Source: Klebsormidium nitens (lineage: Eukaryota; Plantae; Klebsormidiophyceae). From it: 64,000 bases of DNA. Positions 1 through 64,000 of the stretch are shown one piece after another (the first letter of the stretch is position 1; the number at the start of each line of letters is the position of its first letter). A model generated the notes under the pieces. The model searched no databases, was not told the DNA's origin, and worked only from the letters and a program-made list of their open reading frames with translations. The position numbers were made by a program, and so were the translations under genes. Location of the stretch: assembly GCA_000708835.1 (NCBI GenBank), contig DF237237.1, positions 1 through 64,000 of the forward strand. The letters run 5' to 3'.

Positions 1-1936
1 CAGCGTTGAAACCCGTCCAACCGTCACACCCGCATGGCCGCCGGCCGCGCCCGGTTGACTGCGCTCAGCTGAACCTCTCAGCAACGAGTCCAAGACGCGC
101 AAGCTTCTCCACATAGGGCCACCAGGCCAAGAAAACGCTTCCCGGCGCACCCCCGGCGCGGAGGCTTTCAACCACGTTGGGGAAAGACATGCATGGCCCA
201 CGTTTTGAGCGGCAGACCGTACGCGCGACATCGGCCTCCAGTGCTGCATTCATGAGCACTTAAAACAAGGACGTCCGGCACTAGCAATGCCAGCCTCCAT
301 CATTGGCATCGTTGACGTCACGCTGAACTTGGAAGATCGGGGCTAGGGCCCGGCGGCCGACCGGGGTGCTCTTGATCGACAATGGCATCATACTGAGCTC
401 AGGGGGATGAACCTTGGAGCCGCTCAAGCTCGTTGGGGCCGTTTGTGGTAGCCTAATATTCTAATATAGGGGGTTTGGGAATTGCTCCTAGCTGGCCTGG
501 TTTCATGCGCTGTGGTACTGTGGGGCGGGTTCGGGACCGTCCGACCGGCACCTTGGGTGAAAGATAGGTTGCATTGGCCCGAAAGAGGCCGGCCTAGGGA
601 GAGAGCCTAGGGGCCAGTTATGCTGAGGATTGTGAATCGTGATTCATTGCGGCCGACCTTCCGCAACGAACGCCGGACTGAGTTTCGTTTAGCTAGACAA
701 TCGTGGGACCGGGGGCGTGGCCCTTGGCAGGGATGCCCAGTATTGCGGGCCGGCGGAGCCCCTCCATATATCTACACATTGGATGGGGCGGGGCCGGCGG
801 GATATCGGTGCCCCGGGCCAACTGCACGCCCTTGCATGTTCAGCAGTTCGTGGGCGGCATGAACGGGTCATGCCATACCATCATTGACTCATCATTGAAT
901 ATACGGCCGTTAATTTCGCCGATCGATCGAAGCTATAGGTGGCTCAAATTTTCCATGTAAGCTAATTACCTAGCGAACGCATAAGAGTTAGAAAGACCAA
1001 CATGAGCAGTATGAGCTAGCTAGTCACTGCCGCGGCCGGCCGGCCAAGCTGCATGTATCATGCATTTTCCACACATATATATATGTATTTTTCCTATGTG
1101 ATTGATTCCAACGGCCTCGTATACGTAAGAAATCGAATGCGCAAAGTTGATCGGTATAGCAATTGCAAATTGCATATACGAACGCACTCGGGCTCCCCAC
1201 GGGCCCAATGGAGAACTAATTGTGGGGTTTGGTTTGCATGTTGCCCGGCCATGCCAGGAACTTGTTCAACACCCGGCCCGGCCCGGTTACAAGTGAACTA
1301 TTTATGGGGAACAATTCCCCATGATATCTACAAGTCAATTGCTATATGCGGCTATTTGCATAAACTACAATTGCAGTCCAAATCAAAATTACATTAATTG
1401 AGCGATTCAGTCGGGCATACAATGAACTCCGAACTCGTACCAACTTGTGTCCGGTTAGCAGTGGATACGCCTGACAGGCTTACAACAGGTTATGCCCGCT
1501 ATATGCGGTAAACTATAGTAATTTAGCTCAAGATACCCTGCATTCGCAACTAGTGCGCACATGGCAGTTCTGCCTTAACCCTCGGGTTATGTCGGTCAGA
1601 ATATCCTTATGAATAAACAAGTCATCTTAGAGATGCAGCGCAAGCAAGTACTTAGTACGGCATAAACAGCAGCGGACAGAACCAGAGTGCAAAACATCCA
1701 TTTAATCTCACCTCAAGATCTTGGACATTCCAGTATTCAAAAATCACCTAGGTTGAGCTTCTTATGATGTGCTACAATTCAAAGTTTCCCTAATATCATG
1801 GTTTCTAAATAGCGTCACCTTAGATGCGGTCCCCCACGTCCTACCTTGACAATTCAGGCCGACAATGGCCAATGATGCGACTCAAATTCACCTTGCTCAC
1901 AAGTACATAGCCAACTGAGATACTACCCTTGCCTGA

Positions 1937-4004
1937 TCATAAGCTTTTGAGCTTGGCAATTGACCTCCTTGATGAGCCATATTTTTGAACGTAGAAATTC
2001 GCGAACAGTGCAAAGAGGCTTATCATGTAATAGAATAAGACCTACAAGAAACAAATGTATTTCGTTGGCTGTTCCCCATCCAGCCGAATTTGCAGATTGG
2101 ATAGCGAGGGCTTGCAAAGCTGATTCTCATTGTTCTCGAGCAAGGCAACTCTTTCCGAGAATGGTTCTGCAATACATGGATAGATAGTGGACACCAAAGA
2201 TGCAAGTGCAACGCTTGATGTGGTGTGCAATACTTACATTTGCAATGAATTGTGGATATGGGGGATTCTTGCCACTGACCACGACCCTTGACTCAATCAT
2301 GTTGATGATGAACTGGGTCATTTGCATCATAGTCAGGTACCTGCAAGCTCAAAAAAAGCTTCAGGCAGGTTGAAAACGTCGGGACAAAAAGATTGGTCAG
2401 GGTTGGACCCACTTATTGCAGCATAAAAGCACAAGACATTCCCTTATGAAAAAGCTTGATGCATGGGGACACAAGACCTCACCTCCCCCACCAGAGGTAC
2501 TTCCTTCTTCTGACTGGGTCCTTCCCAATTGCAGCAGAGAGCAGGTAATACAAGTACATGGCCACATGTACCCACGAATTCAAGGCAGCCGAGAAATAAG
2601 CTGCACGAAAGAAGGGGGTACTTCTTCATTTAGTACCGAAGCTCTGTACAAAGGAGGCAATAGACCTTCTGTTTTGGAGGATGCAAAGGTGCAAGTTGTA
2701 ATGGGGGATATGATGGATAAGAGAGAGTCAAACCCATATTCCTCGCTGTAACGAGCTTGCAGTCTAGACCCGCTGGATTAATCGCGCTGAATCTGCAAAA
2801 CGGCTGCCTTGAACTCGGGGCCTGAGACCAACACTTGGCATGTCCAGCAAGGCTCACCCTCGCCCCCTGGCGCGTGGTAGACGATAAGCCACCAGATGAG
2901 CGCGACAGAGCAGTGGTGGTACACGTGGAGGACGCTGACCTGGCGGGTGTTGCGCTTGAGCAGCATAATGAACTGCACTGAAACAGCGGCGGTGGGAACC
3001 TGACTGCCAAAACCACCCCACAAACTCCATCGCCGGGCATTCATGGGAAGGGGTATGCAGCAGCCTGTAACTGGGCACTCCAGATTGATGTGCACGTTCC
3101 TGACATGCGCTCACGACAACCGAACAAGTTGACCGTCCATTCGCTTGAAAGGACAGCATTTCAGTCCTGTGGTGCTGGGCACTTACTGTGTCGCCAAATT
3201 CGTAGATCTTGGAGATGAAGAAGAGGTAGAGCAAACGTGCCATCTGCAGAGACGTACGGTAATGGTCATGCCTTTGGACGCACTCCCACACACGCATTCT
3301 GACAAATTGGCGCGCAGGTCCAAAAAGCCACTACGAGCATTTGTGCTTCCTTCAACGAACATGTGCAAGCACAGTGGCCCTTGTGGTCTACCCAACACAA
3401 ACACTGGCACTCACCGCCAACTGACTTGGTTCATACCGATTGTGCCAGAGTGAGTACCTGCAAGCACGACATAAGTACATGTTTGGCTGCTACAATAGAT
3501 GAGCAACAGCCTGGCTTCCACGTGCTTCCGGGGCTTGCCACAAACCAGCCCACCACCAGTTGACGAAGCAGCTGAATTTACTAAAGACCCCGAGATCGAC
3601 TTCATGCACCTGCTGATGGCGTCCTCCAATGATGCTGCTTACCTGTTCCTAACTGCCTCTGTGATCAGTCCTCCACCCATGAATGCACTGAGCACAAACA
3701 AGAAGCAGTTGTGCAGAATGATCAGGGTTCTGAGGGGGAAAGGGTCTCTGGCCAGCGGTGCCGCGTTGCTTGAGCGGATCGCCAGCACCCCAAGCGCCAC
3801 TACTGCTAGGTACACTGTGCAGCACAGCACAACAGGGGTGGGGCTGGCTACGAAAGGCAGTGCGGCGGTGGCAGGGCTCAGGACGGGCTGTATGCCACAG
3901 CGCGCAAGCAGCGCAAAAACGCGCGGCGAGATCACTCCATCAAGAGCGCCATACACTGAGTGCAAAGCCAAGCGAACCCCGTCCAAAAGTTCCGAAGGCC
4001 CCAT
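1937..4004 (-). CDS. ELO: ELO/GNS1/SUR4-family fatty-acid elongase, delta-6-elongase type (7 exons)
   Basis: Spliced exons give RYSLWHNRYEPSQLA|MARLLYLFFISKIYEFGDT|FIMLLKRNTRQVSVLHVYHHCSVALIWWLIVYHAPGGE|AYFSAALNSWVHVAMYLYYLL..|YLTMMQMTQF..|VLFYYMISLFALFANFYVQKY..*. This carries the HxxHH box and the KxxEFxDT, NSxVHVxMYxYY and TxxQxxQF motifs, and closely resembles moss PSE1. Start ATG at 4004 is the likely but unproven start. Confidence 0.93.
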
Positions 4005-4532
4005 CGGACCTGAATGCCTCGAGCTGTAATGTATCCACCCTGACCTACATCCAAATATCCTCAGCTTAAACCTGGTTGTAAGAGCTGTTGTAGGACCCTT
4101 TCGCCACCATGAAATGAGGACAAACGACCACTTGCAACCGTCCGCCCCATTGCTCGCCCTGCATTGTGCCGTCAGCAAATCGCTCTGACCACCAAACACT
4201 CGATGCAGATCTGGAATCCTACATGCATGCGGTTCAACTTGAACTCGCTTTGGAATTTAAAATTTGATTTTGATTTGGACTTGCCGGGCCCCCGGGAGCT
4301 TGCATACTTCAACTGAAGGAGGCCCGGCGCCACCCGGGCCGCTGCGCGGCCATATACAGAGAGCCTCTGGGAGAGGGCGCAAACGCCCATGTACCGTACC
4401 TATAAAACTTGTATCCGACCGGTGCTTCGCTACCGGTGCTTCCGATAATCTCATTTCATGCGCAGATCTCGAGACGGTGCTACCTACCTACTACGGTACT
4501 ACCTATCACTAGGCTCTAGCTGCTAGCAGGCA

Positions 4533-4561
4533 CAAAGTTGACGAACAAAATTTGGGAAAAT
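4533..4561 (+). repeat. Left outer terminal inverted repeat
   Basis: caaagttgacgaacaaaatttgggaaaat versus the reverse complement of 18355-18384, caaagttgacgaataaacgttgggagaaat. Confidence 0.8.
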
Positions 4562-4925
4562 CGCCCTTCGTTGGACGGCGATAAAGTGCTCGGTTAAGAC
4601 CAAACCGCACGAAAACCCTAAGGTCAGTGGCTCAGCCGTTAGTAGGAACCCTAATCGGAGAGCATTCACAGGGAAGGGACGCGACAAAAGGTAGTGCCTT
4701 AAAGTGGGCGTCCTGTGACCCGTAACGCCTGACGTCAAAAAGCGACATCAGAGTGGATATTCAAGCTTGCCGTCGCCGACAAAATACGTCAGCAGGTCCT
4801 GTCGCGGCGACTGCAAAGCAGATCTGGTACTTGTTGTGTCGCTGCAGTTCGCGGCGACCTGACGCCCTCTTTAACCCTAACATAGGTACCAGATCAGTGC
4901 TTTGTGACCTAACCCTAAGGTCACC

Positions 4926-4958
4926 TACAGCTCTTTCCGAGCAACCGCCTAGGTTTAG
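4926..4958 (+). repeat. Left inner (subterminal) inverted repeat
   Basis: tacagctctttccgagcaaccgcctaggtttag; its reverse complement matches 18222-18254 with 2 mismatches. Confidence 0.85.
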
Positions 4959-5420
4959 TGACTACTTCTACTAGTCTAAATTTCGTCTAATTGTGACTAA
5001 TCGCGTCGGAGGTCTCTAAATTAGAACTAGGCTACAGCCTTGCGCGGTCCAATGGTAACCGCCAGGGGTCGCCAGTGACACTGAGAGTCGGACTGCACCC
5101 AGGGCCAGGGCTTCCTGCTGACTTCATGAGGAGAGGAGGCTGGCGACGAGCAGAATTGGGGCGCCCGGAAAGAAGCATTTGGACGGGCGGCAGCCCAAGG
5201 ATGATAGCCCTCACACCTCAGTTCAGCTGCAGCTTCCACGTGATTTAGCAGCATTCAGCATGCCGCTACCTACAGTCTTGCAGCATGCAGCTTGGTTGCC
5301 TGCTCAATCATCCGGTGAGCTGCAGAACATTGGAGCTCTGGTCAGTCGGCTCCTCCTATCTTCCTTCCAGCAATTGGCTTTACTGATTTGTAGACCGCCT
5401 TAGGGCCTTCAATCAGCAGC

Positions 5421-7595
5421 ATGGCACCGCTCCCTGGTGAAACCAGGGGTGAGGACCCTCGCTGCCAGGAAAGGCGGCGCACCAACAGATTCTCTGGCGA
5501 CTACAAGCCAGGAAAGCATTATGACATTGAGATGAGGCAGAGAATTGTTCAGGCATATAAGGTTAGGGCAGCTGAAATGGGTGAGGAGCGGCCTCATGGT
5601 GTGATGGCTGAGCTGGCGCGCGAGTTTGAAGTGGATCCAACCACAGTAAAAAAGTATGTCGTTCGTTATGAGGAGAGAAAAACCCTCAGCCACTAGCAAA
5701 AGGCACCACCAACTACAGCAAGGTTGAGCTGGCCCATCTGCTCTTTCTAGAAAAATTCTTAGAGCGCGACACGACTCGTTATATCTGGGAGCTGCGAGCG
5801 CTTATGGCGCAAACCTTGGAAGGCAGGGTGGAGCAACCATGGATCTCAGAGACATCGATTTGGCGCATTATGAAGGAGCAGCTGGGACTCTCTCACAAGA
5901 AGGTGAGGTTTGTATCCTGCTTCTCTTGCGCTTTGCACCATCAGCTTGTCAATTTGGATCCGCACAGGATGAGTTTGGGACTTTAGAAAAAGCTCCAGAA
6001 GTGCTTCATTGTCTCTATGTTTCAGAAGGTCCCCGCACAGCATCAAGCTTGTCTGGTGGGTTAGTCCCACCAGCTGACAGAGCAGTCGGTCACCGCTTTC
6101 CACGTTCTGGAAAGAATCTGCTTTGGTGTTTTCAGTTTGTCCGTCTTGAATTAAAAGGGTCGCTCAATAGCTCATTGATTCCAGGCAGCCAGTACTACTT
6201 CATAGTCCTTAAGTTGGGGCAGCGGCATGGTGTTTTATTGGTCCAAAGAACTGTGACTCATTGGACATGCGTTGGCAGTGGCTGACCTCTGAGTCGTTTT
6301 AAAATCATGTTGGGGCATCCGCTGCTGCAGCTTAGTCTCATTGCGTCCCAGCAAATGACAGCTGAGAACGAGGCGCGGCGGGAAGCGTACCTAGCGGAGG
6401 CCCTGCAGGTGCCCGCTGAGGAGATCCTCGTTGCGGACGAGACGGCGTTCAGTTATAACAACGGCCTCAGGCGCTATGGGTGGGCGCCCGCGCACGGGGA
6501 GACGCGGGCAGTGGACATCCGACCAAAGGTCTTCTGCCCTAATCACTCGGTGAGCGAGACGAACAATTCCGTGTCTGAGAGTTGGGTTGCTTCTCGGGGT
6601 TCAGGAACACCTTCAGGATCATCGATCGGATTCTAGATCAGTGGGGCGGGTGCTTGTCCGAGTTCAGAAAACACTCCCATGATTACTCAGCTTGCTCCGT
6701 TGTCTGGCTGAGCGGTAGTACTGGCAATCGTCAGACAAGATGTTGAGAGGGAGGTTGGGCGGCATAGGCCAGATCCTGAATGACTTAAAGAATATGCACT
6801 GGTCAAACCTGCAGTGCATCGGTGTCTTATCTACGGAGGGCTTCGAACACGTTTCAATCAAGAAAGGGGCTGTCGACGGCGAGGACTGGTGGGAATTCAT
6901 CTGCCAGTGCGAGCCAATCTTTGCCAGTGGGAAATTCAAGCTCTTTGTTGCGGACAACGCCAGCGTGCATAAGCGCATGGAGGAGCTGGTGCGGGTAAGT
7001 GCAGCTTCGAGAGCTCGCCATGTGTCTCGTGATCTGAGCTGACTGCAACCAGATTTGAAGGCTCGCTTTGCACATAGCTTCCCCGTATGTGATTCTTTGG
7101 TGGCAGTTCCTGCAATCGACTCTGGACTTGTCACTCAAGCTGGGAAAGTGCGAGCTTAACCCATGTCACATCGACCTGAAAAGAGTTCACGGTCCTCTCA
7201 TGCAGCACTTACTTCAAGAGTACGGCATCAAACTACTTTACCTGCCTGCCTACTCCCCAGGTATAATCGACATTGTCTTCGTGGGCAATGCTTCTCAGTT
7301 GCTTCTCAGTGGCACGTGAGTTGTTTCTCGCCTTCGAAAAGCCCTTCCTGCATGACATCGCTTTCTGCTTTTGGATGAAGAAAGGTGATAGCGCAACGTG
7401 ATGAACGTTGTGACAGGCTCCAACTTTGCGTATGCAGACCTGAGCCCCATTGAGGAGGCCTTCAGCAAAGTCAAAGTAGTGGCCCAGGATGGGCGGGAGG
7501 ACGTTCGGCGCGACATGGAGTCGCATATTGTGCGGGGATTTGGAAGCGTGACTCCCGACGATGCTCGAGGTTACTTTAGATTGTATACTCGATGA
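5421..7595 (+). pseudogene. IS630/Tc1-like DDE transposase, 5 exons, with a frameshift near 5690
   Basis: N-terminal HTH (LAREFEVDPTTVKKYV), second HTH (ISETSIWRIMKEQLGLSHKK|LSLIASQQ), VADETAF (first D), RRYGWAP, FVADNASVH (second D) and LLYLPAYSP|DLSPIEEAFSKVK (E). The first frame stops at 5694-5696 and the protein continues in the -1 frame (PLAKGTTNYSK). Confidence 0.92.
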
Positions 7596-8536
7596 TAATG
7601 CTAGCATTACTGCCCTCAATTGGATCAAGAAGCTCAAGTAATTATAGTTTTGGCTCGCATGTGCTCAATTCGGGTTGAAGTGAGCTCTCGGCAATCTTTC
7701 AGGCTTTACCAACTTGTCGATGATTGTACGTTGAAGTTTAGAGTGTCACTATCCAACCGGCTCAGGCTTTGCGCAAACCTAGTATTGCCAGTCAGTACGT
7801 TAGTCAGTAAATTGTTGCAGTCAAAGATTATCCGAGAAGCTTGCGCCCGCGTGGCTAGCCGAGGATTAGCGCGTCCTCGCTCTGCATGTTGCGCATGCAC
7901 CAGAAGCATTGGAAACATGCATGATGCCCTGTGACTTCAGAGTGCAATCACTATAGTATATATGGCCGCCCGCATGACGTCTTCATGTGATATTTATTGT
8001 TATTAATTTTGAGCGCAAAGCTTTAATATGACATACTAACGGAAGTTCGATCTGATGCCCGACCTTTACTAGAAGCATGCGCAACTACTATCATGCCTCA
8101 CTACGTACATACGCATTGCATGCGATCGAATCAATTCGAGGAGGCAGGCCGGATGGAAAGCGCGCGGGGCGCGGCGGCAATGCTTGCTACAAAAGTCGGA
8201 CCAGTCACTTGTGCATGCAAGGTCATAGTAGTCGGAAGTTCGTCCATCATCACAGTCGATGGGCTCTGCTTGACGTCACCATGAGCTGGTTGCTATTTTC
8301 CAGGGCCTGCAAAAAGTAGACATGAGCTGCGTTTGATCGTCGGAACAGCTTCAGTACAAAACATGTGGCACAGCAGCTTCGACCCGGCGCCCGCGACTGT
8401 AACCTTAATGCAAGTGAAGCTGAGTAACATTTATCAAGTTCGACCTTCGTTTGACCGTTGAAACTTGATAAAGAGGCTGGATATTGTGGACAGATTCAAA
8501 TTGTTTCGACACTGCTTTTAACTCAGTGGACTTAGT

Positions 8537-11500
8537 TCACTTGCATGAGACCAGCCTAATCTGGAATGCTTGATTTGAGGAGGCATGAATCCAAACGTCA
8601 TTTGCTGCATGCCGGGCCAAGCTGGCCCTTACCTCAAGAACCTTCTTGAAGAATTGGACGGAGCAGCCACTCAACCACTCGCCTCTCGCCCGGAGCTCTT
8701 GGACCAAGCAGCGCAAGGTGATCTCCGGAAGCCCCTTATTGTCCTTGAATAACCTCAAGATCGAATATGTGAGAGCTCTCTCCCTGCAAAGGTCGGTTGA
8801 TCACTTGTATCAGATCGATTGAACTTGGGCCATGGCTATAAACTGCCATCAGAGCTGACCAGTCGCCCCGGCTTAATACGAGTGGAGCTTGAGCAAAGGT
8901 CGTTGTGCACTTGATTGGCAATGCAGTTTAGGGTCTGGAGTCCGTTTGGGCTCACATTTCGTAGGACGGTGGACTATCGTCCTCCTCCTCCTCTGCGTCA
9001 TCGTAACCAGGCACTTTGGGGTCTTTCTCTCGGTCATTGTACCGCCAGATCTCTGTTGCCACATTAGTACTCACCAACGCAGAGTCCTTCTTCCTCACGA
9101 GCTGTACATGAACGAGATTCACGCAACTGCCATTGGTACGTCATTCAGCCAGCATGTATGCTCTGCTTCAAGTTCAACGCTCACAAAGACCTTGCGCGCT
9201 CACTGTAACTGCTACCATTGTTCAAAGTGCCATACCAAGTGAAACCGTGGCAATTCATATGGCTGCTTACGGTACGGTTGAACAGTGAGTACCTTCTTGT
9301 GGAACCGTAGCAGAAAAGAATGACTGTTCATCCGGAAACAACAACGGAAAAGTCGGGAAGTGATGCGTTTCCTAATGATTGCCAGTATCCGCAAAACAGT
9401 AGTGCTTATTGGCTCATTCGACACTTAATCAGGCCACGCCAAACTTGCAGACAACGTCCCAACGGCGACCTCGAAGAAGCTTACAGCTCAAGAAGCAGCT
9501 CGAAAAGCCTTACAATTGTTTCGTTGTAGTAGCTGCCATCAGCGGGATCCTTTTTGATGGAGATGTCTGTTACTTTCATGTCCACATAGCTGCAAACAGG
9601 AAATCGAAAGGGATTGATGCCTTTCAGCAGTGCTACTTTTGGATTTTCAGCAGATTCGAAAATGTTCACTGTTGAGATACTTACAGGCTTCGTCGACTAG
9701 AAATAGAAGATCAAGCAATTGCACAGCAGTTTTCGGAAGGACGCAATCAAGAAGCGAATTAGTACGTTGTTGAAAAGATGGATCGACGGCCTTACAACTG
9801 GCGCTTTCTATCGAAAAGCTCCACTTTCTCTCCAACGGCCGGGCTCAGAGGGACTGGCGGATGCACAATCGTGTCCGGCCCCTGCCAAAAGAATGGTACA
9901 TTAACTTGTCAATCAGATTGTCAGTATCTAAAAAGCTTCTTTTACTAACCGCTTCTACAATTGTGCTGGTTCATGGGAGACAACTAGAGCTCGCTTACCA
10001 TACGGTAAAACAGGATTCCAAACCAATTGGCAATGGAAATCTTGTGAAAGGGAGAGGTGCTGACCAGTGAATCAGTGAGACGAGTTGAGCTAGGTGCTAA
10101 AATCATCGGCGAAATTTACCAGGCTTACCTGAATCGAAGCTTCGAGAGCAACTCGTGCAGATGTTGACAGCCAACCGCAGACTCCAAAAGTCTTTGATAA
10201 GCTCCTGTAAGAATAGGAAATAGGAGCTCAGGTGGACTCGAAAAGGTTGTCTTCATGCCGGTCAGCGTATCTGAGCAAACCCAATTTTGGGATCCTGATG
10301 CATTTGATCCCGATGAGAGGCAAATGGTTGCTCAAACAGGTTTCGAAAAGGTAGTACGATACGAAAGAAACACAGATTTTCAGTGCTCGAATCTGCAAGA
10401 GTGAATACTCTTTGCCAACTGCGACCTACTCCCAAGAGCTCGCCTCCTCGCCGTGATCATCAGTTAGAATGCTCTCCACAGTGTCAGCAACTCAGAATCG
10501 CTCATCAGTCCCTCTATGAGGCCACCTTTTTGCAAGTCTGCTGTGCGGAGGAGGAATCTGCCTGGTAGACAAAAGACTGAATAGATTCAAGAGATTGCTT
10601 GCGAATGCGAATCATACCGGCACATTGGATATGGCACTGATGAATGAAGAACAACAAGAGTCAAAACTGGAGGTGCTTCATATTCAATTACATGCCAGAT
10701 CATTGAGAGTTCCAAGAGCCAAGGGGCTCAAAGGCAGTTCGAAGGTATACATATTCGGCTCACCTATAGCAGAAGCTTCAAGAGCTTCGATGTCCTCAGC
10801 CGCTCCCGAATTGGAAGCCTTGTAGAATCTTTGAATAAAGGACCAGTATGACCGCTTGCTGCAAAAGCGTTCCGAAGTACTGTGCATAAGATCGAGTGAC
10901 CTGAAGCAACTTAGGGATTCTAAAATGTTCTTGTAGATCTGCAGCCTATTGTCAGAACAAAGTATCAACCTTCCAAAGTTTTCAACTGAAAGTTGATGAG
11001 TTATGCTCACGTGATGGGAGGCCGCTCTCGTTGGTCGGGGTTTTCTTGGTGGTCGGACTGGCCAGCGTGTTCAGCAGGACCGTTTGTTGGTGGAGGAGCG
11101 CCATCGACTTTTGCTGCTGCTGCAACATATGCACGAGATTGAGTTCAATTACCAAGTCAGACAAATTCAAGCCTTTGATCGCAGAGCCTGCAGTCGACAT
11201 CCTTACTTTAAACTTGGACTTCAAAATTCATGTCAGATATCAAAATTACAACAGCCCCTCGAGCGAGTTTTGATCAGAGACCGTGTCTCAGTAGGTCGAA
11301 GTCGAACCAGGGCGACTGACCGACTTCGAGCAGACAGACTCTGATTGAAATAATCTGAGATGGGTCAGCACTGACGCAAAACAAATTACATGTCATTTGA
11401 TTGGACATTACCTTGAGATGGACCCTCCTCGGGAAACACTGAGCGTCGAGTGTAAGCAACGGTGCCTGGTCTTCCATGTAAGACCTGTACGCTCTTTTGA

Positions 11501-14500
11501 AGTTTTGTCAAGCTCGTCGGCAGTCGGTCCTGAAATTGACCGAGCTTTGCTTGCTTCTTCATAGAACCCGTACCTTTTGCAGAAGCTTTTGATTCGTCCG
11601 CTGGCACCGTGCTTTGTTTCTCAGAAGATTTTTCGGAACGGCTAGGAGGTTGGAGGCTATCCAAAGACGCACTTCGAGGAGCTTTATCCCTGGCTTGCCT
11701 TTCACTTCCTACAGGCTCCAGGTTTTCCGGCACGTTTTTCGCAACGGCTTTTCGTTCCTGCCCCCCCGCCGCAGTGTCAGCGCGCCCAGGGGACGCACGC
11801 AAGCCGCTGGCAAGGAGATCATTGGAAGGTTGCCGACCCCCCAATCCGACGGCGGCCCTGCCTGCCGCAAGCGAGGCGCGCCCTGTGGACGCACGCAGGT
11901 CGCTGGCAGGAGGCTTCGGTTCTTTACCGACGTCGGATGTCTGGCAGGGTTTGCTAGCCACGGCGATCCCCTCCGCTGTAGGCGCGGCGCGCCCAGAGGA
12001 CGCGCTCAAGCCGCTAGCAGGGGCTTGGGAGCCAAAAAGGCTCCGATCGAGCCCTTTCGCTGGAGGCGAGGCGCACCTCAAAGGCGCGCACAAGCCAGAC
12101 GCGTCAGGGCTTTCGGGGCTGAATCGTGCCGGAATTTTCTGAGATTCTTTTGCCGTTCCCTCAGAAGACGTGCTCAAGCCATCAATTTTGAGAGCAGCTG
12201 ATTCTGTCGCCTTTCGAATCCGCTTTCGCTTTTCTCGTCTCTGCTTTCTTTCCCTGTGTTTAGAGCCTCCTCGAGATCGTTTTTTGGCTTTTTGGGCCTC
12301 GTCCAGGGCTGCAGGCGTATCGGTGCTCGAAGAAGGATCTTCATCCTCTTCTCGTTTCCGTTTTTTAGAGCTTCGCCGAGGTCCTTGCGCCACTCTCTGA
12401 ACAGCTACTTCGGAAGTAGAAGGGTCTCCATCTTCTTGCGGATCGGTTGTGATGGGGTCGAGCGTGAAGTCAAGGACTGAAAGCAGAAGAAAGGATCAAG
12501 GAACAAGGTAAGAATCTCACAGATTTGCCAAAAAAAGACCCAACAAGGTGTTCCAACAATCAGCAGATGAAGTTGGCCATATGCCCCAGACAAGTTGGCA
12601 AAGCTTCAAGACAGAACCATATCTTTTTAGCCGTTCGAAGGGGATTCTTTGCTAGCCTCAACTCTGTGGTACCTGTCGGACATGAGAGCTCTGTAAGCGA
12701 TCATCTCGAAGCAAGCTAGTGTTATGCTTCGTAAGGAGATTTGAATGATTGCAACTTACGTGTCTGGATCAGATGCAGCCTTTTCTGGTCCTCGTGTACT
12801 TGCAAGGCTTCTCTTGAATCGTTCAGGAAGACGTTGTACTCTTGTATTTGTTGTTGGACGATCCCAATCTCACGTTGCAACCGGACAAGCTTGCCTTGCA
12901 GATCTTCCAGTGTAGTTTCGTACGCTGAGACTTCACCACTGCAGGCAAGCGGCGATGCCATACAACTCTTCAGAGATCGGCAACCATGTGAACTTCATTA
13001 AAATCTGCTAGCACAAACAAAAAGTATCAATTTCGTCGACCCTTAATAAGTACTGCATCAGTCTACTTTTTATAATCTAATGATCCTGAGGGAAAGCTCG
13101 ACTGAAAACACTGAAAGAAAGCCGAAGACTTAGTTATGATAGCACCGTGTCAGAGTTCAGGGCCTACCGGACATGCTCCATCGCCTCTGTAACATCTGCA
13201 GTCTGTTCCGAGACCAGCTTTTGGAGTTCAGGAAACCTGTTCAGGCACGAGAAGTTGCTCATTAGGTTTCCCACTGGCATCAATCTGAATAAAAGTACAC
13301 TGTGAGTCCGTTGAAACAACGAAGTACTGAAGAGCTCGCATAAGTTTGTGTTCAATAGAAGGTGACATGACAGCTTCATTGAATCTTTTCCGGAAGTGAC
13401 TTTAAGGTCTATCGTATTTAGGAATGAGTTTCTACCTTTGCACAGAAGCCTCAAGAATCTTGTCCACACTCTCAGCCAGTTCGACGTCTTGTAGCACCTG
13501 CGGATAAGCCATGGGATTCGTTGTGAATCAGGGACACATTCAAATCCTATATGAAAAAGCACAACTGGCTGTGCGAACCTAGCCTCCCGACTCCTCATCC
13601 TTGCCAGTGGCAACTTCTGCTTATTGTTACTTCATGCTTTGGAGCACGAATGCATTGAGTCCTGCGAGTCAATGGCACTTTGCAAATTTGTGCAACGACA
13701 GTTAGTAAGAGTGAGCTAAAAAGCTGCAAAAGGTGCAAAGTTTTTTTGGAAGAGAAGGTGATAACTCACGTCCAGCACCGCTTCCTTCCCCTCGGCACTT
13801 TCCACTTTCAGATCCGGGCTTTCCATCAACAGAAGCTCTTGCAGTCCCAGTACGTGAACCTTCCTACAAATTGGACGGTTGAGGTATACTTTCACTCCAA
13901 TGATCCATACAGCCAGACATCAAGCCGTGATCAACATACTGATACTCTTTACGATCGACCAAACAGGCTGCTCCTACTTTCGTTTTCTCCGAGGGTTTGC
14001 TTCTTTGCTTGATAAGTTTGTCAAATTTTCATTACCTTGAGGTGTAAACGTTGGTCAAAATCTTGGTAATTGCAACCACCAAACGCTCGAGCTTCGCGTT
14101 GGCTTCGTACTTCTGCTCGTCCACGTCGGGTAGTTCAATTGATTCAAACCTGCACAGGCACAAAAGACACGTCCTAAGTCGACTGGAGAATTCCGACAGG
14201 GTCGTGAGCGAAAAGTGTTTTCTGATTTGCCTCCGAGAATGTGGATCCTGGTCAGAGCTTTGAAAACACATTTGTATCACGGTTCTTTATATTAATTGCT
14301 TCATTAGATCCCATTGGAGAAGAAACTTCAAAGGCAATGAAGAAAAGTCAGGACCCCAAGGAGTTGAGCAAACGTATGAATGGGCTCCTCAGCTAGCTAA
14401 AGCTTGGGCAATGGCCACCTTGATAAGGTGTCAGAAACGTACTCGCTGTGGTCAAGCTCCATGTCGGTGACATCAGCAGCAGCAGCAGCTTCCCTTGTGT

Positions 14501-17500
14501 CGGCAGCCAAGTTGGAAGGCTTCTCCCTGTTACAAAGGAGACACCGGACGGTTTTCAATGCACACTGCCAGGAGTTGTTATAAATCGTAGATGCACATTG
14601 GGAATTGATTTGAAGCCGAACTTGCCGTTGAAGCATGCGAAATGGAACAAAAGCAAAGCCTGCTCCACACACTGAAGTTGCTCTTGGAAAAACGACCAAT
14701 GAAATCCAGTACTGCATTTGTGCCCCACTTTACGTCACTTATTGAAGTGAAATCTTTTTGGTACCGACCTGGGATTGCCATTGGCACTGTCATTGGCCGA
14801 GTCCTTAGCTGGGGACGAGTCTTGATTTTGACTTTTACGGCGCTGTCTTTCAGACGGCTCGGGAGCAGGATCAAAGGGCCTCTGCTCATCTTCAACGTTG
14901 ATTGGAGTTTCGGACTTGTTGTCATTAGGATTTGACGGCTCCGGGTCGAAAAGATGATCAAGACCCTCGTTGACGTAGTCTTCAGCCTCTTTCCGGATGG
15001 CCTCGACCCGTTCCTCCTGCAGATGGTTAGATCATTATATAAGGAGCTGGAAGTTTTCAACAACGAGACGGAATCTGGTGAACGAACGCTCAAAAGGTGC
15101 TGCAAGTTGAAATGAACGATTTCATTTCAGGGAAAGCAGCTAGCTTGAAGAGACCATGACAGCCTCGGTTGATTTTGGGGAGCTCTTGGCAATGGCCGGT
15201 TTGGGGTTTACTGATAGAAATTCTCCTGACCTCCGTGTGGTCAGGCAGAGCGGCCCTCCCTTGCGGCCGCCTCGGATGAATGGCCTCCCGTCTGAGCAGC
15301 TCCCTGAAGACAAAGTCCCTAAATGAATGCTAGTAGCTCGTTTTTAATTCTATGTAAGTCATGCTTCTGTCAGCAAGCAGGTTTCTCCGCAAGAGGAGGG
15401 TAAAACAATCATCGCTTCAACCACCAGCATCTGCAAGTAGCACACAGCATACTTCAGGAAGGTGATTTTCTCCTAAACGAAAGCTTGCTATCACTTTATC
15501 ATTGCAGCTAGAAACCACCTTACTTGTGGAGTCTTGGCAGCAGATGGTCATTCAGAATGCCCAGCTCTTGCACCTTCTCGATCTTGCCGTTGATTTTGCG
15601 CTTGGCGAATCTGTGGGCCTTGTAGGGGCGAAAGTGCTCGTGTGCGAGTTGCAGAAGCCGTTGATCGGAAAGCTCGGCCAGCTCCTCGTCCGAGTATACT
15701 GGTTCTGAGGTGACGTCAAAGTGATCGCCCGTGAACCCGTTCACCAGACGCGCCCCTTTGTGATTCCGATTCTTCGGATTATCGGGATGATCCTGCACAT
15801 GAGCACCATGCGTGGAGCCGTTTCAGATATCAAGCTCAGACTTCTTCGAAGAAAGACGCGGACGAAGTTCATGTATCTTAAAAGCTTATACAATACATGA
15901 CACGGCTCAGATCTCGCTTTTCACAGTGCATACAAAAGGAGCCTGTCTTCGTACTCACGCTCCAATAGAAACCTGCTTGGTATCCGGCATCACGCCTCAA
16001 ACGCTTATCCTCCTTTCCTGGGAGCGCCACCAAACCGAGATCGTCAAGAATGTTGGTCCTGCAAGACGAACAGGACAAGCACGGGCTTTTGTTTGGCAAG
16101 GGCATCTTTGATTCGTTACAAGCCTACAACATTGCAAGAAAGCAGAAAAGTCTCGAGACCTTGTACAAGTTTGTGCATAACAATTCCATTCTATCCTTCA
16201 GTCTTGGGGGATCAAAAGATTCTCAAAAAGTATTGAAGCACTGAATTGACGAGCTTTGACAACTCACCACTTGGTCACCTCGTTGTTCAAAGTTTCTGGT
16301 TCGTGATGCACGTTAGAAGGGTCATCATCAGGCTCCTCCCCGCACTTTTCGCAGACGGGGTGGTTTCTGCTTCTGTCCCCACAGCCTCCATGTCTCTTCC
16401 TCCAGCATGGACACCCCGCCTTTCCTTTCTTAGGGCACTTTTTCCCGTCAACACGATGGCCTGGCTGATGGCAGTGGCTACAGTAAACTGTCCTTTTTGT
16501 TCGAGCCTTTTTTGCAGAGACGGAGCTAACCTTCACGCCTTTCTTCTTTTCCTTGCTTTTAAGCTTAACCTTCTGAGACTTCTCTCCTCGCCGATCAGCA
16601 ATTGGCTGATCACTCTCGTCATCGGAGCTTTGCGGCGTTTCAGCCACCCCCTCAGTTTGCTCTGAATCAGTCTCCATGCCGGTCTAGGAAACGAAGGAAA
16701 GAGCGTAAGAAAGTCCCGAAATCTTGTAAGAAACAGTTGCGCGACTGTAGCGTGAAAGCTTCTTTGTCTTGACCTTGAAGATCTTCGATCTGCAAGAGAA
16801 ATCACTTCGAAAATTGAGCTTGAAGGTCTTCTGCAACGTGGTCATTTGTTTAATGTAGCACTGGATGCAACATTCCAAAGAATGCTCAAGTAAGACATGG
16901 CAATCTGTTTGGCATGGGGCTGTTTGGCAACCAGGTTTCATTTGAGTGGAGAGCTTAGAGTCAACCAGGCCTGTCCATTCAATCATATCATCAAGAATGG
17001 AGCACGAAATTCAACTGAGACATTCTAAAGAGCTTACCTTTTCAGATTCGGTGAGCTTAGAATTCAAGAGTCGCGTTGAATGGAGTCAATCAAGCTGTAT
17101 TTTCATCCCTGCATGGATCAGGACAGTGGTTTGGTACGGCACTGCTTCTGAGCAAAGAATTTACAGAGCGCGCCGGGGCAGAGGTCAAGCAGGCAAAAGG
17201 AAGTTCAGAAATGGGTTAAGAGCAAGCCAAGAAGATCGAGCAACAACTTTGACTATACATATAATGCGGTCTCTCATGTGTTACTGGAATCATCGTTTCA
17301 GCAAACGTTTCCATGTCCTGAAGGCTTGAGCACGCCCTCTTGGCATTGTCAGCAGATTTTGAGCAGCCGACAAGTTCTGACTCAGATCTCGTTATTCAAG
17401 CTCACCTGCCAGTTTTCAAGCTGGGCCTCAACCGAGCAGACTCTTCTGAAACTGAAAGCTTGAAGATTCTTGCAACATTCACTTTCTGCCAGCCTTTCTG

Positions 17501-17802
17501 CAACTTTCTCTTGTAGCTTGGCTTCACATGGACGCCATTCAACCTGACATGTTGCAATGAGCTGGGCTCAATCACGGCATTGCCTCTGACCCGTTTATTG
17601 GCAACGACTCTTGAATCTGCTCATTCAAGGCAGTGGAAGATCAGCAACTAGCAAACTTCATAGCTTCATAGCTTCAAAGCTGCGAAAGGTTGAAATGCAG
17701 CTCCCAAATCGGATGAAGCGCGAGCACAAGAAAGCAGAATAATAGGAAGGCGCTTCTACCTGGACAATTGCGGTACTCACGTCGGCCAACCAGCATGTGC
17801 AT
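8537..17802 (-). pseudogene. Multi-exon cargo gene inside the transposon: Cys/His cluster, coiled coil, basic low-complexity region, SH3/Tudor-like and DEK-C-like segments; probably decaying
   Basis: Exons from 16683 down to ~10565 join with consistent phases at GT-AG sites (NNE|ACNESK..FYWS|DHPDNPK..LHK|DFVFRE..DHTE|EERVEA..; EHVR|GEVSAY..LIQT|LLDFTLD joining ORF 11386-12393). There is an in-frame TGA at 10492-10494. Distal exons read AVGEKVELFDRKRQF|YVDMKVTDISIK.. and MERALTYSILRLFKDNKGLPEITLRCLVQELRARG. The 5-prime exons (17000-17802) and the 10480-9900 joins are uncertain. Confidence 0.6.
11781..12021 (-). repeat. Three ~35-bp coding repeats (ASGL[RS]ASxGRA) in the long cargo exon
   Basis: gcgcgccc..ggacgcacgcaagccgctggca variants at ~11781, ~11876 and ~11987. 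Confidence 0.7.
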
Positions 17803-18221
17803 CTACATTCAAGCCAGGCTAATCATCTTGCTAGGACCTGGTGGCCCAACCGACATTGTGGTTCGCGCACAGTTCGCAACAATGCATCCGCATTGTGAAT
17901 CATGGGGCCTAAGCAGATAAGCAAACGAAAACGACCTGCCAGCGATCAGCACGGTAATTTCATATTTTGAAACTCAGCTGTGAACGTTTGAGCTGAATTT
18001 GAGCTGCTCCGTTCTTCTGCAATGCTGCAATCATGACCGTCTGATCAGAAGCAAGAAGCTCAGTGCTGTCTGGTTGCCGCACTGACCGCACTTTGAAGAC
18101 TCAGCTGAGTGTGCTGACTGTGTATCAAGTCTAGACTCGGACTCACGGCCAGACTACAATTAGTCAGTCGCGCGCGCGTAACGGACACTAAATTTAGTCT
18201 AAATTTAGTTGGGGTTAGTGT

Positions 18222-18254
18222 CTAAACCTAGGCGGTTGCTCGCGAAGAGCTGTA
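18222..18254 (-). repeat. Right inner inverted repeat
   Basis: ctaaacctaggcggttgctcgcgaagagctgta, the inverted partner of 4926-4958. Confidence 0.85.
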
Positions 18255-18354
18255 AATGCCCGGTTGCTTCTGCGCTTTACAAGGATGGGTACCGCACGAC
18301 ATGTGACGGTTTGTACCATCCAAAGCCATTGTGCGCCCGGTACCGTCCGAACAA

Positions 18355-18384
18355 ATTTCTCCCAACGTTTATTCGTCAACTTTG
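18355..18384 (-). repeat. Right outer terminal inverted repeat followed by TA
   Basis: atttctcccaacgtttattcgtcaactttg then TA at 18385-18386. Confidence 0.8.
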
Positions 18385-19728
18385 TACGTTTTGCAGCAGG
18401 GGCATCGCCCACTTTTAAGCTTCGCCGCCAGCGGCGCCGGTGCCCTTGGTATGGTGACGTATATACGGTATATGGCGCCATATGGTTCGTTTGACGTGGG
18501 CCCTATACCGGTAGCTCTTTTTGTGTGCACGTTGGTTTAATACGGTAGTCCTAGGGAGATGGTCACTTCGTATGTATGTATGTACGGTATGTATGTGAAC
18601 CTGGGTGAACGCGTGCACACCCAGGTGCATAGCGCAAAAATGCTTGTAAACTTGTGGCGCACAATTGAATTGGTACACACCTTGATGGCGCCCATCCAAA
18701 CCAATTTGAGTGTGTGGGCAGTTCATTTATGTACAAAGAAATACAGTTTTGCCTGTTTGGCGATCCTGGCGTTTGTGCGGCGTGCCCTCTGGGCCTGTAC
18801 CTGGACGGCGCTGGGCCCGGCCCCCGCCTACACATTTTGACAAGTTCTGGGGGCGATTTATCAATCGCGAAAAATGGCAATGCGCAGCTCCATCGCGTGT
18901 GTGAGATTCATCTCGATCTAGATACGAGCCGTACGACGATGCCCGGTACTCGCTGCGGCCCAAAGTATTCCAATTCGCCGGGCGCAGCTGGGGCTATGTT
19001 TCAACGCGATTGGTTGCCCGGTGTAACCCTACCGGCAGCTGCAGAAGTTTTGGAACTTGGTGCAACTTTCCCGGCCTATGATTCCAGGAAAGTTACTGAG
19101 TTGCAACTTCTACAACTTGTTTCGGAACTCTCGTTCAAATTCTAATGTTGACCGGCAATGGATTGTGGAGGCGGAAACGGGAATGGACGAACAGGGGCAA
19201 TACAAGGCAATGCCACGCCTGACGGCGTTTGCTGGCATTGCCAAAAAATTCACCGAGTAGAAATTAGGCCGAGAGTACCGCTAGGTCTGACACGTCACAC
19301 GGTGCTGATTTTGAAAGTTTGAACGCGAAAGTTGAAACCGCATTTTGGAGGCAACTCGAAGTGCTGCCTTGCTGCATGGCCATTCAAGTTGGCGCGCCCA
19401 GCAATCCGGGACGCGTCTAGTAGGCAGGAATTAGGATAGGTAGCCCGATTGCGATAGATAACTTATGGCGCCTTCATCCTTTGCCACCAATATTAACTAG
19501 GTGGTGCTGCTGTTCAGGAAACCTACAGCTTAGCCTACCATACTAGCAGGCTAGAAATTTAGTGGAGCTCTGAAAATGGTGATGCAGATGGATTGCTTGC
19601 CAGCGTTTTGATTTCAAAGGTGGCAATGGAGGATACTCTGCTTGTGTCCACCGGGCAAGGATGGCGTGATCTGCGGGGAACGCTGATCGATCTCATATTT
19701 TAGCAGTGCCCCGGCAGGGCCTGACGGC

Positions 19729-22700
19729 ATGGCAGCCATCATTCGCCAAGGCAGCGCGGTGCTGCCCCTCAATGTTGGCACCGCCTCCGCACAGGGGACG
19801 TTGGAAGCAGGAAGCCGGAGGCAGTGGTGCCACAGCAATTCTCGCTGTTTTGGCGACCAAGCAACTCCTTTTCCCGACATAAATGCCGGGTCCTGGCCAG
19901 GGTTGGGAATCAGTGATCTGAGACGAGCATCAAGAAGACTTCTCTTGAGGCGCTTATACCGTGCGGATCCCAGGGGATCCCAGCTAACCCAGCAGCAGGG
20001 TGGCTGCGTCCGCTGCTCCCTCCCGGCCGCTGAGGAGGCGCCCATTGTGAGCAGCCACACGCATGCCCTTGGCGGGAGCCCTGTGGGGGCTGCCAGCAGC
20101 TTTGAGGTGCCGCATCGTGCTCGCTGGCCATGGCCGCTGGTGCGGGTAGAGCAGGCACAGGGTCCTCAGGGAGTGGGGCATGCGCAGATACTATGCCCGG
20201 ATTTTGGAGGTGCCTCAAAAGGCAGCAGACCCGGTCTACGATTACGTTTGCCTCGCCCGCTGTTTGGTCGTCCTCCTCGAGCCATCCCTGCCCTCGGCGT
20301 GACCCAGCAAGAGCTGCTGCTGGTGCTGGGGGCGGGCGGGCTCGTGCTGCTGGCGGTGCTCAACAAGATTCTTTTCAAGATGGCCATTGCCTCTATGCCG
20401 GACCAGCCGTTTGTGCTGGCCAACATCTGCACATTTGGGTGAGGGCATACCGGCTAGGCTTGTGCCAAGATCATTCAGATACAGAATTAACTTGTTTCAT
20501 CATGGACTAATATGCAGTGCAGAATAGTAGTCGGCAGTCTGTGTCTCTACCATGCTGCCCTGTAAGGACGACACGTAGCAGCACCGCACTTGCCGTCTGC
20601 AGCATCAGTCCAACTCGCGGGTGTCAGGTCTGCCGTTTGTCGCCTGCTTGACCCCTCTCCCCCGCTCCCTGGCCAGCTACCTGGTGCTGTACAGCGGCAT
20701 CGTGTGCCACCGCTGGCGCCGCGGGGCTGTGAGCCCAGACATGCTCCGGTACCCCAAAACCAAATTTGTCTGCATCGGAGCACTTGAAGCGGCGGGGGCC
20801 ATGCTTGGCTTGTTTGCGGCAGGTCAGATGTTGTGTCTTTTCTCAACAGTGAACACTGACATATTATGAATACCCACTTGCCTGCAACTCTGAGAGGTGT
20901 CATGTGCTCCTGGACTGAGGGTTGATCCTTGAACGGTCGGTGCTTCTTTTGGCAATTCTGTAGACCTTACCAAACGACGTTCTTACTGCAAGCTGCAACA
21001 GCCTTCAAAATCTGACGCTAGCTTGCCTATTGTTGCTTATTCGTGCAGGGTATGTTCCCGGTACTATTCTTCCCATCCTGAGCCAGGTGCGTGCTACACA
21101 CTTGCGCAGATTGGGAGTGCTGCGTGCTCCAGACTCCAGTCGTAATTGCTCCCTCTGTGCCTTTGAAAGAAAGCCTTCAGCTCTGCCCGCTGTGCACTGC
21201 ACTCCCTCCTTCAATCAGGACCTCCATCGCTCTAACTTGCCATGCTTCCTCCTTGTGCGCGCAGGGGTACCTGGTGTGGCAGCTGGTCCTGTCGGCAATC
21301 TTCCTCCGCCGGCGCTATTCCCTGGGCCAGCTAGTGGGCGTGGTGGTGTCCTTGGCAGGGATTGCAACAGTGGTGACCAAGTGAGTCTGCTGTTCCTTTC
21401 CAGCTTTAGCTCCTATACTTTTGGAGGCTCTACCTTATTGAGCATCGCAGCTCTCTACTTTCAACGGATCTCTCGCTGCTGTCTCTGAAGAGTAAATTGG
21501 AAGTTGGTTCGGATAAAATTCAAGCGCTGTCCCCTCACTAACGATCACCAACCGAGCTCCGGCACTGCTCCCCTTTTCCCCTTGAACCGTATTCTGCTCC
21601 CACAGGTGGCGCCGCTTTCTCTTACTGCATGCCCTGTCCCTTGCAGCGCCCATGCTGGCCCCGGTGTGCTGGCGAGCGGCCCGTCGTTTGTGTTCCCGTG
21701 CCTGTACCTGCTCAGCGCGTCGTTCTCCGCTGCGGCCTCGCTGGTCAAGGAGCGCCTGTTCCAGGAGGCCCCGCAGCACCTGGGCGCGGGGCGCAGCCTA
21801 GACCTGTTTGTGGTCAACCTGCTGGGGTCCGCCTTCCAGGTGAGCACACGCACAGCGCAGGCGGACGCTGCAGTTCAACTGTGATAAGTCTCCATTTGTC
21901 ATTGTTGTGTCAATTCCTCAGAAGATAAGCACGCCTCCAGCTGAGGTGCTCGTAGCAAGGGTTGAGCATCGGAGCAACAGGGGAGCAGCATGAATCGACG
22001 CCTGTAAAATGAGAGTGAGTTGCCATTTCTCGTTGGGTTTTTCCTTCCCCACTGCTCATGGTTCCTGAATCGAGTAACAAGGTCCAATGACGGATGTGGT
22101 CTGGATTGTCCCCAGGGAAGCATGTGACCTCGTTTTTTGTAAGCAATTGGGACGTCTCCTCTTGCTTTAGGCTGTCACTCAAGCTCCCCTTGCTCTGTGG
22201 GTGCAAGACTGCGAAGCGCCGTCTGCACAAACCTCTGGTTTCCCAATGCTTGCCCCCCTCCGCCCTGCAGTTCATGTTCCTCCTGCTGCTACTCCCGCTC
22301 GTCGCTAGTGCTCGCGGCGTCCCCCCCCCCGCCCTGCCTGCTCACCTGGCCACCGGCGCGGGCTGCTTCCTGGGCCACGCTGCAGTGGGGGGGGCTCCTT
22401 GCCACGGGGCGCCCCTGCTGCCGCTGGTCTACATCACGACCAACCTCGCGTTCAACGTGGCGCAGCTGGCGCTGCTCAAGGCGACCACGGCCGTGGTGCC
22501 CTCCATCGCGCTCACGCTCGCAGGTGAGGGGCCCGTGTAGCTCGATCAGCCGTGCGTAATGTCCCCAAAAGTGAGTTGCTCGAGGCTGGTCTGTTGATGC
22601 TCCCTGGGGAACCTCTGTCCATACGACCACCAGCCTATGATGCCCATGAGTTTGAGACGGGATTGTGAACTGAAGCAACTCAGCAAGCAGACTCGAAAAA

Positions 22701-24553
22701 GCAGACCCCATCGATCTCTGCCCATTCATCACGTCCACTTTTTCCGTTTCTCTTTCTCACTTCAGAAGCCGGCCATGTGCGCTCATTCAGGGCAGCCCAT
22801 GCGGTGGTTTAATACACCTTGGCGGATTGGATCCTCTTAAGTGTAGCTTTTATTCTTCTGGGGGGCTCCAGAAAGAGAAGCACCTTGGTTGACAGCCGTA
22901 TCTTTGCTGCTAATTCGGTTGAGCATTCGGCTCTGTATCTCTTCGGTAATGCCCAGTGGTGTGCCCCATTCGTGAGCGTTGGAGTTTGGAATAACGGATC
23001 GGCAGGGTGAGACTGATAGAGAATTCGGTTGGGCGCCTGGTTTTCCGGGCCTGCCNNNNNNNNNNNNNNNNNNNNNNNNNNNNNNNNNNNNNNNNNNNNN
23101 NNNNNNNNNNNNNNNNNNNNNNNNNNNNNNNNNNNNNNNNNNNNNNNNNNNNNNNNNNNNNNNNNNNNNNNNNNNNNNNNNNNNNNNNNNNNNNNNNNNN
23201 NNNNNNNNNNNNNNNNNNNNNNNNNNNNNNNNNNNNNNNNNNNNNNNNNNNNNNNNNNNNNNNNNNNNNNNNNNNNNNNNNNNNNNNNNNNNNNNNNNNN
23301 NNNNNNNNNNNNNNNNNNNNNNNNNNNNNNNNNNNNNNNNNNNNNNNNNNNNNNNNNNNNNNNNNNNNNNNNNNNNNNNNNNNNNNNNNNNNNNNNNNNN
23401 NNNNNNNNNNNNNNNNNNNNNNNNNNNNNNNNNNNNNNNNNNNNNNNNNNNNNNNNNNNNNNNNNNNNNNNNNNNNNNNNNNNNNNNNNNNNNNNNNNNN
23501 NNNNNNNNNNNNNNNNNNNNNNNNNNNNNNNNNNNNNNNNNNNNNNNNNNNNNNNNNNNNNNNNNNNNNNNNNNNNNNNNNNNNNNNNNNNNNNNNNNNN
23601 NNNNNNNNNNNNNNNNNNNNNNNNNNNNNNNNNNNNNNNNNNNNNNNNNNNNNNNNNNNNNNNNNNNNNNNNNNNNNNNNNNNNNNNNNNNNNNNNNNNN
23701 NNNNNNNNNNNNNNNNNNNNNNNNNNNNNNNNNNNNNNNNNNNNNNNNNNNNNNNNNNNNNNNNNNNNNNNNNNNNNNNNNNNNNNNNNNNNNNNNNNNN
23801 NNNNNNNNNNNNNNNNNNNNNNNNNNNNNNNNNNNNNNNNNNNNGGGATCCAAGCAGTCGAATCCCAAGTCTACTGCTAACGGAAGCCGCGCAAGTTGTT
23901 GGCTGCGGTCTACCCTTATTCTCACGTGCTTTTACTACGGTCCAGCTTCAAGCGGTTGCAACGAAAGCTGGGTGGTGTGCGTCAAGATTTTGTTCGTTGC
24001 CTGGACTCTGTACATCATTGCTTGCGCAGGAACGGTCGGACCTGTATCTGTCTAGTGGTCGTGCATATTCTCAAGCAGAAGCGTTGGGGCCGGACTCTAC
24101 GCCGTCGTCAGAATGATCGAGATAATGATTGCCGGAGTTGAGTTAGAAAACAGAATTCATCCCGGCTCCTCTACAGGAGCCCTACTTGCAGGTTGGTTGT
24201 AACTGCGAAACTCTGCAGACATGTTCTGGCCCCTTACCGCTTCCTGTCCTTGATGTGAGGTTGACAAGAGCGTTTGCCGTGGTGCAGTTCCTCTCTCTGT
24301 GGCGGCCTTCACCCTGCCGCTGCCGCTGCTGGGCACCCCGTGCGCCCTGCCCCCCAGCTTTGTGAGTGGCACCTTCATCCTGTTGGCCGGCCTCATCATG
24401 TACGTGCTCTCGGGGAAGCAACAGCCCACGCAGGTGCCCCGCCCCACGCTCTCCCTCCAGCCCCACTTCGAGCGTGCAGTGGCCACGTCCACTCGCCAAG
24501 GCCTCACTCCCCGCGTGCGGGTTCTCTCAAAAAGGTGGGCTCACGGCCCCTAG
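19729..24553 (+). CDS. CLT: CRT-like (chloroquine-resistance-transporter-like) plastid thiol transporter
   Basis: Long Ser/Arg/Ala-rich N-terminal extension (transit-peptide-like), then LAVLNKILFKMA..PFVLANICTFG, PKTKFVCIGALEAAG, GYVPGTILPILSQ, WQLVLSAIFLRRRYSLGQLVG, VKERLFQEA..LDLFVVNLLGSAFQ, GAPLLPLVYITTNLAFNV and VPLSVAAFTLPLPLLG. One intron contains the N-gap 23056-23844. Confidence 0.92.
23056..23844. other. Assembly gap (N run)
   Basis: Run of N; smaller gaps at 27663-27682, 49030-49049 and 56152-56261. Confidence 1.
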
Positions 24554-25640
24554 CATGCGGAGCACCGAGTCGTTCCGATGTGATGGGTCCATAAACCTGA
24601 GATGTCGACGAAAATAATGGTGATAACACGGGCCTTTTGTAACAACCAGGACCAGGAGTATCAGCTCGTTCGGAAGGCGGTTTGCTGTCTAGGCCTAGTG
24701 TCCCTGAAGTAACAGAAAGGAACCAGATGTCATACACATAGACTGAATACATAGAAGCTCAGAATAACTTGCACGCTGTACATTGCTAGCAAACTTCCGT
24801 ACGTTTTGAATACAATCGCTTCAGAAAACACATCCCTCTCACCTTTGGTCATTGCTTGCCATTGGGTTTGGTCGTGTTCCAGTGCCCAAAAGAGACATTA
24901 CGTCGTTGGGTTTTTAAAATAGCCTACACTTGAACGTCAATTTGTGCGGTGTGGTGTGGTGAATGTCGAATGTGCTCAAAGCGGGCCCGCCTTGTTTAGA
25001 ATAGGCATCAATGCTCTGCAAATGTCATCAATGTGGTTCGAGCAGCACTGAGAATGACGACTCCCGAGTCCTGAATGCTCAAAGCTTCTGTGGCTTGAAG
25101 GCTTCAAGCCACAACTGCAAATTCTGTAATCCGGCCGATGAAGAAGCAGACCGTCTCTACTTTGGCAAGGCTATATCTCTTATATCGAATGTCTTGGTGA
25201 TCAATGTTGGTGTCTGTCATGTCATGTAAAAGTGTGGATTGAGTTTTCCCGCCGGTCCGCATATGAAGGCCGAGCAAGACAGGGTGAGGATCGAAGCATG
25301 CACGTGCGGTGCGCTAGAGTACTAGGTTGACTTATGTCTAGAGAACACAATATTCGTAGCAGGCTAGGCGCTTACGACGTTTTGCTTGCTCCTCTTCGAT
25401 TGTGCAAAACGTGTTCTCTTCTGCCTGGCATGCTCGCATGCTGCACGGTGGTTTGCGGTCAATGCGGAGTGCGTGGCTGGCCCACATAATGTGCCATGCA
25501 AGCGCGAAACAGATTTCAAGAATTGTCGATGGACGTAGGCCGGTCATGATCATTGGGCTATATACAAGTCGCCTTGAGTGTATATGTACGCACAGTATAC
25601 TAATTTAAGCTTCTCATGCAATGCTGCTGGTAGACTTGTC

Positions 25641-25723
25641 TCGAACATGCATGCAATAATATACTATTATATACTATATACTATCTATACTATATACTAT
25701 TATATTGTACTCACATGCATTCG
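25641..25723. repeat. TATACTA-type microsatellite flanked by imperfect inverted repeats
   Basis: tcgaacatgcatgcaataatata (tatacta)n tattatattg..catgcattcga. Confidence 0.55.
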
Positions 25724-26031
25724 AGCATGCATGAGTCACTAGCGGGGTAACATTGCGGATCATACCGAACCGTCGTGGTTCAGGCCGGCCGCCCCGGATC
25801 CACCGATGATGTTCTCCTTCAAATGTTTAACACCCATCTATGAGCACAAATGCGCTCCTCTTCTTTCCAGAAAGGAGACGGTTCACTAAACGATCTGCCG
25901 AATCTACGCCACTGATGTGAATTCTTGCAACCAAAGAGCTCTTTTTGCAGACTTTGAGCCTGAAGTGATCCAGAATCTTGAGGTAACTCTATGTACACTG
26001 GCAACGGTGGACGACCTGTCAACATCGTCCA

Positions 26032-27134
26032 CTAGCTTGATTTCGGCAATGAATTCATGAAGGCAGTATATGAGCTTTCTAAATCGAACAAAAGTTGTCG
26101 GGCTTGGCCCTCATTGAGCTCGTCACTAGCACTCATTTTGGCTAGCCGGGATATCCAATCTTTACCCTTGACCTTTCCTTCGAAATCAGGTGGCAGCTGC
26201 GGGACACGGTTCATGCTGGAAACAAGGTCGCTGAGCAGCGGGTACACCTGGAAGAAAACAAACTGGAAAGTGTTGGGTTGCGAAAGGACCACTCTCAAGA
26301 AAGGACAACACAAGCAGGCCAAACAAGGACCCTGACCCAGTTGGCAGGTCTTCCCGCTGCTCTCATGAGGCTGTGCCGCCGACAGGGAGCCTGCGCGGGG
26401 AGCGCCCGGGGGGAGCGCCTGCCCCGTTGGTCTTTGCGGGCCATGTGCACCGACCTGGTCCACTGCCACCATGCTCAGCTTGAGGCTGTCCATTGCCGTG
26501 ATGAAGTGCTGCACCGTCTCCGCGACGGCCATGGCGCTGCTGGGGCCCTCGCCAGGAACAGGCCGCCCATGCTCCACAGTGGCAGGGAGCCCCGACTGCA
26601 GCAGCCGGTTCACGGCAGCGGGGCACTCCAGCTTGTAGGCTGCAAGGGAGGGGCCACAACAGCATCAGGCAAGGAGGGGCAATCTCACAGCGTACAACTC
26701 AATCCTCTGAGAGGAGCCACAGCTGAGAGTTGCGTGCCCGTTTAAGTTGACACGGGGCCACTTGCTCCCTCTGACTCTGACCAGCGGCTGTACTAGCTGC
26801 CCCAGAGATGCGAGCACCACTCGCTATGCACAGCAGCCAGCCCACTCCACAACCAGGCCTTCTCTTCCGACGTACGTGCACCGCGTAGCCGCCCCTCACC
26901 TGACATGAACCTCTCCACATCTGGCACGGAGTCCTTCAATGTCGTCCGCAACGTCCGGAACTGCGCAATCAGCTTCAAACAGGCTGGCTCGTATTCCTTG
27001 GCGCTGATGACGTCCCGGACATAAGCTTTCTCTAGCTTCTCTGTTGTTTTGATGATGGCATAGAGATCTGCAAAGTTTTCGTACATCTCCCGTTCCGCTT
27101 TGTCGTTCCATAGCTTCAACTCGGTCCCTGTCAT
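26032..27134 (-). CDS. VPS28: ESCRT-I subunit VPS28 (3 exons)
   Basis: ELKLWNDKAEREMYENFADLYAIIKTTEKLEKAYVRD..LIAQF; VAETVQHFITAMDSLKL..AVDQ|VYPLLSDL; RQLLFDLESSYTAF. Confidence 0.97.
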
Positions 27135-28407
27135 GCTGGTTCTCGTGCTCAGGACCCAAACTCTTCAACACACTGCCCTAAAGCTTAGCTAGAGGCAGCG
27201 CTGGGGGGACATGGGGCGTCCTCAACTCCTGGACCATCTGATTCTCAGACTCTGCTGTTGACGATTTGCCATGCAGGCCAAGTTCAAGCCTTCAAGGTTT
27301 CGGGGTCTAGCCAGGCATTCCCTCCTGAACCGGCTGCATCCAGCCGCGGCCGGGCCAGGCCCGCGGCTGGAACGGACGCCGCGGGGCGGCGCGCTGCGGG
27401 GGGCCGCGCAAGCATTTGGCAAATTCTTGAATTGCAGGCCAGCCACCCACTAATATGTGCGTCAAATTGGGAAGGGCCTAGCCGCACACATTGTGGCTTA
27501 TGGCAGAATAGTCTGCACGGTTCTCTGTCACGATGCCCCTTTCGATGGGGCTCAAAGTTTCCATGTCCCGGGAACGAAGTCAGCCAGTTGCAGCCAGCTT
27601 GGTTCTTAACTTATACGCGGCTCAAACACATATACCGTACTACCGTACTACCAAGGTATGATNNNNNNNNNNNNNNNNNNNNTATAGAGAGGCCACGTCT
27701 CCCAGGCCCAGGGCCGGCCTGATTCTCATCAATGGCATGCAATCATGGTCCTTGCCAATGCCAATCCGCAGCCAATGGTAGTCCTGGCTGGTCCGTAGAA
27801 CCATTGCAGGCGACAGACTGCCCATGATCGCAAGGCTTCATCCGCAATCTGGTGCTGCACTCGGGTGCATGGTCAGTAGGCAGTCGTCTTGCCTTGGGAC
27901 AAGTTGACTTTAGATGACAGTGGCCGCCAAAGGACCGACTGGGGGGTGGAGTGCAGAGGTACAGCGCGTGACAGATTACCACGCAGTGGGTTTAAAGATC
28001 TTATCTAACAAGTAGAGAGCGGAGAGGTGAGCGCTAGCATTTAGGAATTTTGACCCGTTTGTAGACACCCAAGCACCGTAAGAGTCAAGCTGAACAAAGT
28101 TTTGTGATTGGGTTCCATATGTCACGTTAGACAGTGACCGTCGTGAGAGCAGACCAGCTAGGAAGGTTGATCAAGACTTGAACATGGGCAATGCATCTTA
28201 TGTGGCAGCTCATGCGACCGGGGCAGGCCAGCATTGCAGCAGGCAGTGCACCCACTCCCTGACTTGCTGGTGCACCTCATCGGCGACATCAGCGGTGTAG
28301 TCCCAGCCCCTGTGACTCCGAAGCTAGCGTCGGTGTTGGCGAGCTGCCAGGCTGCAGTGTCCCCCCCTGGGCTGCGCGCTGATAGTGTGCCTGGATGCAT
28401 TCTGCAG

Positions 28408-29652
28408 GTCTCGTTGCTGGCATGGCTCAGTCCGATGCCCAAGACCCCAACTTTCCGTACGTGCACTTGTGGGTGAGGGTCAAGAAGCCAGCTCCAGCAA
28501 CTTTTCCTATAAGTTACAGAAGGAAAGGTTCTGTTGGTTGACATGTTCAGCTGGATTGACAAAAGTCCCTCATTGATGCACCTTGTGGAGCCAAGGCGGG
28601 CCAAAGTCAGATTCTGAAGAAAGAATGACAAACTTGTAAAGGTTTCTGTTTCGAGAGAAGGCGCTGTTTGTTAGTCTCACCAATCGGTTTTTGTTAGCGG
28701 TGGGCTTTCAATATGAAAGCCCACCGCTATGTTGACGATGTTAGTGGTCTATACGAAAGGAGACAAAAACAGGCATGCTGCAGGTGCGTACTACTAAACG
28801 GGCCCCTCTCGATAATGCAAGGTGTCTGCGGATGGTGAGACGCACCTGCAGGAGTGCACATTCCAGAACTTCGAGAAGAAGACATATGCTGCGGGCACCG
28901 ACCCCCAGTTCACGCTGACTGCGCCTTCCCCCACCAAGGTGGTGCTCACCGAGCTGGTGCCGCACACGCAGCAGGAGTGGCACGCAGCCCCCGCGGTGCA
29001 GATGGTCACGTGCACCGCCGGCAGCTGGTGAGTGGTGCGCACCGCCCCCGGCGCAAGCCCCACCACAAGCTGCACAACCGATGGAGGTGGGGCACGAACT
29101 TTAGACATCAAGGTGTCGATCCTGGCGGGTGGCTCCGTCTCTGTGATGCAGGAAGAAGCAGGCCGCCTACACTTTCTTTCCAGATCATGCGGAGTCGACT
29201 TCATGCAGAGTCGACTCAAGACATATTCGCTCATGTGTCGCACTTGTTGATATTGGTCAACGAGCGAAAGCGGGAAGACAACGTAGAACGTGTTGTAATA
29301 TTTCTGAAAACGATCATATATACGTCAGAAAGGCATGCACGGCATGAAAGTCCAATTGCCTGAAGGAACTCCAAGACAGATGAGTGATGCTGCCTTTGCA
29401 AAACGAGCCCGGATTTATTGTACAGCTTAGTTGACTTCCATTACGGTTGCCAACCACAGGTATGTGAAAACAAGTGACGGGACACGGCGGGAGTTCAAAG
29501 TGGGCGATATACTTTTCCAGGACAACACTAAGGAATCCCCGGCTGCAAAGGAGCCCCACCATTTCTCGGGGACTGTGGGAGAGGGGCCTTGCCAGCAAGT
29601 TATCGTACAAATGTCAAGAACGCCAGAGGTAGACAATCCAGGGCCTCTTTAG
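28408..29652 (+). CDS. Small cupin-domain protein of bacterial type (at least 3 exons; first exon not located)
   Basis: Exons 28408-28472, 28822-29027 and 29460-29652 join in phase: PNFPYVHLW|VSADGETHLQEC..QEWHAAPAVQMVTCTAGSW|YVKTSDGTRREFKVGDILFQDNT..HHFSGTVG. This matches the HxAPxxQ and xxDGxxRxFxxGD pattern of bacterial small cupins. Confidence 0.8.
28695..28729. repeat. Perfect 16-bp inverted repeat with a 3-nt loop, TA at both ends (intronic)
   Basis: tagcggtgggctttca-ata-tgaaagcccaccgcta. Confidence 0.9.
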
Positions 29653-31149
29653 CATACAGTGTGGCAATAGGGCCTCAAGAAGCTGGCCTTTCACACTCTG
29701 CCATTGTTGAGTTCGATGGAAATGCCAGTTCGCATGCCAGGTGTCCTTTTCAACAGAAAGCTCGAAAAGCTTGGTCAAATTTTGAGCATTTGGGATCTTC
29801 AAGGCCTGAGTTAGCCGGATTAAGCTGGCAACACAAGCTCCCATAATCTGGCAGTCTGCAAGAAGGTGTATCTTATACTTGCATTATATGTGAAATATCG
29901 ACCATATCCAATTGTCCGCAGGATGTACCGTAGTCCAAGGTGACGGTTCCGAAAATCTGTATCTTAATGATGGTGTTCAACAACTTGACTGCAAAAGCGG
30001 AAATTTCGGATGCCTGTAGATTAAATCCATGCATCTGTTCGTAATAATCAATATTCTTTGATGGGCCAGAGCTTGGGGAGCATGTCTACAGCTTTACCAT
30101 CAATAGCACATTGATGTGAAAATGCGCACTGGCTTGCAATACGTGACCACCTGGCATATGGCATGTGCAGATCTCGAATGCAGGCATGACGATCGCGCGT
30201 CCGCTCGAATGCAATTCATGCATGGGCGGCCTCAATATCTCCGAGCTGGCTGTTATATGACCGCGTATATATATATCCGGTACCATAAGCTAGTTCCTGA
30301 ATGCATGCATATGGCGATTGGATGAGCCCATCATTATCCTGGCCCGCGCGCGGCCTACTAAGCGCGCCAACCCCATGTCTGCAGACGGCTGATCATATAT
30401 TAGCATATATATTCCTGCCCCCAATGACCCGGCTCAGTTCATATCACATACATCACATGAGTAATATACGTCGACGCCGCTCATGCATATGGATTGCTAG
30501 CTGAACGCGCGGATATATACATACCGTAGCTAGACGACTGTGTCATGGTGCCCTAGAGCCCGGCAACATGTACAAACATGCATGAGCGTGACACCGCGAA
30601 GTACTTCAGATGAAGCAAGCCGAGCAACAGCTTTACAGGCTAGCTGATTGTGCGGCCAGATTGACGATGAGTCTTTCACCACACATGTGACAATCCATGC
30701 ATGTCGGAAGCCACACGAACACTCCTAAAAGCCTCTGCACTGACCTAGTTGTTAGCTAATTTCAATTCAGCTCGATTTGCATGTCGCTGGTGTCAAACTT
30801 GTGCTCCGCTTTTCAAATCATGCTCATCATTTCCGCCAGCTCAGCAGCCTCAGTGAGCTGCCAGTCCAGCAGCCTCAACGAGCTGCCGGTTTAAGCGACC
30901 TACTGGACTTTTTGGGGGATCCGACATCTACTAATCTACAATATACATCGAGCATTTATCCTATCAACCACAATACAAGTACGATTCTCTCAAACTACGA
31001 TAAGTTCCTTCGACATTAAGAAGTTGAGGTTCTCCAACAACTAAGGATTGTTGTAACCGCGACGAATGGGGCCAGCCTTGATGTTCCAAATACTTGGCGC
31101 CTTAGGCTCCATCATGGGGGCTCTTCTACCTTGTCGTCTCTGGCTCTTC

Positions 31150-32696
31150 TCATCGAAATGTCGGGCCGACTTCCCCCCAGCGCACCACGATGCGCTCGAT
31201 GGCATCCAGCGAGAGGCGGTGCTCCACCTGCATGCACGCAGCCCTCAATTGTGTTAGTGTTGCGGGGGCGACTTCTTTACACATTTTTACCTCACACATG
31301 GCGCACTAGGGCAGCGAAGGCAAGTTCACAGAGAATTACCATTTCGCATTAGCTGATCCATAGATACTCACGGAGCAACATCAACCTTTGACATAAGTGA
31401 ATTGTGGCCCTGACCCAAATCCGTACGACCACCCTAAAACCAGAGTCTCTCTTCGCTGCATACCGATTCTGAATCTGGTGTCGCTTCCTCCGCCCTTATC
31501 GTTCTCACTCGTTGCACGGCGATGCAACCAACAGGCCCCGCACACCCCCCGCACTCAGAGACAGGCCAGCAGCGGCTGGGCAGTGCATGGTCACCTCAGG
31601 CAGGCCCGGTAGAAGAGTGCCTTACCAGCTCCTTGTGGGCAGACCGGAAACGGCTGCAGAACTTGTTGGCATCCTCTTTAGGTAACTGCAAGCACAGGAA
31701 GCCGTTGCTATTCGTTGGCAGCCGGGCGCTTGCAAAATTACCAGCACACTGGTCGCCCTGATTGAAAGCTTCACAATTAGAGGCATGAGATTGTTGGTAA
31801 TATGGGGGCTGTCAATGTCATTTTCAGGTTCCCGAAACCTCAGGCCACCAGGCGGACCATGTGCAAGTGCGACAGTCACATGGGCTCACCTGCTGGGCCA
31901 CCACCTCCTCCAAGCGCTCCCAGAACGACCGAGCTGGACAAGGGCAGCCATAGTCTGAGGTCAACCACCAGCAACAAGGCGGGCCACCTCTCTTGCATTC
32001 AGAATTGTGTTGCTTGGCAATGCCCAGTCCCCTCCTTTCGCAGTTTGAATGACTGCAAGGCCGTTCTGCTTGAGCCGAGAGTTAATGTGTTGAGATGGCC
32101 ATCCACAAGTCCTGTGACAGCATGCTGATGGGGCTTTCCCCTTTTACCAGCCACGGCCGGCCCTTCTACAGCAGGGCTACTTTCGCTGCCGAGGCAGCAC
32201 TGGGCTCACCCTGCGGTCTGGATGCCGTGCCCACAGGCGCTACCCTCGCGCGCGTCTGTGCGCTGCCCGTCACCTTCTCAGCCAACTCCCCAGCCGCAGC
32301 CGACAGAGCTTTCCTCTCCGAGTGGCGCTCACTATCCTCCAATAGTTGGTGTTGTACTTTCCCGGAAACACAGGAGCTGGGCGCCTCCGTGGTGGCTGCC
32401 AGCATTGTGTCAGGGGCCTGCCAGAGCGGAAGCTGCGCTGATTAGCAGAACATCAAAGGGGCAGAGCAGGACAGAGTGGCAGAACGCCTGATGCAGCGAA
32501 GTGCCAGGAAACAACGCAGCGCTTTGGCAGCATCTGCAGCATCCGTACAAGCATGACACCATATGGCAGCCAACTACAGAGGACGTGACAACAACTGCAA
32601 TGCATGACAGCCCCCATGATGTGACCCAACCTTGTAGTCCTTATCCCGGACTCTTGGAAACTTCTTCAGCGCTTCTTGAAACTCCTCCCTCTCCAT
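31150..32696 (-). CDS. ~160-aa protein (5 exons) with Get5/UBL4A-like termini and no ubiquitin-like domain
   Basis: Phase-consistent model: MEREEFQEALKKFPRVRDKDYK|APDTML..ASRPQ|DYGCPCPARSFWERLEEEVVAQQ|LPKEDANKFCSRFRSAHKEL|VEHRLSLDAIERIVVRWGEVGPTFR*. The gene model is well supported; the family assignment is by remembered similarity. Confidence 0.75.
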
Positions 32697-33473
32697 GTTG
32701 TGGTTCTGGCCACAGACTCCGTTCAGAAGCTTTGGGTATAGCGATCGGCCTTTGCCCCTGGCAGTGGTAGGTTGACATCAGCACCCTTCCTTCCGGTTCG
32801 CCTGCAGGACTGCATAGGCAGCCGGATCAGCCTTCACACTGCACAGGAGGCAGGAGGCAGGAGGCGCGCCGCGCAACCCCCCTGGGCCCTGGGCCCCTTC
32901 ACTGTTCAACAGGGATGTTTCAAGCTCAGGTTGAGTTGAACCACCAGCTGGGCTGGGTTTTAAAATGGGTTCCGTAAAGCCCGGCCGGTCAATAAAACTG
33001 TCGATGGGAATGACATTTTGAAGAAACGGTACACTGACGGGTTTAGTCTGGTAAAGCCGCAAACAATACCGGCTCTCTGTCCTACGGTAGACGTTTCTTG
33101 CAGTACAGCCTGTGTCGGTTACTGGTAACTACAAATAGACCTGACCGTTCTTGCCGATCCATACAATGTACGATCAAGGCCGGTCAGCATGATGACAGTC
33201 ACACAGGTGACAGACCTCAGAGTCAGATCGAGTCAGAGATCAAGAAAGAGCTTGCATTGAAGCTGGCCAGCTGATCAAGGAGTCACAACTTGAAGGACCT
33301 ATCATTTCTTTGTAATTTGTACTCGGACTCCTGCGCGTATCTTCTTACGCACTGTTCCGGAACAGGATTGATAGCCACCGAAACGTTGTAAAGACTTGCT
33401 TTGTGCACAGCGGGGGCATACTGGTGCCATGCCTGGGGTGGCCAGCTTTTCCGGGCGGGGGGGCCATGGCCCA

Positions 33474-36400
33474 ATGGACTTTGATGCGGTGGTGCTTGCC
33501 GGGGGCCTCTCCAAGCAGCTCTATCCTCTGGTTTCTAAGGTGAGCTGGGGCGCCAAGCCGCTCAACCCAGATGGTTGCCTGACTTGCGGACTGGCGTTTC
33601 AGTATGGTGGTAGCCGCGCATCCGACAGCCCATCTTTCCTTGCTCTTTTGTCTGCCACTGCCTCCTTCCATGATCTGCACTACCCTGGCCGCCAGCTTGT
33701 TGCTGTTCTTTGCTGCGCCCAGCATTCGTGTTTGTCCCGCTGCGACATCGATGGGCAGCGCGCTCGCCGGCTCCTGCATGTTTGTCCCGCCTGCCCCTCA
33801 GTGTGGCCAGGTGGCGGGGGTGGCGTGCAGGAGTTGCCCAAGGCGCTGCTGCCGGTGGGCAACAAGCCGGTGCTGTCGTACACGCTCGAGATGCTGGAGG
33901 CCAACAACCTGACGCACCCGCACGTTGTGAGCACCACCACCCTACCACCTCGCTCGCATCAGCTGTGGCCTCTGCACTACTCTCTGCGCCGAGTCAGTCA
34001 GCCTTCACAAATCAAGCGGCCCGCGCTCTCTGACGTGGTTGGTTCCGCTTATCCGTGGCGCTGTGTGCCCCGTGTGTGCTGTTGCTGCTCCCCTGCTTGC
34101 GGTGGCCCCCAGGCGAATGCCCCTTGCGCAGGTGGTGGCGGGCGAGGAGGCCGCCAGCCGCGTGCGCGCCTGGATCAGCGACGCCTTCCAGGACCGGCTG
34201 ACTGCTAGGGTACGTGCAACTGCGCAGGAAAGGGTGCTGAATAGGGGGGCCCAGTAGAGGATGGGGGGCCCCTGCCGTTGCTGCGTGCTGCTGTGTCCAT
34301 CACAGAAACCTATTAGATTCGACTTTTTTGGGCAAGCATGACCCTGGTGCTTGGCTGCCGCAGCGTTTGGCCCCCTTCTCTTCAGGGCGGCATGCGCAGG
34401 TGCACGGGAACGATCCAGTTGCGGCAGCACAGCAGGCCCCACCTGCAGGCGGTCTGGGCCACACTGCATGAGCCAAAGAAGTTGCTGGTCTGACACCAAG
34501 CGAGGCACAGCTTTTGGGCTGCAGGCCGTGTAGATCTCACGAGAGAAGCGGCCTCGTAGACACTAAGGGGAGCAGAGGCGCGGCTCTTCCAGGTTGATTG
34601 CCTCCCTGTTGCCTCACTGCGGGTGACTGCCCTGTGACTCGCGTGTTGCTGCCCTGCTGTGCCAGGTGACGGCGGTGCCAGAGGATTCGGGGACGGCGGA
34701 GGCGCTGCGTGCGGTGGCGCACCAGATTCGGGCCAAAGATTTCATTGTGAGGGCGCCCACCCTGGATATCGTCCTGCCAATGAGGCTTTGCCTTTGCTCA
34801 AGATTCGCCCGTTCATCCTCGAACAGGCGGGCGCCTCCCCCCTGCTGGGGCGCCTCCCCCTCTCCCCCTGCCTCCCAACCTCTCCCCGTTGCTGGCAGGT
34901 TCTGAGCGGCGACCTGGTGTGTGACGTGGCGCTCGGGGCAGTGGCGGCTGCGCACTGCCGCAGCACGGCGGCCGCGACCGCCCTGCTGTGCTCCCAGCCC
35001 AACAGCAGCTTTGCGGCGGAGAGCAAGGACAAGGGCAAGGCCACCACGGCCCCGCCCGTGGACTACATCGGCCTCACCACCGACGGCAGCAGCCTGCTCT
35101 TCTGCGCCTCAGGTACGCCCACTGCAGTCCAGCCCACTGTGGCCACCTGGGGCCTCTTCGATGCCCCGAGAAGATGCGCCCGTGCCCGCCCCACGTCGTG
35201 CCACCATCCCTGCCTCGTCTTCGCCCTTGGCTGAGCGGTGTGGTGGGGCTGGTGCAGCGGCGGACGTGGAGCACGAGCTGCGCATCCGGCGCTCCATCCT
35301 GCGCGCAGCCGGCCAGGTCAGGCCCCGCCCTCCGCTGGCCCCACGCCAGGAGGGCTCTCGCTGAACGGCGATTATGCTGCGCGGCCAGATGTACCTGCCT
35401 CGAGGAACCACTGAAGTATATGAGCACGTTTGATATGGATTGGTGGATTGTCTCTTAAGCATGGGTTACCAAAATCGTTGCCTTTGCTTGGCAAATGATT
35501 GGCAGTCTTTCCAGACCTCCCGTTGTGTAGTGCACCTCTGTAGAGAGGCATGCACTGGCCTGTGCGAGGAGCGTGGGGCCGGCTGCTCGAGCCGCGCTTG
35601 TGCAACTCGTGCTCGCCTTCGTTGTAACGTTTGTCCCTGCGTGGCATCCTTGTACAGATGGTGTTGCGAACCGATCTGATGGACACCCACCTCTACGTCT
35701 TCAACAGGTGGGAAGTTGCTTCGCCGTCCAGGATTGAGGACGAGATGCGTTTCCATGCTGCCTCAGGTGAACTGTTTTGAGCCCTGGGCCAATCATGCTG
35801 TCGGAACGTTTCCTTAAACTCCTCGTTTGTGGCCCGTGCGCGGAGCTCTCGCTACCCGTGCGGTTGCTGCGGTGCGCGTAGGGTGGTCCTGGACGTGCTG
35901 GAGGCGCAGCCCGGCATCGCCAGCGTCAAGCGCGACCTGCTGCCGTACCTCGTGCGCACCCAGGTACGACAACACACGCGCACCCCCCACTGCCGGGGCT
36001 CCCAAGCCAAGGTCAACGCAGCAGAGGGCCACTTACTCTTGACTGTGACTGAACTTGTTTTCTTCACACAAACTGCTGGTCTACTGCTTTTTATTACACA
36101 GCAGAATAGAATCAACTGTTAGAGTTGAGATGGTTATCCAAGCGATTGTAATGCTGCTACATTGAGATCATGTTCTCGGAGTGTCCACAGCAGGCCACTC
36201 GTCAAAGGCCTCGTTCGCGAATATGGGCTGTCGACAGCCATCAGATGCATCGAAGCTGCCAGTGGGGCGTTGAAAAGAGGAGATACACGAGACTTGAACT
36301 TTAGAACCCGAACCTCTTATAAATTGAGGGCGCTTACAGCAGTCACGTCCATAAGGTATTTTCACGTACAGGTTCTGGTAATATAGAAATGCTTGGAGCA

Positions 36401-38208
36401 AAATGACTGTCTAAACCTGCCTTCTTTGCATCTCTTCGTACTTGAATCCGACCTTGATCACGGAAAGGGACAAGTCGCTTCATAAAAGCGCTTCATAAAA
36501 GTCGCTTCATGTCGACGTGTGGCTGACGGCTTGCCTGTGGCGTCATTGGGAGGGCGCCCTTCGTTTCGTCACGTTAGTTTCGTCGCCTCCTTGCCAGACC
36601 AGTGTCTGACGCTGGAAGGTATGTTGAATGCACCGTGAATCTCAGCTTCCGGGGCCTCCTTGCCGCAGCTGTCGCCCCTGCCCTCGTCAGTGACGGGCCC
36701 GTCGTCGGGCCCCGATGACGCGGTGTCGCGGGAGGACTCAAGCGGCAGCGCGGCGGGCCCGGTGGCCAGCCCGTCGCTGGTGGAGGCGCTGTCGCACCCG
36801 GCGAGGCGCGGCCTGGCGGGCGCGGTGCGGCGGTGCGGGGTGTACCTCGCGGGGCCCGACAAGTTCTGCAACCGCCTCAACAGCCTGCAGCAGTACATCG
36901 AGGTCAACCGCGAGGTCAGCCGCCCAGCGCGCACTGCCCAGCGGTGACCAGCTGCCGCTGAGCGGTTGCACAAAGCAAGTGGCTGGCTCCCAAGAAACCA
37001 ACAGAGGCGTCTCTCGGGGCCACCGTTGAGACTCTTCGACTCGATCCGTCTGCAACCGCGCGGCTTTGCACACTACTGAAAGTCCTGGTCGCTGAATAGC
37101 TCTTTGGACAAGGGGCGTGCTTTAAGTCCAACGTTTTTGCCGATTGATACAGCGGGCTGTCTCGGTCCGCCCAGATACTCCTGGTGCTGCTGTGCGAGGC
37201 TGCCCCCCTCTGCTCCGGCCCCCGCTTTCGTGCGCGGCATGTCTCGGTCCGCCCTCAGCGGCGTGCGTGGGTGCGTGGTGCAGGTGGCGGGGGACGCGGT
37301 GCACCTCACGGGCTTCCCGGTGTCGTCCTTCAACAACGTGGTCCACCCCTCCGTCGAGATCGGCAGCAAGACCACGGTGAGGCCGCGCCTCTCCACCCCT
37401 CCGCTCGCCTTTCCGCCCAACCTGCGCCGCGTGCTGCTTGTGGCGGCTGGGCCTCATGCCCGGGCTGGCACCTTGGCAGCTTGCGCTGAGCAGGGGTGGG
37501 CGCGCGCGCGTGTGCAGGTGGGCGCGCAGTGCGTGCTGGGGGAGGGGGTCCGCCTGGGCGACAAGTGCAGCGTGAAGCGGTCCGTGCTGGGCAAGAACTG
37601 CCGCATCGGGGCCAACGTCAAGGTACGGCCGCTCCCCCGCCGCTACACGCCCTGTTCAACACCCTGGCAGGAGCTGTGGCGCTCTTCCGCTGTTCAATCG
37701 ATAAATAATAGAGTCTGCTATACATTTTGCAAACCTGCGAGTCTCTGATTGCGGTCCGCGTGCTTTTACCGCGTGTGGTTGGTGTGCTTGTGTCCGGCCT
37801 GTCAGAGCGCGGTTGGCGAGCGTCATGAGGCGTGAGCTTGATTTGGTTGACGTGCGTGCGTGCAGATCATCAACAGCGTGCTCATGGCGGGCTGCGTGGT
37901 GGAGGACGGGTGCCACGTGCAGAACTCGGTGGTCAGCGCGGGCGGCCACCTACAGGAGCGCGCCTCCCTCAAGGACTGCTACGTGAGCCGCCCCCGCCCT
38001 GCACCCACTGCTTCGAATCGCCGAACCCTGTGCACTTGGTTCCAACCAGCGGTGTGTTGCATGGGGGAGTGCGGCGACGAGGCCGGGCTGCGCTGTCCGC
38101 GGTCAACCCCTTCGCTGCTGACCGCCCCTGGCTGTGCAGGTGGGGGCTGCGTACACGGTGGGCACCGGAGAGGAGCACCGCGGCGAGTCGCTGGCCAAGA
38201 AACAATGA
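33474..38208 (+). CDS. EIF2B3: Translation initiation factor eIF2B gamma subunit
   Basis: MDFDAVVLAGGLSKQLYPL, LPKALLPVGNKPVLSY, VLSGDLV, RTDLMDTHLYVF, SVKRDLLPYLVRTQ, and a C-terminal hexapeptide LbH region (LGDKCSVKRSVLGKNCRIGANVK|IINSVLM). Confidence 0.95.
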
Positions 38209-39988
38209 GCACGCGCCCGCACGGCAGGGAGACTGGCAGGCGAAAACGTCGCTACGTCGGTTGCAAAACAGCAGCTGCATCGCTAAGGCTGCCCTGGAGT
38301 TTCGTACAGGACTGCTTCTGTTTGTGCACCAACTTGATTTGCCACTTTGAACACCGATGCTTGATGCAGACGGGAAGTTGCAAATACGCTCTCGCTTCCG
38401 AGAACCTTCATACTGACACAGGCCGGTTCATTTCAAGACCCGAGCCCTTATTGTCGCCACATTGTATCGTGGTCCTTGTATGTGGCCCGACCGTGGACTC
38501 TCGCTGAGGCAAGTCCTTTGAATGCTACAAAGGACGTAAGGACGTTTGTTTTCACGGCCAGTGGCGACGGACCCTCAATCATTTGAGCCGTCGGACTATC
38601 ATTTGGGCTGCTCAACAAGCAGGTGCAGATACTTGTTTTTGAGAAGCTCGCGCTGCTTTGCCGGTCCACGTTGAAATGAGATGCGCGACCATGCCACAGC
38701 TAGCCTGAATGAGTGAATCAAAGCTCGTGATGGGGCGTGCAGCGCCTGAAGGCGTTATGCTTCACTGTCAGTTCCACCATGATTGCCGCCAAGAGAACAT
38801 ATTAGTCACAACTAACCAGGCCGTAGTTGGTCATACGCGCATGCACGCCGCCCATGCGGTGACTCAGATTATTGCTCATGTGATGCATGGATTAAAGTGA
38901 TTTCTCCAGATTCTGTAGTCTAATGTCATGCGATCACATAAGTTAATAAGCGTGTACGCAAAGCTCGTTCACCGAATGACCTGCGGAAGCCTTCGTTTGT
39001 GCACGTAAACTCTGGCATGCATCCGACAATTGATCGCGAGAGAATTGATCCGTGGCATGGGGCGCCCGTGTACAGACATGATCGATGCATTTACATATAT
39101 GTGCCCATACATCATTGGCACATGTACGCATGCGGTACGGGTTATCTTCACGTTGTTCCGGCGCAACGTGCCATGGCTGCCGACAGGATGGATCGTCCCC
39201 GTTCTGAAATTGAGAGCGCCGTCGGACCACTGTCAGTCTAATGCCAGACATTATCGTACGTATCGAGTTTCGATCGACGTGGCGCGCTCGGCAGGTCCAG
39301 GAAGCTAGGAATATGGCTGCAGGCCATTGAGTTTTGGCGCCGAGTTCTAGTTGGGACGGTGGCCGTATAGGTTTCTTCGGCGCATAATCCGATCCAGGCC
39401 GTTGAAGCAATGCAGCGCCCACTTTCGTTCGGCTTCCGCAGGGGCGGCTTCCGGATGAGGAGGAATCGGCGCATGTGCACTTGAGACAGGCAGCACGGCG
39501 TGTCAAGGGAGATGTTAAGGGCTTGGTTGCTGAAAACGGGTTGCTGAAAACTCCGGCCAAACAAGCAAGGACGACAATGCCTCTACTGCAGCTCAGGCTT
39601 GGATGCGGCACCAATATACCACATGCATTGTCCGGGTAACTTGTGACTTTGCTATTCCACGAACGAAGCGCAGCTCTTGCTCGCGAGCCACCAGCGGTCC
39701 GTGGAATGCATCATGCTGATGCCCTGAACTGGTGCAGGAGCAAACACTCGGTGGAAATGGCGGAGAAAAGCAAGATTCCCCACGTGCTCTCTGCAATCTT
39801 CCGCGCGTCCTACCTCCACTTCATGCGACAGGATCATGGCACATGAAGTTGTTGTCAGCCTGCTCTGGCCGCCTGCTTAAAGCTCTACTCTGCACGCGCA
39901 TAATGTGGATGGAAGCTACTTTGACCCGCCCTGCTGCCGTCGTGGAGTACTTAGCGAGCCTATTCTAAGTAGTCGTTCGCTCCACCGC

Positions 39989-42900
39989 TCAGTCGAGCGG
40001 GTTGAAGTGGTGCATGTGCTTCTGCCCCAGCACGGCGGCCTGGTTCTCGTCGGCGCCGTCCCAGTCGTGGATGCCCGGCACCGTCACGAGACCCTGCTTC
40101 AGCTGGCCCAGGTACCGCGAGAACAGCACCTGCGCCACGCCCACCAGCAACGGTCACCCGCCGGCTACAACACCGTCGCCAGCCAGGTGCACAGCCGGGG
40201 GAACCGGGGCCAGTGGGGTTTACCGGCGATGGGAGGCGGCCGCTAGCCCGTTACGGGTGCTACCACATTCCATCTCGCCTCAGGGCCTGCCTCTGCTATG
40301 CCCTGCTCTTGTAAACTGCTGGTGCAACACAAACCTGGAATCCTCTTCTCTTTCCATATCAAATTCTTCAGACGGGCCGATTGAAAGGCCTGCGTAACTA
40401 TCGTCTATTGACACAGGTTTCTACACAGGGTTTTGAAGATTCTCTCTAAGCAGAAACCGTGGCGCGAGGTCGGGCGGGGCGCTGACCTCCTGCGTGGTGA
40501 CCGGGATGCGCGCCTTCTGGAAGCGGTCGAGCGCCGCGTCCAGGTCGCGCGCGGTGCCGCCTGCCGCGAGGTGCTCCTTGAGGCAGCGCGCGAGCGTGTG
40601 CGCGTCGATGATGCTCATGTTGGTGGCGCGCAGCCCGTGGGGCGTCACCTGCCAACGTGTCGCCCCCCCGCGACCACGCGTCAGCGTCCGCACAGCTTCG
40701 AGGGGGTGCTCAAAGCGTTGGGAACACAGCAGGCAGAATCAAAGTTGAAATGGATATTTGACGTTTTCCCCGCGGGGCTCAGGCCGGGAGCGTGGACGCG
40801 AGCGCGAGCGCGGCTGTGGGTTTGCCGGGCGGGCGGGCGGGCTCACCGGGTGAGCGGCCTCGCCGACGAGGACGACGCGGTCGAAGACCCAGCGGGAGAT
40901 GGGGTCGCGGTCGAAGATGGCGTTGATGAACGGCCGCGCCGTCGCCTTGGCAGAGGGGCGGGGGCAGACAAAAGCCGAAGAGGCGTCAGCCGTCGGGAAG
41001 AGCGAGGGTCAGGCAGCAGTTTCATATTATTAACCAGGCTTGTGTCAGGTTCGAGTGTCTCCAGAATGCAGGTCAGGATCAACCTCGAACTAAGGCGGTG
41101 CCGGGTGGCAATACATTCATTCAAGCACACTTCGGCAGCCGAGTTGTGGTGCTGCGTGGTTGACCTGCATGAGCGCGGCCATGGGCGGGGTCCACGTGCG
41201 CGCGGCGTCCTCGCGCATGCGCTCCACTTGGGCCGCGTCCGGCTGCACCGTCAGCGAGTGCGGCGACAGGGGCGGCTCCGCCTGGTTCACGTACCTGCAG
41301 GCAACAATCGCGGACGTTCAGGCAACACAAAGCGGCACCCGACGCCGTAAGGCTTCGGCGTGGATCAGTCGGGGGCGACGCTGAGACGTTGTCCTCCCTT
41401 TCCGATGCATGACTTGAAAGTTGCAGAGCGGAAAAACGCGCTACCATGCCCTTGGACCTTCCTGGCAACCCCACGGTCACTCGCCAACTGGAGACACAGT
41501 GTTTGGGGCACTACAACTGCGTTCACTCCTCAAACAGCCAGAAACTCCTCGTGCACTGACATCATCGGAGGCATTTGACAACACGGACTGATTCTGCGGA
41601 GGCTGGGGTTGGCCGGGTCTCGCTGCGCACCAGAGCCAGTTGATGCGGGTGCCTGGCAGCATGTAGAGCACGCTGTGCGTGTGGTGCGCCAGGTCGAAGT
41701 AGAGCGCGCGGCCCAGCGCCGGGTACTCGTGCTGCAGGTGACGCGCCACCGCCGCCGCCCCGCTGCATCCAGGGCACGCACGCACGGACGCACCGTCACA
41801 ACCCTCTCACGAGAGCCAGCACGCCGCATGGCGCTGAACAGCGAACGGCAAAGAGGCCGAATCGTCTATAATACTGGGCTACTCCTTTGAGCATAGAAAG
41901 GCACAGTCTGCTTTGGCACGGGGGAAACTTGTATTCCCAGCCGTTTCTGAATGAAAAGAAGCTCGAGCCTCGATGCACACCTGTGCTTGCTTTCTCCAAG
42001 CTGGGCATCGTCTTCCGTCGCCTGTTTGCTCTCCTCATCCGCGGCCATCACGCCGCGCCACGCCACATAGCCCGCATACCTGCACACTTCCATCGGCCCG
42101 CTCAATCCGTCTGCCCGCAAATGCGTTTCGGTAAACCCGACCGTCCCCATGCCCTTTGCGCACAAGTAGACAGTCTAAAAACGCCAAACTCACAGGCAGA
42201 ATTGATCGTTTGCCTGCCCGGAGACCGACCCCTGGCTCGCCTGGAGGGTGTCTGCACCGATGCCTGCCCCTCGTCCCCTACGCCCCCTGTTCCCCTCACC
42301 TTCTCTTGTCCCCCACCAGTTTCTCGCGCGTGCTGGACATGTTGCCGTCCGCCGCCACCATGAGGTCGCCCTCCAGCGGCTCTGCGCGCTCCGCCACGTG
42401 CACGCGCACCCTGCGCCCACCGTCGATGCTCTCGAAGGCGGTCATCGTGTGGCCCAGCAGGAGCACGCCCTCGGGCAGCGCGCCGCGCAGCAGCTGGTGC
42501 AGCAGAGCCCAGTGGCAGCTGCACCGCACACCACCAACCCGCCACGTGCTCACGACCTCGGGCCAAGCAAGACGGGCGACATCACTTGCGAAGCAGAGAA
42601 TTCACAGAGACATTGGGCAACTGAGGCAACCAGCAGTTGAATGCACCTCGAGGAAAAGCCTTTTCAGGGAGTACGCTCGCCATGTGCCACTCCTCGTGCG
42701 CAGCGCGCGTACCTGCGGTGGTCGTAGTGGTCATCTCGGTAGATCTCCCGCGCCGTCTTGGTCTTGCTGTTGACCGCGCGGTTGATCTCTGCGTCCAGCG
42801 GCAGGCTGGCCTCCTGCAGCCCCGCTGCGAGGCCCCAGTCCGCCAGCGCGGCGCACGTCTCGCGGTCCAGCCCCAGCCCCGCGCCCCCCTCGGTGATGTG

Positions 42901-43068
42901 GTGCGCGCGCTCCAGGACGGTTATCTTGCAGCCGGGCAGCGCGTGCAGCAGGCCGTGCGCCACTGCCAGGCCGCAGATGCTGCCGCCCACCACCACCACC
43001 GCCAGCGGCCGCGCCCCACCGCCATCAGTGGAGCCAGCAGAGCCAGCAGAAACGGGGCACGACGCCAT
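39989..43068 (-). CDS. FAD-dependent aromatic monooxygenase (2,6-dihydroxypyridine / 6-hydroxynicotinate hydroxylase-like)
   Basis: VVVGGSICG (Rossmann motif), DLMVAADG, YAGYVAWRG, RINWLW, RVVLVGEAAHP|VTPHGLRATNMSIIDA and VLFSRYLGQLKQG. Confidence 0.92.
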
Positions 43069-44682
43069 CGAAAATCGAGAGACACACAAGAGACACACAG
43101 GGCTTCAACCAGTAAATGTTCCTAACAAGAATTTGCTAGACTGAGCAAACCGATCAAGGTCACAGTTGCTACCAGCAGCTTCCAAAGTAATTGCTCATGT
43201 GCCGAAAGTTGCGGACATTTCTTCCTGCGTCTTGCTCCGTGGGCCGTGCTCCCGTAGGACTAGCTGGGCGGAAAAGGACAGCATCAAAACCGTACCGTGC
43301 ATGTAACGTATCGCCAACACTCGGTCAATTGTGTTTTCAGGAGCGCTTGCTGACAGTGGTTCTGAATGATCGCACGTTCAGTCCCTGCTTCAGAAGGTTT
43401 GTTGCGTCAGATTGTGGCGAATACTTTCACCAGTTACTGTTGTTCTTGCATGTGGACTGCAGGTTGCATTTGCAAGAGAACCTTTTTGATCAGATGTCCA
43501 GCTAACTACATCGGCCATCGATCAGGACCTTCATCCTCGTATTCGTAAAGGATACGTGCTGCAGGTTGGTCTTTTGCGGTGTCTCTTTCCTTTGGCAGGA
43601 CTCAGGAGGCCGCCTCTGGCACTCGGGAGTCTGCACTCACCAGCCTTGGCCGAGTTTGATCTCGATCAGCTGCAGCGCCGCCGCTCAGAGGAGGAAGCCG
43701 GTCGGCATTGGGCAACCCTTCGTACCCTGCATGTGCACTGCACTGCATGCAACCGCGTGCATGCATATAAGACGATGCGTCGGCTTCAATTATTGCATGA
43801 GGAGTAACTCTATGCTTGTCGGCGCAGATTGTGACAGTGTGCCGTACTCCCAACGGCGGCCCGTACATAAAATGCATGAAATCTAGCACTGACTAGGCCC
43901 TACCTAGGTAGGTAGTATGGTCCGAGGGCCGCGGAGGCCTTGCCGCTGCGCAGGCTCGCAGCTGCAGCCCAGAGGAACGGTTCCGGCTGATATGGCGCCA
44001 TGATCTGCATGAGCTTGCAAATTGCATGAATTCCATAGGAGTGCCTGTGCAGGCTGGCAGCTTCAACTTGTACCATATATTGAACAGCCTGCAGCATCGG
44101 AAAGATTCATAAAAGTATATGCAGAACATGATATTCCGGTTCCGGTTATTCAGGTATATAGACAACTGAGATTTGACGACAAGCCCGCGGTTGGCGGCGC
44201 CGTACGTTACATTGCATGAGCTGCCGCCTGCACGAGCACTTCGAAGCCTTCGTGCATACTGTGCAGCGGGGGACTTGTGCAAGGACTTCGAAGTTGATCA
44301 GAGGACTCCGGTCAAGCTTGAACCTTTAGTGCATGTTTTAGTCAAAGTCGAGAACCACCATACAGGCCAAATATGTTAAGCTCTTCTGAGTGATGTAGAA
44401 GCATCAAAGACGGTGGGTTCAGGCACCCTGCACTCATAAACCATCGGGCTCTTGCATGGTTGTGCGCTCATTTGCATTCAGCAGCTCAACAAGCATTCGG
44501 AAGCAAGTGCGTGTTCGGTAAATGTATGTCATGAAGGTTGCAGGTTCGAGGCCGGAAGAGTCGAGGCTAGTATGTTGGAGCAGTCAAGCGGCTCACGACT
44601 GTTCCAGGTGTCAAATGTACGGGTGCGCAGAAACAATATAACTCTCGTACGCAACAATGCGTCGACCTGCTGGCCTGACCTG

Positions 44683-46619
44683 TCAGTTGAACTTGTGCTG
44701 CGCGTGGTTCTGTGTACCCCCCCTGTCGAGCCCGGCCGGCTGGATCCCGCTGTCTAAGCTGGCTGTCGCCGCTGCCGATCCTCCGTTGGACCCCGCTTCA
44801 CCTGCATGCGTACCTGGGCTGTGCGTACTCATTCTTCCCCTCTCGTCTAACTCTGCGGATGCGTGTGCTGCCGTCACCTCGTTTGGTACCTGTGCGCTGA
44901 CTGCCTCCGGCCCTGTCGGCTTGCTGTCCCCCCGGTCGCTCTTGATCCCTCTCTTGGCCCGGTTCGTCTCCCCGGCCTCCTCGATGCACTGCCACACCCG
45001 CCACGCCAGCCGGTCTGCAGCCAACTCGCGCCGCTCCGCAGTCATCGCCAGGACCTGCCGCCACAAGCAGGGCCCCAGCGTGAATGAACCAAGGGAAAGA
45101 AGAGACTTTGCACCTTGACGCAAACATCCAATCGAAAAGGGCCGTGAGTGATTGGTGCTCCCGGTATGTGGAATTTTATGTCCAGTTGTCAGAAGGCTCC
45201 AGAACGAGAATCTCCTTCAACAGGGAGGGTGTGGCTGTCAGCCAAGCACGTCAGTTCAGGAGGACTAATCCAAATGTGTAAGATGACAGGAAACATTCAG
45301 ACCGAGTGCCCCGGGAATCGCGACCTGGCCCGAGCACCTGCGGACAGTCCCTTTCATCGAGAGCCCGGGGCCGGCCTCACCTCGTCGGAGTTGAAGCCTT
45401 CGATGATGACCCCCCCCCTGCGCGGCACCGCCAGCTCCTTCCAGTCGGAGGGGTACCACCCGAACTCCTTAGCCAACTCCTGCACACCCACGCAGACAAC
45501 CCGCTTACCCACACGCCCTTCTGCTGTCAAACAGGTCGCTCCGACCAGGCGGCAGACAGGTGAATCAACGAATCAGAAACTGAGGCCTCGAACCTCTTCG
45601 ACTGATCGTTTGCATAGTCTTCAGTGTGAGGAAATCTTAGGGTCCGCTGGCGCACCTTTTGCAGGGCGTCGTAGATGCAAGCATCACGAACGTGCTTCTT
45701 CAGATGGCGACGGGGTGAAAATGATAGCCCAGAGAAGGCAGCACGCTTGAACGCCGAATGCATATGGGGGTAGGGTAGGATTCCGTACGAGCTCGAACCA
45801 AGCAAAATGCTGCGTCCTGCGCTTCGCTGATCTGCCGTCAGGCGCTATGCGTCACCTTGTTGAGGGGCGCGCGCGCATCTCCAATGACGCCCCAGACGGC
45901 CCCTTCCGTGTGCGCCTCGGGCCCCTGCCCGTGAATCTCGACGACGGGCACCCCGCGCAGCGTGCGCGCGCTCACCCAGTTGATGTACTCCTCCCACATC
46001 AAGTGCGGCGCGTCGCGGTCAGGCCGCAGCACGCGCCACCCCGTGCGGCCCAGCCGAGCTGCCACCTTCTCTGCCACCTGAAAACAATGTGGGGAATGAC
46101 GGCCACAGCGAGGGGCAAAACGGCAAAGTATTATGGCTCCTGGCAAAGTTCGAAGATCCCAACCGGGTTCTGGCAGGGCATGCCAAGTGCACTTGGTAAC
46201 CCTGCGCTCGACGGGAACAGGATTACCTTTTGATCGAGCACCAACCCTTCGTACAGTCTACCGTTTACGAAAGGCGAAGGTTTGGACATGTCAGCATTGC
46301 GCAATGTTTGCTTACGAGATTGCATCCAGACCCACTTCTGCGACCTGCGCCAACGTAATGGTAAAGCTCCTGAATACTTTATGGAACTCCAGGAGCTACG
46401 TTCTCGTGACAAATGCGCTCGCGCTGTCCCCGCTTTCAGTCCTTAGTGCAGCCATCCAGTTACGCTCACCGTCTTGTTGAAGTCGCGCTCTCCGGGCGCC
46501 CCCGTATCCCCCTCAGGGTCAATGAAGTGCCCCGGCACCACCACGATCTCGTCCCGGCTGCCGATGCGCCGCTGCGCCTCCAGGTACCGCCAGGTCGGAG
46601 CAGGGCTGGTGCGCGCCTC
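44683..46619 (-). CDS. N-acetylmuramoyl-L-alanine amidase (Amidase_3-like) domain, 4 exons
   Basis: IVVVPGHFIDPEGDTGAPGERDFNKT|VAEKVAARLGRTGWRVLRP..VVEIHGQG..|ELAKEFG..GGVIIEGFNSDE|VLAMTAERRELAADRLAWRVWQCI. The His, Glu and His zinc ligands and the catalytic Glu of Amidase_3 all appear present, and all joins are phase 0. There is no ATG in the first exon, so it must splice from upstream. Confidence 0.78.
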
Positions 46620-46786
46620 CTGAAAGCGAGGGTGGAAGTGGCGATCAGGGGGGATGCAAACGAGATTGCGCACGAGGGTCGCACTGCCAGCGAGGATTGA
46701 CAAGTAGCAAGGATGCTAGTTGAAGGCATAGGCCCTGGTATACACTTGGTGCTCCCCGCATGTTGGCATATTTTCTTGCCCTCACC

Positions 46787-48946
46787 CGCTTCCCAATGAA
46801 TTTGGTCAGCTTCATTGAGTCCACCCGTGGTTTTCGTTGCTGCATGCCGCCATCTTTTGAGAAATGCAGTGGCACTTCGGCATGAGCCCGTAGTGACTGC
46901 AAAAGAGAAGGAGCATCGATCAAACTATGTATAGAACCATTTGAGTATGTCCCGCAATATGAAGTCAGGACTTTCTCCTCGACTTCCTTCTCGACTTCCT
47001 CCGACTTTAGGACACAAGCAAAGTGCGAGAGAGCAGATTCAATGGCTACATACAGGGTTGTCTTTGCTGGACAAGAGTGACAAGCCAGGAGCAAGATGAC
47101 TCACTGCTGTGGAGTCCCAAGGGAGTTCTACCGTTCCTCGGTACTCAACCCGCGGTCTTTCATGTTGCCCCTGTGGCTGTACTCTGACCTGTCCGAGAAC
47201 AAACTCTCAAGCTCACAGGTCGGTTTTGCCACCACAGCTTCTAGAAATATCGTCAGATAGGTATTGTCTGCAGTTTTCAGTAAACAGCTTGGAAAACGAC
47301 CTTACAACACATCAACGCAGCTGACTCCTCTGCAAAAGCACCATACTGAACTTTCAAGGCCTAAAGAAAGGGCACCAAGCAAGAGGGCCCAGAGCGACAA
47401 AGGCAGGCACCTCACCAGACTTCTGTGCTTCCAGCCCAGCTGGAGACCAGCGTGGGGGAAACAACAGGGGCCCTTGTCGCCTCGCTGCAAGGTCGCAACT
47501 CTAGAATGTTACCCAAAAACGCTATGAGCGACGCTGTATCTGCCAAGCAAGCAAACTTCACATGAGCGCAGGGCGCACAGAGTGGGTGTTAAGATGCATC
47601 TGGGGGCGTTCGTGGGCAGGGCCCCACCTGGAGGGTGAGCCCCAGAGTGAGGTACGAGTGGGCTGCAATGCGGACGTCTCGCTGGATGGTCACCTTTGAC
47701 TCCGGCAGGATCTCGATAGTGGGCCGCAGGCCTGCACAGACCACAGGTTGGCAGCTCGACACGTGGGGCAACCATGACAGGGTCAACGCCATTGATGCTG
47801 TCTGCTAATCACACACACTTGTCGCCTCGCAAGCTTCAAAACGTAACGCTGCTTTCTGGATCAGCAATTCTTATCACAACAAGCTTGGACTTCCATGGCT
47901 TCCAAGCAAGATTGGCCGATGCTGGACCACTTTGCAATGCACCATATTGACTTCCCACTCCCCTCACCAAGCGAACCACCCAATGGGCTCAGTATCTTGA
48001 CCTTGGCGGCTGGAGTCACCCACGAGATGGTTGGGACTGATTTCGATGGGGGGTGCCTGGGCCGTGAGCCCATGTGTGGCAGCGCTGCAGCCCCCTTGAG
48101 CCCCACCAGAAATGAGACGGGGATGAACGGCCAGCGCCAGTGAGCATCATCGCCTGCAATTTCCACAGCACCCGTCGATGTTTGCTGGAGTGTACAGCTA
48201 AAGACGCTGGCGTGCAGGAGCGGAGCAAGTTGGGATGCAAGAGGCTGCGCAGGACGGCCACGGGCAGCAAACTAAGGACAAGAGCGGTTCATGCGGGCGC
48301 TTATAAACCACAACTGGCTTCAAAGCCCAAAGACAACAAAGCGATGTACGCCGCAGAAGCTATCTGACTCACTTAAGCCTAGGACATGAGGAAGCGCCAA
48401 TGCTTTGTAGGCTTTGAATTGCAGCTCCCGGCGGTCACAACCCTCAATGCTCTGCGCCTTGAGGCCTACTTTCCATCTAAAGTCCTGCGGTTCAAGACAT
48501 CGGGTGGCCCGGGGAGGAGTCAGCAATGAGGGTTCCCCGAAAACCAGCCCAACAGGTTGATGCAACTGCCCAAGCTCCAGGCTGGCCGTTTGAAACTTGA
48601 CACATGCAAATGCTCGTTTCAGAGCGGCTGCGACATCAGAACGGGATTTTTGTTGCTTGCTTGCACACATACACGGCACTCGGAAATGCTGCCTCACCAT
48701 GCCGGGGACCTTGTGGCGCAGGGGCAGGCGGTACACCTTGATGGGGGGGTGCGCAGGCTGGCCGGCCTCCATCTCTTGCGGGGCTGCCTGCCTCTCGGGG
48801 CTGTCAAAGCAGCGCGGCGCAATGCAGTACCCCTCCCAAGGGAAAGCACCCTCCCCCCCATTGTCGGAGTCCGTGCTCTCAGCCTCATCAACTGTTGCCT
48901 GCAACCAGCGAGGAAGATGCCAGAGCTGCCTCCAAAGAGACATCAT
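46787..48946 (-). CDS. Beta-strand-rich exons of unknown family, probable N-terminal part of the amidase gene
   Basis: Open exons with GT-AG ends: IKVYRLPLRHKVPGM|DFRWKVGLKAQ..LQFKAYKAL, GLRPTIEILPESKVTIQRDVRIAAHSYLTLGLTLQ|LGWKHRSL|SLRAHAEVPLHF..KFIGKR. One internal join (48030-47730) is unresolved. Confidence 0.5.
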
Positions 48947-49501
48947 TTCTGAATTGGCATTTTTTCCTGTTGAATGCGAATTCTTTTTCACGGGCGCGGA
49001 CGCCCTATCCTACCTTATGTCGTGTACCGNNNNNNNNNNNNNNNNNNNNCTACCATACCTTAAGAGTTTAAGAGTTTAAGCTGATTCCTGACTTTGCCTG
49101 TCAGTGTGATACCTAGTGTGTTAGGCGCGCGGCCGCCCGACGGCAGCGGCCGCCCCGGGCCCGGCACATGCCGCGGCGCGGCGCGCGAACTCTACGCGTG
49201 GAGTCTGGACTGTGAGGTCTCAGGTGTCCGAGGACTCGACTCTCGAGTCTCGGACCAACCGGGGACCGCCGCGCCAGAATGTGCGGCATCATGAAGTTCG
49301 AATGTTCGACCGTCTGCGCCGCGTCAGGATTGCGAGAGGCTGGAGCGGGCCTCCGCGACGCTTCGCCTTCCTACATTATGCACTCCGAGTCCTGGAGAAC
49401 TACTACCTACCTAGTACCTTCTACGGTACCTATCATACCGTACCCTGTAGGCAGTGGGCACCATTTGCCTACCGTACTTCATAGCAAACCCACGTACCGT
49501 A

Positions 49502-49745
49502 CCAGCGTTTAATTTCGTCGGTCTTGTTGCCAAACAATTAATTACGAATCGATCTGACATTTCGGCGGAGTATTTTATATTTTTCTGACATTTCGAAAAA
49601 GTAGCATTCCCCTGCTAAAACTAAGCATTACCAGCCTTTACCGCCCGTACATCCTATCCGACCTTTTCGTCATCGAAGAAAAATATTTTCCAAAATATTC
49701 GGCAGCCCAAATAAGTATTTAATTAAAAACGAAATTAAACGCTGG
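49502..49745. mobile_element. 244-bp Tc1/mariner-type (Stowaway-like) MITE
   Basis: Perfect 17-bp TIRs ccagcgtttaatttcgt (49502-49518) and acgaaattaaacgctgg (49729-49745), TA on both sides, and an AT-rich non-coding interior. Confidence 0.88.
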
Positions 49746-50188
49746 TACGGTATGTACCTACCAAAGTTTGTATGTACCTACGTAGTATGGTATCTAGTAT
49801 GTATCGGTACCAGTACGTTCCGACCTAGAGGCTACGTGTAGGTATACCGTATTACGTGAAGCTTTCCAGTGTCAGTGTCACATGACCACTCCAGTGACTC
49901 CACCATGAAGTGAACCATATTCGTTCAGCTCGTCGCCGAACGTACAGCAGTCCAAGCGCTGTCTATGAAGACACTGCGAATGCAGGTCCTTTTGAAACCT
50001 CTCAGACATTGAAGAGACGCTGATTGCCATTCTTACAGGTGGTAGACCTTTCAACTCTCTGATTAAGGCACGGGGACTGTATACCTACTAACGCCGCATC
50101 TTCAGCTGATAGGAAGATCAGCACCCCGGCCGACCTCAGCTCAAAGCTGGCTCCTTGCCGCGTCATGCCAGGCTTGGGGCGGTGACTC

Positions 50189-53100
50189 ATGTGCTTGAAG
50201 TCCTCGAGCAGAATGGCGGACAGGCGGAGTGCTCAGCTCTTCGGTGTCATACCCTTGCAGCTGCTGCTAATCCTGACCGTTGGGACGACTGGTGAGTGAA
50301 GTCTTTGGACTCGGCAGCAGAAGGCTGCCACTAGTTCTTTGCAGCTTCTATGTATTGTAGACAATTCATATGTGTACTGAGCATCGAACGAGGAAGTGCA
50401 CAAGAAATCATATGGGAGCATGAGCTAGATTCGTTCCACCCAAACAAATCATCATCGCTTATCTAGGGACGTTTTCACATTTCTGCAGGAGTACTTGGCC
50501 AGCCCTGGGGTGATGCCATCTACAGCCAAACTTTTGATTCGGGCTTGGGGACATGGAAAGTGGTTGGCATAACAGCTGAAGCGATTGCACAGTACGGCGT
50601 GAATGGCAACGTGTACAGTAACACTGGAACTTCAGCAACGCCCACCTACAGTTCCAGTGGCGGAAATAGTGGTGGCTTTATGGCCGCCTCCGATCCTGAC
50701 GCCCCAACGTATGGCATCGATGGGATATATACTGGGGTCAACAGTACTCAGGAAGCTGACTTCTACTCTTTTGATGCTGGCGCTGATTTTGCTCCTACTT
50801 CGGGGGGCACAGCATCAGGCTGGCCCACAAGAGCGTATGAAGGCGTCTTGCAATTTGATTACAGGTTGAATGCTTCACCAGAGCTTCGGGCATACGCTGT
50901 TGCTCCTGGAAGAGTTTACCTGAGGGGCATCTCGTCGAACAACATTTCGTTCCCGTGGCCAGCAGCGGTAACCCAGCCCTGGCCAACATCAGCTTGGCAA
51001 ACAATGACAATCTATCTGAGTGAGCAGGCTGGCTGGACCATGCAAACCCTCAGTGGCCCCAGCCAGAGCATACCAACACAAACGCAATTCAAAAGTGTCT
51101 TATCCCGCGTTACAAGTCTTCGATTACCCGGAGACTGGCTGCAAACTACGCTGAACGGGGCAAATCTATTGGATACCTCACAGATCGACAACGTCTACGT
51201 ACGACAAGGTAATGCGAGCTTGTCAGGCAATCAACAAGTTGGTCCTTGAAAACCCTCTGATGGAGTCCTGCTTTTGACCAAAAGAGCAATTTTTTTAAAT
51301 GCACCCAAGAGATGATTTTCTGATAGGTCAGCTGCCGATTGTTGCTGACTTTCATATCAAGTGCTGCTCCATGGTTCTGACCGGTTGAAGCCGTCTTGGG
51401 TTGCAGCTATTGAAAGTCCTTCGAGGTGCACACTGTCAGCATCAGGAGGAACAGCTGGGGCAACTTTGACAGCGACATTGACAGCAAGATCGTACTATGG
51501 GGCGGTGCTAACAACTCAGGACACTTACAACCGATGGCAAATATCTTTCACCTACCCGAATGGTTCAGCCGCGACCACCGTTGGCTCATTGACCTGGCTT
51601 GACTCCGGTGGAAGATACAGTTTCACCTACAGCTCCAACATCAGTGGTACCCACCTGATGGTCGTTACATGGAATGGAGTACCCATCAGCGGCATGCCTC
51701 TGTCGGTGCCCATCTCACCTGGTAAGTTTCTTGCAAGCAGGCCACTGATTCTCAGGCCAGGCCAAAATGCTCGTCACAAGAGGCTGTGTACATGGTGTTC
51801 AAAAACGGTGCTTATTCAAGCAGTTTGTCTGAAAAACCTGAACCACTAATTCTTGTTGTACCTGCAGATGCTATCTCTGCACCAAATTGTCTGGTTTTTG
51901 GAGCTGGCCTCTATCAGGCAATCGCCGGAGTGCAAAGTGCTATCTTCGTACAAGCTGCAGACAAGTACAACAATGTGTACACGACAGGGGACACAAGCAC
52001 CGCTGGGTTGCTCGGCTTGACTTTCAGTGGGCCAGCCACTTTATCATCGTTGAGTGCCTCCTATGTCAGCAATGGGACATACTCCGTTCCCTATATAGCT
52101 CTGACAGCGACCACGAACTCTGGCACAAACTACTCGATTGTCGTCAAGTTACTTAACGCCCGGATAGGATCATACGCGAACACTCTGCAAGTTCTCCCAG
52201 GTATGCTTCTACCATTGCAAGTCGTGTTGCCAAACTACTAGTGTGAGTGGTCCATGAGGTCTCAGGCATTTGATAAACACTTCCTCGTACTCTTAGAGGA
52301 AGGAATCTGGCAAAGATTCTTTTCTTGACGTGACTCCGATAGAAGTAATTGATGTCTTTATTTTGCCTAAGTATGGCCCTCTCGTATGTTCCAGGACCAA
52401 CCGCTGTGGACAGCGACAACGGTAAAGGTTGCCTTGCATCCGGCAGTGGGCTTTCAGCATCAACCGTGGGCACTATCACAACCTTCCAGATCTACGCTAG
52501 AGATGCCTACAACAATTTGCAAGTTTCTACTACCGACACGTTTACAGTGAAGATGACGGGTCAAGACGGTCTTACAGTAACCGGCATAAACATCACGAAC
52601 TCGTCTCCGGGAATATATAATGTTCAATACATGACCACGGTTGCTATGGACTACAACGTCAGTGTCTTCTTTGGTGGATCGAGAGTATTGGGCACTCAAC
52701 CTTATGGTAGGACTCTAACGGTATCGCCAGGTGAGTTATCCAATGAGGCAGTCCTGTGAGCACTGTCATCCGTTCAGGCTTAATCTTATTCAATTGGTGG
52801 TCCTGAAAGAGCTGGTTCAGGTCGATAATTTCCAGCATGCAGCCTTCTACTTCTGCAAGACACCGGCCCTCTTGACCGTCAAGACGTTTGCGTTTTGTAC
52901 GTGCAGGCTCGGTCAGTGTACCCACTTCTCAAGCTGTTTGGACCAGTGGCCGTCCAGCAACATTCACAGCCGGGGCAACTCCAATCATAGTCGGCATCGT
53001 TCCGTACGACTCTTTTGGAAATACAATCGTATCTGAGAACGTTCCTGCCGGAACATTCACCGCTTATTATTACTCACAGAGCGACTCCGCAACTAACGTC

Positions 53101-56100
53101 AGCGCTCGCACCGGAGTGCAAGTCAGCAACCTGGGGGTGAATTTCAACATTATTCGAGCTGGTCTTTACTGGCTAAAGATCGGTAACGGAAGCAACGACA
53201 TTATTGGTTCTCCAATTTCCATCAAAATGGACGCTGGTGAGGATGACTCACCGATTTGGTTTCCCTGCCCCGCTGAAGAATTTGAGCCGACTCAAGGTTT
53301 ACTCTGTTTTGTCTGAAACGTCCAATCAATTCGTTCCCAAGTCAACGGTTCGTTTTTCAGGCGATGACAGATTGCGGGAAACCTTGCCGGTCACATTGAC
53401 GATTGATCCAATAACAAATTTGAAAAGCTCACATGTGAAAAACGTGGCTCGTTTTATTTCGATGCAGGCGAAATAAGCTTGAGCACGAGCTCCATATCAC
53501 CTGACTGCCCCTATACTGCGCAAGCTGGAAGTATCATCAAATTTTCGATTTTGGCACGAGACCAATATAGCAATCCCGTGCCAATGGATGGCGTACCGGG
53601 CGTAGCAGCATCCGTCGACGGGCCAGTCAGTGTGAATCTGACGATCACCCAGGATCCCAACTTTGCCGGCAACTATCTAGCTCAGATTAACGCAACAGTA
53701 GCTGGGATCTACATACTACGCGTTATTGCTTCTGGACAAGCTCTTCCAATCGATCCAAACACCGTCTCGATCCTCCCAGGTAAACATTTTAACATGTTTT
53801 TGAAACACGTGTTCGGGACTTTTGTCGGAAGGCTTCTCAGCTGAGCTTATGTGAGTGTTTATTTCTTGGTCTCGAAGACGAGCACTTCAACTCGCAACTC
53901 TTGAGGGCTTGTGGCTCTGCGAAGCAGAAAGTCTGAAACGTGAGAGCTGGTACCTCTTTGAACGTCTTTTGCTTGACATCGACTACAAGGCTCGGAGCAA
54001 ACGGGTTGATGTAGTACCATTCGTTGTCACTCTCGTAGGCAGTCTCGACGCTGTGTGATCCGCATTGCTAGTACCTTACGTAAAGACAAGGATGTTCTCT
54101 GGGAGTAGAACCGCGCAAAATGAACGGTGAATTTTCTGGGCACTGACGCTGCTTCTGCTTCTTCATTGCAGCCGCGGTGAATCCATCTAACTGCGTCGCT
54201 TCTGGAAACGTCCTGGGGAGCACAATAGTGCAGACGCCATTAAGCGTCACTATACAAAGCAAGGACTCTTGGAATAATAGTGTGACTAGTGGAGGCACCA
54301 ACTACACATTCGTATCGTCTCCGCTGATGGCGTCCTGGGCATTTCTAGATAATCAGGACGGAACGGTGACCCTCTCGTATACACCGGTTGTCTCGGGACA
54401 ATATGTAATGCGAATCCTACAAGGAGGAGGACAAATTCCAGGCAGCCCTTTTATGGGACTCTACGTAGAGCCGGGTGAGGAGATCACTGGCCAGCAAGTT
54501 GTGCAAATACGACTGATTACCATATTCAGCTGGTTGATCGCCTCATCTTTTGTGAGCTTGATTCTTTGAAGAAAATGGTTTGGGTGCCTTGCTTCGGCAG
54601 GAAGGTCGGAGTTATTGCCCTGTGATGGACTCTGAAGTGATTTTGGTTGTTTCTCATTGCAGGATTCGTCGATCATAATTATGTCTATGGGGCCGGGGCT
54701 ACTGCAGCTATTGCGAGCCAGACGACCTACTACTACGTCAAAGTTGTTGATCAATGGAATAATCCATCCACCCGATTCAGCGACGCCAATAACGACGTAG
54801 ACCCGAACGTAGCCACTGACCCCGATTCTATATGTTCATACTTCTCAATCTCCTTCTACTACGGCAACTTCAACACCGACGACTACCCGGGTGCCCCTGA
54901 CAGCGTTACACCGACGGGAAATCTTGCGGAGTGTCTTGTCACCTATACCTTAACAGTTGCTGGAACTTATCAGAACTACATCTCGAACAACTATGCGGGC
55001 GGCTACCTTCTGTTGAATCTGATAGTCTCTCCAGGTGCGTTTGAGGATCCCAACTTACGTTACATACTTGTCAACGAGATAATCCACCAAGTTATTAGTC
55101 GTAATTTGGTGCTTATGTAATGCAAGCGGATTGCTTAGGTACTATAAAACTCTCTTGTTTATTCAGTCTCTGGAGCTCGCATCTTCAACTTTCAGGGCTT
55201 GAATTATCCCGCTTCCTCTGGGTGCCATCCATAACCCCTGTATCTGACCACAAAAGTAACTTTTTGTGCAATACTTTCTCGCATCTCAAAGCTATGACAG
55301 TGGAAGTATGTTTTATAAAGTTTCCTAATCTCCTTCCGTGGGGGTGGGGTTCCCTCTCGTCCAGTTCCTTCCCCTTCCCCCTCTCCATCCTTGTCACCGT
55401 CCCCTTCAAGAACCCCTTCACCTTCCCCTGCACCGTCATTGTCCCCCTCACCATCACCCTCCCAATCATCAACACCTTCGACGTCTCCCTCCATCTCCCC
55501 GACCCCCTCTCCTTCCACGACCCCTGCGCCTTCTAGCAGCCCCTCAACCTCTCCTTCTCCCTCGCCTTCCCCTTCACCGTCGCACTCACCGATCCCTTCC
55601 ACTTCTCCTTCTGTTTCGCCACTTCCTTCCTCCTCACCGTCCCCTTCCACCACCCCCCCACCTTCTAGCAGCCCCTCTCGTTCCCCCTCTCCCTCTTCCA
55701 CCCCCGCGGCATCCCCCTCCGCCTCCAGCTCGCCCGCCCCCTCCTCCTCGCCATCTCCTTCTCCCTCCGCGGCAGCGTCATCTAGCCCGTCCCCGTCTTC
55801 ATCCTTCATTCCTCCATCACTTTCGCCCTCCCCCACCGCTTCCCCGTCAAGTTCTCCCTCCGCTTCACCCACCGCCTCTCCGTCCCCTTCCTCAATTCCT
55901 CCCTCGCCTTCAAGAAGTCCCTCTCCTTCTCCTTCTATCGCTGCCTCACCTTCAACCTCCCCAGCGGCCTCTCCTTCTAGTTCTTCCCCTGCATCTCCCA
56001 GCCCGTCACCGTCGTCTTCAGCTCTTTCCCCCTCCCCTTCCGCCTCCTCCTCCCCCGCTGCTTCGTCCTCTAGCTCGCCAGCACCCTCCTCCTCTCCTTC

Positions 56101-59100
56101 TCTGTCCCCCTCCCCTTCTCTGCCAGCCAGCCCTTCACCGTCCTCTTCGTCNNNNNNNNNNNNNNNNNNNNNNNNNNNNNNNNNNNNNNNNNNNNNNNNN
56201 NNNNNNNNNNNNNNNNNNNNNNNNNNNNNNNNNNNNNNNNNNNNNNNNNNNNNNNNNNNNNAGCCAGCCCTTCACCGTCCTCTTCGTATCTTCCCCCTTC
56301 CCCTTCCGCCTCGCCCTCCGCTGCTTCCGCTTCGAGCTCGCCAACGCCCTCCTCGTCCCCCTCCTCCTCCCCCTCTCTCTCTCCCTCGGCTGTTCCGCCA
56401 GCCAGCGCTTCGCCATCCTCTTCGTCTCTTCCCCCTTCCCCTTCCGCCTCCTCCTCCCCCTCTGTTTCCCCTTCTAGCTCGCCAGCACCCTCCTCCTCTC
56501 CCTCTCTTTCTCCCTCGCCTTTTCCGCCGGCCAGCGCTTCGCCATCGTCTTCCCCCGTTCCCGCTTCCCCTTCCGCCTCCTCGTCGCCTGCTGCTTCCCC
56601 TTCTAGCTCCCCCGTTCCCTCCTCCTCTCCTTCTCCCTCTCTTTCTCCTTCACCTTCTCTGCCGGCTAGCGCTTCTCCCTCAACTTCGGCCGTCCCCCCC
56701 TCGCCGTCGGCTTCAATCCCACCTTCCACTTCGCCGGCATCATCCCCATCCCCTTCGCCGCCTAGCATTCCTCCCTCAGCTTCTCCTTCTCCTTCGCAAT
56801 CCCCCACAGCCTCTTCACTCCCTTCTGCTAGCCCGTCCCCTTCTAGCTCTCCCGCTTCGTCTCCTTCGCCCTCCCCTTCAAATCTCCCCGCTTCAGCCAG
56901 CCCGTCCCCGTCAGCATCCTCTGTTCCCCCTTCTCCGTCCGCAAGCCCTCTGGCCTCGCCTTTCCATTTGTCGTCACCCTCCCCCTTTCCTTCACCTTCC
57001 TCCTCCACCATTACCGCCCCATCACCGTCGCAGAGCACCTCACCGCCTTCTCCCAGCCCTTCTCCTTCTTCATCATCCAGCCCCGCTCCTTCGCCGCAGC
57101 CCACCCCTTCCAGCTCTCCTTCTCCCTCTCCTCCCCTCCCCCTCGGCCTCTCCGTCTCCTTCCTCCGTTGCCCCTCCCCAACCCCCCCACTGCCCTCCCC
57201 TTCCCCCGCCCCATCCCCACTGGCTGTCTCTCCTGCCGCTGCTCCCACAGGGACGGACGGCTACAAGTACTTGCCCACTGGGCCCGGCTTCACGGCCGCC
57301 GTGGCGGGCCAGACGGCCACCTTCCAGCTCAGCGCGCGCGACCTGTATGGCAACGCCGCCCCGCTGGGCGCTCTTAATCTGACGGCCTATTTTGTGCCCA
57401 ACAACACTGTGGCCTTCAATATGAACGTCACGTCATCCACCGTCACCGTGACGTACAAGATCAACGTAGCTGGCTCGTATAGTTTCCGGCTGCTGAGGAA
57501 CGGAGGCAGCATTTACAACGGCACTCTCAACGGGCTCACCGTCAATCCTGGTAAGCGATGGCACCGTCAAAGACGCAGGTGGTTCCAACATATAAGATAA
57601 ATTGGTACGACGGTTCTGGCAGAACGATGTCGAAACAATCAACAATCAAATGCTTCAATTTATGTATCTTTAAAGTTCATCACTGTCTGCACAAATGGAA
57701 CGCCGAAAGCTTCTCTTTTTATGTATCACTTGTCTTGCAGTGAACTGAAGGAGAGTTTGTTTTTGTCTGCGCAGCTGCGGCTTACGTGACCAAGTTCAGC
57801 GTTGCTGGCGCTGGGCTCAACACGACGATGGCGGGCACCGCGACGAGCTTCCAGATCCAGGCGCGCGACGTGTACGGCAACCTGGCGGCCGCGGACCAGA
57901 CGCTGCTGGCGGCCCGCCTCGTGTCGAGCGCGGCAGCCGTGGTGCCGACCGTAACGGTGGTGGCCGGCTCTGTGGGGCTCTACAGCGCGGCGCTGACGGC
58001 CACCGTGGCGGGGCAGTACAACCTGTCCGTCACCTACAACGGAACGCTCATTGCCGGAGCCACGAGCCCGCTGCTCAAAACAGTACTGCCCAGTAAGCCC
58101 ACAGCAATCGGAAATGGTCTCCGATTGTTCTGCATCAAGTCGAGGGAAAAACAAGCGTGTAGCATCTGCAGTTGACAGCTCCGCAGGGAAGAATTGAAAG
58201 ACCACTTCACCGATGAAGGGATCTGAAGTGCCGTCTCGTATGAAAATCTGACATTCTCGACTTCTTCTGCTGCTAGGCACGGTATCCGCCCGGCAATGCT
58301 TTGCATATGGGGCGGGCATTAGCGGGGGCCTAGCCGGCGCGAACCTGTCGTTCACGGTGCAAGCCGCGGACCAGTACGGCAACGCCATCACGAGCGGCAC
58401 GTATCTGTTCTCGGCGGCCATCAGCCCCGCCGTCAGCAGCAGCCTCACGCTGACGGCCTCCGCGGCCGGGGTGGCGACGGGCAGCTACAGCATCTCGCAG
58501 GCCGGCACCTACACGCTCACGCTCGCGCTCAACGGGACCACCATCAACGGCGGACAGGCATACAGCATTGGCATCGGACCATGTGAGCAGACGGCGCTCG
58601 ATCAGAGGGCATCACCCGATTCTGAATGCAACCACTCAAAGTCTTCCTGTCGGAGAACTTCTGCAAGAAGACGAACTGGGCGACTCCCGCCTTATTCATC
58701 AAGTCGATTCGCGTGAGTGTTTGAATCTGAAATACAAGGCATCGGCTTAAATAGAGAGAACGTTTTGAACGGTCAATTTCAAAAGGGAGCTTCTCGGATT
58801 GTTTGTATGGTCAAACTTGTGCGACCTCCCAACAGAGCTGGCAGCTTGCAAACCAAAAGCCTGCCGCTCGCTTGAGGTACCAAGACTCATCCGGATATTC
58901 GTGCCTTTCGTTTCAGCTGCTGTGAGCCCCGCCCAGACGACTGTGAGCGGCGCGGGGCTGGCCAGCTCGGTGGCTGGCGTGGCGGGCGTGGTGGTGATCC
59001 AGGTGCGCGACCAGTACGGCAACACGCTGCAGGGCGAGCAGGCGCAGCTGTCGGTTGTGCTGCGCAGCCTCGCGGGCGGCAGCAACCTGACGGCTACGGT

Positions 59101-62100
59101 GACGGCGGTGGCGGGCAGCACGGGGCAGTACCAGGCTAGCCTGAGCCCCACCGTGGCGGGGCCGTACAGCGCCGAGGTGCGCTACAACGGCACGCTCGTC
59201 GGCGGGGCCACCGCGGGGACGCCCAAGACGGTCACGCCAGGTACGGGCGGGCCGCGATCTTTCTTCCCCGACGCAAATGTTGATTCTTAGTCTTCGAAGG
59301 CTTTTTGATTTCTTAGAAACAAGGTAATGTTACTCTAGTAGACGGACGGCATTCTCATGTTGATTGGAGAATGCCAGTCTGGCTCCAAAATGGCCCATCA
59401 AGGCACAATTCAGCGACCCGCGTTGCACAGTGCTTTCGTTGCTCCTCGATCCATCATCGTTCCGTCTTGTGCAGGCCCCGTGTACGGCCCCGCGTGCACG
59501 GTGAGCGGCTTGGTGAGCTCCGCGGTGGCGGGCGTGGCCCAGTCGCTGCGCATCCAGGCCGCGGACCAGTACGGCAACGCACAGACCAGCGGCAGCCCCG
59601 CCTTCGCGGCGGCCTTCACCCCGGCCGCGGGTACCACGTGGACGGTGATGAGCAACAACGACGGCAACAGCACCTTGCAGTACCGCCTCACCGTCGTCGG
59701 CAGCTACAAGATGGCGCTTACGCTCGGCGGCAGCCCGGTCGCAGGCAGCCCCTTCTCGCTCACCGTCACGCCAGGTGAGGGCCCACGAGGCGTCTGGTGC
59801 TCTCAACTTTTCTGAAATGTACCGAATTTGATTGTTAACAAAACTAATGAGCCCTTGACTTGCAATACTTCTTCTCAACTCAACCCACTACGTGGTACTC
59901 CTATCATTCCAACAATTTCAAGATAGTCATAAAGCAAAGCGTCACCTGCCTCTGTCTTGCACTCGTTAAGATCTGGACGTCAACTACGAGCACTTAACTT
60001 TTCGGTTTCATTCAGAGACGAGCTTGCCCTTCCAAGGACCCTACCAGCTTGATCATTGAAGCTTGACGCGAGGCAAGCTCGAGTGACTGAGCGAGCTCGC
60101 GGCTCCCTCATCGCTCGACTCACTCCCGGCCCCTGTTCTCCGTCAGGCCCTGTGTCTGCTGCCCAGTGCACGGCCAGCGGGAGCGGTCTCTCCACCGCCA
60201 CCGCGGGCGTGGCGGCCACGTTCAAGGTGCTGCTGTACGACGCCAGCGGCAACGCCGTCTCCAACGCCGCCCCCTCCAGCCTGGCCGCCACGCTGACGGT
60301 AAGCGGTGTGCCGACCGTGATGGGGAGTGCGCACTCGGACGACGTGGCGGCCAACGGGGTGACGGTGTCGTACGTGGTCACTGTGGCCACCGCGTACACG
60401 CTCACCATCACGTGGCAGGGCCAGACCATCAGCGGAGGGGTCACCACCGTCACCGCAGGACCGGGTGAGGGGCCAAAGCGGGCGCTCGACTGTCTGTAGC
60501 CTGGTGAAACATAGCCTTCTGCAACTTTGTCAGGTTCCACATCTCTTCCAAAGAGAACCTTTTTATGACTCTTGAAAATCTACTGGAGACGGACCAGACG
60601 ACGAGGGACTCACAAGCTTGCCCTGGTTTTCGAGGGCTGCTTTGCCCCCGGAACTTGAAGCACCTCTTTGGAAAAGATGACTGTTTCGAAAGGTCGATTC
60701 CCTCAAGGAACGGCCTTCGCCAGCTTTTTCGTGGGGCCTGCTCGCAGCCAATCAGCCGAGCACAGCTCATGCAGCGCTGAATCCGACAGTGAGTGCTTGC
60801 GCTGGTGAAAAGCTTCAGCAATCAGATGCGCCCGCGCAAGCTGACTGTCTTCGTCGATTGTGCCCCAGGCGCCGCGTCTGCCTCGACCAGCACTGCTACG
60901 GGCACGGGCCTGTCCGGCGGGGTGGCCGGGAGCAGCCTGGCCTTCACGCTGCGGGCGCGCGATGCGTTCAACAACGCCCTCTCCACCGGGTCCCAAAACT
61001 TCAGCCTCAGCTTTGCGCCCGCCACCCCGACGACCGCCAGCGTGACTGACAACGGGGACGGCACCGCGGGCGCTACGTACTCGTTCAACGTGGCGGGCAG
61101 CTACACGGCACGTCTGTATCTGGCCGGTGCCGAGCTGGCTGCAAGCCCCGTCGCCGTGCTTATCTCGCCAGGTGGGCATGGTGTGGGAGCATGCGCTCTT
61201 CGGCCAACGAGCCCCTACATGGGGTTGTCTGACCAGCCGAGCACGTTCTTGTTCAGAAGCGCATTTGATGTACATCATCATATTAGTCCCTGCTACGTTT
61301 ATCGTGTTCCCGAACTTCAAAGTTCCTTCAGATCGTTTGCATAACCAACCATCACGAGCTGACGACACGTCCTGTTGCGCATGGGTGGTGCAGGCGCTGC
61401 TGTGGCGGGCCAGTCGAGTGCCACAGGGGAGGGCCTCTCGTCGCCCAGCACGGTGGCCGCCAACTCGATCTTGGTGCAGCTGCGCGACAGCTACGGCAAT
61501 GCGCTCGCCAGCGGGGGCGACAGCGTCACGTACAGCGTGGCGGGGCCGTCTGCGGCGGTGAAGCAGGCCGTGGTTTATGTCGGCGCGGGGGCCTACTCGA
61601 CGTCGTACACCGTGTCGGGGCTGGGGGCGTACACGGTCACGGTCAGCGTCAACGGAGCACAGCTGCCGGGGAGCCCCTTCAGCGCCACGGCCACCGCCGG
61701 TGAGCGGCTCGCGGGCGGCTGTCAGCACTGCCGGCCGCGATATGCGTCGGCCGTTTGAACTTCGGTGGACAAAGTCCATGCAGGGTTTAAGCTAACCCCT
61801 ACCATCAAATATTGCTTTATGACCCAGACCACCGGGTTTTATCGAAGGTTATGCTAAACCAGGTTTAGACGCTGCGCGCGAGCAAAGGTTTCTTCAACTT
61901 CTTGTCCAAGCTGATTTGCCGACGAGAAGTTGAGACCATTCAGCAGAACACACCTGCAATGATCAATTGGATGTGTGCCAGCATGAAAGGGCGCTGCAGC
62001 GTTACGCTTTTCTGCTACTTTCCAATGCTCATGTCAAGCTAGGCGCACTCACCAATTACTAGGAGCACGCGCCTGACGCTACAATGCTGTGTGTGCCCCT

Positions 62101-64000
62101 TCAGGCACTGCCCGCGCCGCCAGCTGCAGCGGCAGCCTCAGCGCGGCCACACTGGTGGCGGGCCAGTCCGGGCTGCTCACGGTGCAGGCCAAGGATGCCA
62201 GCGGCAACGCGCTCTCCAGCGGGGGCCTGGCCTTCAACGTCCGATTCAGCCCCACCCCAGCGACTGGCCCCGCCCTGGCCACCACCACCACGGACGGCAA
62301 CAACGGGGCATACACGCTGCCCTTCCAGATCAACGTGGCCGCCACCTACTCTGTCGCAGTCACGCTGTCGGGGACGGCCATCGCAGGGAGCCCCTTCGCA
62401 CTCACCGTGCTGCCAGGTGGGGGCAAGGGCTCCAGAATGCACCCATGAAAGTGGACTTATGTCTTCTTAGCCATGATTCCTGATTCTAGACCTCCTGATC
62501 CTGTTTTCAAGGCTTGAACTTTAGCTTCTGCAATGTGGAAGCATGCTGAGGTGATCATTGAAGTCAGCATTGGGCCCTGCATCCATTAGACCAACTGCCC
62601 CTGGTGTTTCCCTGTCTGTTGCTGAGCCGCGTGTCTGTGTGCAGGTGTGGTGAGTGCCTCTTCCTGCACTGCGGCCGGGAGCGCCATCTCATCTCACACG
62701 GCCGCCAGCAATGACTCGCTGGTGGTCACGGCCAAGGACAGCTACGGCAACACCGTCACGGCCGCCACCGATGCGGGGGGGCAGCCCATCAGCTTCACGG
62801 CCACCCTGGCGGGCCCCGCGGGGAGCAGCAGCACGGCGCTGGCGGCCACGCCCAACCAGGGCCTGTACAACGCCACGCTCAACATGCAGGCCGCAGGCAC
62901 CTACAGCTTGCGCGTCTCCTACCAGGGCACCAACATCAGCGGCAGCCCCTTCGGAGTCACCGTTTCTCCAGGTGGGCACCTCTGCTGTCACTGCTGGACA
63001 CGAGGTCAACAAGAGGACAGCATGATTGGTCCTCCATATTTGCATGTCAAGCTGGAACCAGAGACTCAGGAAATTGAGCTTTTTATATTGGACATCTTGC
63101 CTTGAATACTGGGACAGGATTCGCTAGGACCGACCACATGTTCATCTCTAAGAAAGAGGGACTTGGTTGTCTGCTGTCCGGTCCACCTGGACGAACCTGG
63201 AAGACTCACTTGTTCCTCTTGTCCCTTTGGTCCAGGCCCGCCCTCTGTCGCGTACAGCATCCTGTCTGCCGCCATGAATCCAGTGGTGGCGGGGGCGCAG
63301 GGCGCCCTGGTGATTCAGGCGTACGATGCATTCAACAACAAGCGCACCGCAGGGGGTGACGGTTTCAGAGTGACCATGACCCTGGGCAGTGCCTCCTTCA
63401 GCGGCACGCCCGCCGACAACGGCGACGGCACCTACACGCGCGCCTTCAACAGGACGGCCGCCGGCAGCTACACCATCCAGGCCACCTACAACGGGGCTGC
63501 CTTCAGCACGCTCGCCGCTCCGCAGATCGTCGTGCCAGGTGCGCAGTGCCCAGAGGACGTACAATTGCATTTTATTGTGAGCCCGTACTTGGAGGCTGAG
63601 CTGATACAAGATCCGAGGCTGGTTCTGCCTCATGCCTTGCACCGGTTTCTTCTCCCAGCATGGATTCATTTCAGTATGAGCGTTGACTAACACCTGACTC
63701 GGCTCTCTGTTCCTTCTTCCCAGCTGACGTGTCGGTGAGCCAGAGCGTGGTGAGCGGCACTGCCCTGAGCAGCCAGGCCGCAGGCACCGCGCGCGTGCTG
63801 CAGCTGCTGGCGCTGGACGCGTTTGGCAACGCCATCACGGCGGCCACCACCGCCAGCAGCGTGCCCATCATCTTCACGGCCACCGTCGCCGGCCCGCAGG
63901 CCCTCACTGCGCTGCTCACTGCGGCGGGGGGCGGCGTGTACCAGGCCACCATCACCCTCACGGTGGCGGGGACGTACTCGCTGGCGGTGGACTACAACTC
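50189..64000 (+). CDS. Giant secreted protein: signal peptide, laminin-IV(B)-like domain, at least 19 filamin/Ig-like modules, central Ser-Pro shaft; runs off the window
   Basis: Exon 1 gives MCLKSSSRMADRRSAQLFGVIPLQLLLILTVGTT|GVLGQPW (hydrophobic signal). Exon 2 has TPTYSSSGGNSGGFMAASD..LQFDY..WQTMTIYLSEQAGW..QFKSVLSRVTSLRLPGDW..IDNVYV. It is followed by ~100-aa modules with C..sG.Gl..a.AG....f.iqa.D.yGN....G.Y...Y....AG.Y.l.v...G..i.GsPf...v.PG. Confidence 0.9.
55365..57248 (+). repeat. Ser-Pro-rich (HRGP/AGP-like) coding tract with ~110-120-nt imperfect tandem units; contains N-gap 56152-56261
   Basis: (SP)n and SPSPSA/SSSPA peptides. Recurring tctagctcgccagcaccctcctcctctcc and gccagcgcttcgccatc units; ccagcccttcaccgtcctcttcgt occurs on both sides of the gap. 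Confidence 0.9.

Follow-up and report, generated by a model that had tools for sequence, protein, structure and literature searches.

Can an IS630/Tc1/mariner (ITm) transposon carry, as a natural unit, a second gene far larger than its transposase? The ITm transposons are the textbook minimal DNA transposons of eukaryotes, with one gene in 1-3 kb. The question is raised by a locus of the alga Klebsormidium nitens, located in a stretch of 64 kb that was analysed as a whole and is called the window below. The initial annotation had read positions 4533-18384 of this window as a single large ITm element with a 9-kb multi-exon cargo gene. In the single copy examined, a large, 13.9-kb two-gene element of the IS630/Tc1 type is probably real. 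The full reading takes 4533-18384 as a single copy of a cut-and-paste IS630/Tc1/mariner DNA transposon of Klebsormidium nitens, unusually large at 13,852 bp and with two inward-read genes; it has about an even chance of being right. Everything between the ends would presumably move as one unit, and the second gene would be a constant part of a family that is itself putative.

The ends of the segment and their flanks comprise the following features.

4531-4532, no strand: left flank dinucleotide CA, where TA is expected for an ITm insertion (direct reading); position 4532 (A) remains complementary to 18385 (T)
4533-4560, plus strand: outer left terminal inverted repeat, beginning with CAAAGTTGACGAA (repeat and pattern search, blastn)
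4614-4918, plus strand: left spacer with all four AACCCTAA 8-mers of the window (pattern search, blastn)
4614 and 4911, plus strand: 13-bp direct repeat AACCCTAAGGTCA in the left spacer
4919-4964, plus strand: inner left inverted-repeat block (repeat and pattern search, blastn)
4965-5030, plus strand: left subterminal CTAAATT/CTAATT short repeats
18188-18209, no strand: right subterminal palindromic tandem, CTAAATTTAGT twice
18216-18261, minus strand: inner right inverted-repeat block (repeat and pattern search, blastn)
18357-18384, minus strand: outer right terminal inverted repeat (repeat and pattern search, blastn)
18385-18386, no strand: right flank TA (direct reading)

Each end is made up of three collinear parts: a terminal inverted repeat of 28-29 bp, an unrelated inverted block of 46 bp, and CTAAATT-type short repeats. 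In the repeat search of the 64-kb window, the outer inverted pair (4532-4560/18357-18385) is identical at 25 of 29 positions (86%) and the inner pair (4919-4964/18216-18261) at 39 of 46 (85%), with the 33-nt core at 31/33 reproduced as annotated. The outer and inner blocks have no sequence in common and occur in the same order at both ends. The spacer between them measures about 358 nt at the left end and 95 nt at the right one, in agreement with the earlier estimates of ~365 and ~100 bp. The third collinear feature, the CTAAATT-type repeats, had escaped the initial annotation; it adjoins the inner block on the interior side at either end, and the two ends together hold 6 of its 8 occurrences in the window. 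When each end was compared by local blastn with the window, only the two pairs were significant (inner, E 4e-9; outer, E 1e-3), and no trace of a right end was found in the DNA downstream of the transposase, as had been noticed before. Pattern searches detected the outer block exactly twice in 64 kb versus 0.18 expected from shuffles, and the inner block exactly twice versus 0.00 expected (none in 100 shuffles). With both repeat pairs unique in 64 kb, the ends can be accepted as real and structured. The outer pair begins exactly where the TA/CA flank fits. Direct reading confirms that the left flank is CA (4531-4532) and the right one TA (18385-18386), a discrepancy that had already been pointed out; a single transition would explain it. 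Both this left CA and the end-to-end identity of just 85-86% count against the large-element reading.

The gene at the left end is assigned to the transposases on the basis of five exons.

5421-5902, plus strand: transposase exon 1, two helix-turn-helix units (weak HTH_28 match, direct reading)
6352-6549, plus strand: transposase exon 2, first catalytic D in VADET (IS630 profile)
6815-6994, plus strand: transposase exon 3, second catalytic D in VADNASVH (DDE_3 and IS630 profiles, ESM)
7206-7260, plus strand: transposase exon 4, LLYLPAYSP (DDE_3)
7438-7595, plus strand: transposase exon 5 (DLSPIEEAFSKVK), catalytic E and stop codon (direct reading)

Joined exon models were used locally, for phase counts and motif spacing, and the searches were run with single exons or pieces. 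The four introns are all GT-AG with consistent phases, the gene is ~355 codons long, and direct reading of the exons gives the motif YSPDLSPIEE and a DD36E spacing. Collinear matches were obtained with Pfam DDE_3 (exon 3, positions 25-94, and exon 4, positions 95-117; E 8e-4 and 0.25) and with NCBIfam IS630 (exon 2, positions 125-169, and exon 3, positions 168-237; E 1e-4 and 0.11), in addition to a weak HTH_28 match in exon 1 (E 0.009). Among the nearest ESM clusters, 29 of 30 are DDE_3/IS630, and a PDB sequence search with exon 3 returned chance matches only. Each single-exon match is below its curated cut-off because the introns split the domain, and this counts against the large-element reading. 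The exon matches, the DD36E spacing and the ESM clusters nevertheless support a predicted five-exon, IS630-like DDE_3 transposase of the ITm superfamily, and the original identification of this gene as an IS630/Tc1-mariner transposase stands. A one-base shift of the frame in exon 1, located between about 5650 and 5690, makes the ATG frame stop at 5694-5696, and as a result of this frameshift the copy cannot yield a full-length transposase. A 62-nt intron skirting the frameshift was rejected since it would delete the linker of the DNA-binding domain, as was programmed -1 frameshifting, for which there is no slippery heptamer.

The second gene is read from the opposite end, on the other strand.

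16268-16677, minus strand: second gene exon A, start ATG conserved in homologues, GTGAGT donor at its end
15959-16058, minus strand: second gene exon B, 100 nt, joining A and C in phase (direct reading; canonical AG/GT)
15524-15792, minus strand: second gene exon C, gap-free match to P0004 at 64% identity
8537-15523, minus strand: candidate further exons of the second gene (ab initio chain only), stop at ~8537
12760-12938, minus strand: candidate coiled-coil exon in the ab initio chain
11389-12495, minus strand: candidate 369-codon open frame in the ab initio chain

Exons A, B and C (16677-15524) are joined in phase through canonical sites. The protein sequence of exon A has an acidic N-terminus, a stretch of basic residues, and a Cys/His cluster of the form CX2CX4HX6C followed by further Cys/His residues. 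Its identity is 57% with P0001 and 48% with P0002, none of the Cys and His residues being substituted, and the predicted product would carry a conserved cluster that looks zinc-binding. P0001, matching exon A, and P0004, matching exon C, are apparently on the same 7,098-bp ENA contig; the linkage of these exons therefore appears to be conserved elsewhere. Taken with the in-phase exons, this argues for a real, conserved, orphan multi-exon gene. Beyond the three relatives P0001, P0002 and P0004, no other was found among 1.84 billion representatives, in a library that may lack the annotated proteins of this alga. So few relatives in a collection of this size indicate that this is no host gene of wide distribution. 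Structural approaches were uninformative: the AlphaFold model of exon A from a 3-row alignment was unusable (pLDDT 49), and the ESM features of this exon (0.76) were noise. A chromatin-acting role of the cargo protein was set aside, as no domain match supports it. The second gene is convergent with the transposase gene, and their 3' ends are <1 kb apart if the ab initio stop of the cargo is used. The exon chain past exon C is an ab initio prediction only, and this counts against the large-element reading. Of the 9-kb multi-exon cargo gene originally proposed, a conserved, intron-containing gene with three validated exons is real, and the 9-kb extent belongs to the ab initio chain.

Is the whole segment a single unit? 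The best-surviving alternative, which is unlikely but deserves serious attention, holds that an ordinary IS630-like element of ~3.5 kb was enlarged later, when ~10.5 kb of unrelated sequence entered between the stop codon of the transposase and the right subterminal region. Insertion, capture or repair would have brought in this sequence, as a gene of the host or of foreign origin; there would be no cargo family, and transposition at the full 13.9 kb may never have occurred. Such an accident agrees with a size far beyond that of usual ITm elements and with the single known copy. Indeed, only one copy of the unit was seen in the 64-kb window, which counts against the large-element reading. Further searches detected no relative of cargo exon A or of transposase exon 3 in the JGI metagenomes or IMG/VR, none of cargo exon C in the GTDB genomes, and no match of an inner-block 20-mer in IMG/VR. 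The outer 17-mer gave 11 single matches in IMG/VR, none of them paired; this is about the chance number estimated from the collection size, and they were rejected as copies. Nor did transposase exon 3 find a relative of 58-187 aa in the database from which the cargo homologues come; the ENA source therefore shows no sign of the same transposase, a further point against the large-element reading and in favor of a late gain. The G+C content of the interior (0.48) is somewhat unlike that of the transposase part (0.525), which would suit a late gain; compared with the 0.52-0.57 outside, the interior at 0.49 favors the large-element reading. The observed/expected CpG ratio marks no boundary at the element ends. 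A late gain is opposed by the lack of a seam: there is no duplicated end, and neither termini of an inserted element nor a target duplication are present at 7.6-8.5 kb or 17.7-18.2 kb. No nested termini were found inside the unit, and 142 six-frame pieces of its interior revealed no known domain, no known mobile-element protein and no second mobile element. A pRN1_helical match (E 0.0011, among these 142 queries) was weak and taken as chance, and the Rfam search gave no RNA match. The layout is moreover a compact one, in which each gene starts from its own end and the two converge, and no parental copy of the cargo was found among the 1.84 billion representatives, subject to the possible absence of this alga's annotated proteins.

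A less probable explanation, and a rather poor one, is that an ordinary lineage-specific host gene is bracketed by the remains of two copies of one short family, independent of each other, both partly deleted and 10 kb from one another, the first having kept the left end and the transposase and the second only the right end. The left flank that is not TA, the ends that are just 85-86% alike and the unequal spacers (358 versus 95 nt) would all be expected in this case. It requires, however, two truncations in the right orientation without any remnant of the lost ends, and the bracketed gene is an orphan with three database relatives only. The neighbors of the unit, a divergent ELO gene and a CRT-like gene, also speak against it: once the whole segment is removed, these divergent host genes are ~2 kb apart, a normal distance, which supports the insertion of the whole unit. 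It is hardly credible, finally, that the inverted repeats are due to chance and that the region is a decayed transposase beside a host gene since, even if the outer pair is weak on its own (E about 1e-3 in the 64 kb), the inner pair (E 4e-9, none in 100 shuffles), the three separate features in the same order and inverted orientation and the exact start of the outer pair at a fitting TA/CA flank all stand against it. The large ITm transposon with cargo keeps its ends, its ITm transposase, a real opposite-strand gene and an interior with no recognizable second mobile element; the 9-kb extent is the prediction of an ab initio chain, and a family, joint movement of the two genes and a TA duplication are putative.

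If the segment is one large transposon, its movement may be pictured as follows. The transposase would be supplied by an intact member of the family, since the copy described here is frameshifted. Its paired helix-turn-helix domain would bind the structured ends, and the enzyme would excise the whole unit and insert it into a TA. The second gene would travel as a standing passenger of the element, and its product would probably be a nuclear accessory factor that binds nucleic acids or proteins. An inner repeat block is found, in the same orientation, upstream of each of the two genes. A bolder and rather doubtful proposal combines these elements: Klebsormidium-type algae would hold an IS630-like family of >13 kb, the largest natural ITm elements, always with a conserved orphan gene, rich in introns, whose nuclear zinc-binding/coiled-coil protein is needed to move so large a unit or to escape silencing, both genes being driven from the shared inner repeat blocks. 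If the ITm transposons include a natural 14-kb member in which a second gene is constant, one has to ask how so large a unit is mobilized, and what role the accessory protein has, for example in end synapsis, targeting or anti-silencing. A one-off event would make the locus a dead element of an ordinary kind in which an orphan gene became trapped. Natural Tc1/mariner transposition drops steeply with size (in general terms, PMC6431247), which counts against the large-element reading.

Compared with autonomous ITm elements, the unit shares a DDE domain preceded by two N-terminal helix-turn-helix units, as well as terminal inverted repeats beginning with CA beside a TA (here on the right side), and the transposase motifs DE...DNASxH...YSPDLxPIE resemble those of the bacterial-type IS630. 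It differs by its size (13.9 kb versus 1-3 kb), by a second, larger gene, by four spliceosomal introns in the transposase gene and by two unrelated repeat blocks per end. In Tc1-like elements of the IR/DR type (Sleeping Beauty, Tc3, Minos), the inner and outer sites are similar. The unit has in common with them long structured ends, with outer and inner conserved sites and less conserved DNA in between; its inner and outer blocks, however, are not copies of one site and share no sequence, and its spacers differ fourfold between the two ends. The PIF/Harbinger elements associate a transposase and a gene for a second, DNA-binding-type protein as a constant pair. The unit likewise has a transposase with a second gene. 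PIF/Harbinger belongs to another transposase superfamily with another target duplication, and a Myb/SANT match is absent from the unit.

The statement that ITm elements encode only a transposase, made in the initial annotation, is too strong in view of the three ORFs of TBE (PMC4724952) and of the elements combining a transposase and Fanzor (PMC10530073). The ciliate TBE elements measure ~4 kb and hold three intron-poor ORFs (42, 22 and 57 kD), with a kinase domain and with telomeric repeats in their ends; among the extra ORFs, one codes for a zinc-finger protein and one runs in the opposite direction (PMC4724952). Like TBE/Tec, the unit has an ITm transposase and further coding sequence inside inverted repeats. 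Its genes are two, however, with a multi-exon cargo region of ~10 kb and no kinase match in the 142 pieces, and its terminal repeats are devoid of telomere-type units, AACCCTAA being found in the left spacer only and not in a terminal position. Mariner/Tc1 elements with a transposase and a Fanzor are also known, in a study that includes a Fanzor1 of Klebsormidium nitens itself (PMC10530073). The cargo described here is far larger, with no TnpB-like nuclease match (no TnpB/RuvC/OrfB zinc-ribbon signal in the 142 six-frame pieces of the interior) and no Rfam RNA; what it shares with the Fanzor1-carrying elements is an ITm-type transposon endowed with a second gene.

The candidate IS630/Tc1/mariner (ITm) element starts at 4533 (CAAAGTTG...) and ends at 18384. 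It is bracketed by two long inverted-repeat pairs, as the initial annotation had proposed, and both were recovered by an inverted-repeat search of 4000-19000:

4532-4560 and 18357-18385: outer pair, 29 nt, 86% identity
4919-4964 and 18216-18261: inner pair, 46 nt, 85% identity

The inner and outer pairs were also the only matches found (E 4e-9 and 1e-3, respectively) when 4500-5420 and 17950-18420 were compared with the whole window by sensitive local blastn. A third feature is common to both ends, namely short CTAAATT-type repeats located just after the inner block (4976, 5016 and 18188-18208). These represent six of the eight occurrences in the window, and those of the right end form a palindromic 11-bp tandem. 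The spacers between outer and inner blocks can hardly be aligned to each other in a pairwise alignment, the left one being 358 nt long and the right one 95 nt. The window contains four AACCCTAA 8-mers, which resemble a telobox or telomere unit; all lie on the plus strand within the left spacer (4614-4918), upstream of the transposase gene, and none was counted at the right end. Their role may be that of a promoter element or of subterminal repeats for binding. Two of them are contained in a 13-bp direct repeat, AACCCTAAGGTCA, found at 4614-4626 and 4911-4923. The two copies are 297 bp apart, which explains most of the excess length of the left spacer, and may be the trace of an insertion or internal duplication. 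The flanking dinucleotides are CA on the left, as already remarked in the initial annotation, and TA on the right. Many short TACGGTA/ACCGGT-type motifs and TATG repeats occur in the flanks (4400-4530 and 18420-18600); the insertion target may have been a low-complexity or repeat-rich intergenic stretch.

The transposase gene lies directly inside the left end. Its exons were delimited from stop-to-stop pieces and their splice-site context:

5421-5902, plus strand: transposase exon 1
6352-6549, plus strand: transposase exon 2
6815-6994, plus strand: transposase exon 3
7206-7260, plus strand: transposase exon 4
7438-7595, plus strand: transposase exon 5

All four introns are GT-AG, with mutually consistent phases (0, 0, 0, 1). 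Domain searches were run exon by exon, and every single-exon match falls below the curated cut-off; the matches nevertheless run collinearly from one exon to the next in two independent libraries. For exon 1 there is a weak HTH_28 match. Exons 3 and 4 correspond to positions 25-94 (E 8e-4) and 95-117 of Pfam DDE_3, and exons 2 and 3 to positions 125-169 and 168-237 (E 1e-4 for the latter) of the NCBIfam IS630 model. DDE_3/IS630 proteins make up 29 of the 30 ESM Atlas clusters nearest to the exon-3 piece. The motifs VADET, VADNASVH and YSPDLSPIEEAFSKVK can be read directly, with 36 residues separating the second D from the E. In exon 1, the ATG frame meets a stop at 5694-5696 while the second helix-turn-helix carries on in the -1 frame from 5690, pointing to a one-base frameshift in this copy or to an assembly error. 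The gene is otherwise free of stops over about 355 codons. Such a frame is hard to reconcile with ends that would have drifted neutrally 14% apart, and the ends were probably imperfect from the outset, as is common in IS630-type elements.

The second gene of the element, on the opposite strand, starts with three exons read directly from the sequence, which are joined in phase through canonical splice sites:

16677-16268, minus strand: cargo exon A
16058-15959, minus strand: cargo exon B
15792-15524, minus strand: cargo exon C

A search of 5.8 billion clusters with the open frame 16677-16264 (-) gave a single relative of comparable length, P0001 (145 aa, from a 7,098-bp ENA contig), with 57% identity over 100% of the query. 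When 1.84 billion representatives were searched without length restriction, the resulting two-sequence profile added only P0002 (from a 1,605-bp Logan contig) and one spurious repeat protein. The exon A product, P0001 and P0002 share the start methionine, retain every Cys and His of a CX2CX4HX6C cluster followed by CXCX7C...H..CX2C, and finish at the same point, a GTGAGT donor in which the TGA terminates the open frame. Exon C has a single relative, P0004, 64% identical and 87% similar without gaps. Since P0001 and P0004 both come from 7,098-bp ENA contigs, exons A and C appear to be linked in another organism too. Judged from these homologues and the in-phase joins, the cargo is a genuine gene whose protein is under constraint. 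It ranks as an orphan: the databases yielded three relatives in total, none of them named, and no relative was found when JGI metagenomes, IMG/VR and GTDB genomes were scanned with cargo exons, a transposase exon and end sequences. For exon A, the predicted structure was too poor to be used (pLDDT 49). The GT-AG introns splitting the coding regions indicate that the sequence is eukaryotic, and no sign of human DNA was noted.

Beyond exon C, a simple dynamic programme for codons and splice sites, with the validated exons alone as its training set and run with five parameter settings, chained 12 to 26 further exons, 16 of which are common to at least four settings. The chain stops at 8537 in three settings and at 7749 in two. 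This predicted chain is a sketch, and the 9-kb multi-exon cargo initially described is validated for exons A-C and stands as an ab initio prediction for the remainder. The 142 six-frame pieces of 7600-18300 contain no Pfam or PHROG family above chance, and no second transposase, reverse transcriptase, integrase, helicase, Fanzor/TnpB or chromatin domain. A weak match to Pfam pRN1_helical (primase helical domain) in one piece (8739-8927, minus strand, E 0.0011) is probably due to chance and lies in a frame that the exon chain does not use. No Rfam family or tRNA was detected in the interior. At 11753-12180 (-), the open frame 11389-12495 contains three to four degenerate copies of a repeat of about 100 bp, which code for protein repeats rich in Ala, Ser, Gly and Arg; a Lys/Arg-rich stretch resembling a nuclear localisation signal comes before them. 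As neither strand is closed there, the long frame by itself is weak coding evidence. A 22-nt piece of this repeat recurs inverted at 17323-17344.

Two divergent host genes flank the element:

2600-4200, minus strand: intron-containing ELO-family fatty-acid elongase gene (Pfam ELO, E 2e-8 and 5e-7)
about 20400-22540, plus strand: CRT-like/SLC35-type transporter gene (Pfam CRT-like, E 1e-4 in two exons)

The first exon of the ELO gene, on the left, ends near 4200, and only about 330 bp separate its 5' end from the element. Without the 13.85-kb unit, the ELO gene and the CRT-like gene on the right would be about 2 kb apart. The G+C content is 0.49 inside the element versus 0.52-0.57 around it, and the CpG depletion profile shows no boundary at the element. 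A run of N (assembly gap) occupies about 23050-23860.

The simplest account is a single large element of ITm type whose two genes converge. It rests on three collinear inverted features with a transposase directly inside one end, together with the lack of another end nearby or of a foreign element inside, and with an orphan conserved gene filling the remainder. That such a two-gene unit is a standing design has about an even chance of being right. An ordinary element that on one occasion took up about 10 kb, by insertion or capture, is unlikely; the interior shows neither inverted nor long direct repeats that would betray a nested element. Two truncated copies flanking a host gene, which the conserved cargo would then represent, are decidedly improbable: local blastn of both ends against the whole window detected no right-end remnant 3' of the transposase, in agreement with the initial annotation. 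Chance is scarcely credible; the 64-kb window holds exactly two copies of a 17-mer from the outer block and exactly two of a 20-mer from the inner block, versus 0.18 and 0.00 expected from shuffles. In the large two-gene element, one inner block lies 457 bp upstream of the transposase ATG and the other about 1.5 kb upstream of the cargo ATG. The inner blocks being inverted and the genes convergent, both blocks point the same way with respect to the gene that follows them, and they might conceivably share a regulatory role.

The inner block is not a copy of the outer one, and the layout thus differs from the IR/DR of Sleeping Beauty-type elements. The initial view that ITm elements usually encode a transposase alone goes too far. 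In about 4 kb, ciliate TBEs carry two ORFs besides the transposase, one of 22 kD and a zinc-finger/kinase ORF of 57 kD (PMC4724952), and Mariner/Tc1 elements with a transposase and Fanzor1 have been described, the K. nitens Fanzor1 having already been tested (PMC10530073). Unlike the latter elements, the present one carries no Fanzor/TnpB match in its six-frame pieces. The multi-gene ITm design is therefore already known, and what would be new, if the element is real, is its size, its intron-rich orphan cargo and its two-block ends.

What the first reader, a model, noticed from the sequence alone, without database searches (positions are those of the whole stretch)
44683..46619. Nuclear, intron-containing peptidoglycan amidase (Amidase_3) in a green-lineage genome
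Seen: four in-phase exons with all expected active-site residues (PGH, GERDFN, EIH, IIEG) and the closing helix. Established: Amidase_3 enzymes (AmiA/B/C, CwlC type) are Zn-dependent bacterial and phage wall hydrolases that split septal peptidoglycan. Mosses and some streptophyte algae retain chloroplast peptidoglycan needed for plastid division, and to my knowledge an amidase has not been a characterised part of that plant toolkit. The EIH variant resembles cyanobacterial/phage-type members. The inference is either a plastid-division hydrolase or a horizontally acquired antibacterial enzyme.
Basis: partly seen in the sequence, partly recalled or inferred. Interest (0 to 1): 0.72.

Follow-up and report, generated by a model that had tools for sequence, protein, structure and literature searches.

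The report
Barrel-anchored plastid-wall amidase candidate
A streptophyte alga expresses a spliced nuclear gene that joins a predicted membrane beta-barrel to a divergent bacterial-type peptidoglycan amidase. The same unstudied protein was found only in green lineages, most of them reported to keep a peptidoglycan wall around their chloroplasts, so it is a testable candidate for the enzyme that cuts that wall.

Summary
Spliced RNA contigs from four studies confirm them. They are only the last 4 of 11 exons. The full CDS runs 48946-44683 and encodes 585 aa.

The C-terminal half does not reach Pfam's Amidase_3 threshold: no exon matches, and 27 of 46 relatives match below threshold. It does fold as Amidase_3 (AF2 pLDDT 86.5; Z 12.5-14.7 to 23 solved peptidoglycan amidases, next fold 9.1). 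A true Amidase_3 phage protein bridges it by profile comparison (92%, E 5e-7). H336, E349, H404 and E456 are essentially invariant.

The N-terminal half has no Pfam family. It is predicted as an all-beta barrel whose best matches are 12-stranded membrane barrels, including chloroplast OEP21. There is no transit or signal peptide.

Named relatives come only from streptophyte algae, bryophytes, lycophytes, ferns, Ginkgo and a few prasinophytes. None is from angiosperms or core chlorophytes. The tree follows the species tree, so recent horizontal transfer is unlikely.

Best reading, partly inferred: an outer-envelope-anchored amidase acting on plastid peptidoglycan.

The parts
44683..48946 (-). 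Whole coding region: 11 exons, 585 aa plus stop
   Evidence: Clean ORF with all junctions GT-AG. Aligns almost end to end with Spirogloea P0079 (E 7e-106), Closterium and Marchantia P0083.
48698..48946 (-). Exon 1: start codon (MMSLWRQ...), acidic N-terminus, CxxxRCF motif
   Evidence: Junction inferred from homology and a GTGAGG donor. Start and exon end are conserved in L001-L003. Not confirmed by RNA.
48373..48484 (-). Exon 2 (DFRWKV...LPHVLGL)
   Evidence: Homology plus GT-AG. Not confirmed by RNA.
47968..48153 (-). Exon 3 (DDAHWRWPFIPVSF..., the most conserved motif of the N-domain, with invariant W-x-W)
   Evidence: Not confirmed by RNA.
47628..47731 (-). Exon 4 (LRPTIEILPESKVTIQRD...)
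   Evidence: Not confirmed by RNA.
47416..47484 (-). Exon 5
   Evidence: The 3' junction is shown by an RNA contig loose end at 47189 that continues at 47417. The 5' junction comes from homology and an AG acceptor downstream of an in-frame stop.
47105..47188 (-). Exon 6
   Evidence: RNA joint 46896|47105 and the loose end at 47189.
46786..46896 (-). Exon 7 (linker between the two domains)
   Evidence: RNA joints 46619|46786 and 46896|47105.
46470..46619 (-).
   Evidence: RNA joints. H is found in 45 of 46 and E in 46 of 46 relatives. Aligned to GH and GER of a true Amidase_3.
45856..46077 (-). Exon 9: RPDRD, then VEIHGQG with H404 (45933-45931)
   Evidence: RNA joints. H is found in 46 of 46 relatives. 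Aligned to the ELH of a true Amidase_3.
45381..45479 (-). Exon 10: GGVIIEGFNSDE with E456 (45401-45399), the presumed catalytic Glu
   Evidence: RNA joints. E is found in 46 of 46 relatives. It sits in the fifth strand of the model, as in Amidase_3.
44683..45054 (-). Exon 11: closing helix (conserved), variable disordered tail, stop codon
   Evidence: RNA joint 45054|45381. The tail is poorly conserved in orthologues.
44513..44682 (-). 3' untranslated region
   Evidence: RNA contigs end at 44513-44593.
47105..48835 (-). Region encoding the N-terminal all-beta domain (about aa 38-268), introns included
   Evidence: AF2 model of the Marchantia orthologue (pLDDT 75, 11-13 long strands). Best structural matches are membrane beta-barrels. 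Protein-language-model feature search of the ESM Atlas: OEP24-like 0.91.
44935..46559 (-). Region encoding the Amidase_3-fold domain (about aa 326-502), introns included
   Evidence: AF2 pLDDT 86.5. Foldseek and VIA-align matches.

Best explanation
The gene encodes a zinc-dependent N-acetylmuramoyl-L-alanine amidase of a divergent Amidase_3 branch. It most likely acts on the peptidoglycan layer that this alga and its relatives keep between the two chloroplast envelope membranes. Shown: the gene is spliced and expressed. Its C-terminal domain has the Amidase_3 fold with an essentially invariant His-Glu-His set and a Glu at the catalytic position. The family occurs only in green lineages, most of them reported to retain plastid peptidoglycan, and was inherited vertically. 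Inferred: the N-terminal half is a roughly 12-stranded beta-barrel inserted in the plastid outer envelope. Such barrels are made without a cleavable transit peptide. If its ends lie as in OEP21, both termini face the intermembrane space. The C-terminal amidase would then hang in that space, where the wall lies. There it would strip stem peptides from glycan strands, to split the wall at plastid division or to turn it over, as AmiA/B/C do at the bacterial septum.
For: Expression and splicing.
Gene model.
Fold: AF2 pLDDT 86.5, pTM 0.83. The Foldseek top 32 are all peptidoglycan amidases. VIA-align gives Z 12.5-14.7, rmsd about 3 A over about 155 residues, for 23 Amidase_3 entries, then drops to 9.1 for PghP.
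Sequence bridge: the phage protein L012:2989-3528 is a true Amidase_3 (45.4 bits against a cut-off of 27). It matches the family profile at 92%, E 5e-7, pairing GH, GER and E-x-H.
Residue conservation.
Distribution: Klebsormidium-grade window sequence, Chlorokybus, Mesostigma, Spirogloea, Mesotaenium, Netrium, Closterium, Marchantia, Riccia, Calypogeia, Sphagnum, Physcomitrium, Selaginella, Diphasiastrum, Psilotum, Adiantum, Ceratopteris, Ginkgo, Pycnococcus, Picocystis, Chloropicon. No named angiosperm or core chlorophyte.
These groups overlap those reported to hold the peptidoglycan toolkit: streptophyte algae, bryophytes and lycophytes (PMC13519894); Chloropicon primus (PMC10784329).
The tree follows the species tree.
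Barrel.
OEP21 has 12 strands with both termini in the intermembrane space (PMC10279527).
The N-terminus is acidic and conserved, with no targeting peptide.
Against: No member reaches Pfam's Amidase_3 cut-off. A profile of the family finds no solved amidase by sequence.
No activity, metal binding or localisation has been measured.
The barrel model is of middling confidence (pLDDT 75, pTM 0.61). Its Z scores of 8-10 are only a little above what unrelated models reach (note).
DSSP counts 11 clear long strands, so the side on which the amidase ends up is uncertain.
Amphipathic strands fit a soluble barrel as well.
Co-distribution with peptidoglycan was read from hit lists and papers, not from a proteome-by-proteome count. 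Some seed plants said to keep the full toolkit (Thuja, Asparagus, Citrus; PMC10784329) gave no hit.
Beta-barrels also sit in the mitochondrial outer membrane.
Confidence: 0.5

Rival explanations
1. An Amidase_3-fold hydrolase that works on another amide substrate, or in another place such as the cytosol. The N-terminal domain would be a soluble beta-barrel that binds a ligand or partner, not a membrane anchor.
For: There is no targeting peptide. The family is too divergent for Pfam. Related folds cut other amides: PghP Z 9.1, N-formylglutamate amidohydrolase Z 7-7.8. Soluble LolA-like barrels appear lower in the list at Z 6-6.6. The barrel model has middling confidence.
Against: The peptidoglycan amidases stand 3.4 to 5.6 Z units above the next fold. 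The top 24 matches of the N-domain are all membrane barrels. The distribution tracks lineages with plastid peptidoglycan.
Confidence: 0.25
2. A catalytically silent relative that binds plastid peptidoglycan or regulates another hydrolase such as DipM. It would act as a tether between the outer envelope and the wall.
For: Inactive hydrolase homologues that act as regulators are known in bacteria: NlpD activates the amidases without hydrolysing peptidoglycan (PMC4015805). A barrel-plus-wall-binding layout would suit a tether.
Against: His, Glu, His and Glu are kept in 45-46 of 46 relatives across lineages as far apart as prasinophytes and ferns. That is expected for an active site, not for a binding module.
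Confidence: 0.1
3. A horizontally acquired antibacterial enzyme that the alga releases against bacteria.
For: Phage and bacterial lysins share the fold. The closest true Amidase_3 found by sequence is a phage protein. Earlier scan notes report other bacterial-type wall hydrolases in this genome.
Against: There is no signal peptide. The gene tree follows the species tree from prasinophytes to ferns. Ten introns have positions conserved in relatives. Motif scans found no close bacterial relative. It is fused to a barrel, not to a secretion or wall-binding module.
Confidence: 0.05
4. The barrel sits in the mitochondrial outer membrane, and the enzyme has a mitochondrial role.
For: Mitochondria also hold beta-barrels. 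Porin_3 appears among the feature matches (0.87). Tom40 and SAM barrels appear at Z 5-6.
Against: Mitochondria have no peptidoglycan. The family is absent from non-green eukaryotes in the searches. OEP21 (Z 9.1) and OEP24-like (0.91) score higher.
Confidence: 0.05
5. A REC114-like meiotic protein.
For: Exon 8 alone matches mouse REC114 weakly (PDB E 0.007, Pfam E 0.083).
Against: The match is 41 residues from a 50-residue query. No full-length relative shows REC114 in Pfam. The fold is Amidase_3.
Confidence: 0.01

Closest known systems
Bacterial and phage Amidase_3 peptidoglycan amidases (AmiA/B/C, AmiC2 of Nostoc, CwlV, CwlD, LytH, Rv3717/Ami1, CD27L, PlyPSA)
   Same: Same alpha/beta fold (Z 12.5-14.7). 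Same order of strands and helices, with His after strand 1, Glu at the start of helix 1, His at the end of strand 3 and Glu in strand 5.
   Different: About 15-18% identity, below Pfam's cut-off. Own motifs (PGHWIDPG, GAPGER, RPDRD, EIHGQG). No AMIN, SPOR, LysM or SH3 wall-targeting module. The stretch between strands 4 and 5 (model residues 135-166) leaves little room for the long regulatory helix of AmiA/B/C, judged from recalled knowledge of those enzymes. Eukaryotic, with ten introns, and fused to a beta-barrel.
DipM (LytM/M23 peptidoglycan hydrolase needed for chloroplast division in Cyanophora and Physcomitrella; PMC4015805)
   Same: A host-encoded wall hydrolase proposed to split plastid peptidoglycan, with a similar restricted distribution.
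   Different: A different fold and a different bond cut (peptidase versus amidase). That study searched photosynthetic eukaryotes for Ami homologues and reported only DipM homologues there.
Chloroplast outer-envelope beta-barrels OEP21 and OEP24
   Same: The N-domain's predicted barrel matches OEP21 (Z 9.1, 141 residues aligned) and OEP24-like clusters by protein-language-model features (0.91). It lacks a transit peptide, as these proteins do by general knowledge. OEP21's termini face the intermembrane space (PMC10279527).
   Different: No sequence similarity by Pfam. OEPs are stand-alone solute pores, whereas here the barrel carries an enzyme domain. Membrane insertion is untested.
Bacterial autotransporters and other 12-stranded outer-membrane barrels (NalP, EstA, AIDA-I, KdgM, OMPLA)
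   Same: A roughly 12-stranded barrel joined to an enzyme or passenger domain (Z 7.8-9.6).
   Different: In autotransporters the barrel is C-terminal and the passenger is exported outward. Here the barrel is N-terminal, and the enzyme would stay on the periplasm-like side.

Membership tests
Pfam Amidase_3 (PF01520) | Profile match at or above the gathering score (27 bits) | tested here: not met
   No match for any exon. 3 of 10 full-length relatives matched at E 0.03-0.09. 27 of 46 domain sequences matched at E <= 1, best 0.0013, all below 27 bits. The window's own spliced protein could not be handed to the scan by reference.
Amidase_3 superfamily (fold level) | Amidase_3 alpha/beta fold | tested here: met
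   Model of the Marchantia orthologue, 56% or less identical to the window's domain: Foldseek top 32 all Amidase_3. VIA-align Z 12.5-14.7 for 23 entries, next fold 9.1. ESM Atlas TM 0.58-0.66 to Amidase_3 clusters.
Amidase_3 superfamily (fold level) | Homology by sequence through an intermediate | tested here: met
   L012:2989-3528 scores 45.4 bits on PF01520 over profile positions 1-173. It matches the family profile with hhalign at 92.3%, E 5.4e-7, over 77 columns. Direct comparison with E. coli AmiB alone, or with a 7-sequence amidase alignment, was weak (E 0.016 and 0.0017).
Amidase_3 superfamily (fold level) | Zinc ligands His-Glu-His plus catalytic Glu | tested here: met
   H336, E349, H404 and E456 of the window protein lie in columns with H 45/46, E 46/46, H 46/46 and E 46/46. 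The first three pair with GH, GER and ELH of the true Amidase_3. E456 is placed by its strand position only. The site geometry in the model could not be inspected.
Amidase_3 superfamily (fold level) | Hydrolysis of the MurNAc-L-Ala bond | not testable with these tools
   Needs an enzyme assay.
Transmembrane beta-barrel of an outer membrane or outer envelope | Closed barrel of about 12 long antiparallel strands | tested here: inconclusive
   AF2 pLDDT 75, pTM 0.61, 11 long strands plus a short hairpin. VIA-align top 24 all membrane barrels, Z 7.3-10.2. ESM Atlas TM 0.40-0.55 to bacterial outer-membrane barrel families. The Foldseek PDB search gave no significant match.
Transmembrane beta-barrel of an outer membrane or outer envelope | Lipid-facing hydrophobic belt and membrane insertion | not testable with these tools
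   Strands alternate hydrophobic and polar residues, which does not separate membrane barrels from soluble ones.
NT-type C2 domain (name given to the Pseudoscourfieldia relative) | Profile or fold match to a C2 domain | tested here: not met
   No NT-C2 or C2 family at E <= 1 in 27 N-domains. No C2 fold among the listed top 50 rows of either PDB structure search.
REC114 | REC114 profile match over the domain, and its fold | tested here: not met
   Only a 41-residue sub-threshold match of one exon. Absent from full-length relatives.

The most novel reading that the evidence does not exclude
This is the missing amidase of the chloroplast peptidoglycan system. It would be an ancient, green-lineage-wide enzyme anchored by its own beta-barrel in the outer envelope, with the catalytic domain in the intermembrane space. 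It would be needed to split or remodel the plastid wall at division, and lost in lineages that lost the wall. It would also be the first plastid outer-envelope barrel known to carry an enzyme domain.
Probability: 0.35. Interest if true: 0.88.

Novelty: new variant of a known kind. Interest (0 to 1): 0.74.

Why it matters
Peptidoglycan around chloroplasts is established in moss and inferred in many green lineages. Its synthesis genes are well charted. Its breakdown is known only through DipM, and no amidase has been tied to it.

Every member of this family that I looked up is labelled hypothetical, uncharacterised or unnamed, apart from one 'C2 NT-type domain' label and a few automatic labels on metagenome fragments. 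Members carry no Pfam domain, and the family is found in the tractable models Physcomitrium (XP_024400487.1) and Marchantia (Mp4g21500).

That makes three open questions directly testable: how the plastid wall is split at division, on which side of the outer envelope this happens, and why the wall was lost or kept in different lineages. It also gives a marker gene to set beside the Mur genes when scoring genomes for a plastid wall. Finally, it is a case where standard domain annotation misses an enzyme that fold prediction recovers.

Tried and rejected
- Pfam and NCBIfam scans of single exons found nothing useful.
- PDB sequence searches with exons gave only chance matches, REC114 and desulfoferrodoxin. 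The REC114 lead was dropped.
- An ESM Atlas feature search with one exon was uninformative.
- Two word-index protein searches with exon-bearing ORFs returned only ORF fragments of close algal orthologues.
- I first built a 300-aa model starting at MQQRK. I rejected it when relatives showed a conserved N-terminal half encoded upstream. The in-frame stop at about 47513 lies in an intron.
- A family profile against PDB sequences found no amidase.
- hhalign against E. coli AmiB alone, and against a local 7-sequence Amidase_3 alignment, was weak and misaligned beyond the first motif.
- A motif scan of 185,579 bacterial and archaeal genomes found no relative, so the donor lineage stays open.
- P0030, a 199-aa hit on long metagenome contigs, looked possibly bacterial. 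It lies beside a eukaryotic Las1 gene and is an exon fragment.
- The spliced window protein has no reference. It was therefore analysed only in scripts, and the Marchantia orthologue was folded in its place.

Full report
**Observation**

The gene lies on the minus strand.

Contigs from four public runs, from four studies and under two organism labels, hold the spliced form. Their joints are at exactly these borders. Exon depths were about 10-fold above intron depths. The same contigs add two more exons (46896-46786, 47188-47105). They also carry a loose end that continues at 47417.

**Gene model**

My first model began at an internal Met and gave 300 aa. A HMMER search of 1.84 billion representatives with an exon-9 profile found 51 relatives. 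In the long ones the domain sits behind a conserved N-terminal region of about 250-300 aa.

That region is encoded upstream in the window. Reading the DNA gave five more exons with canonical sites and an ATG at 48946. The 11-exon CDS is a clean 585-codon ORF. It aligns nearly end to end with Spirogloea (E 7e-106), Closterium and Marchantia proteins.

Three orthologous metagenome loci (L001-L003) carry every exon with the same borders and the same start. The first four junctions rest on homology only. A 20-N assembly gap lies 84 nt upstream of the ATG.

**C-terminal domain**

No exon matches Pfam or NCBIfam. Full-length relatives match Amidase_3 only below threshold: 27 of 46, best E 0.0013. 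A family profile finds no solved amidase by sequence.

An AlphaFold2 model of the Marchantia domain, built with a 46-sequence alignment, is confident (pLDDT 86.5, pTM 0.83).
- Foldseek's top 32 PDB matches are all peptidoglycan amidases.
- VIA-align gives Z 12.5-14.7 (rmsd about 3 A, about 155 residues) for 23 Amidase_3 entries. The next folds are PghP (9.1) and N-formylglutamate amidohydrolase-like proteins (7-7.8).

A viral-contig protein found by motif scan (L012:2989-3528) is a true Amidase_3 (45.4 bits). It matches the family profile at 92%, E 5e-7, and pairs GH, GER and E-x-H.

In the window protein these residues are H336, E349 and H404. Together with E456 in strand 5, they are invariant or nearly so in 46 relatives. 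The enzyme therefore looks active. Pfam membership fails, while membership of the superfamily holds.

**N-terminal domain**

This domain has no Pfam family. The AlphaFold2 model (pLDDT 75, pTM 0.61) is all-beta with long strands. Foldseek finds nothing significant in the PDB.

An exhaustive VIA-align run puts membrane barrels in the top 24 places:
- a designed 12-stranded barrel, Z 10.2
- KdgM, Z 9.6
- FapF, Z 9.1
- chloroplast OEP21, Z 9.1
- autotransporter barrels, OmpG and OMPLA

The ESM Atlas returns bacterial outer-membrane barrel families by shape. By protein-language-model features it returns OEP24-like (0.91) and Porin_3 (0.87) clusters. These scores are modest, so the barrel is a reasoned inference and not a result.

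The N-terminus is short, acidic and conserved, unlike a transit or signal peptide. OEP21 has 12 strands with both termini in the intermembrane space (PMC10279527). If this protein lies the same way, the amidase faces the wall.

**Distribution and descent**

Named relatives come from these groups:
- streptophyte algae: Chlorokybus, Mesostigma, Spirogloea, Mesotaenium, Netrium, Closterium
- bryophytes: Marchantia, Riccia, Calypogeia, Sphagnum, Physcomitrium
- lycophytes and ferns: Selaginella, Diphasiastrum, Psilotum, Adiantum, Ceratopteris
- a gymnosperm: Ginkgo
- prasinophyte-grade green algae: Pycnococcus/Pseudoscourfieldia, Picocystis, Chloropicon

No named hit is from an angiosperm or a core chlorophyte, although those proteomes are abundant in the databases. 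One unnamed hit examined in context sits on a eukaryotic contig.

The peptidoglycan toolkit is reported in streptophyte algae (including Klebsormidium and Closterium), bryophytes and lycophytes (PMC13519894), and in Chloropicon (PMC10784329).

In a maximum-likelihood tree the window sequence branches after Mesostigma plus Chlorokybus. It branches before Zygnematophyceae plus land plants (support 96/97). That is where Klebsormidium belongs. It agrees with earlier scan notes naming the genome Klebsormidium nitens, which I did not verify otherwise. Descent is vertical.

**Origin**

A motif scan of bacterial genomes found nothing. The ESM Atlas names the same 197-aa cyanobacterial amidase-like cluster by shape (TM 0.64/0.72) and by protein-language-model features (0.86). 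This is a lead toward an endosymbiotic origin and nothing more.

**Literature**

Eight searches found no paper on this family or its accessions (one search was run for OEP21). [quoted passage not shown]

**Verdict**

Its product is a divergent Amidase_3-fold enzyme joined to a probable membrane barrel, in an unstudied green-lineage family that follows plastid peptidoglycan. The plastid-wall amidase reading is the best supported at about 0.5. The envelope-anchor mechanism is inferred.

Noticed in passing
window 48945-48962 (minus strand): A five-codon upstream ORF (ATG CCA ATT CAG AAA TGA) ends in a stop that overlaps the main start codon (ATGATG). The transcript start is unknown, so it may or may not lie in the mRNA.
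   Followed up: no
window 49030-49049; also 23056-23844, 27663-27682, 56152-56261: Runs of N (assembly gaps). The first lies 84 nt upstream of the predicted start codon of this gene.
   Followed up: partly
window 42664-43098 (minus strand): The downstream neighbour has a GxGxxG FAD-binding start (VVVVGGSICGLAVA). The same neighbour, with a weak FAD_binding_3 match, follows the orthologue in L004, so local gene order is conserved.
   Followed up: no
window 46470-46619 (exon 8): This 50-residue exon resembles the REC114 N-terminal domain of mouse by chance (PDB 6hfg E 0.007). It shows how short exon queries can mislead.
   Followed up: yes
L012:2989-3531: A 180-aa phage Amidase_3 from an IMG/VR contig shares the GAxGER and ExH motifs with the green-lineage family. 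It bridges that family to Pfam Amidase_3. Its host is unknown.
   Followed up: partly
P0024, P0033, P0051 (marine metagenome proteins of 1100-1181 aa): Relatives from marine metagenomes carry the amidase domain at the end of proteins of about 1100 aa, with long, partly low-complexity N-terminal regions. P0033's cluster lies on contigs up to 290 kb. The organisms and the extra domains were not identified.
   Followed up: no
P0083:64-90 and window exon 3 (48153-47968): The most conserved motif of the N-domain (LPxCLGLGDDARWRW, with W-x-W invariant) falls partly in a low-confidence loop of the barrel model (residues 67-70 below pLDDT 50), not in a modelled strand. It could be a plug, a missing twelfth strand or a partner-binding site.
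   Followed up: no
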